From: Candidatus Woesebacteria bacterium
GTDB lineage: Bacteria; Patescibacteriota; Microgenomatia; UBA8517
Direction of reading: 5' to 3'
Assembly: GCA_020061305.1 (NCBI GenBank)
Contig: JAGUYM010000014.1
Span: 117,920-181,919 of the forward strand
Length of the DNA: 64,000 bases
This document shows, piece after piece, positions 1 to 64,000 of the stretch. Below the pieces are notes generated by a model. It worked only from the letters and a program-made list of their open reading frames with translations. It searched no databases and was not told the DNA's origin. The first letter of the stretch is position 1. The number at the start of each line of letters is the position of its first letter. A program made the translations under genes and the position numbers.

Positions 1-158
1 ATAAAATTTGGTCTAAATTTTTGTTGTGGAATTAAATCTTGACCCGTAATTGGTTTTTCTTTGATAAGTATATTTCTTAGGAAAAAACCAGAATAAAATG
101 AGGTTAAAACTACAACTACAACAGATGTAACGATTAGTATATATGTTTTAGTTGACAT
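1..158 (-). CDS. partial ORF (N-terminal ~52 aa, continues past the window start) with a hydrophobic N-terminus; putative membrane protein
   Basis: manual minus-strand translation from ATG at 158-156 gives MSTKTYILIVTSVVVVVLTSFYSGFF...; overlaps the stop of the upstream gene by 11 nt; absent from the ORF track because it is truncated. Confidence 0.25.
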   Translation of the reverse strand, partial: MSTKTYILIVTSVVVVVLTSFYSGFFLRNILIKEKPITGQDLIPQQKFRPNF

Positions 159-1452
159 TAATCTTTTTGAATACAAACAAACTTCCAAATAATACGCTAA
201 TTCCAAACATGAATAAGCCAATGGTTGGTGTCAAGCTACCGGTTTCTGGGGTTGATTTTGGACTAGAGCTGGCTGATTGGGAGGCCACAGGTGTAGTTGA
301 TGCTTTTGTTGTTGCAGGTGGTGAGGCAGAATTTATAGGTGTAGCTGACGGGGTCGACACAAAAGCTGGGCCTTCAGCTGCTTGAACTATAAAACTTCTG
401 GTAATGGTTCTTACAATTCCTGCCGTGTCAGTCCATTTTAAAGTTAATTTATGTTCTCCTGGCTCTAGATTGTTTGGAGGACTCCAGATCCACTTACCTT
501 GAGAATTAGTAGAAACTGTTGCCGACTGCAGTTCTGATTCTATGGTAACTTCCAAATCTAGATTTTTTGGTCCAGTTCCAAAAAATTCCGGATCAGTTGT
601 TGTTATGATTTCGCCATCTTCGATAGATTCCACGGTAACAGTTGTTTCTTGCGTTTGGCTCGGACTTTTGGTTATTTCAAACCTTGATGATTTTTCAATA
701 GCTTCTGGGACAGAAAGGGAACTCTGAGGCAAGTTTTGGTTATCTGTTGTTTCAATGTTTCTAAAATCATAGGTTTTGCCTATTACCATAACAGGAATGG
801 CTTTTAATAACGAAACTTTTGCAACTGCTGAGGTACTATTGTTTAATTCTGAAACCGCATTGATTTCGGCAATTTGAGTCTCTGACACATTTTCTAGATA
901 TTGAGCTAAAGGAATAACAAAATTTCCTTGACTAGAAGTAAGCGATGACACGGTTTTACCATTTATTGTTATATAGACAAGAGCTTTAGCCGGGGTTGAA
1001 TTTGTTTCATTTAAAATTGTGCCTGATGCAACCGGTAGATTTCCGGAAACAATTGGGCTCCCTAATGTATTAAACAACCATGGTGTGCCATTATTATCAA
1101 AATCTTTTCCTCCGGAATTTATTTTAAAAAAAACTTGCTTTCCTGCCTCAATACCTAAAATGTTTATAGAATGAACTAAAGATTTTTCATTTGTCTCATT
1201 TAGGGCAACTTTGGACAAAGAACCTTGTGATGTTCCCCATTTGACAAAACCTGAAGATTCCTTAGCAGTTACCCATGTTATTGTAGCCTGGCTATCGGTA
1301 ATGTTGGTTACTTTTATGTCATTTGGGACAACATCAACATCTGCTCCGATTTTGAAAGTTTGATTTGAGTTAATTAAAAACACACCAGAGACTATTCCTA
1401 GAATCAGTATAAAGATTCCGATGATGGTTGGTAACTTAAGGGTTTTTTTCAT
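148..1452 (-). CDS. cell-surface protein with N-terminal signal/TM, fibronectin-III-like repeats, Ser/Thr/Pro-rich stalk and a C-terminal sortase-type sorting signal (TPETG + hydrophobic helix + KK tail)
   Basis: N-term MKKTLKLPTIIGIFILILGIVSG; motif ATITW...GFVKWGTS; C-term ...SSPKSTPETGSLTPTIGLFMFGISVLFGSLFVFKKINVN. Confidence 0.55.
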   Translation of the reverse strand: MKKTLKLPTIIGIFILILGIVSGVFLINSNQTFKIGADVDVVPNDIKVTNITDSQATITWVTAKESSGFVKWGTSQGSLSKVALNETNEKSLVHSINILGIEAGKQVFFKINSGGKDFDNNGTPWLFNTLGSPIVSGNLPVASGTILNETNSTPAKALVYITINGKTVSSLTSSQGNFVIPLAQYLENVSETQIAEINAVSELNNSTSAVAKVSLLKAIPVMVIGKTYDFRNIETTDNQNLPQSSLSVPEAIEKSSRFEITKSPSQTQETTVTVESIEDGEIITTTDPEFFGTGPKNLDLEVTIESELQSATVSTNSQGKWIWSPPNNLEPGEHKLTLKWTDTAGIVRTITRSFIVQAAEGPAFVSTPSATPINSASPPATTKASTTPVASQSASSSPKSTPETGSLTPTIGLFMFGISVLFGSLFVFKKINVN

Positions 1453-1633
1453 TGATGGTTTTTATGGTTGCTTCATCAAGTCTGGGATTAATTTCCAAAA
1501 GTAATTCTTCGGGTACGGTTTCACTGGGTTTTTCAGAGAAAACCCTATAAACTGAGAATGAAACCCAAAAAACAACCGTGATGGCGGTTAATATTAGAAG
1601 TATAATTATATTTGGTAATTTATTTTTTTTCAT
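1436..1633 (-). CDS. small single-pass membrane protein in the pilN/pilO operon (possible pilus accessory protein)
   Basis: 65 aa with TM helix IIILLILTAITVVFWVSFSV; start overlaps the pilO-like stop and its end overlaps the downstream start (translational coupling). Confidence 0.35.
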   Translation of the reverse strand: MKKNKLPNIIILLILTAITVVFWVSFSVYRVFSEKPSETVPEELLLEINPRLDEATIKTINEKNP

Positions 1634-2295
1634 CAGTTTTTTTCTATTTCCAAAATAAATGGCGCTCTACCATTAATTGTAAGATTAACACTTCTGCCCG
1701 TATCAGATGATGTCGAATTAAGGGTTAGTCCGTCTATTTTTACAGGTCTCCTAAATTTTTCAACATCTTCGATAAATGCAAAAATGCTAGGATAATCACT
1801 GGCTTTTAAAGTGAGGGTAAACTTAAGCTCGTTTGCACTAATTTGGTTACCCACATTTTTCTTTGATTTTATTGTTTCTCCTCCAACAATTTGTGTATCC
1901 GATGTGGAAAAACTGGTTATGGAAACCGAGTTCGATAAGGCAGTATTTTCAATTTGTTTGATGAAAAAATCAGTTTGGGCAGACTTTGGAACGGCCTGAT
2001 TAATAAGTGTCAGACTTGAAACATTATCCTGTAAAACATTGCTTGCAGTTTGCAAATTTCTAATTTTAGTCTGCATTTTAAAAACGGTGTTTTCTTTTGA
2101 TTTTATTTCTTTATTTAATTCAAGAATTGTGATAACTGTTGGCTTTATTGCAAATAGAGAAAATCCAATTATGGTGACAATTGACAATATCAATTCTAAG
2201 TAGGCTCTAACATTTGGTTTTGCATTATATAATGACCAAATGTTAAGGAAAAAACTTTTATATCTGGCATAGTCTTGTTTCCAATTATTTTTCAT
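1633..2295 (-). CDS. pilO: PilO-like type IV pilus inner-membrane assembly protein
   Basis: ~220 aa with a short cytoplasmic N-term, single TM (LELILSIVTIIGFSLFAI), coiled-coil then a beta-rich C-domain; lies 4 nt downstream of the pilN-like gene. Confidence 0.45.
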   Translation of the reverse strand: MKNNWKQDYARYKSFFLNIWSLYNAKPNVRAYLELILSIVTIIGFSLFAIKPTVITILELNKEIKSKENTVFKMQTKIRNLQTASNVLQDNVSSLTLINQAVPKSAQTDFFIKQIENTALSNSVSITSFSTSDTQIVGGETIKSKKNVGNQISANELKFTLTLKASDYPSIFAFIEDVEKFRRPVKIDGLTLNSTSSDTGRSVNLTINGRAPFILEIEKN

Positions 2296-2298
2296 GAT

Positions 2299-2862
2299 TT
2301 ATTTTTTTCTCAAATTTGTAAAATTAGTTTTAGCCGAAATTCCAAAAACAAAAGCCAAACCACCGTCTTGACCAGATGATATCTGGGACAGTGTTACATT
2401 TGTCAGCCAGCCAAGGCTTTCAAGATTTGCGATAAATTGCGCAATTTCAGGCTCGCTTAAAGACGAGGCTTTTATCTGGACACCATCTTCATTAAATGTT
2501 ATTGAATTTAAGACAATGTTTTCAGAAACATTAGAACTAATTGAGGAGATTGCTTTAGAATGGTTTTGATCTAAGTACAAATTTTTAGCGATTTCAAGCT
2601 GTTTTTGTACCAACCTAAAATCAGATTCGACTTTTGAGTATGCTTTAATTTGTGATTTACTTACATTTAAAATTTCATTTAAATCAGAATTTTTGGCATC
2701 AAGCCAAAAACGAGACAAAAAAGCGCCCATTACTATAAGTTCAGTTGCAATAACCATCACTCTAAAGGTCGAAAGTGCCCATTTTAAAATTCTACCAAAG
2801 GTTGAAGATTCAAAATCATCCGAGGGAAGCAGATTGATTATTTTATTCTTGATTTTGGGCAT
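2299..2862 (-). CDS. pilN: PilN-like type IV pilus assembly protein
   Basis: N-terminal INLLP motif (MPKIKNKIINLLP), the conserved PilM-binding peptide of PilN, followed by one TM helix and a periplasmic coiled-coil domain; 187 aa. Confidence 0.6.
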   Translation of the reverse strand: MPKIKNKIINLLPSDDFESSTFGRILKWALSTFRVMVIATELIVMGAFLSRFWLDAKNSDLNEILNVSKSQIKAYSKVESDFRLVQKQLEIAKNLYLDQNHSKAISSISSNVSENIVLNSITFNEDGVQIKASSLSEPEIAQFIANLESLGWLTNVTLSQISSGQDGGLAFVFGISAKTNFTNLRKK

Positions 2863-2924
2863 ATTTCCAATATATCATATAAGCAAAGCTTGGCCAACCA
2901 TCAAGTTAGCGAAAAACAAAGTTA

Positions 2925-3158
2925 TCACTCAGCTATTTTTGAGAGTCTGGATTTTATTCTTGAAGCTTTGTTTTTGTGAATAACATTTCTTTTTGCTGCC
3001 TTGTCCGCTAAAGATGTCGCACTTAAGATGTCCTTATTTAATTTAGACTTTTTAGCATTTTTTAATGCGGAATCAAGCAAAGCTAAAACCCTTTTATTGA
3101 TTGATTCTTTTCTTTTTGATGACCTCAGTGCTCTTTTGGCTGTTTTAGTAACCGGCAT
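2925..3158 (-). CDS. rpsT: 30S ribosomal protein S20
   Basis: MPVTKTAKRALRSSKRKESINKRVL...VIHKNKASRIKSRLSKIAE matches S20; the start is trimmed to the internal ATG at 3158, whereas the ORF-track start 3257 is an upstream in-frame extension. Confidence 0.85.
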   Translation of the reverse strand: MPVTKTAKRALRSSKRKESINKRVLALLDSALKNAKKSKLNKDILSATSLADKAAKRNVIHKNKASRIKSRLSKIAE

Positions 3159-3180
3159 GAGGGTAGTATAATCAAAAAAA

Positions 3181-4875
3181 ATGAGATTGGCAATTGATAA
3201 ATTTAAAATACTTTTTTTTAAACAACAGCACTCTATTTTGTCTGCAGCAACCCTCATAATGGGGATGATCGTTTTTTCAAGGTTGTTGGGTCTTGTTCGC
3301 CAAAGAGTATTGGCACATTATTTTAATGCCTCAGAACTTTCTTTGTTTTTTGCTGCCTTTAGATTACCTGATACACTTTTTGAAGTATTAGTTTTTGGAA
3401 CATTTGCCTCTGCTTTCATTCCTGTCTTTACAAAGCTTTTAAAAAAAGAGAAAGAAGATGATCATGGAGAGGCATGGAAACTTGCAGGAGTAATTACCAA
3501 CTGGGGGGGGTTGCTTTTTATAATTTTGGCTGTACTTTTTATAGCATTAGCTCATCCAATTTACAAATTGATAACCCCGGGTTTTGGGTCTATTGAGCAG
3601 GAAAAAATTGTGGAAATAGCAAGAATTCTTTTTGCCGCTCAAGGATTTTTTGTGGTTTCATATGTACTAACTGCAGTTTTAGAATCATCTAAAAGATTTT
3701 TGATTCCTGCACTTGCCCCGCTTTTTTATAACTTGGGAATTATCGTTACTACAATTTTGTTCGCCCAAGATCTACATTTGATGGCTCCAACGATAGGGGT
3801 TGTAATTGGTGCACTGTCTCATTTTTTAGTACAAATGCCCTTTGCCTATAAATTAGGGTTTAGATTTACAAAAAGTTTGGAAATAACTACAGATGTCAAA
3901 AAAATTGTAAAACTTGCAATACCCAGAATTCTCGAAGTATCATTTTTACAGGTATCTAAATTTGTGGAGTTGACTTTGGCCACTTTAATTTCAGTCCCTG
4001 CATACACATATTATATGTTTGGGAACACGATTCAACTTTTGCCAGTTGGTTTGTTTGGAACTGCAATAGCCAAGGCCGCACTCCCTACACTGGTTAGAAA
4101 ATCTGACGATTTGGATGAGTTTAAAAAAGTCTTGTATCAGACATTAAACCAGATAATGTTTTTAATGACTCCAGTAGTTGCTTTTTTGATGGTCGCTCGT
4201 GTTCCTGTGGTTAGGCTTATTTTTGGTACTGATATATTCACATGGGACGCAACCGTTCAAACATCATTAGTTGTTTCTGCCTTCGCCTTTGGAATATTTG
4301 CCCAAAGTATAAATGCCATTTTGGCCAGAAGTTTTTACGCTCTAACAGATACCAAAACCCCAGTTATTGTGTCATCAGCAACCCTTTTAGTAAATATAGT
4401 TATAGATTATTTGTTAGTCGTAGTTTATAAACTTCCTGTTTGGAGTTTGGCAGCAGCTTTTTCTTTTTCATCAATTATCCAGTCATTCGCCTTATATATT
4501 TTAATGTCTAAAAGGGTTCACAATGGAGCGAGGTCTGCACTTTATTTGCCTGTTCTTAAATGCCTTGTTGCAGGTTTAACTTCTGGTATTACCATGTTTT
4601 TTATCTTAAAATTTTTTGATAAATCTGTCTGGATTAAAAAAGTTTCGTTTATATCAAATCTGAATCTACCATTTGAGAACTTTGTTTTGGATACAAGATA
4701 TGCCGGAAATTTATTAATACTTACCGTTTTTGTCGGAATTACGGGTTTGGTAATTTATATTTTGATTTTAAAATTACTGAAATCAAAGGAATTAGATGTT
4801 TTTTGGAGGTTAATAAATAGAATGTTTACAGGAAAAACCATGCCCGATCCCCAAACTGAAAACCCAACGGTATAA
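3181..4875 (+). CDS. murJ: lipid II flippase MurJ (MviN family)
   Basis: N-terminal MurJ signature ...FSRLLGLVRQRVLAHYFNASELSLFFAAFRLPDTLFEVLVFGTFASAFIPVF, 14 predicted TM segments; TATAAT at 3167-3172 suggests a very short leader; an alternative start at the internal Met (MGMIVFSR) is possible. Confidence 0.8.
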   Translation: MRLAIDKFKILFFKQQHSILSAATLIMGMIVFSRLLGLVRQRVLAHYFNASELSLFFAAFRLPDTLFEVLVFGTFASAFIPVFTKLLKKEKEDDHGEAWKLAGVITNWGGLLFIILAVLFIALAHPIYKLITPGFGSIEQEKIVEIARILFAAQGFFVVSYVLTAVLESSKRFLIPALAPLFYNLGIIVTTILFAQDLHLMAPTIGVVIGALSHFLVQMPFAYKLGFRFTKSLEITTDVKKIVKLAIPRILEVSFLQVSKFVELTLATLISVPAYTYYMFGNTIQLLPVGLFGTAIAKAALPTLVRKSDDLDEFKKVLYQTLNQIMFLMTPVVAFLMVARVPVVRLIFGTDIFTWDATVQTSLVVSAFAFGIFAQSINAILARSFYALTDTKTPVIVSSATLLVNIVIDYLLVVVYKLPVWSLAAAFSFSSIIQSFALYILMSKRVHNGARSALYLPVLKCLVAGLTSGITMFFILKFFDKSVWIKKVSFISNLNLPFENFVLDTRYAGNLLILTVFVGITGLVIYILILKLLKSKELDVFWRLINRMFTGKTMPDPQTENPTV

Positions 4876-4881
4876 AACCCC

Positions 4882-4919
4882 TTGACAAAGGGTTAGCACT
4901 CGTGGTATAAAACTGCTAA
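4882..4919 (+). promoter_or_regulatory. sigma70-like promoter (TTGACA 4882-4887, 18-bp spacer, TATAAA 4906-4911) overlapped by a CIRCE inverted repeat (TTAGCACTC-N9-AACTGCTAA, 4893-4919), the HrcA operator
   Basis: left arm is a perfect CIRCE half-site; right arm matches 7/9; it sits directly upstream of hrcA-grpE-dnaK-dnaJ. Confidence 0.7.
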
Positions 4920-4925
4920 TAGACT

Positions 4926-5651
4926 ATGAATGCACTATCTTCAAGGCAAACACAAATTTTAAAGGCATTAATTGATGAATATATTGAAACCGCGCTTCCC
5001 GTTGGAAGTGAAGCAATGGATAAAAAATATAACCTTGGTGTTTCACCTGCAACAATTAGAAACGAAATGGCTTATCTGACAAAATCGGGTTATTTAAAAC
5101 AACCCCACACTTCTGCAGGTAGAGTTCCTACTCCCACTGCAATGAAATTCTATGTTGATCAATTGATGGAGGAAAAATCATTAAGTCTCGCAGATGAAGT
5201 AAAAGCAAAAGAGGAAATTTGGGATGTTAAAGACAATTTGGATAAATTAATGGACGAAATGACCCATTCATTGGCTCATAGGACAGGAGGAATTGCTGTT
5301 GCTGCTACGGATGATGGCGATTTTTGGCAGGCTGGTTATGCCAATGTTTTTTCTCACCCTGAATTTTCGGACATTCACACTTGTTCTTCAATCTTTGAGT
5401 TTATAGACAATGATGAGGATATGCTTGATCTATTTTTCAATAGATTTCCAATAGAATCACCTTTTGAGGTTTTGTTTGCTGAAGAAATGGGTATTAAAAA
5501 TTTTCCTGTTGGGATTGTTGCTGCCCATTTTAAGGCTAAAGATAAAAATGGAGCTTTGGGTGTAATTGGGCCGGTTAGACAGTCATACCAAAGAGTGGTG
5601 CCAACAATTAGATATTACAGGGACATGCTGGAGGAACTGATGAGGCTATGA
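4926..5651 (+). CDS. hrcA: heat-inducible transcription repressor HrcA (compact form, 241 aa)
   Basis: N-terminal winged-helix LSSRQTQILKALIDEYIETALPVGSEAMDKKYNLGVSPATIRNEMAYLTKSGYLKQPHTSAGRVPT; position upstream of grpE-dnaK-dnaJ; CIRCE in its own promoter. Confidence 0.8.
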   Translation: MNALSSRQTQILKALIDEYIETALPVGSEAMDKKYNLGVSPATIRNEMAYLTKSGYLKQPHTSAGRVPTPTAMKFYVDQLMEEKSLSLADEVKAKEEIWDVKDNLDKLMDEMTHSLAHRTGGIAVAATDDGDFWQAGYANVFSHPEFSDIHTCSSIFEFIDNDEDMLDLFFNRFPIESPFEVLFAEEMGIKNFPVGIVAAHFKAKDKNGALGVIGPVRQSYQRVVPTIRYYRDMLEELMRL

Positions 5652-6178
5652 CAAAAAATCAAAAAACTAAAAAATTAAAAACCCAAGTTGAAAACGCGGA
5701 GCAGAATGATTTGAAGAATCAGTTGGTAAGGGTAATGGCAGATTATGATAACCTTAAAAAAAGAAGCGAAGATGAACGAAATCAAATGTATAAATTGGCA
5801 AGTATCTCTTTTTTTGGCAAGTTATTACCCATAATCGATAATTTAAAATCGGCGCAAAATCATATAAAAGATAGTGGAATCGCAATTATTATAGGTCAGC
5901 TTGAAACGCTCGCTCGTGAAGAAGGGTTTGAAGAAATAAAAATAGATGTTGGTGATGACTTTAATCATGAGACAATGGAAGTTATTGAGACTATTGAAAC
6001 TAAAGAAGAAAAAGATAATAATAACAATACCAACATGGATGGCAAGGTCGCAGAGGTGGTACAGAGTGGATGGAGACATGCTGGTTCACCAGGACTTGGT
6101 GAGGATGGTGCAACAATAGTCCGTCATGCAAGAGTCAAGGTTTACAAATATAAAAAGGAGGAAAAAATAAATGAGTAA
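5648..6178 (+). CDS. grpE: nucleotide exchange factor GrpE
   Basis: coiled-coil N-term + GrpE core ([24 protein letters not shown]...IIDNLKSA...); ATGA overlap with hrcA. Confidence 0.85.
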
Positions 6179-8069
6179 AATAATTGGAATTGATTTAGGA
6201 ACAACTAATTCGTGTGTTGCTGTAATGGAAGGTGGACAACCTAAAGTTATCCCCGCTTCCGATACTGGCAAAAACACCACCCCCTCTGTTGTTGAAGTTG
6301 TTAAGAATCTCGTTGGCGATGTTGCTAAAAGACAAATGATTTTAAATCCTTCAAATACAATTGCTTCTGTTAAAAGATTGATGGGTAGACGAGAAGATGA
6401 CAAGGAAGTAACAAGAACCAAAAAGATGGTTTCATATAAAATTGTTGCTGGTAAAAATGGAATGGCCGAGGTTGAGATTGATGGTAAAGCATATACTCCA
6501 CAGGAAATATCGGCTCGTGTTTTAATGAAACTTAAAAAAGATGCTGAAAAGTATCTAGGAGAGGAAGTAACTTCAGCAGTTATTACGGTTCCTGCATATT
6601 TTGATGACTCACAAAGGCAAGCAACAAAACAAGCAGGTGAAATCGCGGGGCTTAAAGTTGAAAGAATTATTAATGAGCCTACAGCTGCAGCCCTTGCTTA
6701 TGGTTTAGACAAGAAAAATGCACATAAAATTGCAGTTTATGATTTGGGTGGTGGAACATTTGATATTTCAATTTTAGAGCTTGGTGACGGTATCTTTGAA
6801 GTCAAGTCAACCAATGGAGATACTCATCTAGGGGGAGATGATTTTGACGAAAAGTTAGTTGATTATATTGCTGAAGAATTTAAGAAAGATAATGCAGTTG
6901 ATTTAAGGTTGGATAAACAAGCTCTTCAAAGAATAAGAGATGCCGCGGAAAAAGCAAAAATAGAACTAACCGCTTCTGAAGAAGTTGAAATAAATCAACC
7001 CTATATTACTCAAAAGGATGGTCAACCACTTCATTTAACAATGAAGCTCACAAGAGCCAAATTTGAAAGTCTAGTTGATGGTTTGGTTCAAAAAACTATA
7101 AAACCGGTTGAAGATGCGTTAAAAGATGCAAAACTTAAAGCATCCGACATTGATGAGATTGTTTTGGTCGGAGGTATGACTAGAATGCCAAAAGTTATTG
7201 AAACAGTTAAAAACTTCTTTGGTAAAGAGCCTAATAAATCAGTAAATCCAGATGAGGTTGTTGCGGTCGGAGCGGCAATTCAAGCAGGAGTACTAGCAGG
7301 AGATGTCAAAGATATACTTCTTTTAGATGTTACTCCTCTAACTTTAGCTATTGAAACAATGGGAGGAGTTGCAACCCCAATGATTCCAAGGAATACAACT
7401 GTTCCAACTTCTAAAACTGAAGTTTTTTCAACTGCTGCAGATAACCAAACACAAGTAGAGATAAATATTACTCAAGGTGAACGACCATTGTCTGCGGACA
7501 ACAAGTCTTTAGGTAGATTTATTCTTGATGGTATTCCACCAGCTCCAAGGGGTATACCACAGGTTGAAGTTACATTTGATTTGGATGCGAATGGAATTTT
7601 GACGGTTACAGCAAAAGATAAAGCTACCGGTAAATCTCAAAATATTAAGATTACAGGTTCTGTTGGTCTTTCGGAGGATGAAGTCAAGAAAGCTCAGGAA
7701 GAAGCAGAAAGACACAAAGCGGAAGATGAAAAGAAAGCAGAGATTATCAAAGCGAAAAACAATGCGGATGCTATGGTAACGACTGCCGAAAAGGCACTGA
7801 AGGATGTTGGAGATAAAACACCAGCGGATGTTAAAACAAAAGTAGAAGACAAAATAAAGGCAGTTAAAGAGACTCTTTCAAAAGATTCTACAAAGGAAGA
7901 ATTAGAAAAAGTTACGAAAGAATTATCAGACACCCTTTCTGAAGTGGGCCAACAGATGTATTCCGCACAAGGCGGACAAGAACAAGAAAATAATGAAAAT
8001 GGTGGTGAGCCTAAAACTGAAGATAAGAAAAAAGACGAGCAGGTGGAAGAAGGACAGGTTGTAGAATAA
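6171..8069 (+). CDS. dnaK: molecular chaperone DnaK (Hsp70)
   Basis: [33 protein letters not shown] motifs; GGAGG Shine-Dalgarno upstream. Confidence 0.95.
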
Positions 8070-8075
8070 CTCCAA

Positions 8076-8948
8076 ATGTCTATTAAAAATGATTACTATG
8101 ATATTCTGGGGGTAAATAAATCTGCTAACGCCCAGGAGATTAAAGCTGCATATAGAAAAAAAGCCCTAGAGTGGCATCCTGACAGACACCAAGGAAGTGA
8201 TAAAGAAGAAGCTGAAAAAAAATTTAAAGAAATAAACGAGGCTTACCAAATACTTTCCGATACTTCAAAAAGACAAGCATATGATCAATTTGGACATGAT
8301 GCTTTTGCACCTGGGGGTGGAGGCAATCCATTTGCAGGAGGAGGTTTTGGTGGGCGAACCGGACCATTTACATATACTTGGTCATCTAGTGGTGGACAAA
8401 ATCCCTTTGGGAATATGGATTTTGGGGACCCGTTTGACATCTTTGAAAGTTTTTTTGGTGGAGGTTCTCCATTTAGACAACAAAGACAAGTTCCAAGATA
8501 TTCTGTGAAGCTTAGCTTCATGGAAGCCGTTAATGGTGTTACTAAAGAATTTGAAATTGAAGATAAAAAAAGAAAAATAAAAATCCCTGCGGGGGTTGAT
8601 GAAGGGACAAGAATTAATTTTGGTGATTTTATGCTTTCAATAAATGTGGCTCCCCATGAATTTTTTGAAAGAGATGGCCAGGATATTTATGTTAATGTGA
8701 CAGTCCCCTACTCAATGGCAGTATTAGGTGGAACTATAAAAGTTCCGACCATAGATGGTGAAATTAAAATAAAAGTTCGGGCGGGAACAAAATCGGGGAC
8801 AATGATAAGGTTAAAAGGACAAGGAGTAGTTTCAACCCACAGTAGATCACGAGGTGACCAATATGTGAAATTAAACATATCGATTCCTGTGAAACTTACA
8901 CGGACACAAAAAAGAATAATTGATGATTTGAAGGAAGAAGGTTTGTGA
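8076..8948 (+). CDS. dnaJ: DnaJ-family co-chaperone, type II (J domain + G/F region + C-terminal domains, no Cys-rich zinc-finger domain)
   Basis: DYYDILGV...HPDR J domain with HPD; Gly/Phe-rich linker; no CxxCxGxG repeats. Confidence 0.8.
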   Translation: MSIKNDYYDILGVNKSANAQEIKAAYRKKALEWHPDRHQGSDKEEAEKKFKEINEAYQILSDTSKRQAYDQFGHDAFAPGGGGNPFAGGGFGGRTGPFTYTWSSSGGQNPFGNMDFGDPFDIFESFFGGGSPFRQQRQVPRYSVKLSFMEAVNGVTKEFEIEDKKRKIKIPAGVDEGTRINFGDFMLSINVAPHEFFERDGQDIYVNVTVPYSMAVLGGTIKVPTIDGEIKIKVRAGTKSGTMIRLKGQGVVSTHSRSRGDQYVKLNISIPVKLTRTQKRIIDDLKEEGL

Positions 8949-9085
8949 TAATATGATTATGTTATAAATTATGTCAAGTGAACTCAATAAAACCTTAAAA
9001 CCTAAAGCCAAAGTTTAAACTGACATCAATACTTCCGCATCCAAAAAATAGTGAAAAGTCAAATTTAATATAGTTTTCATTCTCA

Positions 9086-9114
9086 TTGACCGCAAGCCTC
9101 CTTTACTGTAGAAT
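9086..9114 (+). promoter_or_regulatory. sigma70-like promoter for nusA (TTGACC-17-TAGAAT); predicted transcription start is 1-2 nt before the ATG (leaderless)
   Basis: hexamers at 9086-9091 and 9109-9114; ATG at 9123. Confidence 0.5.
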
Positions 9115-9122
9115 TCAGTACT

Positions 9123-10160
9123 ATGGCAAGTAATAACCAACCAAGAACAGAATTTAATCAGGCATTAAAGGCCATTGCTATGGAGAGAGGTCTTGATCCT
9201 AATGTCATATTGGAGGCAATTGAACAGGCAATTATTGCCGCCTTTAGAAGAGATGCTAAAGAGGCAGGAACCGAATATCCTGAAGAAACTGTAATTACGG
9301 CCCAAATTGATTCACTTGATGGCGGAGCCAAAGTTTTTATTGATGGTAAAGATGTTACTCCACCTGGATTTGGACGAATTGCAGCTCAAACTGCAAAACA
9401 AGTAATTCATCAAAAAATAAGAGAGGCTGAAAGAGGATCTGTGATGGAAGAATATATGGGTAAAGTTGGAAGCTTAGTTTCAGGAATTGTTCTTCGATTT
9501 GATGGATCAAATGTAAAAGTTGACCTTGGAAGAACAGAAGGCATAATGCCTGCTGAGGAAAGAATACCACAAGAAAGACTTACTCAAGGTCAGAGACTCA
9601 CATTTTTACTTAAAGACATTAAAGAAACAATAAAAGGTAAAGAAATAATTTTATCTCGTGCCGATCCTCAGTTTGTAGTTAAGCTTTTTGCTCGAGAAGT
9701 CCCTGAAATAAATTCAGGTTCAGTTGAAATAAAACTTATATCAAGAGAAGCGGGAGTTAGGACAAAGATTGCGGTGTTTTCTTCTCAATCTGGCGTTGAT
9801 CCGGTAGGAAGCTGTGTTGGCCAAAAAGGTGTTAGAGTTCAGGCCGTTACAAATGAGTTGGGTGGAGAGAGAGTAGATGTCATTCCTTACACAGAGGATG
9901 TTGCTGAACTTGTTAAATTGGCTTTGGGTCCCGCTGAAAATTTGGAAGTTAAAGTTGTCAAAAAGGACAAAACAGCATCCGTAAAAGCTCCGGAAGACCA
10001 ACTATCTTTGGCAATTGGGAAAGACGGCCAAAATGTTCGCTTGGCAAGTAAGCTTGTCGGTTATAAAATTGAAATAGTCGGTGATGGGTCAATAATTGAA
10101 GATAAAACAATTGAAGAAAAAACAGGAGTAGAAGAAGTAGTTGTCGAAGACACAAAATGA
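9123..10160 (+). CDS. nusA: transcription termination/antitermination factor NusA
   Basis: N-terminal NusA domain, S1 and two KH domains (GSCVGQKGVRVQAV, AIGKDGQNVRLAS). Confidence 0.9.
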   Translation: MASNNQPRTEFNQALKAIAMERGLDPNVILEAIEQAIIAAFRRDAKEAGTEYPEETVITAQIDSLDGGAKVFIDGKDVTPPGFGRIAAQTAKQVIHQKIREAERGSVMEEYMGKVGSLVSGIVLRFDGSNVKVDLGRTEGIMPAEERIPQERLTQGQRLTFLLKDIKETIKGKEIILSRADPQFVVKLFAREVPEINSGSVEIKLISREAGVRTKIAVFSSQSGVDPVGSCVGQKGVRVQAVTNELGGERVDVIPYTEDVAELVKLALGPAENLEVKVVKKDKTASVKAPEDQLSLAIGKDGQNVRLASKLVGYKIEIVGDGSIIEDKTIEEKTGVEEVVVEDTK

Positions 10161-10224
10161 AAATTTTATACATAAATTTTAAAATCTTCGCTTTCTAATT
10201 CCTGATTTCTAATTGCTAATTATT

Positions 10225-11598
10225 ATGTTAAAAAATCGTCAACCGATTGTCACAGTTTTGGGCCATGTGGATCATGGAAAAACATCACTTTTGGATGCCA
10301 TTAGACAAACCACGATTGTTTCAAAAGAAGCCGGGGGGATAACTCAGTCAATTGGCGCATCAGTTGTTTCGGGTATTACCTTTATTGATACACCTGGCCA
10401 CGCACTTTTTTCAAGCATGAGGGAAAGGGGTGCTGATATTGCAGACATTGCACTTTTAATAATTGATGGCTCAAGTGGTATCAAGCCCCAAACTTTAGAA
10501 GCTTTAGAACTAATACAAAAAAATGAAGTTCCGTTTATTGTGGTTATTACCAAAAGTGATTTACCTTCAAGTACTATTGAAAATGTGCTCCCGCCTTTAG
10601 AGGAAAAGGGAATTTATTTCGAAGGCAGAGGTGGTCAAACTCCATTTATTGAGGTTTCGGCCAAAAATAAAATTAATCTTGATAAACTTATTGATTTAAT
10701 ACTTTTATTTGCCGAGGTCAATGAAATTAAGGGAGACGAAGATTTACCGTTGGAAGCCTATGTTATTGAAACTACAAAGGAAAAAGGTGGAATTTATACA
10801 TCTTTAGTTGTTAAAAATGGAAAACTTAAAATTGGAGACGATTTGTATACCAAAAATACAAAAGGCAGAGTGAGAGGTCTTTTTGATTTTCAAAATAAGC
10901 CAGTCAAAGAGGTGTCGCCGGGTTTTCCAGCAAGAGTTTTGGGTTTTGATGAAACGCCTTTGGTTGGATGCGTGGTTTCTGATAAACCATGTGATATAGA
11001 AAAACCTGTAAATAAAAAAACATTTATAAGGCATGATAAAACTAAAATCCCTCTTCTGATAAAAGCCAATAATCAAGGAGCCTTGGATGTTTTAAAAGCA
11101 TCAATTCCTAATGGGTTTATTGTCGTTGATTCTGGAATTGGTGAAGTTGTGGAATCAGATGTTTTAAATGCAAAAGCAAATGAGGCATATCTTTTTGTTT
11201 TTGAAAGCAAGATTTCTTCAAACATAAAAAAATTAGCAGATAGCGAAGGAGTTCATGTCGAAAAATTTGATGTTATTTACGAACTTTTAGAGAAGCTTGA
11301 AAAAATATTAAAAGATGATGTTTTTGAAATAAAAGGAAAGGCTCAAATATTAGCAGAATTTCCATTTGATGGCAAAAAGATTGCGGGTGTTAGAGTGACA
11401 ATGGGAAGAATTGAAAAAACATTAAATTTGAAGATATTAAGAGGGGAAAATGAAATAGGTCAAGCCAAGGCGGTTTCAATTAAAAAACAAAAACAAGAAG
11501 TTCAAGGGGTTTCGCAAGGTGAAGAATGTGGAATACTTTTAAATAAAGAGCTTGATTTTAAAATTGGAGATGTTATTATAGCCGTAAATGAAAAATAG
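10225..11598 (+). CDS. infB: translation initiation factor IF-2, short form lacking the N-terminal domains
   Basis: G domain [30 protein letters not shown]; the ATG at 10225 is preferred over the TTG at 10213 used by the ORF track. Confidence 0.9.
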   Translation: MLKNRQPIVTVLGHVDHGKTSLLDAIRQTTIVSKEAGGITQSIGASVVSGITFIDTPGHALFSSMRERGADIADIALLIIDGSSGIKPQTLEALELIQKNEVPFIVVITKSDLPSSTIENVLPPLEEKGIYFEGRGGQTPFIEVSAKNKINLDKLIDLILLFAEVNEIKGDEDLPLEAYVIETTKEKGGIYTSLVVKNGKLKIGDDLYTKNTKGRVRGLFDFQNKPVKEVSPGFPARVLGFDETPLVGCVVSDKPCDIEKPVNKKTFIRHDKTKIPLLIKANNQGALDVLKASIPNGFIVVDSGIGEVVESDVLNAKANEAYLFVFESKISSNIKKLADSEGVHVEKFDVIYELLEKLEKILKDDVFEIKGKAQILAEFPFDGKKIAGVRVTMGRIEKTLNLKILRGENEIGQAKAVSIKKQKQEVQGVSQGEECGILLNKELDFKIGDVIIAVNEK

Positions 11599-12484
11599 CT
11601 TTGCGCAATTATTATCCCCCGCCAAAGATATCTTGGTTTTACTTCCCAATAGACCCCATTTGGATCAGGTGGCTTCAGGTCTTTCCTTGTTTTTGTCTTT
11701 AAAACAAACAAAAAATGTGACAATTGCTTCTAGTAACCCCATGACTGTTGAGTTTTCAAGACTTGTGGGAGTAGACAATATCACAAAAGAACTTGGAAAT
11801 AAGAATTTAATAATTGAGTTTCCTGGGTATAATCCTGAACATGTAGAAAAAGTTTCTGCAGATATTGATAATAATCAATTTAAATTAACATTTTTACCTA
11901 AAGCAGGATTTAAACCGCCAGAAAAATCACAAGTAGTTTTAAACTATGCAGGTATTTCGGCCGATTTAGTTATTTTAATAGGTGGAGGCGATGAAACACA
12001 TTTTGAGATGCTTAAAAATCCTGAACTTGTCAATTTAAACCTGGTTCATGTTGGGACAAGGCTTTTAGAAATTTCAACAGATCTTAAAGTTTTATCTTTT
12101 GCAAGACAAGCATCATCAACGTCAGAAATTGTATATAGTTTAATTAAAGAAAGTGGACTTCCTGTTGATTCTGACATTGCAACAAATCTTTTGGCGGGAA
12201 TTGAAGATGGAAGTAGAAGTTTTCAAGATGATGGAGTGAGCGCAGATACATTTGCCTATTTTGCAGAACTTTTGAAAGTGGGTGGAAAAAGACTACCTAA
12301 ATTGATGCCTCAAAAATTTCCTGTTGGGTCAATTCCAAATAAACCGTATAACACAAATCTAGGACAGGTGGGGCAAGTAGAACAGGTAGTTGAAGAAGAT
12401 ATTCCAATGCCTGAGGTTGAACCAAAAGACATTCCCAGCTCATGGAGCGAACCAAAAATCTTCACAGGAACAAGCGTGAGTTAA
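11588..12484 (+). CDS. DHH/DHHA1-family (NrnA-like) protein with a degenerate catalytic motif
   Basis: LLPNRPHLDQVASGLSLFLSL aligns with DHH motif I (hhxxHxxPDGDAxGSxLAL) but lacks the Asp pair; IGGGDETH in place of motif III; position between infB and rpsO matches the nrnA locus in other bacteria. Confidence 0.4.
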   Translation: MKNSFAQLLSPAKDILVLLPNRPHLDQVASGLSLFLSLKQTKNVTIASSNPMTVEFSRLVGVDNITKELGNKNLIIEFPGYNPEHVEKVSADIDNNQFKLTFLPKAGFKPPEKSQVVLNYAGISADLVILIGGGDETHFEMLKNPELVNLNLVHVGTRLLEISTDLKVLSFARQASSTSEIVYSLIKESGLPVDSDIATNLLAGIEDGSRSFQDDGVSADTFAYFAELLKVGGKRLPKLMPQKFPVGSIPNKPYNTNLGQVGQVEQVVEEDIPMPEVEPKDIPSSWSEPKIFTGTSVS

Positions 12485-12595
12485 CACAAATTTTTTTGCA
12501 GGTTGCATTTTTCAGTGAGAGATGGTGCTACAAAAGTAGAAAAACCTAAAAAGACTAAGAAGCCAGTTACCAAAAAAGGTAAATAATTTTCCTCT

Positions 12596-12624
12596 TTGTA
12601 AATTTTGAACTTGCCTGATATAAT
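12596..12624 (+). promoter_or_regulatory. sigma70-like promoter for rpsO (TTGTAA-17-TATAAT)
   Basis: hexamers at 12596-12601 and 12619-12624. Confidence 0.45.
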
Positions 12625-12680
12625 ACAACAGCTGGATGATAGCGAGGAGTAAAATCTTTGGCTACACATGACTAATCAAT

Positions 12681-12950
12681 ATGGCATTAAAGATAGACGA
12701 GAAAAAACAAGTAATTACAAAGTTTGCAAGGGAAAAAGGTGATACTGGTTCTCCAGAAGTACAAATTGCACTTCTAAGTACAAAAATTGCAAAACTTGCA
12801 GAGCATTTGAAGGAACACAAAAAAGATGTTCACTCAAGAAGGGGGCTTTTGGCAATGGTTGCAAAAAGAAGAAGACTACTTTCCTACTTGCAAAAGAAGG
12901 ATGAAAAGAGGTATAAAGATCTGATTAAAGAATTAGGACTAAATAAATAA
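12681..12950 (+). CDS. rpsO: 30S ribosomal protein S15
   Basis: [51 protein letters not shown]. Confidence 0.9.
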
Positions 12951-13027
12951 AAAATTAACCTAATTATTCTAATTAACCTAATTGACCAAATAAGCTTCAA
13001 ATAGGACAGAATAATTAAATATACAAA

Positions 13028-15319
13028 ATGAAAAGAATAGAAAAGAAATTAGAAATAGGCGGCAAAATACTGACACTTACAACCGGAGAGTTAGCAGAAC
13101 AAGCAGCCTCTGCCGTGACGGCAAGAATTGGTGATACTGTTGTGCTTGCAACTGTTGCAGTTTCTGATTTAAAGCAGGAATTAGACTATTTTCCTTTAAC
13201 AATTGATTATCAGGAGAGACTTTATGCTGGTGGAAGAATAAAGGGCTCAAGATGGGTTAAAAGAGAAGGAAGACCGACGGATGAAGAAATACTTTCAGGA
13301 AGATTAATTGATAGATCAATTCGACCACTTTTCCCCAAAACCTACAAAAAAGAAGTTCAAATAATTATTACGGTTCTTTCTGTTGATATGGAAAATGATC
13401 CTGCAATTGTCGGCGCCTTGGCCGCATCTGCCGCTGTTCATACAACCACACTTCCATGGAAAGGTCCTGTTTCTACATTTAGAGTTGGTTTTGTAGATGA
13501 AAAATATATATTAAATCCAGTAAATAGTGAAATCGAAACTTCTAAGATGGATTTGGTGGTTTCTTCGACAAAAGAGGCGGTTTTAATGGTTGAGGCAGGA
13601 GCAAACGAGGCAACAGAAGAAGAGATATTAAAGGGGATTAGTTTTGCCTTTGACGAAAGTAAAAGTGTATTAAAACTAATTGAGGAGTTTGCAAATGAAG
13701 TTGGTGTTGTTAGGGATGTATATAAAGTAGAAAAGGCTTCTCCTGAAATTGAAAAACAAGTCAAAGAACTAGTTAAGGACAGGATTCCGTCGTTGGTTAA
13801 AAATATGGCACTTCATGAAGGACATTCTTCAGAATATTCTGAATTTGTTGCAGGAATCCAAGATAAATTTGAGACAGAAGACGAAAAGAAACAAGTTGTT
13901 GATGTAATTGAACATCTTAAAAAAGATCATATCAGAGAGCAAATTCTTAAAAAAGGCATCAGGCCAGATGGTAGAAAACTAACTGAAATAAGAAAGCTTT
14001 CGGCCCAAGTTGGATATTTGCCTAGAGTTCATGGTTCAGGTCTTTTCAAAAGAGGTCAAACACAAGTGCTTTCAGTTTTAACGCTTGCTGCAACATCTCA
14101 AAGTTTGCTTTTAGAGTCGGCAGAAGGAGAAGATGAAAAGCGCTATATCCATCACTACTCAATGCCCCCTTATGCAACTGGTGAAACCGGCAGAGTTGGG
14201 AGTCCTGGAAGAAGAGAAATAGGTCATGGTGCCTTAGCCGAAAGATCACTTGTTCCTGTAATTCCAGACGAGAAAGATTTTCCTTACACAATTAGAGTTG
14301 TTTCAGAAGTGATGAGCAGTAATGGTTCAACTTCAATGGCATCTGTTTGTGGGTCAACATTGGCTTTAATGGATGCGGGTGTTCCAATTTTAGCTCCTGT
14401 TTCAGGAATTGCAATGGGCTTAATCATAGAATCAGATGATAGCTACGCAATTCTTTCAGACATCATGGGCATTGAGGACTTTAATGGCGACATGGATTTT
14501 AAAGTTGCTGGAACATCAAAAGGAATTACAGCACTTCAGCTTGATGTTAAAACATTAAACCTAACTCCAAAAATTCTTGAAGAAGCTTTAGAGCAGGCTA
14601 AAAAAGGTAGGGCAGAAATATTAAAAGTTATGACAGATACTATTTCAGAGTCTAGAAAAGAGGTTAATGCTTTTGCTCCAAAAATTAAGGTAGTAATGAT
14701 TCCTGTCGATAAAATAGGTGAACTTATTGGCCCTTCTGGCAAAAATATAAAGAAATTAGCTGCTGACACTGGGGCTCAAATTGATGTTGAAGATGACGGC
14801 TCTGTTTCAATATCTGCAGTTGATCCGGCATCGATGGAGAAAGCCGTTGCTTATGTGGAGGGAATGATCAAAGAGGTTCAGGTGGGAGAGATTTATGAAG
14901 GTGAAGTAGTTAGGCTTCTTAATTTTGGAGCATTTGTAAACATTTTGCCAGGTAAAGATGGTATGGTTCATGTATCGGATATGGGCAAAGATGGTTATGT
15001 AAATGATGCTTCAGATGTGTTGTCAATTGGTCAAAAAGTAACTGTTAGAGTAAAAAAGATAGATGAAATGAAAAGGATTAGCTTGTCACTCAATCTTGAC
15101 CCAGCAATGGATGAAAAAGTAGAAAGTTTAAAAAGAGATAGAAATGGTGGGGGGGGTGGATATTCAAGAGGACCAAGGCGAGATTTTAATGGGAGAAGTG
15201 GTGGAGGAAGAGGATTTTCAAGAGATAGAGGAGGAGACAAGAGAAATTTTAGCCGACCATCTGGTCCACATTTTCCAACCAGTCGTTACTTCCAAACTGA
15301 CACAAGCCCTGATAGATAA
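13028..15319 (+). CDS. pnp: polynucleotide phosphorylase (PNPase) with an Arg/Gly-rich C-terminal tail
   Basis: two RNase PH domains, KH (IGELIGPSGKNIK) and S1 domains; extra C-terminal RGG/RG-rich ~60 aa. Confidence 0.95.
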   Translation: MKRIEKKLEIGGKILTLTTGELAEQAASAVTARIGDTVVLATVAVSDLKQELDYFPLTIDYQERLYAGGRIKGSRWVKREGRPTDEEILSGRLIDRSIRPLFPKTYKKEVQIIITVLSVDMENDPAIVGALAASAAVHTTTLPWKGPVSTFRVGFVDEKYILNPVNSEIETSKMDLVVSSTKEAVLMVEAGANEATEEEILKGISFAFDESKSVLKLIEEFANEVGVVRDVYKVEKASPEIEKQVKELVKDRIPSLVKNMALHEGHSSEYSEFVAGIQDKFETEDEKKQVVDVIEHLKKDHIREQILKKGIRPDGRKLTEIRKLSAQVGYLPRVHGSGLFKRGQTQVLSVLTLAATSQSLLLESAEGEDEKRYIHHYSMPPYATGETGRVGSPGRREIGHGALAERSLVPVIPDEKDFPYTIRVVSEVMSSNGSTSMASVCGSTLALMDAGVPILAPVSGIAMGLIIESDDSYAILSDIMGIEDFNGDMDFKVAGTSKGITALQLDVKTLNLTPKILEEALEQAKKGRAEILKVMTDTISESRKEVNAFAPKIKVVMIPVDKIGELIGPSGKNIKKLAADTGAQIDVEDDGSVSISAVDPASMEKAVAYVEGMIKEVQVGEIYEGEVVRLLNFGAFVNILPGKDGMVHVSDMGKDGYVNDASDVLSIGQKVTVRVKKIDEMKRISLSLNLDPAMDEKVESLKRDRNGGGGGYSRGPRRDFNGRSGGGRGFSRDRGGDKRNFSRPSGPHFPTSRYFQTDTSPDR

Positions 15320-15471
15320 CATTTAGTTTTTAGTAAAAAGTTATATAATAACCCATATTATGGTTGAAGGCGAATGTAGGTTAACGGATGATTGTATCTC
15401 AATTTTTAGCTGATCGTTGTAGTCTCTTATAATATTTTTAAATTTCAACAATTCAATGCTACAATTAAATT

Positions 15472-16521
15472 ATGAATGATACTGCCTTTAATGAGATAAA
15501 TGTTCTTGGTGAAAAAATTAAAAATTCAACTGTTCCAGAAGAATTAAAAAATTCTGTACAAATAAGACTTGATCAATTAAAAAAATTAACAAATTCTCCT
15601 ACATTTTTACCGGAATATGACAGAATGAATAAATATATAGATTGGATTACGGCTTTACCATGGGAGAAAAAATCACAAGATAATCTTGATTTGGAAAATG
15701 CCAAAAAAATTTTGGACGAACATCATTTCGGGCTTGAAGATATTAAAAATAGGATTATTGAATATCTTGCTGTCATGAAGCTAAAACAAGAAAAAGGTGA
15801 GGGTCAGGATGTCTATCGTGCCCCCATCCTTTGTTTTGTGGGTTTGGTTGGAACTGGAAAAACTACAATTGCCTATTCTATAGCTGGGGCGTTGGGAAGA
15901 AAGATTGCTCGTATCCCATTTGGGGGTATGGGTGATCCGTTGGATTTGAGAGGTCAAAGTAGAATGCATGCAGAAGCAGAACCTGGGAAAATTATTAAAG
16001 CACTTCGTGACACCGGTTATAGAAATTCTGTCATACTTCTTGATGAAATAGACAGAGTAACAGATCAGGGAAGAGCTTCAATTATGGGTGTCTTGGTTGA
16101 ACTTTTAGATCCAGGTCAAAATCATGCTTTTACTGATCATTATATTGATTATCCAGTAAACCTTTCTGAATGTATTTTTATAGCAACTGCAAATAATACA
16201 ACAAATATTTCAACTGCAGTAATGGACAGAATAGAACCAATTATGATGCCTTCTTATACCGATCAAGAAAAAATAACTATTGGTAAAAAATATGTGTTTC
16301 CAAAAGCTTTGAAGGCTTCCGGTCTGCCAATGGATACCATTACTGTTGATGATGAAGTTTGGGTAAATTTAGTTAGGCCATTAGGTTATGATGCAGGAAT
16401 TAGAACGATGGAAAGAACAATCGGTGGGATGGTCCGTAAAGTTGCCAGAATGGTAGTTGAGGGTAAAGGAACCCACTTTGCCATAACTCAACAAAATGTT
16501 AAAGAATTTTTACCACAATAA
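15472..16521 (+). CDS. Lon-like AAA+ ATPase module with no N-terminal LON domain and no S16 protease domain
   Basis: YIDWITALPWEKKSQDNLDLENAKKILDEHHFGLEDIKNRIIEYLAV and PILCFVGLVGTGKTT (Walker A), VILLDEIDR (Walker B), ATANN sensor, MDRIE align along the Lon A-domain; the ORF ends exactly where the protease domain would begin; flanking genes leave no room for the missing domains. Confidence 0.7.
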   Translation: MNDTAFNEINVLGEKIKNSTVPEELKNSVQIRLDQLKKLTNSPTFLPEYDRMNKYIDWITALPWEKKSQDNLDLENAKKILDEHHFGLEDIKNRIIEYLAVMKLKQEKGEGQDVYRAPILCFVGLVGTGKTTIAYSIAGALGRKIARIPFGGMGDPLDLRGQSRMHAEAEPGKIIKALRDTGYRNSVILLDEIDRVTDQGRASIMGVLVELLDPGQNHAFTDHYIDYPVNLSECIFIATANNTTNISTAVMDRIEPIMMPSYTDQEKITIGKKYVFPKALKASGLPMDTITVDDEVWVNLVRPLGYDAGIRTMERTIGGMVRKVARMVVEGKGTHFAITQQNVKEFLPQ

Positions 16522-16535
16522 TATAAAATTATTTC

Positions 16536-16994
16536 ATGAAGATAGTTGTTATTGGCGATACACATGATAATATCCAAAACATTAGACATGTGATGGGGTT
16601 TTCAGAAAAAATTAAGGCAGAGGCGGTAATTCATACTGGAGATTGGAGTAATTTAAAAACATACAAAGAAATTAAAAGTTACAAAATTAAAACATATGGA
16701 GTGTTAGGTAATGCAGACATTTCGTCTGAGATAAAAAGTAAACTCGATGAGTTTTTGGAACTAGAAATAGATAATTTAAAAATTGGCCTGATTCATAATA
16801 TTAAAAAATTAAAATTGATTGAAAATTGGAAATTTAAAATTGAAAATTTGGACATAGTTTTTTGCGGCCATGAGCACAAACAATACCAAAAAAATAAATT
16901 TATTAATCCAGGAAGCCTCGAGAATGATATTAATTTTGCAATTTTCGATACAAAAACAAAAAGAGTAGAATTCATCAACAATGACAAAATTTGA
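16536..16994 (+). CDS. small calcineurin-like metallophosphoesterase (YfcE/MJ0936 family)
   Basis: IGDTHDN, GDW, GNAD, GHEH metal-binding motifs in a 152-aa protein. Confidence 0.7.
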   Translation: MKIVVIGDTHDNIQNIRHVMGFSEKIKAEAVIHTGDWSNLKTYKEIKSYKIKTYGVLGNADISSEIKSKLDEFLELEIDNLKIGLIHNIKKLKLIENWKFKIENLDIVFCGHEHKQYQKNKFINPGSLENDINFAIFDTKTKRVEFINNDKI

Positions 16995-17541
16995 AGAACT
17001 TCACAAACTTAAAGATTTGATGGAAAAAGATGACTCATTACCCTTAAAAGGGGTGGCCAATAAATTAGTTTTTGGGTCGGGGAATACTGAAGCAAAAATA
17101 TTATGCATAGGTGAGGGTCCCGGAAGACAAGAAGATATAGAAGGTTTACCATTTGTAGGTCAGGCTGGAAAACTTTTGGACAAGCTTTTGCTTTTAGCTG
17201 GAGTTGAAAGAAAAAAAGTATTTATCACAAATGTTGTTCATCATAGACCACCAAATAATCGCGATCCGCTTCCCGACGAAATATCTGCATACGGAAAATA
17301 TTTAGACCAAATTATTGAGATAATTAAGCCAAAAATAATTATAACTTTAGGTAGGTTTTCTATGAATAAGTTTTTACCAGATGTGTTTATTTCTCAAGCT
17401 CACGGCAAAAGTTTTAAAATTGGAAAAATTATAGTTATTCCTATGTATCACCCCGCAGCAAGTTTAAGAAACGGCAAAATACTTGAATTAGAAAAAATGG
17501 ATTTTCAAAATTTAAAAAAAATATTGGGGAAGATAATCTGA
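16981..17541 (+). CDS. uracil-DNA glycosylase, family 4
   Basis: GEGPG...E...GLPFVGQAGKLL motif and C-terminal HPAA motif. Confidence 0.8.
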   Translation: MTKFEELHKLKDLMEKDDSLPLKGVANKLVFGSGNTEAKILCIGEGPGRQEDIEGLPFVGQAGKLLDKLLLLAGVERKKVFITNVVHHRPPNNRDPLPDEISAYGKYLDQIIEIIKPKIIITLGRFSMNKFLPDVFISQAHGKSFKIGKIIVIPMYHPAASLRNGKILELEKMDFQNLKKILGKII

Positions 17542-17643
17542 TCATTTCATGTTAAAATTAACTTAATTATTCTAATCAAGTTAATTGTTCTAAATTAGAC
17601 ATTAAGAATTAGAGCTTGGTTGGAAATTAGAAATTAGAAATTT

Positions 17644-19290
17644 ATGTTACGCTTCATAGCTCTTTCAGGAACAATTGGTGTTACCGAGAACTTAAATGTT
17701 TATGAAACAGAAAAAGATTTAATTCTTTTAGACTGCGGTATAGGCTTCCCCGATTTGGAAATGCCCGGGGTTGATCTTGTTATTCCCGATTTTTCATATG
17801 TGGTTAAAAATAAACACAAGCTAAAAGCTATTGTACTTTCTCAAGGTCATGAAGATCATATAGGCTCTTTACCGTTTTTATTTAGGAGTGTTAATGCTCC
17901 CATTTACTGTGCGCCGTTGGTTTCTGAATTTGTAAAACTTAAATTTGATGATTACGGAGTTAAAAATTATACAATAAATGTTTTTAATCCTGAAAACACT
18001 GTGGTCAAAATTGGAGACTTTGCGTTTTATCCCTTTAGAGTCGCCCATTCTGTTCCTGATACCTGTGGATTTTTAGTTGAACACCCGGAAGGTAGATTTA
18101 TGCATGTTCCTGAACACAAAATTGATCAAAAATCAGTTGATGGCATGCCATTTGATTTGATTCGAGCAAGAGAACTTGCCAAAAGAGGTAAAATTGACTG
18201 CCTTATTTCTGATTGCTTGGGAGCAAATAATCCAGGGTTTGCACCAGATTCAGTGGCAATTGAGGAAAATATTTATAAAATTGCCAAGGATGCAAAACAG
18301 GCGATTTACATGACAGCTATGTCATCAGCAATTGGTAGGTTTCAACAAATGATAAATGTTGCGGGTAGGTTAAATAGAAAAGTTGTTTTAATTGGAAGGT
18401 CTATTCAGGAAAAAGTTAATGCTGCACATCTTCTTGGATATATCAAATTTTTACCAAACCAAGTAATTGATTATAAAAAAGCAAGCAAAATGTCTCCGAG
18501 CCATTTAGTTTATATTGTTGCGGGTTGTTATGGTCAGGTAGGAAGTTCTGTTTATAGGATTGCAACGGATGTAGATAATAGATTAACTGTTGTTGAGGGT
18601 GATACATTTGTTTTTTCAGCAAACCCCGCGCCCCCCTATAGTAAAGAAAGTCAGGATTTTGTAATAGATGAATTAGTAGATAAAGGTGTTGATGTTCATT
18701 ACTACGATTTAAACGAAGGGCTTCATGTTTCGGGTCATGGTTACAAAGAAGACATAAAAATGCTTTTTGACATTGCAAAACCCTCATGTTTTATTCCTAC
18801 GGGAGGAACTATAAAACATATGCATTCATATGAAAAATTAGTAATTGAAACTGGGAGGAAAAAAGATCAAGTTTTCAAACTAAAACCAGGTGAATCTGTT
18901 GAATTTACAAATGGTAAAGCAAGAAGGGGTCAAAAGGTAAGGGTTAAAGAAGTAATGGTTCATGGTCTTGGCATTGGAGATATAGGGAAAACTGTATTAG
19001 AACATAGAACTTTACTTGGCAAAGAAGGAATGGTTGTTGTTGCTATCAAGGCGTCAAAAAAAGGAAGGGTTTTGTCAAAACCACAAATTGTTACAAGGGG
19101 ATTTGTTTTTGAGGGAATTTCAAGCGGTCTTTTGAATGATGCGGTTCAAAGACTTTCCAAATATTTAAATACTTTAAGAAATACAGATTCCAAAAAATTA
19201 AAACAAGAGACCATAAAATATCTGGAGGCCCATTTTTATCAAACTACTGGTCGCTCTCCAATGATAATCCCGATTGTGGTTGAAGTATAG
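17644..19290 (+). CDS. rnj: ribonuclease J (metallo-beta-lactamase/beta-CASP)
   Basis: LLDCGIGFPD, SQGHEDHIGSLPF motifs, beta-CASP and C-terminal domain. Confidence 0.85.
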   Translation: MLRFIALSGTIGVTENLNVYETEKDLILLDCGIGFPDLEMPGVDLVIPDFSYVVKNKHKLKAIVLSQGHEDHIGSLPFLFRSVNAPIYCAPLVSEFVKLKFDDYGVKNYTINVFNPENTVVKIGDFAFYPFRVAHSVPDTCGFLVEHPEGRFMHVPEHKIDQKSVDGMPFDLIRARELAKRGKIDCLISDCLGANNPGFAPDSVAIEENIYKIAKDAKQAIYMTAMSSAIGRFQQMINVAGRLNRKVVLIGRSIQEKVNAAHLLGYIKFLPNQVIDYKKASKMSPSHLVYIVAGCYGQVGSSVYRIATDVDNRLTVVEGDTFVFSANPAPPYSKESQDFVIDELVDKGVDVHYYDLNEGLHVSGHGYKEDIKMLFDIAKPSCFIPTGGTIKHMHSYEKLVIETGRKKDQVFKLKPGESVEFTNGKARRGQKVRVKEVMVHGLGIGDIGKTVLEHRTLLGKEGMVVVAIKASKKGRVLSKPQIVTRGFVFEGISSGLLNDAVQRLSKYLNTLRNTDSKKLKQETIKYLEAHFYQTTGRSPMIIPIVVEV

Positions 19291-19311
19291 CTTCCTCACC
19301 CCAAGTTTGGT

Positions 19312-21426
19312 ATGATGTACATATTACATATGGCCAAGAAATATAAAAAGAGAAAAGTAGATAAAAGAGCTTTTAAATTAAAACTTAAACCACAGACTTA
19401 CGCTTCTGTTGCACAGATTGTCTTTTTTGCAATTGCAATTTTAATCGTCATTTCTTTTTCGAGAAATGGTCTTGTTCTTATTAAATTAAATGATTTTATG
19501 GTCAATATTTTTGGTTGGGCTACTATATTCTTGCCTTTTATTTTTTTATCCTTTGCCTTTGTGGTAAGCAGGATTAAACTCCCCATTTCTCAGCCAAATG
19601 TAATAGTTGGTTCAATTTTATTATTTTTGTCTTTAGCCGCTGTTGGAAAATCTGGGAATTTAGGCCTTTTATTTTGGGATGGGATCTCAACTTTAATAAC
19701 ACCAATAGGGGCTTATGTTATTTTAATCGGCCTTTGTCTTACTGGACTTATCGTTATGTTTAACACCTCATTCGATCAGGTTTTTAAATTTGTGAAATCT
19801 GCTTTTAGAGTGGTTTCTTTTTATGTTCTTGGTCAAAAATCGGCAGGTGGTGGGAGGATCTCACCTAAAAAGGATTTCAAAATATCCGGTTCGGGTGTTA
19901 ATCCTACCCCAGCTATTAATAGCATCCAAGATGCTTCAAAGGCAAAAGAGGAAAATTTTGAAGAAAAATTAGTAAGTAATATTAAAGGAGACGATCAAAT
20001 ATGGAAATACCCAACACCTGATATTTTTTCGGATGATGCTTTGGGTAGGGTTGATAGGGGGGATATTAATGGTAATGCCGATATTATTGAAAAAACACTT
20101 GAATCATTTGGGATAACTGCAAAAGTTGTCGAAGTTAATCTTGGCCCTGCAGTTACCCAATACGCAATTGAGGTGGCTTTGGGCACAAAACTTAGTAAAA
20201 TTACAGCCCTTGAAAGAGATTTGGCTCTTGCCCTTTCTGCTCCGACTGGTGCAATAAGAATTGAGGCTCCAATTCCGGGAAGAAATTTAGTTGGGATTGA
20301 ACTTCCAAACAGGTCTCCTGAATTTGTACCAATTAAAAGAGTCTTAGAATCAGAAGAAATGTCTTCTAGAAAATCTAAACTTGCTGTAGCTTTGGGGCTT
20401 GATGTTTCTGGTAAACCTGTTGTTGCCGATATTTCTAAAATGCCTCACCTTTTGGTTGCTGGCCAGACTGGGTCAGGAAAATCGGTTGCCATAAATACAT
20501 TTTTAGCTTCGATTTTATATAGAAGTAGTCCGTCTGAAGTTAAATTTATTATGGTTGACCCCAAAAGAGTTGAGCTAACAGGATACAATGATATCCCACA
20601 TTTATTATCACCTGTAATTGTAGAAAATGACAAAGTTTTATCTGCTCTAAAATGGTTGACAAGGGAAATGGATAGAAGATATGAACTTTTTTCTAAAGCT
20701 GGCGCAAGAAACATTGAGAGTTATAATGAAATGAGTGGCTTTCAGGCTCTTCCTTATATAGTCTTATTTATTGATGAGCTTGCCGACATAATGTTGCTTT
20801 CCCCAGTTGAAGTTGAGGAGGCAATTACAAGACTTGCACAAATGAGTAGAGCTGTTGGAATCCACATGGTACTTGCTACCCAAAGGCCATCGGTAAATGT
20901 TATAACAGGGCTAATCAAGGCCAATATTCCTGCAAGAATTGCTTTTGCGGTATCGTCTTTAATTGATTCAAGGGTTATATTGGATACTCAAGGGGCCGAA
21001 AAGCTTTTGGGTAGAGGTGACATGCTTTATCTTCCTCCTGATCAGGCAAAACCAACTCGTATCCAAGGTGCTTTTGTATCTGATACCGAAATTAAAGGGC
21101 TCCTAAATTTTATTAGAAATCAGGGAGTTCCTGTTCAATATACAGAAGAAGTAACAACTCTTACCAAATCAGGTAAGGTGCCCGTTCCTGGGGTAACAGG
21201 AGATACAGATAATATGTTTGCCGATGCTGTAAAGATTGTTTGCCAATATGATAGAGCCTCTGCATCACTTTTACAAAGGAGGCTTTCGATGGGCTATGCC
21301 AGAGCCGCAAGGGTGATTGACCAACTTGAAGCTGCAGGTGTGATTGGACCATCTGACGGGACATCAAAACCCAGAGATGTTTTGATTAAGGATGCGGAAG
21401 AGTTCCTATCCTCAATTTCAAAATAA
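19312..21426 (+). CDS. ftsK: DNA translocase FtsK/SpoIIIE
   Basis: N-terminal TM helices, linker, motor domain HLLVAGQTGSGKSV, winged-helix gamma domain. Confidence 0.9.
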   Translation: MMYILHMAKKYKKRKVDKRAFKLKLKPQTYASVAQIVFFAIAILIVISFSRNGLVLIKLNDFMVNIFGWATIFLPFIFLSFAFVVSRIKLPISQPNVIVGSILLFLSLAAVGKSGNLGLLFWDGISTLITPIGAYVILIGLCLTGLIVMFNTSFDQVFKFVKSAFRVVSFYVLGQKSAGGGRISPKKDFKISGSGVNPTPAINSIQDASKAKEENFEEKLVSNIKGDDQIWKYPTPDIFSDDALGRVDRGDINGNADIIEKTLESFGITAKVVEVNLGPAVTQYAIEVALGTKLSKITALERDLALALSAPTGAIRIEAPIPGRNLVGIELPNRSPEFVPIKRVLESEEMSSRKSKLAVALGLDVSGKPVVADISKMPHLLVAGQTGSGKSVAINTFLASILYRSSPSEVKFIMVDPKRVELTGYNDIPHLLSPVIVENDKVLSALKWLTREMDRRYELFSKAGARNIESYNEMSGFQALPYIVLFIDELADIMLLSPVEVEEAITRLAQMSRAVGIHMVLATQRPSVNVITGLIKANIPARIAFAVSSLIDSRVILDTQGAEKLLGRGDMLYLPPDQAKPTRIQGAFVSDTEIKGLLNFIRNQGVPVQYTEEVTTLTKSGKVPVPGVTGDTDNMFADAVKIVCQYDRASASLLQRRLSMGYARAARVIDQLEAAGVIGPSDGTSKPRDVLIKDAEEFLSSISK

Positions 21427-21443
21427 CATTAAAACAAAATTAT

Positions 21444-22070
21444 ATGCTTACTATTGGAGAATATTTAAAAAGCAGGCGCCTTGAGAGAAAGATTACTCTT
21501 AATTTTTTAGAAAAAGAAACAAAAATAAAAAAAGAATTTTTACAGGCAATAGAGAATAATTTATGGGATAAATTGCCCGAATTTCCAGTTGTTTCTGGAT
21601 TTGTTAAAAATATTAGTCTAATTTTAAAAATCGACCCAAATACGGCAAACGCGATACTAAGAAGAGATTATCCCCCCAAAAAATTAACAGTTAATCCCAA
21701 ACCTGATATAAAAACAAAAATTTTGTGGTCTCCTAAATTTTCGTTTGTTTTTGGAGTGGTGGCATTTTTATTTGTCGTGCTTTCATATCTGGGATATGAA
21801 TATTCAAAGTTTGTGAAGCCGCCAATTTTAGAAATTTTTGAGCCTAAAGAAAATCAAGTGCTAATTGAAAAAAAGATAAGAGTAGAAGGTAAAACCACCA
21901 CAGATGCAACCATTTTTGTCAACAATCAGCAGGCGATAGTTGACAAAAATGGAAATTTTGAGACAGTAATTGAAATTGATAAAAACACAAAAGAACTTAA
22001 ATTTATTGCAACTTCTCGTTCAGGCAAAAAAACAGAGATTGTCAGACGGGTGTCGGTGGATATAGACTAG
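21444..22070 (+). CDS. RodZ-like membrane protein (N-terminal XRE-type HTH, single TM, C-terminal extracytoplasmic domain)
   Basis: HTH-like N-term LTIGEYLKSRRLERKITLNFLEKETKIKKEFLQAIE; TM FSFVFGVVAFLFVVLSYLGY. Confidence 0.45.
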   Translation: MLTIGEYLKSRRLERKITLNFLEKETKIKKEFLQAIENNLWDKLPEFPVVSGFVKNISLILKIDPNTANAILRRDYPPKKLTVNPKPDIKTKILWSPKFSFVFGVVAFLFVVLSYLGYEYSKFVKPPILEIFEPKENQVLIEKKIRVEGKTTTDATIFVNNQQAIVDKNGNFETVIEIDKNTKELKFIATSRSGKKTEIVRRVSVDID

Positions 22071-22073
22071 TTT

Positions 22074-22310
22074 ATGGATTCAGTACAAAGATTATTAATT
22101 ATCGTTGTTATTAGTTTAACTGTTCTTCTTGTGATAGTTGGAATTCAGGTGGTTTTTATAATTTTAGACCTTAGAAAAGCCATTAAAAGGCTGAACTCAA
22201 TTTTAGAAGATGCAATTTTGGGAGGTGGGTTAATTAGACCTGAGAAATTAACGGGTATTATGGAACTTTTCAAAAAAAACAAAATCACCACAACCCACGG
22301 GCAGGAATAG
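22074..22310 (+). CDS. small hypothetical membrane protein
   Basis: 78 aa with an N-terminal TM helix; 3 nt downstream of the RodZ-like gene. Confidence 0.3.
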   Translation: MDSVQRLLIIVVISLTVLLVIVGIQVVFIILDLRKAIKRLNSILEDAILGGGLIRPEKLTGIMELFKKNKITTTHGQE

Positions 22311-22325
22311 TGTATAATTAGCCTC

Positions 22326-24026
22326 ATGATTACTAGTGATCAGGTTAGAGAAAAGTATTTAAAGTTTTTTGAAAAGAGGGGGCATAAGATTATTAACCCT
22401 GCTCCATTAGTTCTTGAAAATGATCCAACCACACTGTTTACAAGTTCTGGCATGCAACCGCTTGTCCCCTACCTAATGGGAGAACCTCATAACGACGGGA
22501 AAAGGTTAGTTGATAGCCAACCCGCAATAAGACTTCAGGACATTGATGAAGTTGGTGACAATCGCCACACAACATATTTTAAAATGCTGGGTAATTGGAG
22601 TTTGGGTGATTATTTTAAAAAAGAACAACTTTCATGGATTTGGGAATTTTTAACTAAGGAATTAAGATTGCCAAAAGAAAAATTATATGTTTCTGTTTTT
22701 GAGGGTGATGGTTTGGTTCCTAAAGATTTAGAATCTAAAAGAATATGGCTTGATTTGGGAGTTGGTGAAAATCAAATTTTTGAGTATGGAGTAAAAAAGA
22801 ACTGGTGGAGTAGAAGTGGGACTCCTTCCCAAATGCCAGTTGGTGAAATTGGAGGGCCAGATAGTGAAATATTTTTTGATTTTGGTGATGACTTAAAACT
22901 TCATGAAAATTCGCAGTGGAAAGATGAAGTTTGCCACCCAAATTGTGACTGTGGTAGATTTTTAGAGATTGGTAATTCAGTTTTTATCCAATATAAAAAA
23001 ACTGACATGGGATTGGAAGAACTTCCCCAGAGAAATGTTGATTTTGGAGGTGGACTTGAAAGAATAACTGCAGCTTTAAACAACGATCCTGATATGTTTA
23101 AAACTGATATCTACTGGCCAACAATTGAAAAATTAGAAAAAATAACTGGCAAACAGTATGATGATCAGAGAAAAAATTTCAGAATAATTGCAGATCACTT
23201 GAGAGCTTCAGAAGCTTTAATTAAAGACGGACTGGTGCCTTCAAATAAAATGCATGGTTATGTTTTAAGAAGACTAATTAGAAGAATTGCAACAAAAATA
23301 GATGACTTTGAAAAAATAACTGACAATAGAGTAATTATAGAAGAACTTAAGAAATTTAAAGTAAGTTTAGATAAAGGACTAAAAGAAATTTCAAAAGTTG
23401 AAAAAATCACAGGTAAGATTGCATTTAATTTATACCAGTCATATGGTTTTCCGCTTGAACTGACAGTTGAACTTTTCAGAGAAAAAGGCCAAGAAGTCAA
23501 TTTAGAAGAATTTAGAAAAGAATTTGAAGGGCACAAAGAAAAATCCCGCTCGCTTTCATCTGGGGTATTTAAAGGTGGGCTTGCTGATCATTCTCCAGAA
23601 GTAGTTAAATTACATACCGCTACACATTTACTTTTGGCCTCTTTAAGAAAAGTATTAGGTCCTCATGTTATACAAAAGGGACAAAATATAATCAAAGAGA
23701 GGTGTAGATTTGACTTTCCTCACACGCAAAAGTTAGATCAAGTTCAGCTTAAAGAAGTTGAGGATATGGTAAACAATGTTATTAAAAGGGGTCTACCAGT
23801 CAGTTATAAAGTAATGCCTAAAGATGAAGCTATTAAAACCGGTGCTATCCATGCTTTTAACGAAAAATATGCTGATACGGTAAAGGTTTATACTATTGGT
23901 GATTTCAGTAACGAATTTTGCGGTGGGCCGCATGTTGAAAATACAAAAGAGATTGGTCATGTTACAATTAAGAAGCAAGAGAAAATAGGTAGTGGAATAA
24001 TTAGAATTTATGCTGTCCTTACTTAA
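22326..24026 (+). CDS. alaS: alanine--tRNA ligase, short form (catalytic core + editing-domain zinc motifs, no C-Ala domain)
   Basis: N-term [34 protein letters not shown]; editing-type HTATHLL and CGGPHV motifs near the C-terminus; 566 aa. Confidence 0.8.
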   Translation: [566 protein letters not shown]

Positions 24027-26025
24027 CAAAAAGCCAGAAAAAAAAGAAAATTATTGGGCCATCTTGATTGAAAGTAATTGGGTGGCTTCTGCAATATGGG
24101 AAATTGAAAACGGAATTGTAAAAACTATAGCTGTTTCTGAAACAGTAAGATTTGAAGACAATCTCGTTCAGGCCGTTGATACAGCGCTTTCTAGTTGCGT
24201 ACAAAAAATTGACGAAAAGATTCCCGAACCTGAAAAAACGGTTTTTGGACTTCCATCTTCATGGACTACAAACGGCGAAATTACCAGCGAAAATTTAGAA
24301 AAGTTAAAAAAGGTCTGCGAGGGTTTGTCGCTTGTGCCATCAGGGTTTGTGGTTTTAGCTGATGCTCTTGCCCACTATCTTAAAAATGAAGAGCAAGTTC
24401 CATTTAGCGGAGCACTTTTAGGAATTAGTGATGACACTTTAGATTTCTCGATTTTTAACCTGGGTAAGGTCACTAATTCTACAAATATTTCAAGAAGCGT
24501 GTCAGTTGCTGACGATTTAGTTGAAGGGTTGTCTAGATTTGGTCTTGATTCATCAAATCTACCATCGAGAATTATTTTATATAACCAAAAAGAAACAGAA
24601 CTCGAGGAGATTCAAAACGAACTTAATAGTTCTGATTGGCAAAATTTTGATACTGTTAAATTTATTCATCCCCCCAAAATTGAGATCTTAAACTCTGAAA
24701 AAAAGATACTTGCAGTTTGTCTTGCGGGGGGTGTTGAGTTGGGAGATGTTTCAGGCATTGAAACAGAAAATGCAGTTGAAGAGGATATAAATATAGCTCC
24801 TCCTGACACATCCATCGCCAAAGACTTGGGCTTCGAAGAAATTGAGGTTGGTCAAAAATCTAAAATTGAATTGTCAAAAATAAATGTTCCAAAGATTAAC
24901 ATGCCGAAGATAAATTTTAAATTACCACGGTTAAATGGTAAACCCGTAGTTATAGGCGTGGTATCCTTTGCCACCTTTTTAACTGCCGGTTTTATAATGT
25001 GGTGGTTTTTGCCAAAAGCTGGTGTTACGGTCTATGTTTTACCCAAAAAATTAGAAGAAATGATATCTATTGATTTATCAAAAGACTTAGAAAGTAAAGA
25101 AATAAATGTTAGTGTTGAAGGAGAAAAAACAAAATCTACAACAGGTATAAAAACTGTAGGTGAAAAAGCAAAGGGAAAAGTTGAAATAAGAAATTCTATG
25201 GGTATTCCCGTTGACTTGCCTTCTGGAACTGTTTTGACATCGTCCTCAAATTTAAAATTCACAACAGCTCAATCAAGCTCCGTTTCTGGCCAAGTTTTGG
25301 TCGGGTCTCCTGGTAAATCCGAAGTTGATGTTGAGGCGTCGTCAATTGGTTCGGAATATAATTTATCAAAAGATGAGGTTTTTAAGGTCGGAAGTTACCC
25401 CCAGTATGAATTGGCGGCATTTTCATTGGATAATTTTTCAGGTGGAACAAGCAGGCAAATATCTGCGGTATCTGAAGAAGACAGAGAGGTGTTATTAAAA
25501 CAGTTGGAGGACGAATTGATGGACTTGGCAAAAGAAAAATTAAAAGAAAGATTGAATTCAAAGGAAATGATGGTTGAATCTACACTAACTAAAGAAAATA
25601 TAAATGAAGGCTTCAGCAACAAAGTGGGAGACGAGGCAACGAGTTTGAGATTGTCGTTAAAGTTTGAAGTCAAAGTAAAAATTGTATCATCTGAAAAACT
25701 AGCCGAAATTGCTAAAAACACTTTAGAAATGAAAATACCCGAAGGCTTTATATTAAGAAATGATCAAATATCATACGATTTTGAAGGACTGGAAAAAGAT
25801 AGTAGATTAGAAGCGAGAGTTTCAGCCAATCTTTTACCTGATATTGATACATCTGAAATTGCAAAAAAAATTTCCGGAAAATATCCAGAGATTGCCGAAG
25901 AATATTTAAAAAGCGTGCCGGGGTATGTAAGGGCACAGTTTAGGTTTAAACCACTACCTGGAAAACTTGGAACACTTCCCCATGTTCCAAAAAATATTTC
26001 AGTTGGGTTATCTGCTGAGAAGTGA
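24010..26025 (+). CDS. membrane protein with a PilM/FtsA-like actin-fold N-domain, one TM and a large extracytoplasmic C-domain
   Basis: N-terminus MLSLLNKKPEKKENYWAILIESNWVASAIWEIENGIVKTIAVSE resembles the PilM N-terminus; TM VVIGVVSFATFLTAGFIMWWF; translationally coupled (ATGA) to the sortase gene. Confidence 0.4.
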   Translation: MLSLLNKKPEKKENYWAILIESNWVASAIWEIENGIVKTIAVSETVRFEDNLVQAVDTALSSCVQKIDEKIPEPEKTVFGLPSSWTTNGEITSENLEKLKKVCEGLSLVPSGFVVLADALAHYLKNEEQVPFSGALLGISDDTLDFSIFNLGKVTNSTNISRSVSVADDLVEGLSRFGLDSSNLPSRIILYNQKETELEEIQNELNSSDWQNFDTVKFIHPPKIEILNSEKKILAVCLAGGVELGDVSGIETENAVEEDINIAPPDTSIAKDLGFEEIEVGQKSKIELSKINVPKINMPKINFKLPRLNGKPVVIGVVSFATFLTAGFIMWWFLPKAGVTVYVLPKKLEEMISIDLSKDLESKEINVSVEGEKTKSTTGIKTVGEKAKGKVEIRNSMGIPVDLPSGTVLTSSSNLKFTTAQSSSVSGQVLVGSPGKSEVDVEASSIGSEYNLSKDEVFKVGSYPQYELAAFSLDNFSGGTSRQISAVSEEDREVLLKQLEDELMDLAKEKLKERLNSKEMMVESTLTKENINEGFSNKVGDEATSLRLSLKFEVKVKIVSSEKLAEIAKNTLEMKIPEGFILRNDQISYDFEGLEKDSRLEARVSANLLPDIDTSEIAKKISGKYPEIAEEYLKSVPGYVRAQFRFKPLPGKLGTLPHVPKNISVGLSAEK

Positions 26026-26663
26026 TAATGATTAAAAGAAAAATCATAAGAATTGCGGCCACAATTTCAGCCCTTTCGGGCATTGTCATTATTGTTTCAA
26101 CAATTTGGCCGATAATAGAATACCAATTAACGGATGCTAATGCGTATTCTACTTTAATCTCCCCTCTTTCAAACGATTCAGATTATACTAAGGCCTCAAC
26201 TTGGTTTCCAAGTGCCCCTAATAATGATAAATTTAATGAAACAAAAGTCTCTTTTTATACAATATCAATACCTAAACTTAAAATAGATAAAGCAACTGTT
26301 GCCATAGGAGGCGAGGATTTGTCAAAAAGTTTAGTACAGTATCCTGGAACGGCACTTCCTGGTAAAAATGGTAATGCGGTAATTTTTGGTCATTCAATAC
26401 TTCCTATTTTTTATAACCCTAAAAATTATATGGCAATTTTTTCAACATTACCGACTCTTAAAAAAGGAGATGATATTTTTATAAATTTTGACGGAATAGA
26501 ATATAAGTTCAAAGTTGAGGAGATGGTTGAAATATATCCGTCTGATATACAAATTCTGGAACAAAATTTATCGGACTCTTTTATAACCCTTGTAACTTGT
26601 GTTCCGCCAGGTGACCCTCGAAATCCCAAAAGGTTATTAGTAAAAGCAAGGGTGGTAACATGA
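26022..26663 (+). CDS. sortase (cysteine transpeptidase)
   Basis: N-terminal membrane anchor; catalytic His (AVIFGHSILP), TLVTCVPPG active-site Cys motif, conserved Arg (RLLVKARV). Confidence 0.75.
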   Translation: MIMIKRKIIRIAATISALSGIVIIVSTIWPIIEYQLTDANAYSTLISPLSNDSDYTKASTWFPSAPNNDKFNETKVSFYTISIPKLKIDKATVAIGGEDLSKSLVQYPGTALPGKNGNAVIFGHSILPIFYNPKNYMAIFSTLPTLKKGDDIFINFDGIEYKFKVEEMVEIYPSDIQILEQNLSDSFITLVTCVPPGDPRNPKRLLVKARVVT

Positions 26664-26667
26664 GTAT

Positions 26668-27054
26668 ATGAAATACTTAGGCATTGATTATGGAAGGAAA
26701 AAAGTAGGTCTTGCAATTTCTGATGGGAAATTGGCGGACCCCCTGAAAGTGATTAGATATAAAGATATAAATTGGTTAGTAGAACAAGTAGGACAAATAG
26801 TAGAAACAGAACAGGTGGGACAGGTGGTAGTGGGAGTGTCAGAAGGTAAAATGGCAGATGAAATTAAAAATTTTGTTTTGACTCTTTCCTTGTCACTCTC
26901 TCATGTTTCCTGTGTATTGTTTGATGAAACATTAACCTCACAAGACGCAATTAATTTTTCAATTCAAGGTGGAATAAAAAGAAAGAAAAGAAAGAAAATG
27001 GAAGATGCTTATGCAGCAACAATAATGCTTCAAAATTATTTAGATTCAAAATAG
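26668..27054 (+). CDS. ruvX: Holliday-junction-resolvase-like pre-16S rRNA nuclease RuvX/YqgF
   Basis: MKYLGIDYGRKKVGLAISDG N-terminal RNase H-like motif; 128 aa. Confidence 0.75.
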   Translation: MKYLGIDYGRKKVGLAISDGKLADPLKVIRYKDINWLVEQVGQIVETEQVGQVVVGVSEGKMADEIKNFVLTLSLSLSHVSCVLFDETLTSQDAINFSIQGGIKRKKRKKMEDAYAATIMLQNYLDSK

Positions 27055-27065
27055 TCTTTTCCCAA

Positions 27066-27092
27066 TTGACTACGCATTTTTCATGGTATAAT
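27066..27092 (+). promoter_or_regulatory. promoter TTGACT-15-TGgTATAAT (extended -10) directly upstream of the zinc-ribbon ORF; predicted leaderless transcript
   Basis: hexamers at 27066-27071 and 27087-27092; ATG at 27101. Confidence 0.5.
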
Positions 27093-27100
27093 TTACTAAG

Positions 27101-27301
27101 ATGTTTAAAAATGTGATAGCACCCATACAAGCATGGCTTTTGTCGCAGGGCAAATGTGTGGGTTGTGGCATGCCCCTTTCCAAAGCTAAATCTACCCCAT
27201 ATAAGGGTAATAACAAGATGGTTACTTGTAAATGTAATCGTATGTATGTATTAGACACCAAGGCCAATAAATACAGAAGAGCGCTTTTGAGTGAGATATG
27301 A
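27101..27301 (+). CDS. small zinc-ribbon protein (CxxC...CxC)
   Basis: 66 aa with CVGCG ... CKC; strong promoter immediately upstream; the overlapping minus-strand ORF has no features. Confidence 0.4.
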   Translation: MFKNVIAPIQAWLLSQGKCVGCGMPLSKAKSTPYKGNNKMVTCKCNRMYVLDTKANKYRRALLSEI

Positions 27302-27347
27302 TCTCACAAATCCTAATTCCTAATCAGATTCTAATAAACAATTATCA

Positions 27348-28262
27348 ATGAAAAAAGTTTTGTTAACTTTAATTATTTTTATAATACTGGTATCTATTGG
27401 AGTTTTTTTTATCAAGTTTCAAATGTCTCCAGTTTCAAGCGATAATTTGGTACAGGAGTTTTTAATAACTAAGGGTTCAAGCGTGGCTAAAATTGGTAAA
27501 GATTTAAAAAAGGCGGGTTTAATTAAAAATGACATTGTCTTTAAGTTTTATGTTCAGGCTACAAATTCTCAGACCAAAATTCAGGCGGGTGAATATGAAC
27601 TTTCAAAAAACTTAAGTTTAAATCAAATTGTAGAAATTTTAAAAAAGGGTCCAAAAGAAATTTGGGTAACAATTCCGGAGGGAATGAGGAGGGAGGAAAT
27701 AGCTTTAAAATTTGCATCAAGCTTAGATAAAGATGAAACTTTTGTAAAAGAATTTTTGAAATTAACAGAAGATAAAGAAGGTTATTTATTTCCTGATACA
27801 TATCTTTTCCCAAAAACTGCTTCAGCTTCAAGTATAGTTAAAAAAATGACAGGACTTTTTGATATAAAATTTAAAGATGTAAGTTACAAAGAACTAATTA
27901 TAGCTTCTCTTTTAGAGAGAGAAACATTAACCGATGAAGAAAAGCCTGTTGTTGCAGGAATTCTTTATAAAAGGCTTGAAAATGACTGGCCATTGCAAGT
28001 TGATGCAACCCTTCAGTATATAAAGGGCGATTGGAAACCAGTTTTCCCACAAGATAAAGAATTAAAATCTCCATATAACACTTATAAAAATCTTGGCCTT
28101 CCACCCAGACCAATTTCAAATCCCGGAAGTTCATCAATCAATGCTTCCCAAAATCCTGAAATTTCAGATTATTGGTTTTATATTCATGATACAAAGGGAG
28201 TTATTCATTATGCCAAAACAATCGAAGAACATAATCTTAATATTAGAAGATACTTGAATTAA
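27348..28262 (+). CDS. mltG: endolytic murein transglycosylase MltG (YceG-like)
   Basis: N-terminal TM, LysM-like region, YceG core with catalytic-region motif LQVDATLQY. Confidence 0.75.
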   Translation: MKKVLLTLIIFIILVSIGVFFIKFQMSPVSSDNLVQEFLITKGSSVAKIGKDLKKAGLIKNDIVFKFYVQATNSQTKIQAGEYELSKNLSLNQIVEILKKGPKEIWVTIPEGMRREEIALKFASSLDKDETFVKEFLKLTEDKEGYLFPDTYLFPKTASASSIVKKMTGLFDIKFKDVSYKELIIASLLERETLTDEEKPVVAGILYKRLENDWPLQVDATLQYIKGDWKPVFPQDKELKSPYNTYKNLGLPPRPISNPGSSSINASQNPEISDYWFYIHDTKGVIHYAKTIEEHNLNIRRYLN

Positions 28263-28272
28263 TTTTTTCCTA

Positions 28273-28300
28273 TTGACAGAGTTTGAAAATTGAATATAAT
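28273..28300 (+). promoter_or_regulatory. sigma70-like promoter for rpoBC (TTGACA-16-TATAAT)
   Basis: hexamers at 28273-28278 and 28295-28300; two hairpins follow in the 5' leader (28308-28326; 28328-28341 + U-tract). Confidence 0.55.
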
Positions 28301-28363
28301 CCAGTTTAGGCCTACGATTGTAGGCTCTCCCGTTTTCGGGACTTTTATTTTATCTAAAAATTA

Positions 28364-31300
28364 ATGAAGTCCAAAAGAAGAAATTTCGGCAAAGAGGAAA
28401 GCAATTTACCAAAACTTGATTTGGTTGCTATTCAAAAAGAATCCTGGATTCAATTTTTGGAAAAAGGTATTAAAGAAGAATTGATTTCAATTTCCCCAAT
28501 TGATGATTTTACAGGTAAAAATTGGCAACTTATATTTGGAGATCATTCACTGGGAAGACCCCAAATTACATCTTCATACGCCAAACTTAAGGGTTTGACC
28601 TACTCAGCTCCATTAAAAATTACAGCAACTCTTATAAACAAAAGAACGGGTAAGGAAGTATCTCAAGAGGTCTTTTTGGGTGATCTTCCTCAAATGACCG
28701 ATAGGGGAACATTTATTATAAACGGTATTGAAAGAACCGTAATTAATCAAATCGTCAGATCTCCCGGCGTTTATTTTTCAGGGGAACTCGATCCATCTTC
28801 AGGAAGGATTTTGTATAAAGGTGAAATTAGACCAATGCACGGCACATGGCTTGAGTTTGAAATAACTAGAGGAGACTTGGTTTATGCAAGAATAGATAGA
28901 AGGAAAAAAGTATTGGCGACAGTTCTTCTTAGGGCTTTTGGGATGGAGGATGAAGGGGCAATTTTAGATTTCTTTAAGGAAATTGATAGAGATAAGGATC
29001 ATAAATATATTACTAAAACTCTTGAAAAAGACAACACCAAATCAAGAGACGAAGCCCTTCTGGAAATTTATAGAAAACTAAGACCAGGCGAACCAGTTTT
29101 AGTTGATAATGCCACAACTCTTTTTGAAGGAATGTTTTTGGATAAAAGAAGATACGATTTGGGGGCTGTTGGAAGATATAAAATGAATAAAAGGTTAAAC
29201 AATCAAAATGTTGAAAAAAATGTTACAGTATTAAGTCTTAAAGACATTGTTTCGACGCTTGCATATTTAATTGGGCTCCAAAATGGTGATGGAAGGGTGG
29301 ATGATATAGATCACCTTTCAAATAGAAGATTAAGAAGGGTTGGTGAGTTGGTAAGTATCAATGCTTTTAGAATTGGACTTCTAAGATTAGAAAGAAGCAT
29401 TAAAGAAAAAATGAGCCTGATTTCTCCTGATGATAAGCCACTTCCATCAAATTTAATAAATGCTAGACCTTTGATCTCGTCCCTTAATGAGTTCTTTAGG
29501 AGTAATCAGCTTTCAACAATTTTAGATAATACAAATCCGCTTTCTGAGATTGATAATCTAAGAAGAGTTTCGGTTTTAGGAAGTGGTGGAATAAATAGAG
29601 AAAGGGCATCGTTCTCAATTCGTGATGTTAACTCGTCCCAATATGGAAGAATTGACCCGGTTAAAAGTCCAGAAGGACCAAACATTGGGCTGGTTACTTA
29701 TTTGACACTTTATACAAGAGTAAATGAATTTGGATTTTTGGAAACCCCCTATAGAAAGGTTGAAAAAATAGACAAAAAAGTAAGAGTAACTGATGAGATA
29801 GTTTATTTAACTGCAGAAGATGAAGAAGACTACAATATTTCCCATTCTGGAATAAACATTGATGAAAAAGGGTACATTTTGGATAAAAGGGTGGCCATTA
29901 GAAATAAAGGGAATTTTACTGAAGGACCAGCAGAAACTTTGGATTTTGTAGATGTTACACCCAGACAAATTGTTAGCGCTTCGACTTCCCTAATTCCATT
30001 TTTGGCTCATGATGAAGGAAATAGAGCCCTAATGGGATCAAATATGCAAGGTCAATCTGTTCCTTTGGTTCTCCCTGAATCTCCGGTTGTTGGAACTGGG
30101 ATGGAGGCTGAAGTTGCAAATGCAATGGGCAAAGTCGTTGTGGCCAGAAATTCAGGAATTGTTGAATATGCAGACAATGAGAAAATTATAGTTAAACTTG
30201 ATTCAAAAATTTCGGTAGACCAGTCAACTGAAGATATTGAGGTTATTGATGGTGGTAAAAAAGAATCCTATTTTTTGATCAAATTTGAGAGGACTGCACA
30301 CTCAACTTGCTATAACCAAAGAGTGTTAGTGGTGCCCGGTCAAAAAGTCAATAAAGGGGATGTTTTGGCAGATGGTCCTGCTTGTGAAAACGGGGAGCTT
30401 GCATTAGGAAGAAATTTAGTTGTTGCATATACAACTTATGGAGGATATGGGTTTGAAGATGCAATTTTAATTTCTGATAGATTGGTAAAAGAGGATCTTT
30501 TAACATCGATTCATATTGAAGAATATGATGCAGAAGTGGTGGATACTAAACTTGGACCCGAAGAAAGAACCAAAGATATTCCAAATGTTTCAGAGGCCGA
30601 ACTCGCAAATTTGGCCGATGATGGAATAGTGGTGGTTGGTGCTGAAGTGGGGCCAAATGATATTTTAGTCGGTAAAATTGCCCCGAAGGGTGAAACAGAA
30701 TTAACTGCTGAAGAAAGACTTCTTCGAGCTATTTTTGGTGAAAAAGCAAGAGAAGTAAGGGATACCTCACTTCGAGTTCCGCATGGAGAAAAAGGAATTG
30801 TTGTTGGAGTAAATATTTTAGACAGAAGCAAGGGCGATGAATTGGGCCCGGGTGTGATTGAAAAAATTACCGTTAAAGTGGCCCAGATTCGAAAAATCAC
30901 AGTGGGGGATAAAATTGCGGGAAGGCATGGCAATAAGGGTGTTATTGCAAAAATCATGGCAACAGAAGATATGCCATATATGCCCGACGGAACGCCTGTT
31001 GATATAATTATTTCACCACTTTCAGTCTTGTCCCGTATGAATTTAGGGCAACTATTGGAGGCTCATTTTGGATTGGCTTTAAAACTAAAAGGAGAAAAAG
31101 GAGCATTTCCAGTTTTTGATCATATTGCTGAAGACGATTTAATAAGGGAATTAAAATTAGCTGGTTTATCTGTAAATGGCAAAACAAGACTTACAGACGG
31201 AAGAACAGGCGAACAATTTAAAGAAGACACGGTTGTCGGAATTGGCTATATCCTCAAACTTAAACATATGGTTGAGGATAAAACTCATGCGAGGTCAACT

Positions 31301-31696
31301 GGACCATACTCACTTGTTACACAACAGCCCTTAGGCGGTAAGGCGCAAATGGGTGGACAAAGACTAGGAGAAATGGAAGTATGGGCACTAGAGGCACACA
31401 GAGCCCAACATATTTTACAGGAAATGCTTACTATAAAGTCTGATGATATTGTGGGAAGGGCCAAGGCTTTTGAGGCGATAGTCAAGGGAATCGATATTCC
31501 TCAATCTACCATACCTGAGTCGTTTAAGGTTTTAGTTAGAGAGCTTAATTCTTTGGGGTTAAATATTATACCTAAGGGAGTGGTTCTTGCCAAAAATACC
31601 GATGATGAGGTATTATTCGAAAAAGCTTCGGAAATTGTTGCTGTGGAAAAACCGACTAATGCTGAAGGTCCAATGGAAGTGAAGGTACTAGAATAA
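28364..31696 (+). CDS. rpoB: DNA-directed RNA polymerase subunit beta
   Basis: full-length RpoB conserved blocks (GDKIAGRHGNKGV, etc.). Confidence 0.97.
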   Translation: MKSKRRNFGKEESNLPKLDLVAIQKESWIQFLEKGIKEELISISPIDDFTGKNWQLIFGDHSLGRPQITSSYAKLKGLTYSAPLKITATLINKRTGKEVSQEVFLGDLPQMTDRGTFIINGIERTVINQIVRSPGVYFSGELDPSSGRILYKGEIRPMHGTWLEFEITRGDLVYARIDRRKKVLATVLLRAFGMEDEGAILDFFKEIDRDKDHKYITKTLEKDNTKSRDEALLEIYRKLRPGEPVLVDNATTLFEGMFLDKRRYDLGAVGRYKMNKRLNNQNVEKNVTVLSLKDIVSTLAYLIGLQNGDGRVDDIDHLSNRRLRRVGELVSINAFRIGLLRLERSIKEKMSLISPDDKPLPSNLINARPLISSLNEFFRSNQLSTILDNTNPLSEIDNLRRVSVLGSGGINRERASFSIRDVNSSQYGRIDPVKSPEGPNIGLVTYLTLYTRVNEFGFLETPYRKVEKIDKKVRVTDEIVYLTAEDEEDYNISHSGINIDEKGYILDKRVAIRNKGNFTEGPAETLDFVDVTPRQIVSASTSLIPFLAHDEGNRALMGSNMQGQSVPLVLPESPVVGTGMEAEVANAMGKVVVARNSGIVEYADNEKIIVKLDSKISVDQSTEDIEVIDGGKKESYFLIKFERTAHSTCYNQRVLVVPGQKVNKGDVLADGPACENGELALGRNLVVAYTTYGGYGFEDAILISDRLVKEDLLTSIHIEEYDAEVVDTKLGPEERTKDIPNVSEAELANLADDGIVVVGAEVGPNDILVGKIAPKGETELTAEERLLRAIFGEKAREVRDTSLRVPHGEKGIVVGVNILDRSKGDELGPGVIEKITVKVAQIRKITVGDKIAGRHGNKGVIAKIMATEDMPYMPDGTPVDIIISPLSVLSRMNLGQLLEAHFGLALKLKGEKGAFPVFDHIAEDDLIRELKLAGLSVNGKTRLTDGRTGEQFKEDTVVGIGYILKLKHMVEDKTHARSTGPYSLVTQQPLGGKAQMGGQRLGEMEVWALEAHRAQHILQEMLTIKSDDIVGRAKAFEAIVKGIDIPQSTIPESFKVLVRELNSLGLNIIPKGVVLAKNTDDEVLFEKASEIVAVEKPTNAEGPMEVKVLE

Positions 31697-31700
31697 AATT

Positions 31701-34700
31701 ATGTCAAACAATCAAAACGATCAAATATTAGATTTTAAAAATTTAGAGGATTTTAACTCTTTAGTTATTAGACTTGCATCAAATGATGACATTCGAAAAT
31801 GGAGTAGGGGTGAGATTACAAAACCAGAAACAATAAATTATCGGACACTAAAGTCGGAAAAAGACGGGCTTTTTGATGAAAAGATTTTTGGACCAACAAA
31901 AGATTGGGAGTGTTACTGTGGAAAATACAAAAGAATCAGATATAAAGGGGTAATTTGCGACAAATGTGGAGTTGAGGTCGCACAGTCAAGAGTCAGAAGA
32001 GAAAGAATGGGACATATAAGTTTAGCTTGCCCAGTTGCCCACATTTGGTACTTTAAAGGTGCCCCAAGTAAAATTTCAACCATCTTAGGCGTACCCCCAA
32101 GGTCACTTGAGCAAGTTGTTTATTTTGCTAGGTACCTGGTTTTAAGCGTAGATGAAGACAAAAAGAAAGATGCCATAAAAATATTGGAGAATGCCTTAAA
32201 GGAAAACGAGACTAAGATTAAAGAGGATTTCAAATCAAAAAGAGAAGCATTAAAACAAGAATCTGAAAAAGCAAGAGAAAGAATTGAAGCAAAGGTGAAA
32301 GATAAAGAACAAGCCTCTTTAGCTATTTCAGAAGTTGATTTAACCGCCAGAAAAAAAGAAACACTTTTAAACGAAGAAGAAAATTCAAGTATTTCAAGAA
32401 ATTCAAGGCTTTTTGAGAACTTGACAAGTTTAGTTAAAGGGCTAAAAGTTTTAAGTATTCTCTCAGAAGAAGAATATGATGAACTCTATAATTATGGTGC
32501 ATCTGAATTTTTTGATGCTAAAATGGGAGCTGAGGCGGTTTTGCAAGTCTTAGACAAAGTGAATTTAGATAATCTCTCTTTAGAGTTAAGAAAAGAAATT
32601 GAAGATGTTAAAAATAATTCATTAAAATATTTAAAAGCAGTAAAAAGGTTGAAACTGATTGATGGGATCAGGAAAGCTAAAGTTATTCCATCTTGGATGA
32701 TATTAAAGGTTCTCCCCGTCCTTCCACCCGATCTTCGCCCAATGGTTCAGCTTTCAGGAGGCAGGTTTGCAACATCTGATTTAAATGATCTTTATAGAAG
32801 AGTGATAAATAGAAACAATCGTTTAAAGCATCTGATTGGGCTTGGTGCGCCCGAAATAATACTTCGTAACGAAAAAAGAATGCTTCAGGAAGCCGTCGAT
32901 TCGCTTTTGGATTCGTCTCAAAGAAAAGCAACCAGAAGAGCAAGAGGAAGACAGCCTTTGAGGTCGCTTTCAGACATGTTAAAAGGTAAACAAGGAAGAT
33001 TTAGACAAAATCTGCTAGGAAAAAGAGTTGATTATTCAGGAAGAAGTGTAATTATAGTTGGACCAGAACTTAAACTTAATCAGTGCGGTCTTCCAAAAGA
33101 AATGGCTTTGGAGATGTTTAAGCCATTCGTCTTAAAGGAGATGATTGAAAGAGGAATTGCCCCAAATGTCAAATCGGCTAAAAATATGCTTGATAGAAGA
33201 CCACCTGAAGTGTTTGATATTTTGGAGGAGATTACAAAAGATCATCCTGTTCTTCTAAATCGTGCGCCAACACTTCATAAGCTCTCGATTCAAGCTTTTT
33301 ACCCAATATTAATTGAAGGGCAGGCGATAAGGCTTCATCCTGCAGTTTGCGCTGGCTTTAACGCAGATTTTGACGGAGACCAAATGGCAGTTCATGTTCC
33401 CTTATCCAAAAAAGCTATCGAAGAGGCAAGAAATTTAATGCTTCCAGAAAAGAACCTATTAAGGCCAGCAGACGGTACTCCCGTATCTACTCCCGCCAGT
33501 AAGGAAATGGCCTTGGGAGTTTACTACTTAACATCAATTGACTCAAGAATTGAAGAAAGTAAGACTGTCTATGCAGACAAAAATGAGGCAATTTTGGCTC
33601 ATCAGAGTGGAAAAATTGAATTGAGACAGGAGATAAGCGTATTTGTCGATGGGAAAATAATTAAAACTACGGTTGGAAGGATTTACTTTAATGAAATACT
33701 TCCTGAAAATTTCTCATTTGTCAATGAATCAGCGACATCAAGTGTTATAAAGAAATTATTTAGCCAGGCTTATGCCACATCTACATCGGAGAGGGTGGTT
33801 CAAATGATAGATGATGTTAAGTCAGTAGGGTTTATGGCCGGAACAATTTCTGGAATTTCATTCGGAGTTTTTGATGCACCAATATTGCCTAATAAAAAAG
33901 ATATTTTGAAGAAAGCTGAAGAAAGAATTGCCGAGATTGAGGAAAACTTTAATTTAGGGCTTATTACAACGGAAGAAAAGAAGAGAATGAGTAAGGAGAT
34001 TTGGCTTGAGGTGTCAGATGATTTGGCAGATAAAACATGGGATTTGATGGAGCCCACTAATCCAATTAGAGTAGTAATTGATGCAAAAGTAGGTAGGGCA
34101 TCTCGTGATCAGGTTAAACAGTTATCAGCAATTAGGGGGTTGGTCGTAGATCCTCTTGGAAAAATTGTTGAGCTTCCAATTAAGAGCAACTTTAGGGAGG
34201 GTCTTTCTGTTTTTGAATATGTAACATCATCAAGAGGTTCAAGAAAAGGTTTGACTGATACAGCAATCAAGACGGCAGATGCGGGATATTTAACCAGAAG
34301 ACTTGTTGATGTGTCCCATGATTTAATTATTAGACTTGATGATTGTGGAACTGATAAGTTTATCGAAGTTGTTAAAAGTGAAAGACCATCAAGTTTTAAC
34401 CAAAGAATTACTGGTAGATTTTTGGCAAGTGACATCAAAGATAAAAACAATAAAGTTTTGGCGGTTAATGGAGATTTAATTACTGAAGATTTGGCATCTA
34501 AAATTGAAGAAAATGAAATTGAAACAGTAAAGGTCAGATCACCTTTGACATGTCAGGCTAGATATGGTTTGTGTGCCAAATGTTATGGTTGGGACTTGTC
34601 GACAAAGTCAGTTGTCGAATTGGGGTCACCTGTTGGGGTTGTTGCGGCCCAGTCTATTGGTGAACCTGGAACACAGTTAACACTTAGAACTAAACACGCA

Positions 34701-35429
34701 GCAGGAGCGGTTGGTGTTGATGTCACACAAGGTTTACCTAGAGTTGAAGAATTGGTTGAAGCTAGGACTCCAAAAGTTGTATCTGCAATTTCTGAAATTT
34801 CTGGAAAAGCAATTGTTTCTGAATTAGACGAAGGTTATAAGGTTGTCATTAGGGGGTCAGGTAAAACTAAAGATGAAAAAGAGTATATTGTTGCCAAGAC
34901 TTTAGAGCTTAGAATTAAAGATAATGAAGTTATTGAAGCTGGTACACCCCTTGCTTATGGCCCATTAGATATTAGAGAAGTATTAACAATTCAAGGTCTA
35001 AAAGCAGCTCAAGAGTATTTAGTCGCTGAGCTTCAAAAAGTCTACGAGTCACAAGGAATTGGTATAAATGACAAACATTTTGAAGTGATTGTCAGGAAAA
35101 TGAGTGACGAGGTGAGAATAGTAAGTGCTGGAGATAGCCAGTTTTTGCCAGGCGAGATAACAAGCATTGCCACATTCGAAATTGAGAATGAAAAAATTAT
35201 TGCTGCTGGGGGTGAACCGGCAACGGCGCAAAGAATACTTTTAGGGATAACTAAGAGATCTCTTTATACAGATTCGTGGCTTTCAGCTGCATCGTTTGAA
35301 CAAACAACAGATGTCTTAACAGAAAGCTCACTGCTAGCTAGGGAAGACAAACTAATGGGCCTTAAGGAGAATGTTATAATCGGAAGGCTCATTCCGGTTA
35401 CCCCCGAAAGAGCCAGAATGGATATGTAA
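31701..35429 (+). CDS. rpoC: DNA-directed RNA polymerase subunit beta'
   Basis: zinc-binding CYCGKYKRIRYKGVICDKCG; NADFDGDQMAVH catalytic motif. Confidence 0.97.
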   Translation: MSNNQNDQILDFKNLEDFNSLVIRLASNDDIRKWSRGEITKPETINYRTLKSEKDGLFDEKIFGPTKDWECYCGKYKRIRYKGVICDKCGVEVAQSRVRRERMGHISLACPVAHIWYFKGAPSKISTILGVPPRSLEQVVYFARYLVLSVDEDKKKDAIKILENALKENETKIKEDFKSKREALKQESEKARERIEAKVKDKEQASLAISEVDLTARKKETLLNEEENSSISRNSRLFENLTSLVKGLKVLSILSEEEYDELYNYGASEFFDAKMGAEAVLQVLDKVNLDNLSLELRKEIEDVKNNSLKYLKAVKRLKLIDGIRKAKVIPSWMILKVLPVLPPDLRPMVQLSGGRFATSDLNDLYRRVINRNNRLKHLIGLGAPEIILRNEKRMLQEAVDSLLDSSQRKATRRARGRQPLRSLSDMLKGKQGRFRQNLLGKRVDYSGRSVIIVGPELKLNQCGLPKEMALEMFKPFVLKEMIERGIAPNVKSAKNMLDRRPPEVFDILEEITKDHPVLLNRAPTLHKLSIQAFYPILIEGQAIRLHPAVCAGFNADFDGDQMAVHVPLSKKAIEEARNLMLPEKNLLRPADGTPVSTPASKEMALGVYYLTSIDSRIEESKTVYADKNEAILAHQSGKIELRQEISVFVDGKIIKTTVGRIYFNEILPENFSFVNESATSSVIKKLFSQAYATSTSERVVQMIDDVKSVGFMAGTISGISFGVFDAPILPNKKDILKKAEERIAEIEENFNLGLITTEEKKRMSKEIWLEVSDDLADKTWDLMEPTNPIRVVIDAKVGRASRDQVKQLSAIRGLVVDPLGKIVELPIKSNFREGLSVFEYVTSSRGSRKGLTDTAIKTADAGYLTRRLVDVSHDLIIRLDDCGTDKFIEVVKSERPSSFNQRITGRFLASDIKDKNNKVLAVNGDLITEDLASKIEENEIETVKVRSPLTCQARYGLCAKCYGWDLSTKSVVELGSPVGVVAAQSIGEPGTQLTLRTKHAAGAVGVDVTQGLPRVEELVEARTPKVVSAISEISGKAIVSELDEGYKVVIRGSGKTKDEKEYIVAKTLELRIKDNEVIEAGTPLAYGPLDIREVLTIQGLKAAQEYLVAELQKVYESQGIGINDKHFEVIVRKMSDEVRIVSAGDSQFLPGEITSIATFEIENEKIIAAGGEPATAQRILLGITKRSLYTDSWLSAASFEQTTDVLTESSLLAREDKLMGLKENVIIGRLIPVTPERARMDM

Positions 35430-35432
35430 ACT

Positions 35433-35840
35433 ATGCCAACACCTAATCAATTAATAAAATACGGAAGAAAGTCAGATAAAAAAAAGTCCAAAACTACTTC
35501 ATTAAAAAAGTGGTTTAATGCAAAGGATAGATTTTTTGGAGAAAACCCATCCCCCTTTAAGAGGGGTGTGGTTATAGCTGTTCGAACCATGACACCTAGA
35601 AAACCTAATTCTGCACTTCGAAAAGTTGCAAGGGTTAGACTTTCGAATAAGCAGGAAGTAACGGCCTATATTCCAGGAGAAGGGCATGAACTTGCTGAAC
35701 ATTCCGTAGTTTTGGTTAGAGGTGGAAGGGTTAAAGATTTATCAGGTGTAAAATATACAATAGTTAGAGGCAAACTTGACACAACAGGTGTTGCAGGAAG
35801 AAAAACATCAAGGTCAAGATATGGAGCTAAAAAACAATAA
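35433..35840 (+). CDS. rpsL: 30S ribosomal protein S12 (with ~12-aa N-terminal insertion)
   Basis: [15 protein letters not shown]...[19 protein letters not shown]. Confidence 0.95.
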
Positions 35841-35842
35841 AT

Positions 35843-36322
35843 ATGGCAAGAAAAGGAAGAGCAGTTAAAAGAAAAATTGAAAAAGACCCAGTTTATGGAA
35901 GCGTTTTGGTGTCAAGGCTTATAAACAGAAGCATGTATGAGGGTAAAAAATCTGTTGCCCAAAAAGAAGTTTATCGGGCCTTTGAAATAATTAAGACAAA
36001 AACTAATGATGAGCCTCTGTCTGTTTTTGAAAAAGCAGTTGAGACAGTGAAGCCTGAAATGGAAGTTAGAAGTAGAAGAGTTGGGGGTGCCGCTTACCAA
36101 GTACCAACCCAAGTTAGAGGAGATAGAAAGATTTCGCTTGCACTAAGATGGTTGATCACTGCAGCAAGGGCAAGGAGTAATTCAGAATTTCATACATATG
36201 GAGAAAAATTAGCCCAAGAAATTTTAGATGTTCTAAAAGGTGAAGGCGGAGCTATCAAGAAAAAACAAGATGTAGAAAAACAGGCAGAAGCAAATAAAGC
36301 ATTCTCTCACTTCAAATGGTAA
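35843..36322 (+). CDS. rpsG: 30S ribosomal protein S7
   Basis: S7 family sequence throughout. Confidence 0.95.
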   Translation: MARKGRAVKRKIEKDPVYGSVLVSRLINRSMYEGKKSVAQKEVYRAFEIIKTKTNDEPLSVFEKAVETVKPEMEVRSRRVGGAAYQVPTQVRGDRKISLALRWLITAARARSNSEFHTYGEKLAQEILDVLKGEGGAIKKKQDVEKQAEANKAFSHFKW

Positions 36323-36429
36323 ACCTATGGTGCTATGTCTAGCGAACTTCAGGAGAAACTCCAAAGAATACAGAAATTATGTGGAAAAGATAGATCAAAA
36401 AAAGATATGAATTTGAAATTCATTGATTT

Positions 36430-36702
36430 TTATGTGATTGATTTAGCTACATAGTTTTGAAGTAAAATTCCTGACATCAAATATTTATCTGCTAATTCCT
36501 GTTTAATATCTTTAAACTCATTTAATTCAATTAATATGCTTTTTAAATATTGTGGGTAATTATGATCTTTTACTTTTTCAATTGATTTATTTGCTTCATT
36601 TGCGAAAATTAGAGCATTATTAATCGAATTTTTGTGAGTATAATTTGCAATGCGAAACAAATCGTTTGAAATTGCACCTAATAATACTTTAGTATCGCTC
36701 AT
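36430..36702 (-). CDS. hypothetical small helical protein (second gene of an antisense two-gene cassette)
   Basis: 90 aa; 4-nt ATGA overlap with the upstream 113-aa ORF; contains FRIANYTH (an Rx5H pattern); AT-rich relative to flanks. Confidence 0.4.
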   Translation of the reverse strand: MSDTKVLLGAISNDLFRIANYTHKNSINNALIFANEANKSIEKVKDHNYPQYLKSILIELNEFKDIKQELADKYLMSGILLQNYVAKSIT

Positions 36703-37040
36703 GATAAGATTTCTTTAAAAAAATATTCAGTCAATTTTTTATATTTTTCTTTTATTTCTTCACTTTGAATTTCATTTTTAAGATTGTTATCATTTGGGCG
36801 AATATTTATAAAAGAATTAAAATCAATTTCACTAGTTTCTAAATCAATTCCACCGCCCCAAATATTACTTTGTTTTGAACCTTGTTCAAGAAGTATTTTT
36901 TCTCCCTCAAAATGCATGTTCATTCCTGCAATGCAGATTTTATTTTCAATATCTATAACTGTTTTGATATAGACCTTAAACATCTCTTTTAAGCCATCAA
37001 TCTCATTTTTTGTAAACGGCTCAGACTTAGTAATTATCAT
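36699..37040 (-). CDS. hypothetical protein (first gene of the antisense two-gene cassette)
   Basis: 113 aa; TACAAT 6 nt upstream of the ATG suggests a leaderless transcript; QGS-x10-DLE pattern; no recognisable family. Confidence 0.4.
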   Translation of the reverse strand: MIITKSEPFTKNEIDGLKEMFKVYIKTVIDIENKICIAGMNMHFEGEKILLEQGSKQSNIWGGGIDLETSEIDFNSFINIRPNDNNLKNEIQSEEIKEKYKKLTEYFFKEILS

Positions 37041-37271
37041 GGTTAGATTGTAACATAAGTTTCAAGCCTTGAATTCTTCAGAGAAAGAGTAGTATACGAC
37101 TTATTAAGGAACAAGAAAAAGTTTTTGATGAAGACCTTCTTATTGAAAATTACAAAAAATAATCCCATTGAGTCTTGATTAATTTCTTGTTAAAATCATA
37201 TTTACTCCATGTTTTTTGGAGTGTTGTTTTGGACTAGTTCCTAACTCCTAGTTTCTAATTACTATTTTTGT

Positions 37272-39440
37272 ATGGCCGAGGAAAAAGCAAAAAAGTCCAG
37301 TATGGTTATGACGGTTACTAAAGACCGTCAAGTTCCTTTGGATAAAATTAGAAACATCGGGATTATTGCCCACATTGATGCAGGAAAAACTACAACAACA
37401 GAAAGACTTCTTTATGAAACAGGAAGAACTTATAAATTAGGATCAGTCGATGATGGGACAACAGTTACTGACTGGATGGCACAGGAAAGAGAAAGAGGCA
37501 TAACAATAGTTTCAGCCGCAATTACCGCTTTTTGGGAATTAAAGGAAACCAGTTCCGTAGAGAATGGAAAATATAGAATTAATTTAATAGACACTCCTGG
37601 TCATATTGATTTTACTGCAGAAGTTGAAAGATCTCTTAGGGTTCTTGACGGAGCTTTGATGGTTTTTGACGGTAGAACTGGAGTTGAAAGCCAATCTGAA
37701 ACGGTTTGGAGACAGGCTGATAAATATGATGTTCCAAGAATTTGTGTTTTAAATAAACTTAATTTAATTGGGGCTGATTTTGAAGCTTCAATAAAATCAA
37801 TTAGAGAAAGATTGGGTGCAAATGCCTCACCTGTAACTTACCCAATTGGATTGGAACATGCACATCGTGGAGTAGTTGATTTAATATCTATGAAGGCCTT
37901 AACCTATAAAGCAATTGAAGATCATGCATTAACTGAAGAAGAAATCCCTGCAGACCTACTTGAAATTGTTAAAAAATATAGACAAGAACTTATCGAAAAA
38001 GTTTCCGAATTTGATGATAAAGCACTTGAGTATTACATGGAAGGAAAAGAACCAGATGAAATTACTTTAAAAAGAGCAATTAGAAAAGGTGTTATAAGTG
38101 GCAAGTTTTTCCCAGTATTTGGTGGAGATAACAGAACTGCAGAAAGCCAACTTTTATTAGATGGAGTTGTTGAATATTTACCATCTCCTACTGATTTGGT
38201 AGCAGTAACAGGAACAAACCCCAAAACTGGAGAGGTAGTTAAAAGAGAAAGAAAAAATGAGGAAGTTTTTTCAGGTCTTGCCTTTAAAGTCGTGACCGAT
38301 CCACATGTGGGAAGGCTTGTTTATGTCAGGGTTTATTCGGGGACACTAAAAACAGGTCAAACAGTATTAAACACCACAAAACAAATTCAAGAAAGAATTG
38401 GAAAATTGGTTCTTCTTCATGCTGACCAAAGAGAACTTATAGAAGAAGCATTTGCTGGTGAAATCGTTGCAGTAGTCGGGGTTAAAGACACTTCAACGGG
38501 TCACACTATTTGCGATCCATCTCAGCCGATTTATCTCGAGTCGATATCTTTCCCTGAACCAGTTATTTCCCTTGCTATTGAACCTGCAACAAAATCAGAT
38601 CAGGAAAAAATGGGAATTGCATTAAATAAACTTTCTGATGAAGACCCCACATTTAGAATCAAAACAAATCAGGAAACCGGCCAGACAATTATTGCAGGTA
38701 TGGGGGAACTTCAGTTGGAGGTTTTGGTTGATAGAATGAAAAGAGAATTTAATGTGGTCGCGACCACAGGTGCACCTCAAGTTGCCTACAAAGAAACTAT
38801 TAAAAAATATGCAGAGGGTGAGGGTAAATACATTAGGCAAACTGGGGGTAGAGGTCAATATGGGCACTGTTTCATCAAAGTTGAGCCAAAAGGTAGAGGT
38901 GAAGGATTTGAGTTTGTTAATCAAATTAAAGGTGGAGCAATTCCGGCAGAATATATTCCTGCAATTGAAAAAGGTGTTAAGGAAAAACTTGAAAATGGAA
39001 TCATGGCAGGATTTCCACTAGTTGATGTTAAGGTGATCGTTTATGATGGAACCTATCACGATGTAGATTCTTCTGAAATGGCCTTTAAGATTGCGGGATC
39101 GATGGGGGTTGAGGATGCTGTCAGAAAAGCTGACATGGTTCTTCTGGAACCTATTATGAAGGTTGAGGTTTTTACACCTGCAGAATATATGGGTGATGTT
39201 ATGGGAGACCTTTCTAGTAAAAGAGGGCAGATTTCAGGGAGTGAAGAAAAGGCAGGAGAAACAGTTATCTATGGGATGGCACCTTTAGCTGAACTTTCAG
39301 GTTATGCAACTAAATTGAGATCTCTTACACAAGGAAGGGCAAGAGCATTCATAGAACCTTCCCATTATGAAGAGGTTCCAGCTCATATTGCAGCTCAAAT
39401 TGTAGCTAAATCCGGCAAGGTCGAAATGCCTCGTGGCTAA
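37272..39440 (+). CDS. fusA: elongation factor G
   Basis: AHIDAGKTTTTERLL, DTPGHIDF, NKLN G-domain motifs; domains II-V. Confidence 0.95.
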   Translation: MAEEKAKKSSMVMTVTKDRQVPLDKIRNIGIIAHIDAGKTTTTERLLYETGRTYKLGSVDDGTTVTDWMAQERERGITIVSAAITAFWELKETSSVENGKYRINLIDTPGHIDFTAEVERSLRVLDGALMVFDGRTGVESQSETVWRQADKYDVPRICVLNKLNLIGADFEASIKSIRERLGANASPVTYPIGLEHAHRGVVDLISMKALTYKAIEDHALTEEEIPADLLEIVKKYRQELIEKVSEFDDKALEYYMEGKEPDEITLKRAIRKGVISGKFFPVFGGDNRTAESQLLLDGVVEYLPSPTDLVAVTGTNPKTGEVVKRERKNEEVFSGLAFKVVTDPHVGRLVYVRVYSGTLKTGQTVLNTTKQIQERIGKLVLLHADQRELIEEAFAGEIVAVVGVKDTSTGHTICDPSQPIYLESISFPEPVISLAIEPATKSDQEKMGIALNKLSDEDPTFRIKTNQETGQTIIAGMGELQLEVLVDRMKREFNVVATTGAPQVAYKETIKKYAEGEGKYIRQTGGRGQYGHCFIKVEPKGRGEGFEFVNQIKGGAIPAEYIPAIEKGVKEKLENGIMAGFPLVDVKVIVYDGTYHDVDSSEMAFKIAGSMGVEDAVRKADMVLLEPIMKVEVFTPAEYMGDVMGDLSSKRGQISGSEEKAGETVIYGMAPLAELSGYATKLRSLTQGRARAFIEPSHYEEVPAHIAAQIVAKSGKVEMPRG

Positions 39441-39549
39441 CACCAAATTTCAAATTTATAATGAAAATTATCAACTAATTGATAATTAAATATTAAATAA
39501 ATGAAAATTTATTGAAAATTGTAAATTAGATTTAACCTTATTTTAGGTG

Positions 39550-39579
39550 TTGACACTTTTTGTTGGTGTCATTTATAAT
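39550..39579 (+). promoter_or_regulatory. sigma70-like promoter for tuf (TTGACA-18-TATAAT), followed by a terminator-like hairpin (39590-39618)
   Basis: hexamers at 39550-39555 and 39574-39579; GAGGCA-ATAGAGA-TGCCTC + TTGTTTTTTG. Confidence 0.6.
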
Positions 39580-39646
39580 ACCTTTGCTTGAGGCAATAGA
39601 GATGCCTCTTGTTTTTTGAAAGATTTGAAAATATAATAATAAAACT

Positions 39647-40852
39647 ATGGCACCAGCAGATACAAAACAAAAATTTGATAGGACGAAACCACATGTCAAT
39701 GTTGGTACTATTGGCCATGTAGATCATGGAAAGACAACTTTAACGGCTGCTATTACTACCGTTCTTGCAAAAAATTTTCCGGGTGGAGTAAATAAGGCCT
39801 ATGCATTTGATCAAATTGATGCGGCACCAGAAGAAAAGCAAAGAGGAGTTACAATTAACATTTCCCATGTAGAGTACGAAACCAACAAAAGGCACTATGC
39901 TCATATTGATGCTCCAGGCCACGCAGACTACATCAAAAACATGATTACGGGTGCAGCTCAAATGGACGGTGCCATTTTGGTTGTATCGGCTCCGGATGGA
40001 CCAATGCCTCAAACAAGAGAACATGTTATTCTTGCCCGTCAGGTTAATGTTCCGGCACTTGTAGTTGCGCTTAATAAGTGTGATGCCATGACAGATCCAG
40101 AGCTTTTGGATTTGGTCGAAGCAGACATTCGAGACCTTCTTAAGAAATATCAGTTCCCTGGTGATGAAATCCCAGTTGTAAGGGTTTCCGCACTTAAGGC
40201 AATGGAAGGTGATGCAGAGGCTCAGAATGGAATCTTGGAACTCATGAAAAAAGTAGATGAGTATATTCCTGATCCAGTCAGAGATACTGAAAAGCCATTC
40301 TTGATGCCGGTTGAAGATGTTTTCTCAATCTCGGGTCGTGGAACGGTTGTTACAGGTAGAGTTGAAAGAGGTCAGATTAATGTTAATGAGGAAATTGAGA
40401 TAGTTGGTATTAAAGCGACACAAAAATCTACAGTTACAGGTCTTGAAATGTTTAGAAAGCTTCTTGATTCAGCAGTTGCTGGCGACAATGTTGGAGTACT
40501 TTTAAGAGGTATTGAAAAAGATCAAGTTGAAAGAGGACAAGTGTTGGCAAAGCCCGGATCAGTTACACCACACACAGAGTTTGAAGCTGAGGTTTATATT
40601 CTTTCCAAGGACGAAGGTGGAAGACACACACCGTTCTTTACTGGTTACAAACCACAGTTCTTTATAAGAACCGGGGATATTACAGGTGAAGTAAAACTTC
40701 CTGAAGGTGTTGAAATGGTTATGCCTGGAGACAATGCAAAGATGAGTGTTAAACTTATTGCTCCAGTTGCAATGGAAGAAGGTTTGAGGTTCGCTATAAG
40801 AGAAGGTGGACATACAGTTGGAGCGGGTATTATTACAAAGATAATTGCCTAA
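39647..40852 (+). CDS. tuf: elongation factor Tu
   Basis: [27 protein letters not shown]. Confidence 0.97.
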
Positions 40853-40876
40853 ATATTATTATTAGCACTTTATTTT

Positions 40877-41179
40877 ATGCAGAGAATTAGAGTTAAGCTA
40901 AAAGCTTACGACCACAGAGTACTAGACGAAGCGGCTAGTAAAATTATTGATAGCGCATTGGCTTCAGGTGCAAAAGTTTCAGGACCGACCCCACTTCCAA
41001 CAGAACGATCGATAACAGTTATTAAGGAATCTCCATTTACGGATAAAGATGCCCAAGAGCATTATGAAGTGTTAATTCACAAAAGAATGATTGATATTAT
41101 TGATCCCACACCTAGAACAGTGGATTCCTTGGGTAATTTTGACCTCCCTGCTGGCGTCTCCATAGAAATCAAAATATAA
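40877..41179 (+). CDS. rpsJ: 30S ribosomal protein S10
   Basis: MQRIRVKLKAYDHRVLDEAASKIIDSALASGAKVSGPTPLPT. Confidence 0.95.
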   Translation: MQRIRVKLKAYDHRVLDEAASKIIDSALASGAKVSGPTPLPTERSITVIKESPFTDKDAQEHYEVLIHKRMIDIIDPTPRTVDSLGNFDLPAGVSIEIKI

Positions 41180-41199
41180 ATTTTAAATAAATCATTTAC

Positions 41200-41229
41200 T
41201 TGCGTAAACCCAGCTTTGTTTGATATAAT
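41200..41229 (+). promoter_or_regulatory. sigma70-like promoter (TTGCGT-18-TATAAT) inside the rpsJ-rplC intergenic region
   Basis: hexamers at 41200-41205 and 41224-41229. Confidence 0.5.
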
Positions 41230-41300
41230 TCTATTCTATAGAAACATGGAGGTGGTTATACTAGTCTAAACCTTGGAGTTCCTTAGGCTTAAAGGATTAA

Positions 41301-41323
41301 AGACGCCTTCGGCGTTTTTTTTT
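41301..41323 (+). terminator. intrinsic terminator (GC stem with a UUC(G)-type loop + 9 U) ~25 nt upstream of rplC
   Basis: AGACGCC-TTC-GGCGT followed by TTTTTTTTT (41315-41323). Confidence 0.6.
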
Positions 41324-41346
41324 GGCTAGCTAGTCTTACTAAAAAA

Positions 41347-41970
41347 ATGAATAAACTATTTGGTATAAAAGATAGAATGACACAAGTTTTTGTCAATGAT
41401 ATTCGTGTTCCTGTAACTGTGGTCAAAATGGAGCCTTCAGTTGTTGCGCAGATTAAGACTATGAAAAAAGATGGTTATCAGGCAATTCAACTAGCTACCC
41501 ACTTTAATAGAAAACCCAAAAACACTTCTAAACAGCTTCGGGGAAAAATTAAACCACAAAATAATAAATATCCGAGATTTTTAAGAGAAATAAGGGTCGA
41601 TGATGAGTTTCAATATAAAATTGGAGATCTAATTAAAATAGAAGATGTTTTTGCTGTTGGGGATAAAGTAAAAGTAACTAGTGTAACAAAAGGCAAGGGT
41701 TTTGCTGGAGGAATTAGAAGATATGGCTTCCATGGTGGCCCTAAAACACATGGTCAATCGGATCGTCATAGAGCCCCAGGTTCTATTGGTCAAACCACAA
41801 CTCCTGGGAGAGTTTATAAAGGTAAAAGAATGGCAGGAAGAATGGGGTCAGATACGAAAACAGTTAAAAATTTAAAAATACTTTCTATAGATAATGAAAA
41901 AAATACCATTAATTTAAATGGTCCAATACCTGGAGTTCCAGGATCACTGGTTACAATTATTAAATTATGA
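41347..41970 (+). CDS. rplC: 50S ribosomal protein L3
   Basis: L3 family, GKGFAGGIRRYGF motif. Confidence 0.95.
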   Translation: MNKLFGIKDRMTQVFVNDIRVPVTVVKMEPSVVAQIKTMKKDGYQAIQLATHFNRKPKNTSKQLRGKIKPQNNKYPRFLREIRVDDEFQYKIGDLIKIEDVFAVGDKVKVTSVTKGKGFAGGIRRYGFHGGPKTHGQSDRHRAPGSIGQTTTPGRVYKGKRMAGRMGSDTKTVKNLKILSIDNEKNTINLNGPIPGVPGSLVTIIKL

Positions 41971-42551
41971 AAATATCTGACTTAAAATTACCGAAGAAAT
42001 TTAAGACCAAAGAATTAAATAAATCTACTTTAAAGCAGGTTTTGGGAGTTTATGAAGATAAACTTCATTTAGGACTAAATAAAGTAAAAACTAGATCAGA
42101 GATAAACAGAACAAAGAAAAAATGGTATAAACAAAAAGGCACCGGAGGGGCAAGGCATGGAGCAAGATCGGCGCATGTTTTTGTGGGTGGTGGAGTAGCG
42201 CATGGCCCAACTGGAGTAAAAAGAATCAAAAAACTTACTAAAAATATCAAAAAATTGGCAACAAATTATGCGATTTCTTTGAAAGAAAAGGAGAAAAATT
42301 TGGTTTTGGTTTCGGCTCTTGAAAAGGTTAAAAAAACTGCAGAAATTTCCAAATTTATTAAAAATTTGAACACAGGAAATAAAAAAATATTATTTGCGAT
42401 AAGTGAAAAAAATAAAGATTCGGTAAAATTTATTAGAAACTTAAGGAATGTCAATGTGATGACTTTTGAAAATCTGAATGCATACCAAATTATAAAGCAT
42501 GGTATGTTAATAATTGATGAAACTGTGTTTAAAAAAGAAAAAATAAAATGA
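41967..42551 (+). CDS. rplD: 50S ribosomal protein L4
   Basis: KQKGTGGARHGARSAHVFVGGGVAHGP. Confidence 0.93.
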   Translation: MKISDLKLPKKFKTKELNKSTLKQVLGVYEDKLHLGLNKVKTRSEINRTKKKWYKQKGTGGARHGARSAHVFVGGGVAHGPTGVKRIKKLTKNIKKLATNYAISLKEKEKNLVLVSALEKVKKTAEISKFIKNLNTGNKKILFAISEKNKDSVKFIRNLRNVNVMTFENLNAYQIIKHGMLIIDETVFKKEKIK

Positions 42552-42844
42552 AAATAAAGCCAATTTATACTGAAAAAAGCTTAGATTTAAGTAAAAAAGG
42601 AGTTTACAGTTTTTGGGTTTTGCCAAATTTTAGTAAAAATGAAATTTCAAATTACCTAAAATCCAACTTTGATGTTGTTGTTGGTAATATCAAAACTTTA
42701 AATTACAAAAAGCTTAAGAAAAAAACAATGAGAGGGGTAGTTAAAACTATTCCTGCAATGAAGAAGGTGTTGGTAACCTTAAAATCGGGGACACTTAATT
42801 GGTATGAGGAAGAGAAAAAGAAGATTAAACCTAAAAAGAAATGA
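42548..42844 (+). CDS. rplW: 50S ribosomal protein L23
   Basis: L23 family; position in S10 operon. Confidence 0.9.
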
Positions 42845-43602
42845 GAAAACTTAAAATTTTATTAAATAAAAAATCAGGCCGAAACAACCAAGGAAGGCTG
42901 ACCATAAGGCATCAAGGTGGGAGGCATAAAAGATTTTTAAGGCTCATTGATTTTGTGAGAAGCAAAAAAGATGTTTGGGCCAAGGTGGAAGGAATTGAAT
43001 ATGATCCAAATAGAAATGCAAAAATCGCAAAAATTGTCTATGAAGATGGGTTAAGAAGTTATATAATAGCTCCCATTGGACTTGAAGTGGGTATGAAGAT
43101 ATTGTCTTCAAGTGATGCCCCCATTGAAGTTGGAAATTGTCTTCCACTAGGAAAAATTCCAGTGGGGCGAATGGTACATAATATTGAAATAAAACCTGGT
43201 AAGGGTGGTCAAGTTGCAAGAGGTGCTGGGGTAGGAGCAGTTGTTTTTGGGAGAGAAGACAAATATGTTTTAGTAAAAATGCCATCCAGTGAAATTAGGA
43301 GATTTTTACCCGAATGCACTGCAGTTATCGGGCAAGTCGGAAATGAGGAAGCAAAAAATGTCAATTTAAGAAAAGCAGGTGCTAGAAGGTGGAGGGGGAT
43401 AAGGCCAACTGTTCGTGGAGTTGCAATGCATCCTAAGGCTCATCCGCATGGTGGTGGTGAAGGAAGAAGCGGTGTTGGACTTAAATATCCAAAGACACCA
43501 TGGGGTAAAAAGGCCGTTGGAAAAACAAGAAAATATAAAAAATATTCAGACTATTTAATAGTTGAGGGTAGAAAAAGAGGAAAGGCGGGTTTGACCAAAT
43601 AA
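42841..43602 (+). CDS. rplB: 50S ribosomal protein L2
   Basis: [19 protein letters not shown] motif. Confidence 0.95.
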
Positions 43603-43604
43603 AT

Positions 43605-43886
43605 ATGAGTAGAAGTAACAAAAAAGGACCGTTTGTAGATGAAAGACTAGTAAAAAAAGTCGCTTCCGGTATGGGCAATAAGGAAAACCCGATAAAAACA
43701 TGGTCAAGAGCCTGTCAAATATCGCCTGAGTTTGTAAATAAATATTTCCAAGTTCACAATGGAAAAATATTTATAGATGTTTTTGTAACTGAGGATATGG
43801 TGGGGCACAGACTTGGGGAATTTGCTCCAACAAGAACATTTAAAGGACATGGGGAAATAGTTAAAAGAACAATGGACAAGACTTAA
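43605..43886 (+). CDS. rpsS: 30S ribosomal protein S19
   Basis: [15 protein letters not shown]...[16 protein letters not shown]. Confidence 0.95.
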
Positions 43887-43890
43887 TAAT

Positions 43891-44250
43891 ATGCAAATAA
43901 TATCTGAACAAAAACATTTACTAATTAGTCCTAGAAAAGTTAGGCCAGTTATCGATCTGATTAAAAAGATGACACCAAATGAAGCATTGGAAAAATTGCC
44001 ATTTATTAAAAAAAGAGCATCTGAAATCGTAGCTAAAGTAGTAAAATCAGCGATTTCAAATGCAATACAAAAAGGTATGGATTCAACAAACCTTATGTTT
44101 AAAGAGATAGTTGCTAATGAAGGACCAAGACTTAAAAGAGGTCAACCTGTGTCAAGAGGAAGGTGGCATCCGATTAAAAAAAGAATGACACACATTCGTG
44201 TTGTATTAACGACAAGAAAGGAGATAAAAAGAAATGAGTCAAAAAATTAA
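43891..44250 (+). CDS. rplV: 50S ribosomal protein L22
   Basis: L22 family; operon position. Confidence 0.92.
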   Translation: MQIISEQKHLLISPRKVRPVIDLIKKMTPNEALEKLPFIKKRASEIVAKVVKSAISNAIQKGMDSTNLMFKEIVANEGPRLKRGQPVSRGRWHPIKKRMTHIRVVLTTRKEIKRNESKN

Positions 44251-44887
44251 TCCAATCGGCTTTAGAGTGGGAAGAACCATAAACTGGAAATCTAGGTGGT
44301 TTGCTGGAAACAACAATTACAAAGATTTTCTTTTAGAGGATATTAAGCTCAGAAAAGAAATTATGAAAAAACTTGTTCCAGCTGGAGTAACCGAGGTTGA
44401 AATTGAGAGACTTCCTAAAAGTCTTTCAATTTCAGTTACAGTTTCAAGGCCAGGTGTGGTTATTGGCCGAGGCGGAACAGGGATTGAAGAACTCAAAAAT
44501 TTTGTGACCTTTTTACTTAAAGGTAGTAATGTGACTAACATTTCTCAAGTTAAAATCGATCTTAAAGTTAAAGAACTTAAAAATCCTGAGATGTCTGCAC
44601 ATTTGGTAGCTGAAAAAATTGCACTTGATTTGGAAAGAAGAATTCCTCACAGAAGGGTAGTTATGAAGGCCATGGAAAGAGTCATGACATCGGGAGCTGA
44701 AGGTATAAAAATAGTTCTTTCCGGAAGAATAAATGGGGCAGAAATTTCAAGAGTTGAAAAGTTTAAACAAGGTTCCGTATCCACCCAAACACTTAGAGAA
44801 ATCATAGATTATGGACAGCGTCCTGCATTGACCAAAAGAGGTTATGTTGGTGTAAAAGTTTGGATACACAAAAGAGAGGAAGACTAA
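44234..44887 (+). CDS. rpsC: 30S ribosomal protein S3
   Basis: KH domain + S3 C-terminal domain (MSQKINPIGFRVG...). Confidence 0.95.
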   Translation: MSQKINPIGFRVGRTINWKSRWFAGNNNYKDFLLEDIKLRKEIMKKLVPAGVTEVEIERLPKSLSISVTVSRPGVVIGRGGTGIEELKNFVTFLLKGSNVTNISQVKIDLKVKELKNPEMSAHLVAEKIALDLERRIPHRRVVMKAMERVMTSGAEGIKIVLSGRINGAEISRVEKFKQGSVSTQTLREIIDYGQRPALTKRGYVGVKVWIHKREED

Positions 44888-45288
44888 TGTTAAAACCAAG
44901 AAGAAGAAAATATATAAAAGATTTTAGAGGCAGAAGAAAGGGCCTTGCCGTAAGAGGAAGTGAAGTAGTTTTTGGAGATTTTGGGTTAAAATCCCTTGGT
45001 GTTTCTTGGGTAACTGCAAATCAAATAGAAGCTGCTAGAAGAGCAATTACCCATCATTTAAAAAGAGGTGGAAGGGTTTGGATTAGAATTTTTCCGGATA
45101 AACCAATAACTGGAAGGGCGGCGGGAAAGAGAATGGGTGGAGGAAAAGGTGATATAGTTAACCATGTTGCTGTAGTAAAACCGGGGAAAATTATGTTTGA
45201 AGTTGGAGGTGCAAGCGAAGAATTAATAAAAGAAGCTTTTGCAAAGGCAAGTGCCAAGCTTCCTGTTAAAACAAAAATGGTTTCTTAA
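44887..45288 (+). CDS. rplP: 50S ribosomal protein L16
   Basis: MLKPRRRKYIKDFRGRRKG...; start trimmed to the ATG at 44887 (TAATG overlap with rpsC). Confidence 0.93.
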   Translation: MLKPRRRKYIKDFRGRRKGLAVRGSEVVFGDFGLKSLGVSWVTANQIEAARRAITHHLKRGGRVWIRIFPDKPITGRAAGKRMGGGKGDIVNHVAVVKPGKIMFEVGGASEELIKEAFAKASAKLPVKTKMVS

Positions 45289-45296
45289 AAAAAGAT

Positions 45297-45455
45297 ATGA
45301 ATAATAGTGAACTAAAAAAATTGATTAGCAAAAAACGAGTTGAACTGGCAAAAATTCAGGTTAAAATAGCTAGTGGAAAAGAAAAAAACTTAAAACTTGC
45401 CAATAATATCAGAAAAGAAATAGCAAGGTTATTAACAAAATTAAATCAAAAATGA
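45297..45455 (+). CDS. rpmC: 50S ribosomal protein L29 (52 aa; absent from ORF track because <60 aa)
   Basis: manual translation MNNSELKKLISKKRVELAKIQVKIASGKEKNLKLANNIRKEIARLLTKLNQK; ATGA overlap with rpsQ. Confidence 0.85.
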   Translation: MNNSELKKLISKKRVELAKIQVKIASGKEKNLKLANNIRKEIARLLTKLNQK

Positions 45456-45673
45456 AAATATTTACAGGAAGAATAATTGGCATTAAAAACAATAAAACCA
45501 TTTCAGTTGAGGTGGAAAGATTCTTGTCACATAAACTTTATAAAAAAAGATACAAAAGAAGTAAGAAATATCAAGTACATAGCGAAAAAGAACATAAAGT
45601 TGGTGAAACTGTAAAGTTCATTGAATGTAAACCTATAAGTAAAACTAAAAAATGGAGAATAGTAGAAAAATAA
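45452..45673 (+). CDS. rpsQ: 30S ribosomal protein S17
   Basis: S17 family; operon position. Confidence 0.92.
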   Translation: MKIFTGRIIGIKNNKTISVEVERFLSHKLYKKRYKRSKKYQVHSEKEHKVGETVKFIECKPISKTKKWRIVEK

Positions 45674-45674
45674 C

Positions 45675-46040
45675 ATGGTACAACTGAGAACAATTTTACG
45701 ACCGGCAGACAACTCAGGAGCTAAAAAGTTGATGGTTATTGGGGTTCCGGGGAGGGTTGGTAGAAACGCATCTTTAGGAAAAGTGGTCTTGTGTGTTGTT
45801 ATGGGGGCAGATCCAAATGGTGCAGTTAAGGATCATGAAAAAGTAAAGGTGGTAATTGTTAGAACCAGAAAAGAAGTAAAAAGACCTGACGGCACCTATC
45901 TAAGGTTTGATGACAATGCAGGTGTGGTAATAGATAAACAAGGTTTACCTTTAGGGACAAGAGTTTTAGGTCCAATTGCACGAGAAGTTAAAGAAGCAGG
46001 ATTTAATAAAATTGCATCGTTGTCTAGAGAGGTCGTATGA
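45675..46040 (+). CDS. rplN: 50S ribosomal protein L14
   Basis: MVQLRTILRPADNSGAKKLMVIGV. Confidence 0.95.
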   Translation: MVQLRTILRPADNSGAKKLMVIGVPGRVGRNASLGKVVLCVVMGADPNGAVKDHEKVKVVIVRTRKEVKRPDGTYLRFDDNAGVVIDKQGLPLGTRVLGPIAREVKEAGFNKIASLSREVV

Positions 46041-46342
46041 ATAAAATTAAAGTAGGAGACACAGTCAAAGTGATAAGCGGTAAAGACAAGGGTCGTGAGG
46101 GCAAAGTGGAAAAAATTTTACCCAAAAAAAAGTCTGCAGTAGTTGTTGGGGTAAATATGTATAAAAGGCACTTGAAAGGTTTTCAAGGCCAAAAAGGAGG
46201 AATACACGATATAGCTAGGCCAATTTTAATTTCAAAGGTGATCTTAATTTGTCCCAATTGTAAAAAGGCGACCAGAGTTGGTGTAAAAATTGAAAAAGAA
46301 GAAAAATTAAGAATTTGTAAAAAGTGTAACAAAAAAATATGA
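46037..46342 (+). CDS. rplX: 50S ribosomal protein L24 with a C-terminal Cys4 zinc-ribbon-like extension
   Basis: KOW motif VKVISGKDKGREGKV; C-term CPNCKK...x19...CKKCNKKI. Confidence 0.9.
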   Translation: MNKIKVGDTVKVISGKDKGREGKVEKILPKKKSAVVVGVNMYKRHLKGFQGQKGGIHDIARPILISKVILICPNCKKATRVGVKIEKEEKLRICKKCNKKI

Positions 46343-46881
46343 CAAAGTTATTAGAAAAATATCAGAAAGAAATTAGACCTAAATTGATGGAAGAGTTTGG
46401 GATTAATAATTCAATGGCCACGCCTAGACTTATTAAAATTATCATAAATATCGGAATTGGAGACTTATTGAAGAACAAAGAGGGCAAAGAAGCTATACTT
46501 AGAGATTTTTCAGCCATTTTGGGACAGAAATTGGCCGAGAGAAAGGCCAGGATTTCAGTTTCTGCCTTTTCTGTTAGAGAAGGGATGGTTGTTGGTTTAA
46601 CGGGTACTTTAAGAAAGGTTAGAATGTATGATTTTTTTGATAAATTTGTTAATATAGTCCTTCCTCGGTTAAGAGATTTTAGGGGAGTTTCAAGGAAAAG
46701 CTTTGATGGTAGAGGAAATTATACGATTGGTTTTACTGATCATACAGTTTTTCCTGAAATTGATGTTACAAAATCAGCTCCTGCTCACGGATTTGAGATT
46801 ACTTTTGTAACAAATGCAAAAGGGGACGGAAAGGGAGAGAGGTTATTAGAATTATTGGGAATGCCCTTTACGAAAAATTAA
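46339..46881 (+). CDS. rplE: 50S ribosomal protein L5
   Basis: L5 family. Confidence 0.95.
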   Translation: MTKLLEKYQKEIRPKLMEEFGINNSMATPRLIKIIINIGIGDLLKNKEGKEAILRDFSAILGQKLAERKARISVSAFSVREGMVVGLTGTLRKVRMYDFFDKFVNIVLPRLRDFRGVSRKSFDGRGNYTIGFTDHTVFPEIDVTKSAPAHGFEITFVTNAKGDGKGERLLELLGMPFTKN

Positions 46882-46884
46882 ATT

Positions 46885-47070
46885 ATGGCAACAACAGCAA
46901 AAGAACAGAGAGAGTTAAAAAAATTAAAGTATAAAATAAGGTATAGAAACCGATGTAAGTTGTGTGGGAGACCAAGGGGTTATATAAGAAAATTTGGTCT
47001 ATGCAGACTTTGTTTTAGAGAACAGGCATTGGCGGGTAATTTACCCGGCGTTAGAAAGGCAAGTTGGTAA
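46885..47070 (+). CDS. rpsZ: 30S ribosomal protein S14 type Z (zinc-binding, 61 aa)
   Basis: [20 protein letters not shown]. Confidence 0.93.
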
Positions 47071-47450
47071 TGACAAACTATCAAGTAGCAGATTTTTTGA
47101 TTAGGCTTAAGAATGCCGTGATGGCAGATAAAAAAGAAGTTGAGATGAAATCGACTAAACTTATTTTGGCTGTCGCCAAAACCTTAAAGGATGAAAAATA
47201 TATTAGTAATTTGGTTTTGGACAAAAATGGAAATATTAAAGTTACTCTCTCGATTTTTGCTAAAAAACCAATTTTAAGAGATGTTCGAATCGTATCGAAA
47301 CCTGGCCTTAGGATTTATGTAAATGTTGATGAATTGAAAAACAAAAGAGGACCTGAGATTTATATTCTCTCAACAAATAAAGGTGTAATGTCGGATAAAG
47401 TCGCAATTAAGAAAAATTTAGGAGGAGAACTAATAGCAAAAATATCTTAA
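47070..47450 (+). CDS. rpsH: 30S ribosomal protein S8
   Basis: [16 protein letters not shown]; start at the ATG at 47070 (TAATG overlap). Confidence 0.93.
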   Translation: MTNYQVADFLIRLKNAVMADKKEVEMKSTKLILAVAKTLKDEKYISNLVLDKNGNIKVTLSIFAKKPILRDVRIVSKPGLRIYVNVDELKNKRGPEIYILSTNKGVMSDKVAIKKNLGGELIAKIS

Positions 47451-47454
47451 CATT

Positions 47455-48000
47455 ATGAGTAAAATTGGCAAATTACCGGTAGAAATAAAGTCAGGAGTTG
47501 AGGTATCAATAACCCCATCGGAAATTGTGGTAAAAGGACCAAAAGGTGAATTGTCACTTAACTTACCTTCAATAGTTGAAGTTTCTCAAAACGAAGGAAA
47601 GATTGAAGTTAAAGTTAAAGACCAGAGCAAGCAATCCTTTAGTGTTTGGGGAACAGTTAGAAAATTGATTTCAAACATGGTTATTGGCGTTACTGATGGT
47701 TTTAAAAAACAACTGGAACTGGTGGGAACAGGATATAGAGCAGAGGTTCAGGGGGAGACTTTAGTTTTAAGCGTTGGATATTCTCACCCTGTCAAAATAC
47801 AAGCACCAAAGGGTGTAACCTTTAAAGTCGAAAAAAGTGTTATTACAGTAGATGGAATTGATAGGCAAGTCGTAGGACAGGTTGCGGCCAAAATAAGAGA
47901 GGTTAGAAAACCAGAACCGTACAAAGGAAAAGGAATAAAATACACAGATGAAGTTATAAGAAGAAAGGCGGGTAAGGCAGCAAAAGCAACCGTGTCTTAA
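47455..48000 (+). CDS. rplF: 50S ribosomal protein L6
   Basis: L6 family two-domain protein. Confidence 0.95.
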   Translation: MSKIGKLPVEIKSGVEVSITPSEIVVKGPKGELSLNLPSIVEVSQNEGKIEVKVKDQSKQSFSVWGTVRKLISNMVIGVTDGFKKQLELVGTGYRAEVQGETLVLSVGYSHPVKIQAPKGVTFKVEKSVITVDGIDRQVVGQVAAKIREVRKPEPYKGKGIKYTDEVIRRKAGKAAKATVS

Positions 48001-48010
48001 AAAATAAAAC

Positions 48011-48262
48011 ATGGTAAAAATTAAAATAAACAAATCAAACAAATTTATTTATATACAGGCCATTGATGATGATGGTAAGGTCCTTTTTGGAATTAGGAAA
48101 AGTAAAAAGATGATTGAAAGTAAAAGGGGTGGCCTTGAGATGGCTGAAAAACTTCTTAATCTTAAAATTAAACAAGTTGTTTTTGACAGAAATAGATATA
48201 GATATCAAGGGCGGGTAAAAGAAGTGGCAGAAGGGTTAAGAGGGGGGGGTATTAAAGTATGA
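48011..48262 (+). CDS. rplR: 50S ribosomal protein L18, N-terminally truncated (83 aa)
   Basis: C-terminal L18 core ...FDRNRYRYQGRVKEVAEGLRGGGIKV; lacks the basic N-terminal extension. Confidence 0.85.
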   Translation: MVKIKINKSNKFIYIQAIDDDGKVLFGIRKSKKMIESKRGGLEMAEKLLNLKIKQVVFDRNRYRYQGRVKEVAEGLRGGGIKV

Positions 48263-48726
48263 TTGAAAAAGAATTTAACGAATCGGTAGTTGAAATAAAT
48301 AGGATTTCCAAAAAAACAAAAGGTGGAAATCAAATAAGATTTGCCGCTGTGGTAGTTGTTGGAGACAAAAATGGCAAAGTGGGTGTTGGAATATCAAAGG
48401 CAACTGATGTTAGGAATGCCATAAGAAAAGCGATTGAAGATGCTAAAAAACACATGGTTTCAATTATTATGAAAAGTACTACAATTCCTTATTCTGTGGT
48501 GTCAAAAGTTGGCGCCTCAAAAGTTTTGTTAAAACCAGCCCCCCCTGGTTCTGGTATTATTGCTGGAGGTCCAATGAGAATTGTCTTGGAAGCGTCGGGG
48601 ATTAGGGACATTGTAGGAAAAACTTTGGGAAGTAACAATAAACTTTCAAATATCAGAGCAACGATTAAAGCCTTAGTTGAATCGTCAGAAATTCACATCA
48701 GAAAGGAGACTATTAAAAATGGCTAA
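48259..48726 (+). CDS. rpsE: 30S ribosomal protein S5
   Basis: S5 dsRBD and C-domain (GGNQIRFAAVVVVGDKNGKVGVG). Confidence 0.95.
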   Translation: MIEKEFNESVVEINRISKKTKGGNQIRFAAVVVVGDKNGKVGVGISKATDVRNAIRKAIEDAKKHMVSIIMKSTTIPYSVVSKVGASKVLLKPAPPGSGIIAGGPMRIVLEASGIRDIVGKTLGSNNKLSNIRATIKALVESSEIHIRKETIKNG

Positions 48727-49087
48727 AAGAGTAGGAAGGGGTTATGGTAGTGGTAAGGGTGGGCACACTACAGGCAGGGGTCAAAAAGGACAAAAAGCCA
48801 GAGGGAAACTGCACATTCTGTTTGAGGGTTTAAAAGTAAAGAAGTCAACACTTAAAAAATTACCCTTTTTAAGAGGAAGAGGAAAATTTAAAGCAGTAGC
48901 GAAGCCTGTTATTGTTAGTATTAAAAAAATTGAGGAAAAATTTAAGAAAGGCGAAACAATAAGTGTTGAGTCTTTAGCAAAACATGGCTTAATAAATAAA
49001 AAAGATGCATTAAAATTTGGAGTTAAGGTATTAGGAAAAAGTGTTAATAAAGAAAATTATAAATTTGAGGTTAAAGTTTCAAAATAA
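48719..49087 (+). CDS. rplO: 50S ribosomal protein L15
   Basis: MAKRVGRGYGSGKGGHTTGRGQKGQKAR; start at 48719 overlaps the rpsE end by 8 nt, so there is no L30 gene in between. Confidence 0.9.
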   Translation: MAKRVGRGYGSGKGGHTTGRGQKGQKARGKLHILFEGLKVKKSTLKKLPFLRGRGKFKAVAKPVIVSIKKIEEKFKKGETISVESLAKHGLINKKDALKFGVKVLGKSVNKENYKFEVKVSK

Positions 49088-50368
49088 ATGTTTCAAAAAA
49101 TTGCCCAGTTTTTCAAAAAAATAATATCCCACCATACTTTAAGAAAGAAAGTTCTTATAACAGCAGGGATAATACTTTTTTTTAGAATTGCAGCCCACAT
49201 ACCCGTTTCTGGAGTTGATAAGGCAAGTCTTTCTGCACTATTTTTAGGTAGTCCCCTACTTTCACTTTTAGATGTATTTTCAGGCGGAACCCTTGCAAAC
49301 TTTTCAATAATGGCACTGGGCCTCAATCCATATATTAATGCCTCGATTATTATGCAAATTTTAGGGTATGTTGTTCCTCAACTTGAGGAATTACAAAAAG
49401 AGGGAGAATATGGACAGGAAAAAATAAATCAATACACAAGATATCTAACAGTCCCACTTTCAATTATGCAGAGTTTTGGGATGTATGCGCTTTTGAAATC
49501 TCAAGGAATAATGGGAAATTTGGGATTAACAGATCTAATAATCTTATGCCTTACGATGACAGCAGGGACAATGCTTGCAGTTTGGTTCGGAGATTTAATT
49601 ACTCAATATGCCTTTAAAAATGGAGTATCAATTTTAATTTTTGTAGGTATTATCTCAAGGCTTCCTGTAACTGTAGGCCAAACCCTAACAGGTTTAAGAC
49701 AAGAAGACATATTAAAACTTATAATATTTGTTGTACTTGCGATAGTTGTTATGGGACTTATTATTTTTGTAAATGAAGCCATAAGAAGAATTCCAATAAG
49801 TTATGCCAAATCATCTCTTTCATTAAGACAAGGTGCCTCCTATCTACCGCTTCGTTTAAATCAGGCGGGAGTAATACCAATTATCTTTGCTGTTTCATTG
49901 ATACTTATGCCGTCAATGATTACCCAATTTTTGGGTGCATCTGGAAACTCAGCAATTTCTCAAATTTCTTTAAATATTCAAAAGTATTTTAATCCTAATT
50001 CATTAATATATAATTTGGTTTATTTCATTTTGGTTATGGGTTTTACATATTTTTATACAACCGTGGTTTTTAATCCAGAAAAAATCTCAGAAAATTTACA
50101 GAAATCGGGCGGATTTATACCGGGAATAAGACCCGGTTCGTCGACAATTAAATATTTAAGTTTTGTTTTAAATAGATTGACTTTGGTGGGAGCGGGTTTT
50201 TTAGCAACGGTTGCAGTATTGCCATCCTTTTTCCAAAATTCAATAGGAGTAAGTAATCTTGCAATCGGCGGAACTGGTGTTTTAATTGCAATTTCAGTGG
50301 TTCTAGAACTCATCCGCGAAATCGAAGGAGATATTTTAATGAGTAGATATGAAGGCTTTTCAGAATGA
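49088..50368 (+). CDS. secY: preprotein translocase subunit SecY
   Basis: 10 TM segments, SecY signature regions. Confidence 0.95.
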   Translation: MFQKIAQFFKKIISHHTLRKKVLITAGIILFFRIAAHIPVSGVDKASLSALFLGSPLLSLLDVFSGGTLANFSIMALGLNPYINASIIMQILGYVVPQLEELQKEGEYGQEKINQYTRYLTVPLSIMQSFGMYALLKSQGIMGNLGLTDLIILCLTMTAGTMLAVWFGDLITQYAFKNGVSILIFVGIISRLPVTVGQTLTGLRQEDILKLIIFVVLAIVVMGLIIFVNEAIRRIPISYAKSSLSLRQGASYLPLRLNQAGVIPIIFAVSLILMPSMITQFLGASGNSAISQISLNIQKYFNPNSLIYNLVYFILVMGFTYFYTTVVFNPEKISENLQKSGGFIPGIRPGSSTIKYLSFVLNRLTLVGAGFLATVAVLPSFFQNSIGVSNLAIGGTGVLIAISVVLELIREIEGDILMSRYEGFSE

Positions 50369-51009
50369 ATATAGTATTTTTAGGGACACAGGGATCAGGT
50401 AAGGGAACACAAGCAAGACTTCTTTGCGAGAAATTTGGTTTTTTTTATTTTGAGTCTGGGGCATATCTAAGAAAAATAGCTCAAGATAATCAAGAAGTAA
50501 GAGATATGTTAAATCAGGGAATAATGGTCCCTGATAAAGAAATGACCTCATATTTAACAGCTTACCTTGATCAAGAGCATCTATATGATGATATCATCTT
50601 TGATGGGTTTCCGAGAAATATAGATCAATATTTTTTTTTAAAAAAATGGCTTTTTGATAAAAAAGTTGAAATTAATCTTTGCTTTGTTTTAACAATTTCA
50701 GAAAACGAAACAATAAGAAGACTATCAGGCAGAAGAATAGATCCTGAGACCGGAAAAATTTATAATCTTGTTACTGAAAAAATTCCAGAAAGTGTTGATG
50801 TAAATAAACTAATACAAAGAGAAGATGACAAACTCGTAGCCATTAAAAAAAGACTCGAACTTTATAATACTAAGACAAAAGTTTTAATTTCTGAAATTAA
50901 AAAAGACACCACTGTTTATGAAATAAATGGTGAAAGGACAGTTGATGAAGTACAGCAAGAATTAGTTTCTATAATTGAAAAATTTAAAAATGAACAAACT
51001 TCAAATTAA
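50365..51009 (+). CDS. adk: adenylate kinase
   Basis: P-loop FLGTQGSGKGTQA; lid without Cys4. Confidence 0.93.
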   Translation: MNIVFLGTQGSGKGTQARLLCEKFGFFYFESGAYLRKIAQDNQEVRDMLNQGIMVPDKEMTSYLTAYLDQEHLYDDIIFDGFPRNIDQYFFLKKWLFDKKVEINLCFVLTISENETIRRLSGRRIDPETGKIYNLVTEKIPESVDVNKLIQREDDKLVAIKKRLELYNTKTKVLISEIKKDTTVYEINGERTVDEVQQELVSIIEKFKNEQTSN

Positions 51010-51745
51010 AACCCCTAAAGATTTTGAAATTATGAAAGAAGGAGGAAAACTCCTTAATAAGATTAAAAATGTGTTGGTTAAAAAAATTAAAATAGGAGTA
51101 AATGCCAAAGATATTGATGATTTGGCTGAAAAGTTAATTCTTGAAAGTGGTGGTAAGCCATCCTTTAAGATGGTGCCCCATTATAAATGGAGTACTTGTA
51201 TAAATGTGAATGAAGGTGTGGTTCATGGGATACCTCATAAAGAAATTGTTTTTAAAGAGGGAGATTTGGTAAGCCTTGACATTGGAATGTATTACAAAGG
51301 ATTTCATACTGATACATCAATAAGTTTGGGCTTAAACACTGACAAAAAGATTAATAAATTTCTGGGAGTGGGGAGAGAAGCTTTTAATAATGCTGTTTTG
51401 ACAATTATTCCAAACAAATCTTATATCTACGATATTTCACTGGCAATTGAAAAAACTTTGGATGTACACAACTTAAATCCAATTTTGGATTTAACCGGTC
51501 ATGGTATAGGTAAAAAATTACATGAATACCCTTATGTGCCTTGTTTTGTTGAGGATATTCGAGAAAATACACTAAAAATTATTCCAGGGATGGCCATAGC
51601 GGTTGAGGTAATGTATACTTTTGGAAAACCCGACTTAATTAAAGCCAGTGATGGGTGGACAATTAAGACTAAGGATGGTAAAATAGCAGGACTTTTTGAA
51701 GATACGGTAATTGTTACTGAAAACGGTTATCAGATAATCACATAA
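50990..51745 (+). CDS. map: methionine aminopeptidase type I
   Basis: pita-bread fold motifs; start at the internal ATG at 50990 is preferred (ORF track 50975). Confidence 0.88.
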   Translation: MNKLQIKTPKDFEIMKEGGKLLNKIKNVLVKKIKIGVNAKDIDDLAEKLILESGGKPSFKMVPHYKWSTCINVNEGVVHGIPHKEIVFKEGDLVSLDIGMYYKGFHTDTSISLGLNTDKKINKFLGVGREAFNNAVLTIIPNKSYIYDISLAIEKTLDVHNLNPILDLTGHGIGKKLHEYPYVPCFVEDIRENTLKIIPGMAIAVEVMYTFGKPDLIKASDGWTIKTKDGKIAGLFEDTVIVTENGYQIIT

Positions 51746-51772
51746 GTACTTTGTGGTTATTTTTTTGTCAAG

Positions 51773-51988
51773 ATGAAAAGAAACGATAATTTTACAAAAA
51801 TAGGTGAAGTCAAGGAACTTCTTCCAAACACCATGTTTAGAATCGCAATGGATGATGGGAAGCTGGTTTTGGCTACCCTAAAAGGTTCTTTAAGAAAATC
51901 GTATGTAAGAGTTTTCCCTGGGGATAGAGTCAGAGTTGAGATGACTCCTTATGATGAGGCAAGGGGAAGAATAGTGGGTAAATTGTAA
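51773..51988 (+). CDS. infA: translation initiation factor IF-1
   Basis: S1-like OB fold, 71 aa. Confidence 0.93.
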
Positions 51989-51992
51989 ATAT

Positions 51993-52106
51993 ATGAAAGT
52001 TGTAGCGTCCGTAAAGAAAAGATGTAAGAGTTGCAAACTCATCAAAAGAGCTGGGGTGTTGCGTGTTATTTGTATAAACCCAAGACATAAACAAAGACAG
52101 GGATAA
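51993..52106 (+). CDS. rpmJ: 50S ribosomal protein L36 (37 aa; absent from ORF track)
   Basis: manual translation [37 protein letters not shown] with zinc-ribbon Cys/His. Confidence 0.88.
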
Positions 52107-52107
52107 T

Positions 52108-52512
52108 ATGGCGAGAATATCAGGAATAGAACTAAACGACAATTTAAGGATTGATTATGCCTTAACAAGAGTTAAAGGTATAGGTTGGGCATTGTCTAAA
52201 AAAATACTTGAAGATTTAAAAGTTGATTCTTCTGTCAGGCTTAAAGACATTAAACCTGAAGATTTAAATAAAATTAATTCAAAAATGGAAGAGTATCCAA
52301 CGGAGGGAGAGCTGGTAAGAAGAGTACGAAGTGATATTTCAAGACTTCAGGCAATTGGTTCGTATAAGGGACTAAGGCATTCAAGGGGTTTGCCCGTAAG
52401 AGGTCAACGAACCAAAACAAATGCCAGAACCAAAAGAGGAAAGAGGAAGACTGTGGGAGCATTTAAGAAGGAGGAGCTTGCCAAACAGAAACAGGCACAA
52501 AAAGACAAATGA
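52108..52512 (+). CDS. rpsM: 30S ribosomal protein S13
   Basis: [26 protein letters not shown]. Confidence 0.95.
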
Positions 52513-52862
52513 TGAAAAAACAAATAGGTAAAGTATATGTTAGCGCATCCTTTAATAATACACTGGTAAGTGTTTGTGATGAAAAAGGTAATATACTGGT
52601 GTGGTCATCTTCCGGAGCAGTTGGTTTCAAGGGAACAAGAAGGTCAACTCCCTTCGCTGCAACTACGGCAATCGAAACGGCTATGACAAAAGCTAAAGAC
52701 AAAGGAATTAGTGAAGTTGAAATTTACATTAAGGGGCCTGGGGCAGGTAGAGATGCAGCACTTCGTGCGATTAAAGCTTCAGGACTAAAAATATCATTAA
52801 TAGCTGATGTGACGCCAATGCCACATAATGGACCAAGACCAAAAAAGAAAAGGAGGGCATGA
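52509..52862 (+). CDS. rpsK: 30S ribosomal protein S11
   Basis: S11 family. Confidence 0.95.
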
Positions 52863-53464
52863 TGGGAAAATATAATGGACCAAAAGATAGGTTAAGTAGG
52901 AGAGAGGGAATAGATTTGTTTGGTAAGGGTGTAAAATTAACTCGACTAAATATTCCCCCCGGAGTGCATGGACCGAAAGGGGTTACGAAATCTCAATCAC
53001 AATACGGTAAACAACTAAGAGAAAAACAAAAAGTCAAAAGATTGTACGGTTTATTTGAAAAGCAATTTTCTCGTTATATAGAAAAAGCCTTAAAACATAA
53101 AGGAAATACAGGAGAAGCACTTTTATCACTTCTTGAGAGAAGGTTGGACAATGTGGTTTATAGATTAGGATTTGCCAAAACCAGACCAATGGCAAGACAA
53201 CTTGTTTCTCATGGGCATATCTTAGTAAATGGCAAGAAGGTTAATATTTCATCTTATATGGTTAAAGTTAATGATGTAGTATCTCTATCTCCCAAATCCG
53301 TAGCAATACCTCATGTTAAAAAGCTTTTGGAAATAGAAGGCTACATGGTACCGAATTGGCTTGAGAGAAAGGAATTTGTGGGTAAAATTGTGGAAGTTCC
53401 AGAGAGGTCGGATATAGTTGAGCCTATTTTCGAACAAGATGTCGTTGAGTTCTACTCAAGATAG
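52859..53464 (+). CDS. rpsD: 30S ribosomal protein S4
   Basis: S4 N-domain and S4 RNA-binding domain; alternative start 52862. Confidence 0.93.
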
Positions 53465-53491
53465 TGGTAGAATCGAAAAACTTGAAATGAG

Positions 53492-54409
53492 GTGATTTTT
53501 ATGTCGCAAACAATATTTGAATTAATCGAAGAAGAAAAAGGTAAAAATTACTCTAGGGTGGTCATTTCCCCGCTTCAGCAGGGATATGGTTACACACTAG
53601 GACACTCGTTGAGAAGGGTTTTATTATCCTCGCTTCCTGGAGCAGCCTTTACTTCCGTAAAAATCGCAGGTGTAAATCATCAATTTTCATCACTTTCAGG
53701 AATGAAAGAGGATATAGTTGAATTTTGCTTAAATTTAAAAAAAGTAAGACTTTCATATACAGGTGATAAGCAAGTTTTAGCAAGTCTAAAAGTTGCTACA
53801 CCAGGTGAAGTTAAAGCAGGAGATATTAAATTACCCACGGGGGTAACTGTATCAAATCCTGATTTAGTTTTGGCTGTGTTGAATAAAGGTGCCAAACTTG
53901 AAGCTCAGATGACTATTGAGTCGGGAGTCGGATATTCAACAGCGGATACGCGATCAACAGGAGAATTGGGTTTAATAGCTTTAGATGCATCTTTTTCCCC
54001 AGTTGTCCGTGTCAATTATAAAGTAGAGGAAACTCGTGTAGGAAGACTTACAAATTATGACAAACTAACTCTTGAAATTTGGACAGACGGGACGATTGAT
54101 GGCAAAAAAGCCATCCAATTAGGTGCTCAAATTCTTTCGGATTATTACATGCAGATAGTTAATCCAAAAGTAGTTAAAAAAGAAGAGATAGATGAAACAA
54201 AAAATGACTTGGGATTAGTAGGAAAACTTTCAGTTGAAGAAATTGGTCTTCCAACAAGAGTAGCAAACGCCTTAGTAAAAGCTGGTTATGAGTCAGTTGA
54301 AGCTTTAGTTAATGCCGATAAAAATGAACTGGTAAAAGTGAGAAATCTTGGTGAAAAGTCCTTAAAAATTATTTCAGCCGCATTGGGTGAAAAAGGTGTC
54401 TCCTTTTAA
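53492..54409 (+). CDS. rpoA: DNA-directed RNA polymerase subunit alpha
   Basis: NTD dimerisation motifs (GYGYTLGHSLRRVLLSSLPGAA) and CTD; alternative start 53501. Confidence 0.93.
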   Translation: MIFMSQTIFELIEEEKGKNYSRVVISPLQQGYGYTLGHSLRRVLLSSLPGAAFTSVKIAGVNHQFSSLSGMKEDIVEFCLNLKKVRLSYTGDKQVLASLKVATPGEVKAGDIKLPTGVTVSNPDLVLAVLNKGAKLEAQMTIESGVGYSTADTRSTGELGLIALDASFSPVVRVNYKVEETRVGRLTNYDKLTLEIWTDGTIDGKKAIQLGAQILSDYYMQIVNPKVVKKEEIDETKNDLGLVGKLSVEEIGLPTRVANALVKAGYESVEALVNADKNELVKVRNLGEKSLKIISAALGEKGVSF

Positions 54410-54425
54410 TTTTAACTAGGTTATC

Positions 54426-54818
54426 ATGAAGAAAAAGATATTTGGCAGAAAGCTTTCCAGAGAAAGGGCATCAAGAGAGGCCTTGTTTGTGTCACTGGTG
54501 GAGAATTTTATCTTAAACGGAAAAATTACTACAACAAAAGCAAAGGCTAAGGCGGTGGTTGGTTTAATTGATGGTTTGGTTGTCTTGTCTAAAAAAACAA
54601 CACTTGGAGCTAGGAGATTGATACTTAAAAAAGTTAGAGGAAATACAAAAGTTTTAGCAAAACTTTCAAAAGAGGCAGAAAATTTCAAAGATAGAATTGG
54701 AGGCTATACAAAATTAATACCACTTCCAAATCGAAAAGGTGATATGGCCAAAATGGTAAGAATTGAGTGGGTCAAAAATAAAAATGAAAACTTATCAACC
54801 AAAAAAGAGGGAAATTAA
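54426..54818 (+). CDS. rplQ: 50S ribosomal protein L17
   Basis: L17 family. Confidence 0.92.
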   Translation: MKKKIFGRKLSRERASREALFVSLVENFILNGKITTTKAKAKAVVGLIDGLVVLSKKTTLGARRLILKKVRGNTKVLAKLSKEAENFKDRIGGYTKLIPLPNRKGDMAKMVRIEWVKNKNENLSTKKEGN

Positions 54819-55197
54819 AAGAAGTTGGCATCTATTGGATGCCAAAGACCAGATTTTAGGAAGACTTGCAGCTAAAACGAGTCAGCTTCTGATGGGGAAA
54901 CATAAAGTCAGCTATTCTACACATATGGATTCTGGTGATAATGTCGTAATTATTAATTGCGAGAAAGTAAAACTTTCAGGTAAAAAGAATGAAAGCAAAA
55001 TTTATGTTAGCCATTCAGGATACCCAGGAGGATATAAAGAAACTAAAATTCAAAAATTGAGGAAAGAAAATCCTGAAAGAATCCTCGAAAAAGCAATTTA
55101 TGGAATGCTTCCTGCAAATAGGTTAAGAAGCAACAGGATGAATAGACTTTTTTTAATAAAAGGGGATAAAAATAAATATGAAAACAAGTTTAAATAA
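54784..55197 (+). CDS. rplM: 50S ribosomal protein L13
   Basis: MKTYQPKKREIKRSWHLLDAKDQILGRLAA; start at the internal ATG overlaps the rplQ 3' end by 35 nt. Confidence 0.88.
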   Translation: MKTYQPKKREIKRSWHLLDAKDQILGRLAAKTSQLLMGKHKVSYSTHMDSGDNVVIINCEKVKLSGKKNESKIYVSHSGYPGGYKETKIQKLRKENPERILEKAIYGMLPANRLRSNRMNRLFLIKGDKNKYENKFK

Positions 55198-55591
55198 TAA
55201 AAAATATATATATACTGTTGGCAGAAGAAAAACATCTTCCGCTAGGATAAGGCTGTTTAAAGGTAAGGGGGAGTCAATTGTTAACGGCCTAAGTCTTTCT
55301 GACTTTGTAAAAAATTCTAAGTACAAAATTTTACTTGAAAAGCCCCTAAAATTAACTGACACAATTGATAACTTTTACTTTACTGCAAAAGTTGCTGGCG
55401 GTGGAGTTGTTAGTCAAATTTCTGCAATTGTACATGGAATTTCAAGAGCACTCATTAAAGTTTCAGCTGAGAAACATAAGTCGATTCTTAAAAAAGCAGG
55501 ACTATTAACCCGCGACCCAAGAGAAAGACAAAGAAGAATGGCGGGAACAGGGGGAAAAGCTAGAAGACAAAAGCAATCCCCTAAGCGTTAA
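55178..55591 (+). CDS. rpsI: 30S ribosomal protein S9
   Basis: ...GGKARRQKQSPKR C-terminus, S9 family. Confidence 0.93.
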   Translation: MKTSLNNKKYIYTVGRRKTSSARIRLFKGKGESIVNGLSLSDFVKNSKYKILLEKPLKLTDTIDNFYFTAKVAGGGVVSQISAIVHGISRALIKVSAEKHKSILKKAGLLTRDPRERQRRMAGTGGKARRQKQSPKR

Positions 55592-55897
55592 GATGAAAAA
55601 GAAAAACTCAATAAATCAAAAAAGGGTAATTTAAGGAAGTATGCGAGTAAATTGCTTCACTTTGTTCGTAATGACATTGGGGTTCATGGTATAATCGTGC
55701 AACTTAAAATTATTTTGGTCACATTTGTAACCAACTGAAATTAACTGAAATAATTTGATCAAATTATTTTGACGGAGATTAGTTTAAGAGTAGAATGGGT
55801 GCATGGGGTGCATCTGGCGAGTGTGCGACTCACTCATCTCCGACTAAATCGCTACTTGCATTTGGTAATACTTCGTATTATTGTATAAACAATAGCA

Positions 55898-56986
55898 ATG
55901 GCAAAGAAGAAGAATGAAACAGTTGAAACTCCAGTAAAACAGGAAGGTTCTGCTCAAAAACTTCAGGCAATTAAGATTGCCATGGAACAAATTGAAAAAC
56001 AATATGGCAAAGGTTCTATTATGAAACTTGGCGAGGGTACAAAAGACATTAAAATTGATGTTATACCAACCGGGTCAATTGCACTTGATCTAGCTCTTGG
56101 CGTTGGAGGTTTACCTAGAGGTAGAATAATTGAAATATATGGCCCCGAAGCTTCAGGTAAAACGACCCTTGCTTTATCTGTTATCGCAGAAGCTCAAAAG
56201 ACGGGAGGGCAATGTGCCTTTGTTGATGCTGAACACGCCCTTGATCCTGTCAGGGCCGAGACAATTGGTGTCAATTTGGATGAACTTTTGTTATCTCAGC
56301 CCGATACAGGCGAACAGGCCTTGGAGATTACTGAGACTTTGGTTAGGAGTGGAGCCTTAGATGTAATTGTTGTCGATTCGGTAGCAGCCCTTGTTCCAAG
56401 AGCTGAGCTTGAGGGGCAGATGGGTGATGCTGTAATGGGTCTTCAGGCTCGTTTGATGTCTCAGGCATTAAGGAAATTAACGGGTGCAATTAGTAAAAGC
56501 AAAACAGTTCTGATATTTACAAATCAACTTCGCCAAAAAATTGGAGTCATGTTTGGTAACCCTGAAACTACAACGGGTGGAATGGCTTTAAAGTTTTACG
56601 CTTCAGTAAGACTTGACATTAGGAGAGTAGAATCGATAAAAGGTGAGGGAGATAATATAATTGGAACAAGAGCAAGAGTCAGGGTTGTTAAAAATAAAGT
56701 TGCACCCCCCTTAAAGGTGGCCGAGTTTGACATCATGAATGATGAAGGAATCAGTAAATCAGGGAATTTTTTAGATGTGGCTTTGGATTTAGGAATTTTG
56801 ACAAAGTCAGGATCTTTTGTAAATTATGAAGGAAAAGTTTTAGCACAAGGGAGAGAGGGTGCCAAAAATTACATAAAAGAAAATTTTAAATTTGCAGAAG
56901 AATTAGAAAAAAGAATCAGAACAATGATGACTTCTGGTAAAAAACTTCCTAAAGAAATAGGAGAAGAAGAAAAAGAGGATGAATGA
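55898..56986 (+). CDS. recA: recombinase RecA
   Basis: [12 protein letters not shown] Walker A, RecA L1/L2 loops. Confidence 0.97.
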
Positions 56987-57010
56987 TTTCTAATCGTTTT
57001 AGTTGATTTA

Positions 57011-57628
57011 ATGCCCAAAATAACTTCAATAGTTACACAAAAAAACAAAAACAGGGTTAGTGTCTTTTTGGATGACAAATTTTCATTTGGAATTGATCTT
57101 GATAATTTTTTCAAATTTAAATTAAAAGTAGAACAAGAGCTAAGTGAAGAAGAAATTGAAAAGATAAAAGAAACTTCAAATAAAAAAAAGATTTTAGACA
57201 ATATCATAAAGTTTGCAATGATTAGGCCACGAAGTGAAAAAGAAATTGTGGATTGGCTAAAACGCAGGCATATCGATGTATTAATACATCGATATGTGAT
57301 TAAAAAATTAGCAGGCCTAAAACTTATTAATGATTTAGACTTTGCAAAGTGGTGGGTGGAAATGCGACTTTCACAGGGAAAGTCGCAAAGATCTATGATT
57401 TATGATTTAAGATCTAAGGGAATAAGCGTGGAAACAATAAAACAAGTTTTGTCAGAAGTAGAAATTGATGAAGTGAAAATGGCAAAAGATTTAATAAATA
57501 AAAAAATGTATAAATGGCAAAGATTTGATGAAAAAATCCGTCGTCAAAAAATATCACAATACTTATTGGGCAAAGGTTTTGATTGGAATGTTATTAATAA
57601 TGTGGTAAAATTCGGAATAGGAGAATAA
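57011..57628 (+). CDS. recX: RecA regulator RecX
   Basis: three-helix-repeat protein directly downstream of recA. Confidence 0.75.
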   Translation: MPKITSIVTQKNKNRVSVFLDDKFSFGIDLDNFFKFKLKVEQELSEEEIEKIKETSNKKKILDNIIKFAMIRPRSEKEIVDWLKRRHIDVLIHRYVIKKLAGLKLINDLDFAKWWVEMRLSQGKSQRSMIYDLRSKGISVETIKQVLSEVEIDEVKMAKDLINKKMYKWQRFDEKIRRQKISQYLLGKGFDWNVINNVVKFGIGE

Positions 57629-57678
57629 AGGTATGAGTAAATTAGATACATTTGCTTCCAGATTAAGCTCCGTTTTAT

Positions 57679-58842
57679 ATGGTAACGAATAACGATTATA
57701 TTAAAAAATTAGAGCAGGTTTCTAAAATGACTGCTGATGAGGCCAAAAAAGCACTTCTTGAGGAGGTCCAAAAGGGATTAACTTCAGAAATTGCTAAAAG
57801 AATAAGACAAGCTGAAGAAAAGATAAAACTTGAAGCCCACGAAAAATCGAAAGAAATCTTAGCAGATAGTCTAAAACATGGTGTTACTTCATTTGTTGCA
57901 GAGTATACAGTTTCTTCAATCACAGTTCCAAACGAAGAAGTAAAGGGAAGGATAATTGGTGCTGAAGGAAGAAATATTAGAGCTTTTGAAAAAGAAGCAG
58001 GAGTGGAGATTTTAATTGATGAAACAAATGAAATTAGGATATCAAGTTTTGATGCAGTCAGGCGCGAAATTGCCAAGAGAGCACTAGAAATTTTGATAAA
58101 AGACTCAAGAATTCAACCTTCAAGAATTGAAGAAGTCTTAAAACAGGTCAAGATAAATATGGAAGACGTACTATTGGAGGAAGGTAAGAAGGTTGCAGAG
58201 GAGTGTGGCGTTTATAATCTTCCTGTAGATTTGGTCAAATTAATTGGAAAGTTTAAATTCAGAACTTCTTATGGTCAAAACTTAGGACATCACACGATTG
58301 AAGAAACCAAAATCGGTGTTGCAATTGCTAACGAAATCGGAGCAAAAGTAGACACTGTTCGTTTAGGATGCTTGCTTCACGATATTGGAAAAGTTGTAAC
58401 TGACGAAGAAGGAAATCATGTGGATGTTGGAGTAGCAACACTTAAGAAATTCGGCATGCCGAAAGAGGTAATTGCTGTTGTCGCCGAACATCATGAAGAT
58501 AAGCCATTTTCTTCAATTGAAAGTTATGTCGTTTGGATTGCAGATGCGGCATCTGGTTCAAGGCCTGGTGCAAGGTATGAACCACACGAAGGTTATGTTA
58601 AAAGAATGGAAAAAATCGAGAATATTGCCAAAAGTTTCGAAGGTGTTGAACAGGCATTTGCATTCCAAGCAGGTCGTGATGTAAGAGTTTTTGTTAATCC
58701 TAAAGAAATTGACGATGATGGATTAACTGTTTTGGTTCATGATTTGGTCGGAAAACTTGAAAAAGAGGCTGAATACGCAGGCCAAGTAAAGGTTACGGCT
58801 GTTCGAGAAGTTAAGGTGGTTGACACAACTAAAGCCAAATAG
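57679..58842 (+). CDS. rny: ribonuclease Y (coiled-coil + KH + HD), lacking the usual N-terminal transmembrane anchor
   Basis: KH GRIIGAEGRNIRAFE; HD motif LGCLLHDIGK; no hydrophobic N-terminus. Confidence 0.85.
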   Translation: MVTNNDYIKKLEQVSKMTADEAKKALLEEVQKGLTSEIAKRIRQAEEKIKLEAHEKSKEILADSLKHGVTSFVAEYTVSSITVPNEEVKGRIIGAEGRNIRAFEKEAGVEILIDETNEIRISSFDAVRREIAKRALEILIKDSRIQPSRIEEVLKQVKINMEDVLLEEGKKVAEECGVYNLPVDLVKLIGKFKFRTSYGQNLGHHTIEETKIGVAIANEIGAKVDTVRLGCLLHDIGKVVTDEEGNHVDVGVATLKKFGMPKEVIAVVAEHHEDKPFSSIESYVVWIADAASGSRPGARYEPHEGYVKRMEKIENIAKSFEGVEQAFAFQAGRDVRVFVNPKEIDDDGLTVLVHDLVGKLEKEAEYAGQVKVTAVREVKVVDTTKAK

Positions 58843-58858
58843 TATATTACAAACTGTA

Positions 58859-59134
58859 ATGACAAAAAGAGAATTAGTTGACCAAGTCTCAAGAAAGGCT
58901 CATTCTACAAAAAAAGGTGTTGAAGAAGTAATCGATGTTTTCCTCTCAGAAATTGGTAGAATTCTTTCAAAAGGAGAAAAAGTGGTCCTTTCTGGATTTG
59001 GAACTTTTAGGGTAATTTCAATGAAAGGAAAAACTGTAAAAATTCCAAAAACTGAAAAACTTGTAACAATTAAAACTCACAGAGCTCCCAAATTTACTCC
59101 TGGCAAAACCCTCAAGAGACAGGTATCAAGGTAA
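58859..59134 (+). CDS. hup: DNA-binding protein HU
   Basis: MTKRELVDQVS...GFGTFRV...R.PKTG-like arm; start trimmed to the ATG at 58859. Confidence 0.85.
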   Translation: MTKRELVDQVSRKAHSTKKGVEEVIDVFLSEIGRILSKGEKVVLSGFGTFRVISMKGKTVKIPKTEKLVTIKTHRAPKFTPGKTLKRQVSR

Positions 59135-59204
59135 GCCAGACAAATGTTATTGCGAACCACATGGCGGGTGTGGTAATCTCTTGTTTTAGATTGTTTCGCC
59201 GCAA

Positions 59205-59240
59205 CAGCTACTCCCAATAACACCGATAGCTGTTTTTATT
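59205..59240 (+). terminator. intrinsic terminator downstream of hup (CAGCTA-16 nt loop-TAGCTG + TTTTTATT)
   Basis: 6-bp stem and U-tract at 59233-59240. Confidence 0.45.
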
Positions 59241-59280
59241 CGTGTCATTAGTGTCGTATAATGAAAATGGATGTAATAAA

Positions 59281-60264
59281 ATGGATAAGGCGATTGTTGT
59301 CGATAAACTCGTTAAAAATTTTGTTGTAACTGAAAAAGAAGCAGGGTTTGTGGGGGCATTGTCTTCAATATTTCATCCCGTTAAAAAAACTGTTGAAGCT
59401 TTAAAAAATATAACTTTCACAATTCAAAAAGGAGAACTGGTTGGGTTTATTGGCCCCAATGGTGCAGGCAAAACTACAACAATGAAGGTTCTTTCAGGCC
59501 TAATTCATCCCGATTCTGGTTTTGTATCAGTAATGGGACATGATCCATGGAAAAAATCTGGAAAATATTTAAAAAACATATCTCTTATAATGGGTCAAAA
59601 AAATCAGTTATGGTGGGATTTGCCTGTTATTGATTCATTGGAATTTAATAAGGCAGTTTATCAAATAAAAGATTCAGATTATGAAAAAAATCTAAGTAGT
59701 TTAGTCGAAATTTTAAAAATAGGGAATCTTCTTAAAACCCCAGTTAGAAAATTATCACTGGGGCAAAGAATGAAGGTTGAATTGGTTGCAGCTCTTATTC
59801 ATAACCCCCAAGTTTTATTTCTTGATGAGCCAACAGTTGGCCTTGATTTAGTAGCTCAGCAAGCTTTGAGGGATTTTATCTTTGAATATAACAGAAAAAA
59901 CGAGTCAACTGTTCTTTTAACCTCCCATAATATGGCTGATTTGGCAGATTTATCAAGAAGGGTGATTGTTATAAACGAAGGGAATATTGTTTATGATGGC
60001 CTACTTGAAAAATTGACTAAAAAATATGCGCCAAATAAAATTATAAAAGTTCTTTTTGAAAAAGAAGTAAGCTTGGAAGATTTACAAAAAATTGGAAATA
60101 TTGATAAATATAACTATCCTGAAGCAGTTATTTCTGTTCCCAGATCAACGATATCATATGTAGCTTCGGAACTTTTACAAAATTTTGATGTAATTGATAT
60201 CGATATTGAAGAGCCACCAATAGAAGATGTTATAAGGCAAGTGTTTGAGACAAAAGATTTTTAA
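59281..60264 (+). CDS. ABC transporter ATP-binding protein (ABC-2 type exporter)
   Basis: Walker A GPNGAGKTT, signature LSLGQRMKV, Walker B LFLDEPT; start at the ATG at 59281 is preferred (ORF track 59242 abuts the terminator). Confidence 0.85.
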   Translation: MDKAIVVDKLVKNFVVTEKEAGFVGALSSIFHPVKKTVEALKNITFTIQKGELVGFIGPNGAGKTTTMKVLSGLIHPDSGFVSVMGHDPWKKSGKYLKNISLIMGQKNQLWWDLPVIDSLEFNKAVYQIKDSDYEKNLSSLVEILKIGNLLKTPVRKLSLGQRMKVELVAALIHNPQVLFLDEPTVGLDLVAQQALRDFIFEYNRKNESTVLLTSHNMADLADLSRRVIVINEGNIVYDGLLEKLTKKYAPNKIIKVLFEKEVSLEDLQKIGNIDKYNYPEAVISVPRSTISYVASELLQNFDVIDIDIEEPPIEDVIRQVFETKDF

Positions 60265-61069
60265 AAGCATGCAAAAGTATATTTCTATTTTTAGGATCTC
60301 ACTTCAGCAGGAATTTATCTACAGATTAAATTTTATAATGTGGAGGGTTAGAAATATTATTCAAATATTAATTTTTTTCTTTCTTTGGGATTCGGTGTTT
60401 AGAGATCATCATCAAATAATTTTTGGGTATTCAAAAGAAAAAATTTTAACTTACGCATTTTTACTTTTATTTGTTAGAGCTTTTGTGATGTCGTCTCGTT
60501 CAAATGACGCAGCGGGTCAAATTGCAAATGGAGATTTATCAAATCTACTTCTGAAGCCATTAAATTTCTTCAAATATTGGTTGACAAGAGATTTGGCAAG
60601 TAAGTTTCTTAATTTAATTTTTTCAAGTTTCGAAATTGCAATATTGTTTTTTTTATTAAGACCTGACATTTTTATTCAGTTTAATCTATTAAACTGGTTA
60701 TATTTTGTTTTAGCAACACTTATTGCGATATTTATTTTTTTTAATATTTTAATGCTAACAAATTTTGTTCCATTTTGGGCTCCAGAAACTGCCTGGGGAG
60801 CACAGTTTTTGATAATAGTTATTATCACTGAATTTTTGTCAGGTGCATTTTTCCCCCTAGATGTGTTTCCGGAGGTGGTATTTGATATATTAAAATTTAC
60901 GCCTTTTCCATATTTAATTTATGTTCCAATTAAAATTTATTTAGGTGCTGATATAAGTTTTATTATTCAAAGTTTTGCAATTTCTGTTTTTTGGTCAATT
61001 GCTTTATGGAAAATAACCAATTTAGTTTATCAAAAGGGATTAAAAGTTTATGAAGGAGTTGGAAGATGA
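60245..61069 (+). CDS. ABC-2 family transporter permease
   Basis: 6 TM helices; overlaps the ATPase gene. Confidence 0.75.
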   Translation: MRQKIFKSMQKYISIFRISLQQEFIYRLNFIMWRVRNIIQILIFFFLWDSVFRDHHQIIFGYSKEKILTYAFLLLFVRAFVMSSRSNDAAGQIANGDLSNLLLKPLNFFKYWLTRDLASKFLNLIFSSFEIAILFFLLRPDIFIQFNLLNWLYFVLATLIAIFIFFNILMLTNFVPFWAPETAWGAQFLIIVIITEFLSGAFFPLDVFPEVVFDILKFTPFPYLIYVPIKIYLGADISFIIQSFAISVFWSIALWKITNLVYQKGLKVYEGVGR

Positions 61070-61860
61070 ATAAGAGAAAATTAAAATTTTACATAAAAAT
61101 TTGGTCAATAATGGCTAGGAATTCGTTTTTATCATGGTTAAATAAAAGAAGTACTCTTTTGATATTCATAACAGGGAAACTAATTCGTTATGCTTTTTCA
61201 TTTGGGTTTTTATATTTTTTGGTTAAAAACACCAATGGTTTTGGTGTTTTCAATGCAAACCAAGCCTTGTTTTTTGCCATAACCTTTTTATTTATTGATA
61301 CATTGGGTCAGCTGTTTTTTAGAAATGTTTATACATTTAGGCAATTAGTGGTTTCAGGAGACCTTGATATGGTTTTGGTAAAACCTGTAAATCCGCTATT
61401 CAGAGTTTTATTGGGTGGCCCTGATGTTATGGATTTAATTACTCTTCCACCAATTTTATTTGTAGTAATTTATATTGGTTCCCTTCTTGAGCCATCCATA
61501 CTACATACCATATTCTACATATTGCTAGTTCTGAATAGTCTTATAATATCTGCTTCAATCCACATTTTTGTTTTGGCAATTGGGATAATTACTTTAGAAA
61601 TTGATCATACGATAATGATTTTTAGGGATATTTCCTCAATGGGCAGAATTCCAATAGATTTATATAAAGAGCCATTAAAAAGCCTTTTAATTTTTGGAAT
61701 CCCAGTGGGGGTAATGATGACAATTCCTGCAAAAGCTATGATGGGAATAATATCTTTTTGGGGTGTGTTTTTCTCAATAGTTTTTGGAATTTCTTTATTT
61801 TATTTATCACTGCAATTTTGGAATTTCGCCCTAAAGAAGTATACTAGTGCCAGTAGTTAA
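61066..61860 (+). CDS. ABC-2 family transporter permease (second subunit)
   Basis: 6 TM helices; 4-nt overlap with the previous permease. Confidence 0.75.
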   Translation: MNKRKLKFYIKIWSIMARNSFLSWLNKRSTLLIFITGKLIRYAFSFGFLYFLVKNTNGFGVFNANQALFFAITFLFIDTLGQLFFRNVYTFRQLVVSGDLDMVLVKPVNPLFRVLLGGPDVMDLITLPPILFVVIYIGSLLEPSILHTIFYILLVLNSLIISASIHIFVLAIGIITLEIDHTIMIFRDISSMGRIPIDLYKEPLKSLLIFGIPVGVMMTIPAKAMMGIISFWGVFFSIVFGISLFYLSLQFWNFALKKYTSASS

Positions 61861-62836
61861 AATGAAAAATAAGCAAAGATTGATACTTCGTAATAAACTT
61901 CTGGTAATTGTGGGGGTGACGGGGATGGGTAAGACGAAATTAGCCCTCTATCTTGCCCAAAAGTTTAATGGTGAAATAATTTCAGCCGATTCAAGGCAAG
62001 TCTATAAATACATGGACATAGGAACTGGTAAGGAATGGGGGAGTATTCACATACATGGATATGGCTTAGTTGATCCAAGAGAAAATTATAGTGTCTATGA
62101 TTTTTTTAAGTTTGGAAAAGCTACAATTGAAAATATTTGGTCAAGAAATAAACTTCCAATACTTGCTGGTGGCACTGGATTATATATAAAGAGCATTGTT
62201 GACGGAATTCAGACAATTGATATTCCCAAGAATGACAATTTAAGGATTGAGCTTGAAAAATTATCAACAAAAGAACTATTTGAAAAACTCGCAATACTTG
62301 ATAGCAGTAAAGCCGCCTCAATGAATTTGTCAGACAAAAATAATCCCAGAAGATTAATAAGGGCAATTGAAATAGCTACATGGAATATTGAAAATGGAGT
62401 TTCGTATAAAGAAATTGAAAAAAGAAAAGAAGTTTTAAATAAAAATGTTTCAGTTTTGATAATTGGATTAACTGCGCCAATTGAAAGAATTAATCAAAGA
62501 ATTGAAAAAAGAATTGAAGAAAGACTGAACAATGGATTTATTGATGAAATTGAAAATTTATTAAAAATGGGAGTTTCTTGGAAAAATCAATCTTTGAAAT
62601 CAATAGGATATAAAGAAGCAGAAGAATTTTTAAAAAAGGGGTTGGGATTTGAGGAGTTTATTGAAAAGTGGATAAAAAGCGAAACAGATTATGCCAAACG
62701 GCAAATAACTTGGTTTAAGAAGAATAAAAAAATATTATGGTTTGATATTTATAATAGAAATTATCCCAAGGATGTGGAAAGTGTAGTTAATAAATGGTAT
62801 TATTCTAATATTAATACAGATGACGAGAAAGGTTGA
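61847..62836 (+). CDS. miaA: tRNA dimethylallyltransferase
   Basis: P-loop VIVGVTGMGKTKLAL, DSRQVYKYMDIGTGK. Confidence 0.88.
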   Translation: MPVVKMKNKQRLILRNKLLVIVGVTGMGKTKLALYLAQKFNGEIISADSRQVYKYMDIGTGKEWGSIHIHGYGLVDPRENYSVYDFFKFGKATIENIWSRNKLPILAGGTGLYIKSIVDGIQTIDIPKNDNLRIELEKLSTKELFEKLAILDSSKAASMNLSDKNNPRRLIRAIEIATWNIENGVSYKEIEKRKEVLNKNVSVLIIGLTAPIERINQRIEKRIEERLNNGFIDEIENLLKMGVSWKNQSLKSIGYKEAEEFLKKGLGFEEFIEKWIKSETDYAKRQITWFKKNKKILWFDIYNRNYPKDVESVVNKWYYSNINTDDEKG

Positions 62837-63794
62837 AATTTCACATAAAACAATAATATTTATCGCCGTTTTTATTGCCTCCTTGTGGTTTTTATATCTT
62901 ATTCGTGATATTGCACTTCAATTTTTTATAGCCCTTCTTTTAATGACAATTTTAAACCCTTTTATTGTCAGACTTTCAAAATTTAAAATTCCAAAAGCTA
63001 TATCAATTCTTTTTTCCTATGTTTTGTTTTTTGGAGTTTTAGGCTATGCAATTGCATCGATAATTCCCGCCTTAGTCGAACAGACAACCAATCTTGTTAA
63101 TAGTTTCCCTCGCTATATGCAAAATTTGGGACTGCAAAATTATTTGAATGATAATATAAATAGTGAACTAATTGCTCAGTTGGGCGCAATTCCGAGTCAA
63201 ATAATAAAGATTGTATTCTCACTTTTTGGCAATGTCTTAAGTATCTTAACTGTTGCCATTTTTGCATTTTATCTCCTTCTTCAAAGAGACAAATTAAGTG
63301 AAAGCTTAGCTTATATGGTAGGTGATGACAGGGCCAAAGGATTTACAAAATTTTTGGACAGCTTGGAAATTAATCTAGGGGGATGGGCTAGAGGTCAGTT
63401 TTTGTTGATGTTTTTAATTGGTCTTTCAACCTATATTGGACTGTTACTATTGGGTATTCCATATGCACTTCCACTTGCAATGTTTGCAGGAGTTTTTGAA
63501 ATTATTCCTTATGTCGGGCCAATTATTGCAGCGGTGCCAGTTGTAATTTTAGGCTTTAGCATTTCTCCATTTTTAGGACTTGCAGCATTGGGCTTAACAA
63601 TTCTAATTCAACAATTGGAAAATTATGTGTTTGTCCCAAAAATAATGGAAAAATCAACAGGGGTACCACCAGTTATTACACTTTTGTCACTTGCAATTGG
63701 TTATGAATTTGCAGGAATTGTGGGGATGATAATATCAGTTCCAATTGTAGTAATTCTTCAAACTATCCTGATTCACAAATACGGGAAAAACTAG
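62820..63794 (+). CDS. AI-2E family transporter (PerM/UPF0118)
   Basis: 8 TM segments, AI-2E family architecture. Confidence 0.75.
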   Translation: MTRKVEISHKTIIFIAVFIASLWFLYLIRDIALQFFIALLLMTILNPFIVRLSKFKIPKAISILFSYVLFFGVLGYAIASIIPALVEQTTNLVNSFPRYMQNLGLQNYLNDNINSELIAQLGAIPSQIIKIVFSLFGNVLSILTVAIFAFYLLLQRDKLSESLAYMVGDDRAKGFTKFLDSLEINLGGWARGQFLLMFLIGLSTYIGLLLLGIPYALPLAMFAGVFEIIPYVGPIIAAVPVVILGFSISPFLGLAALGLTILIQQLENYVFVPKIMEKSTGVPPVITLLSLAIGYEFAGIVGMIISVPIVVILQTILIHKYGKN

Positions 63795-63802
63795 AGCGAT
63801 TT

Positions 63803-63811
63803 TGGTATAAT
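63803..63811 (+). promoter_or_regulatory. extended -10 promoter (TGgTATAAT) for RNase P RNA
   Basis: places the transcription start ~7 nt downstream, at the GAAGC that begins the RNA. Confidence 0.5.
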
Positions 63812-63817
63812 ACACTT

Positions 63818-64000
63818 GAAGCATATTAATAGGTGGGACAATTGCTCCGTTTTTTTGGCGGAGAGGAAAGTCCAGGCAGTAGGAAACAGGGTGTTCCGTC
63901 GCAAGGCGGGAGGGTTCGGTATAATAACCGGACGACAGTCAGAGCAACAGAGACGATAAATATGAAACGGGCAATCCTCCCCACTGCAACCTCCGAATTA
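63818..64000 (+). ncRNA. rnpB: RNase P RNA (bacterial type), 5' portion; continues past the window end
   Basis: starts GAAGC; contains the P4 consensus GAGGAAAGTCCAGGC, then ...ACAGGGTG... and CAGTCAGAGCAACAGAGAC, matching universally conserved RNase P RNA regions. Confidence 0.8.

Follow-up and report, generated by a model that had tools for sequence, protein, structure and literature searches.

The window, that is, the whole analysed stretch of 64,000 nucleotides, carries the tuf and rpsJ genes, separated by a gap of 24 nt, and, downstream of them, rplC, whose end is overlapped by rplD starting at position 41967. The rpsJ product shared 49–87% identity with S10 of the relatives (tblastn), and the Pfam Ribosomal_S10 match was found on contig L162, identical to the window. 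Re-reading of the sequence confirmed the 167-bp spacer between rpsJ and rplC and placed the promoter, the mini-ORF, and the terminator exactly where the earlier note had put them (Table 1). The accompanying assumption that rpsJ and rplC are normally adjacent turned out to be untrue for this lineage, in which the two genes are generally 70 nt to 2.7 kb apart. The lineage shows uncoupling of rpsJ from the rplC operon. No tRNA or tmRNA was detected in the spacer.

Table 1. Features of the rpsJ–rplC spacer and its flanking genes (positions in the window).
Feature	Position	Strand	Description
rpsJ (S10)	40877–41179	+	100-aa ORF; last gene of the upstream tuf-rpsJ unit
Putative sigma-70-type promoter	41200–41229	+	−35 TTGCGT (41200–41205), 18-nt spacer, −10 TATAAT (41224–41229)
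Predicted transcription start	41236–41240	+	7–11 nt past the −10 hexamer, as expected from the usual −10-to-start spacing
Near-leaderless mini-ORF	41246–41269	+	7 codons and stop (MEVVILV): ATG GAG GTG GTT ATA CTA GTC TAA
GGAGGTG	41248–41254	+	5' arm of hairpin P1 and candidate antiterminator strand; complements the canonical 16S 3' end
ACCTT	41270–41274	+	Adjoins the stop codon on its 3' side; serves as the P1 3' arm (GAGGT:ACCTT)
Variable spacer	41275–41298	+	Holds CCTTGG/CCTTAGG; sequence and length unconserved, no consensus pairs
Intrinsic terminator	41299–41323	+	Stem AAAGACGCC / GGCGTTTTT, loop TTC, nine T (41315–41323)
A-rich 23-nt stretch	41324–41346	+	From the T-run to the rplC ATG; no promoter, no Shine-Dalgarno
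rplC (L3)	41347–41970	+	207-aa ORF with Pfam Ribosomal_L3 matches; heads a long ribosomal-protein gene array

Promoter, terminator, and their conservation

The spacing of the TTGCGT-18-TATAAT pair lies within the 16–18 nt expected between −35 and −10 hexamers. The site was missing from the promoter-scan list because its −35 element matches TTGACA at only three of six positions. The −10 hexamer is preceded by TG at positions 41221–41222 (−15/−14), which makes it a perfect extended −10 element, TGaTATAAT (41221–41229). Since the scan threshold was missed, the description of the promoter as good in the earlier note rests on this element and on conservation. Of 148 upstream regions, 96 had a TTGNNN-16..19-TATAAT-like site at the corresponding place, mostly in the form TTGCGT/TTGCAT-17-TGnTATAAT, and in most of the terminator-bearing relatives a TTGCNN-17-TATAAT promoter was located 90–130 nt upstream of the terminator. 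The promoter was also kept at loci where rpsJ lies 0.4–2.7 kb away, with unrelated genes in between, or is absent from the flank. From the predicted start, the untranslated stretch ahead of the mini-ORF would span only about 6–10 nt.

The terminator claimed just ahead of rplC was present. Its stem comprises nine pairs (four of them G-C) closed by a 3-nt loop, and the run of nine T adjoins and overlaps the stem. The hairpin has a predicted energy of −9.1 kcal/mol and is the sole part of the leader retained in the centroid fold. It was the top terminator-like site within positions 36000–52000 (16 kb), and the 64 kb contain only four other strict terminators on the plus strand. The stem displayed compensatory changes among the relatives, and the distance between the T-run and the rplC ATG varied from 6 to about 160 nt across the loci. 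The order of promoter, hairpin with U-run, and ATG was also observed before rpoB (28274–28363), fusA (37168–37271), and tuf (39550–39646).

Of 147 related Microgenomates loci, 123 carried a strict terminator no more than 260 nt ahead of rplC, against a chance expectation of 0.069 strict terminators per 260 nt, as estimated from the remaining sequence of these loci; owing to the shared ancestry of the leaders, these counts are not independent. The comparison of orthologous spacers, which the earlier note had called for, demonstrated that the terminator placement is conserved and not due to chance. In the clade closest by L3 identity (L001, L002, L005, L082, L085, and L087), the promoter was kept without a GC-rich terminator.

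With the covariance model built for the subfamily to which the window belongs, the window itself gave a single copy (70.5 bits, with 16.4 for the runner-up), and across about 800 kb of related loci every match fell immediately 5' of rplC. The element has a constant orientation, lies immediately 5' of rplC, and occurred nowhere else in about 860 kb searched, whereas its sequence diverges widely between lineages except for the uORF core and the terminator. A regulon embracing several operons found no support in the DNA covered, the covariance-model matches being confined to the rplC-upstream site and ATGGAGGTGGTT occurring once in the window. The best L3 relatives were L162 (the identical contig), L161 (72%; its contig starts inside the leader and offers the terminator only), and L163 (63%), and no near-identical yet distinct sequences that could show conservation on a fine scale were found among the L3 relatives.

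The proposed scan for ribosomal-protein leaders did not match any family. Rfam 15 at the gathering threshold gave no matches in the whole 64-kb window, and the search of positions 41100–41420 at E up to 10 yielded only chance-level ones (E at least 2.7); the best sub-threshold score in the spacer was 17.4 bits against a gathering score of 51.4. Literature searches also retrieved no ribosomal-protein leaders from the candidate phyla radiation or Patescibacteria. The leader is a conserved cis element new to Rfam and to the searchable literature.

The mini-ORF and alternative pairings of the leader

Both the Shine-Dalgarno-like GGAGGTG and the seven-codon mini-ORF reported in the earlier note were present, but the motif lies inside the ORF and not upstream of it, being composed of the last base of codon 1 and codons 2–3. 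Its complementarity to the anti-Shine-Dalgarno refers to the canonical 16S 3' end. The organism's own rRNA lies outside the window. Most of the window genes, including tuf, fusA, rpsJ, rplC, and rpoB, are not preceded by a Shine-Dalgarno sequence; a start without it is therefore normal here and a perfect GGAGGUG unusual.

A seven-codon ORF starting with MEV was present in all 14 distinct leaders of the window's subfamily, with TAA or TAG in the same column. Codons 4–7 varied freely and only MEV was kept; neither runs of codons for a single amino acid nor a defined stalling peptide was recognized in the mini-ORF. In the alignment, positions T18–T24 (TGGAGGT) were invariant and the final G was retained in 10 of 11 sequences. 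The invariant GGAGGTG stands at a fixed distance of 12 nt before the stop in this subfamily, and GGAGG ended 11–14 nt before the stop in 31 of the 33 uORFs containing it, across three subfamilies. The sequence ATGGAGGTGGTT is present as a single copy in the window; the motif extends to GGAGGUGGUU in Woesebacteria and to GGAGGUGAU in Levybacteria.

Beyond the subfamily, 75 of 85 distinct promoter-bearing leaders carried a uORF, the ATG of which lay 9–16 nt past the −10 hexamer in 64 of the 75. The starts other than ATG were GTG (L108, a member of the window's subfamily, L020, and L103), and in L027 and L157 the stop stayed in place but changed between TAA and TGA. Leaders of the Levybacteria type had an ATG-to-stop distance of 27, 33, or 36 nt, always a multiple of three. 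The uORF stop preceded the terminator 5' arm by 18–37 nt in most leaders. Short open frames following any ATG are common in AT-rich sequences. The position of the start, the restriction to ATG and GTG, the frame-preserving lengths, and the stop switches indirectly favor translation of the mini-ORF.

The folding proposed for positions 41236–41325, extended also to 41180–41360, gave structures no better than those of the shuffled sequences (z of −0.37 and −0.47), and single-sequence thermodynamics backs the terminator only. The minimum-energy structure predicted for the full leader includes hairpin P1. Consensus folding, likewise recommended, recovered the short P1 and the terminator but no structured covarying domain. 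The three inner pairs of P1 were kept in 9–11 of 11 sequences, with U-A replaced by U-G (RNAalifold). A covarying domain expected of an L3/L4 site was not found in the consensus fold of the window's subfamily, in which, besides the terminator, only P1 emerged, 3–5 bp long and showing U-A/U-G variation. The CCTTGG/CCTTAGG segment, previously regarded as hairpin-prone, was neither conserved in the 11-sequence alignment nor present in the consensus fold. As a functional core it was rejected and classified as lineage-specific filler.

The candidate antiterminator pairing of GGAGGUG with CGCCUUC (41304–41310) comprises 7 bp and appeared in the minimum-energy fold (−13.8 kcal/mol) of the RNA lacking the terminator 3' arm. 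The signal in the window was not significant, either against the shuffles (z of −0.81) or as a duplex (RNAduplex, z of −0.78). The MAFFT alignment of the 11 subfamily sequences placed the terminator arms out of register. By eye, 9 of the 11 could pair with GGAGGUG over 6–7 positions, which is uninformative in view of G-U pairs with U-rich loops. The match of GGAGGUG with a C/U-rich arm and loop carries low information. For several other leaders of this subfamily, the stretch predicted to pair with the 5' arm lies 16–28 nt past the stop, beyond the ribosome footprint.

Over 67 distinct leaders, the terminator 5' arm was predicted to pair more strongly with the upstream leader than with dinucleotide shuffles (mean z of −1.2); z was below −1 in 38 and below −2 in 16 of them. 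In the Levybacteria-type leaders, the last bases of the uORF together with its stop codon are complementary to the terminator loop and the first bases of the 3' arm, with 94.6% of cells paired, compared with 29–56% in the control with the partner slid. The change of the stop from UAG to UAA is compensated by C to U in the loop, and the hairpin enclosing the uORF also shows compensation, U-A being replaced by C-G. A second subfamily of Woesebacteria retains the hairpin GUGGUU...AGCCAC, although the loop measures 13 or 10 nt and the frame running through the hairpin shifts; here it is the RNA, and not the peptide, that is conserved. The extended hairpin of that subfamily was considered as an antiterminator and set aside as ambiguous on its own, since its 3' strand still adjoins the U-run. 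For the terminated product of the sister subfamilies, a rod-shaped structure with base-paired ends was predicted. Altogether, the antiterminator pairing is well supported by such comparisons in the sister subfamilies and possible in the window, where statistical support was not reached.

Probable attenuation and its putative signal

The anatomy and conservation of the spacer point strongly to a transcription attenuator in the 5' leader of the rplC operon, and we consider this reading, already put forward in the earlier note, very probable. The promoter–leader–terminator unit before rplC is conserved and rplC-specific, as predicted for an attenuator. The same layout is shared ahead of the main ribosomal-protein operon in most of the relatives sampled, so it probably represents an undescribed switch setting the amount of ribosomal-protein mRNA.

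The most likely signal of the attenuator, in which we place about even confidence, is a ribosome occupying the mini-ORF. Transcription from the extended −10 promoter would produce a leader of about 85 nt and reach the strong terminator, the T-run of which ends 23 nt before rplC. There is no promoter past the terminator; rplC and the following genes would therefore depend on read-through by the polymerase. The GGAGGUG heptamer would have two partners, either ACCUU after the stop (P1) or CGCCUUC, which makes up the end of the terminator 5' arm and the loop (antiterminator). In naked RNA, the antiterminator could form and permit read-through. A 30S subunit or a translating ribosome on the mini-ORF would cover the heptamer, so that the terminator would fold and transcription would stop. 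The outcome would be negative feedback, in which many free ribosomes lead to less ribosomal-protein mRNA. The direction of regulation is the least certain step and could be opposite. The promoter, the start site, mini-ORF translation, and termination are all predictions from the DNA. More tentatively, the leader may act as a direct sensor of ribosome availability, through which the pool of idle ribosomes feeds back with no dedicated repressor, and which is shared, though fast-diverging, across Microgenomates. Unoccupied 30S subunits or ribosomes would engage the perfect anti-Shine-Dalgarno complement of the mini-ORF and thereby select the antiterminator or the terminator, in a genome where Shine-Dalgarno sequences are otherwise rare.

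Autogenous control is the strongest competitor of the ribosome-read attenuator, though rather unlikely in our view. L4 (by analogy with E. coli), L3, L23, or L2 in excess over rRNA would bind and stabilize P1, freeing the terminator 5' arm and promoting termination, after the scheme of the B. subtilis rplJL leader, and the mini-ORF would be incidental or auxiliary. A ribosomal-protein operon leader ending in a terminator corresponds to the architecture of the E. coli S10 (L4) and the B. subtilis infC and rplJL leaders, and the specificity of the element for the rplC-upstream site fits as well. The persistence of P1 and the compensatory change in the uORF-enclosing hairpin of the Levybacteria type also speak for it, but they are not accompanied by a larger covarying domain similar to an rRNA binding site, nor does the leader match any Rfam ribosomal-protein leader. 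Three mutually exclusive pairings are available in the window (P1, GGAGGUG:CGCCUUC, and the terminator), yet the invariant motif involved complements the 16S 3' end. We know of no L4 or L3 site of the GGAGGUG type. Moreover, the leader types diverge while retaining the position of the start, the stop, and the GGAGG-to-stop spacing, which protein binding does not predict.

A constitutive role with no sensing is improbable. The hairpin would be a leaky terminator or an insulator that ends the tuf-rpsJ transcript and fixes the ratio of the units, or else a 5'-UTR stabilizer with a U-rich translation enhancer for a gene devoid of Shine-Dalgarno. The similar arrangement before rpoB, fusA, and tuf suggests a general 5'-UTR style, genes here mostly have no Shine-Dalgarno, and some relatives manage without the terminator. 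However, an insulator should stand 5' of the promoter, whereas in almost all loci the terminator comes after it. The T-run adjoins the stem, as termination needs, and its distance from the ATG is not fixed, so that it is no translation element acting at a set distance. Nor would a constitutive role account for the conserved uORF and GGAGG or for the surplus of alternative pairing with the 5' arm. Least probable of all, and disfavored, is an independent small RNA gene, about 85 nt long, acting in trans (e.g., by offering GGAGGUG to 30S), with rplC expressed by incidental read-through: it would agree with the discrete promoter and strong terminator, with the rod predicted for the sister subfamilies, and with attenuator-derived RNAs described as able to act in trans (PMC6614838), but not with the fixed location and orientation immediately 5' of rplC, the lack of a promoter between the terminator and rplC even at loci with nothing related upstream, or the wide sequence variation between lineages outside the uORF core and terminator.

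Candidate-phyla-radiation bacteria have tiny genomes and few recognizable regulators. A conserved cis element is now defined before their largest ribosomal-protein operon, with concrete parts that can be mutated: the start codon, GGAGGUG, the stop codon, and the terminator. If the read-out by the ribosome is true, it would constitute a repressor-free loop from ribosome availability to ribosomal-protein transcription, unlike the ribosomal-protein-binding leaders of model bacteria. The conservative reading still adds a new family of ribosomal-protein leaders.

Comparison with known leaders

The candidates of Eckert and Weinberg 2020 (PMC7247131) include an Archaeoglobi L4 leader before rplC-rplD. 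They are likewise conserved, non-coding, and found by their position 5' of ribosomal-protein genes, one of them before rplC/rplD, but none comes from the candidate phyla radiation, with neither "Microgenomates" nor "candidate phyla" mentioned (PMC7247131). Covarying structure is what defines those motifs, and the window leader has very little of it.

The analogy with the E. coli S10 leader (L4, NusA-dependent), drawn in the earlier note as similar logic at a different position, is fair. Both are 5' leaders in the S10/L3/L4 cluster, closed by a terminator some tens of nucleotides ahead of the first gene, and read-through sets, or in the window leader would set, the expression of a long operon. 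The S10 leader precedes rpsJ, whereas the window leader lies after rpsJ and before rplC, and the two match neither in sequence nor in structure. To our knowledge, the S10 mechanism involves no translated mini-ORF or Shine-Dalgarno-like core.

In B. subtilis, the L20-responsive infC leader is a ribosomal-protein leader ending in a terminator (PMC1865079), and the rplJL leader, recognized by L10(L12)4, follows the logic of an anti-antiterminator, antiterminator, and terminator (PMC4538822). The latter encodes a short peptide, the translation of which affects expression; it is thought to counter Rho-dependent termination and not to act on the attenuator itself (PMC4538822). The window leader shares with rplJL an intrinsic terminator and, as predicted, three competing structures and a short leader peptide. 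The rplJL leader differs in belonging to another operon, in the lack of homology, and in being longer and well structured, with a kink-turn-type protein site.

The trp, his, and pyrBI leader peptides and the E. coli ampC attenuator have a short ORF, alternative pairing adjacent to or overlapping the ribosome footprint, and an intrinsic terminator; the window leader has the short ORF, a candidate for such a pairing, and the terminator. In ampC, as reportedly described by Jaurin et al. in 1981, ribosome binding at a minimal ORF leads to growth-rate-dependent read-through. Logic of the ampC type senses ribosome availability, not one amino acid. If the window leader is a leader-peptide attenuator, it would be of this ribosome-availability type and not amino-acid-sensing. 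In contrast to the ribosome-mediated attenuators, it has no runs of regulatory codons, its ORF is near-leaderless and not Shine-Dalgarno-led, the Shine-Dalgarno-like motif belongs to the ORF and keeps a constant spacing to the stop, and the genes under its putative control are those of the ribosomal proteins themselves.

Predicted promoter and terminator between rpsJ and rplC

The 167-bp rpsJ–rplC spacer held a promoter, a mini-ORF and a hairpin followed by nine T, as the earlier note had described. Only three of the six −35 positions agree with the consensus, which explains why this promoter was missing from the promoter-scan listing. Five strict plus-strand terminators were detected in the 64 kb, the rplC-leader terminator among them, and this hairpin, with the rplC ATG 23 nt past its T-run, ranked first among terminator-like sites over 16 kb.

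Coordinates of the rplC leader and the surrounding genes (window positions)
Feature	Position	Strand	Remark
fusA	37272-39440	+	
tuf	39647-40852	+	
rpsJ	40877-41179	+	
−35 TTGCGT	41200-41205	+	18-nt spacer to −10
−10 TATAAT	41224-41229	+	extended by TG at 41221-41222
mini-ORF	41246-41269	+	ATG GAG GTG GTT ATA CTA GTC TAA
terminator hairpin	41299-41323	+	AAAGACGCC-TTC-GGCGTTTTT + nine T
rplC	41347-41970	+	
rplD	from 41967	+	then the remaining ribosomal-protein array

For comparison, 160 loci encoding relatives of the window L3 were collected from genomes and metagenomes, together with three via the protein database, one of which (L162; L numbers denote these rplC loci) was identical to the window. 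Nearly every locus carried a GC-rich hairpin and T-run just 5′ of rplC. Although common descent inflates the counts, a strict terminator lay within 260 nt upstream of rplC in 123 of 147 loci (0.069 expected per 260 nt from the remainder of the same loci), mostly ending 9–60 nt short of the ATG, and a TTGNNN-16..19-TATAAT-like promoter preceded it in 96 of 148 upstream regions. The commonest promoter form was TTGCGT/TTGCAT-17-TGnTATAAT, about 90–130 nt from rplC. The recurrence in relatives on which the earlier reading depended was thus borne out, and the order promoter–leader–terminator–rplC is a conserved unit and no accident of this one genome.

A covariance model made from the 11 leaders closest to that of the window found a single copy there (41230-41322, 70.5 bits; runner-up 16.4 bits). 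Throughout ~800 kb of related loci it matched only directly upstream of rplC, with 49–83 bits for members of the window subfamily and 20–36 bits for other subfamilies. At the level of sequence, these comparisons show that promoter, GGAGGUG-bearing mini-ORF, terminator and rplC form a conserved order specific to this position. The clade closest by L3 identity (L001, L002, L005, L082, L085, L087) kept the promoter (TTGATA/TTGCGT-17/18-TGaTATAAT) and the 'tagaatcATGATG' start / 'ttagaatcATGATG', 33–63 nt before rplC. Its short leader lacks the GC-rich terminator, some members retaining a T-run then GGC; the attenuator looks secondarily lost, and some lineages can therefore do without this element.

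Searches for known RNAs were negative. No Rfam family, ribosomal-protein leaders included, matched the leader or the window, no tRNA was found in the spacer, and the predicted folding of the leader did not exceed that of shuffled sequences (z −0.37 and −0.47) beyond the terminator.

Gene order and neighboring upstream regions

By the window L3 protein, whose best genome matches were 50–61% identical, the source organism falls within the candidate phyla radiation, among Woesebacteria-like Microgenomates. The adjacency of rpsJ and rplC that the earlier note took as normal is rare in this lineage: spacers were between 70 nt and 2.7 kb long, and in other loci no rpsJ lay within 3 kb. Among the Microgenomates loci (L001-L160, e.g., L057 1-3000, L012, L028, L056), the gap was commonly 0.4–2.7 kb, and long spacers carried unrelated same-strand genes such as the deformylase-like ORF of L057. 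Judged by these loci, the Microgenomates lineage carries the classical S10 operon in split form.

From fusA to the window end, every gene lies on the plus strand. Two minus-strand ORFs (36430-37040; 90 and 113 aa) between rpsG (end 36322) and fusA break the usual rpsL-rpsG-fusA-tuf order. The fusA–tuf spacer has, within 39550-39646, a perfect TTGACA-18-TATAAT promoter (39550-39579) and, no more than ~10 nt past it and ~30 nt before the tuf ATG, the hairpin GAGGCA-ATAGAGA-TGCCTC + TTGTTTTTT (39590-39617), an order like that at rplC but without a mini-ORF. Upstream of fusA (37168-37271), the promoter-like TTGAGT-17-TAAAAT with TG (37168-37196) is followed by TACTCCA-TGTTTTT-TGGAGTG + TTGTTTTGG (37203-37232). 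A TTGACA-16-TATAAT promoter (within 28274-28363) precedes a 1110-aa ORF (ATG 28364; rpoB by size and position); between promoter and ATG lie the hairpins GGCCTAC-GATT-GTAGGCT and CTCCCG-TTTT-CGGGAC + T-rich tail. In the window, rpoB, fusA, tuf and rplC, four highly expressed units in a row, hence each open with a promoter and then a terminator-like hairpin.

Mini-ORF and predicted alternative pairing

The leaders fell into several subfamilies hardly alignable with one another. Alignment of the window subfamily (window, L163, L004, L007, L100, L011, L089, L014, L015, L019, L108) showed T18-T24 (TGGAGGT) invariant, A17 and G25 in 10 of 11 sequences, TA(A/G) exactly seven codons past the start, and a conserved terminator. 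The CCTTGG/CCTTAGG segment, previously noted as hairpin-prone, lies in a stretch variable in sequence and length. Consensus folding retained only the terminator and P1, a short hairpin of GAGGU with (A/G)CCUC just past the stop (GAGGU:ACCUU in the window). The mini-ORF had seven codons throughout, with codons 4–7 free: MEVVILV, MEVVLAR, MEVVFKI, MEVVLVK, MEVFLIK, MEVYLTR, MEVVRRI, MEVSYIN, MEVSVTT and, from a GTG start, VEVVRHT.

Mini-ORFs were present in 75 of 85 distinct promoter-bearing leaders, their lengths clustering at 7 and 11 codons. The ATG fell 9–16 nt past the −10 hexamer in 64 of the 75 (mode 12), so the predicted 5′ untranslated stretch is only ~5–10 nt. GGAGG occurred inside the mini-ORF in 33 leaders, of which 31 place it 11–14 nt short of the stop (window subfamily, Levybacteria-type subfamily and the L027/L157 pair). 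A Shine–Dalgarno match of at least 4 nt preceded 28 of 71 predicted gene starts in the window, few of them convincing, and none was found in the A/T-rich regions upstream of tuf, fusA, rpsJ, rplC, rplD and rpoB; an ORF without one is therefore normal here and the perfect GGAGGUG conspicuous.

GTG was the sole alternative to ATG, L027 and L157 exchange TAA and TGA at one position, and Levybacteria-type leaders measure 27, 33 or 36 nt from ATG to stop, in frame every time, which hints that the reading frame matters. Two hairpins hint that RNA structure is also constrained: GUGGUU...A(A/G)CCAC, which stays invariant across a second Woesebacteria subfamily even though the reading frame crossing it is displaced in certain members, and the ORF-enclosing hairpin of the Levybacteria type, with a compensatory U-A to C-G change (6 vs 5 sequences).

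Each leader was then folded up to and including the terminator loop, as the RNA present before 3′-arm synthesis, and the energy gained from 5′ arm plus loop was set against the gain obtained after dinucleotide shuffling of the leader sequence upstream. The 67 distinct leaders gave a mean z of −1.2 (below −1 in 38, below −2 in 16); leaders thus tend to hold a strand that could sequester the 5′ arm, a putative antiterminator. In the Levybacteria type this strand runs from the last mini-ORF codons through the stop to a few nt beyond it. Its helix with the terminator loop and 3′-arm start was paired in 94.6% of cells (29–56% with a slid partner), and in two sequences a UAG to UAA change is matched by a loop C to U. 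The predicted 5′-arm partner lies 8–18 nt past the stop in the second Woesebacteria subfamily and 16–28 nt past it in several other window-subfamily members. In the window the predicted partner is GGAGGUG itself, with CGCCUUC (41304-41310; 7 bp; pre-3′-arm fold −13.8 kcal/mol); this low-information match scored weakly (z −0.81 and −0.78), so that an antiterminator is no more than possible there.

Variants were also seen. The second Woesebacteria subfamily (L006, L016, L017, L086, L091-L093, L097-L102, L112) has a conserved GTTTAATGG after the T-run and another 40–100 nt, often GC-rich and hairpin-prone, before the rplC ATG. L083 and L090 retain the hairpin, the T-run being swapped for TCAAATTG or TTAAATTG. 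Further loci (L035, L039, L040, L042, L043, L047-L050, L063, L064, L067, L072, L079 and others) share a Levybacteria leader type with no recognizable promoter and spacers of 116–180 nt; it opens with a conserved ATGCCCAAA (mini-ORF MPK...), then has the hairpin CCACCCCG...GGGGATCAC with an SD-like 3′ arm, and closes with the terminator GGTAGCC-TAGN-GGCTATC + T-run. Daviesbacteria-type leaders (L045, L051, L061, L062, L074, L137) have a six-codon mini-ORF ending in Ser-Gly-stop (MILLSG, MTISSG, MTILSG, MIYLSG); Ser codon (UCA or AGU), stop (TAA or TGA) and enclosing hairpin (CUGAU...AUCAG vs ACCA...UGGU) vary by member.

Proposed control of rplC and comparison with known leaders

No promoter was found between the terminator and rplC, and rplC expression would need read-through of this efficient-looking terminator. 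Its retention by selection in most of the sampled lineage argues for conditional termination, and the leader is very probably a transcription attenuator of rplC.

We see an even chance that the effector is a ribosome, or a 30S subunit, occupying the mini-ORF. This reading is favored because the features kept across otherwise unalignable leaders are those that ribosomes read (start codon near the 5′ end, stop position, frame and, at a fixed distance from the stop, a 16S 3′-end complement), because the antiterminator strands lie within or beside the mini-ORF, and because a perfect GGAGGUG stands out where Shine–Dalgarno sequences are rare. Ribosome occupancy would block the antiterminator and favor termination, as the geometry of the best-defined subfamilies suggests; the net effect would be negative feedback of idle ribosomes on ribosomal-protein transcription. 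The reverse sign is an alternative by analogy with the E. coli ampC attenuator, where the ribosome effect is opposite to that proposed here.

The main rival, held less probable, is classical autogenous control, in which L4, L3 or another operon protein would stabilize P1 as an anti-antiterminator; a precedent is the B. subtilis rplJL leader, where L10(L12)4 stabilizes an anti-antiterminator and a leader peptide is also encoded (PMC4538822). A constitutive leaky terminator or 5′-UTR element is a lesser candidate: promoter, hairpin with U-run and ATG also precede rpoB, fusA and tuf in the window. A trans-acting small RNA is likewise a lesser reading.

The candidate phyla radiation goes unmentioned in Eckert and Weinberg (2020; PMC7247131), whose L4 candidate ahead of rplC comes from Archaeoglobi alone, and our literature search found no ribosomal-protein leaders in the phylum of Microgenomates. 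In its proposed way of working, the rplC leader resembles the S10 leader of E. coli as well as attenuator-type ribosomal-protein leaders of Firmicutes. By sequence and position it is outside both families, since it follows rpsJ, lacks homology to them and belongs to a phylum for which no described leader was found. Set beside leader-peptide attenuators, the rplC leader lacks runs of regulatory codons; were a ribosome its reader, it would be of the ribosome-availability type. What would be new is the pairing of an attenuator, in the leader of a ribosomal-protein operon, with a near-leaderless mini-ORF that carries an internal anti-SD complement.
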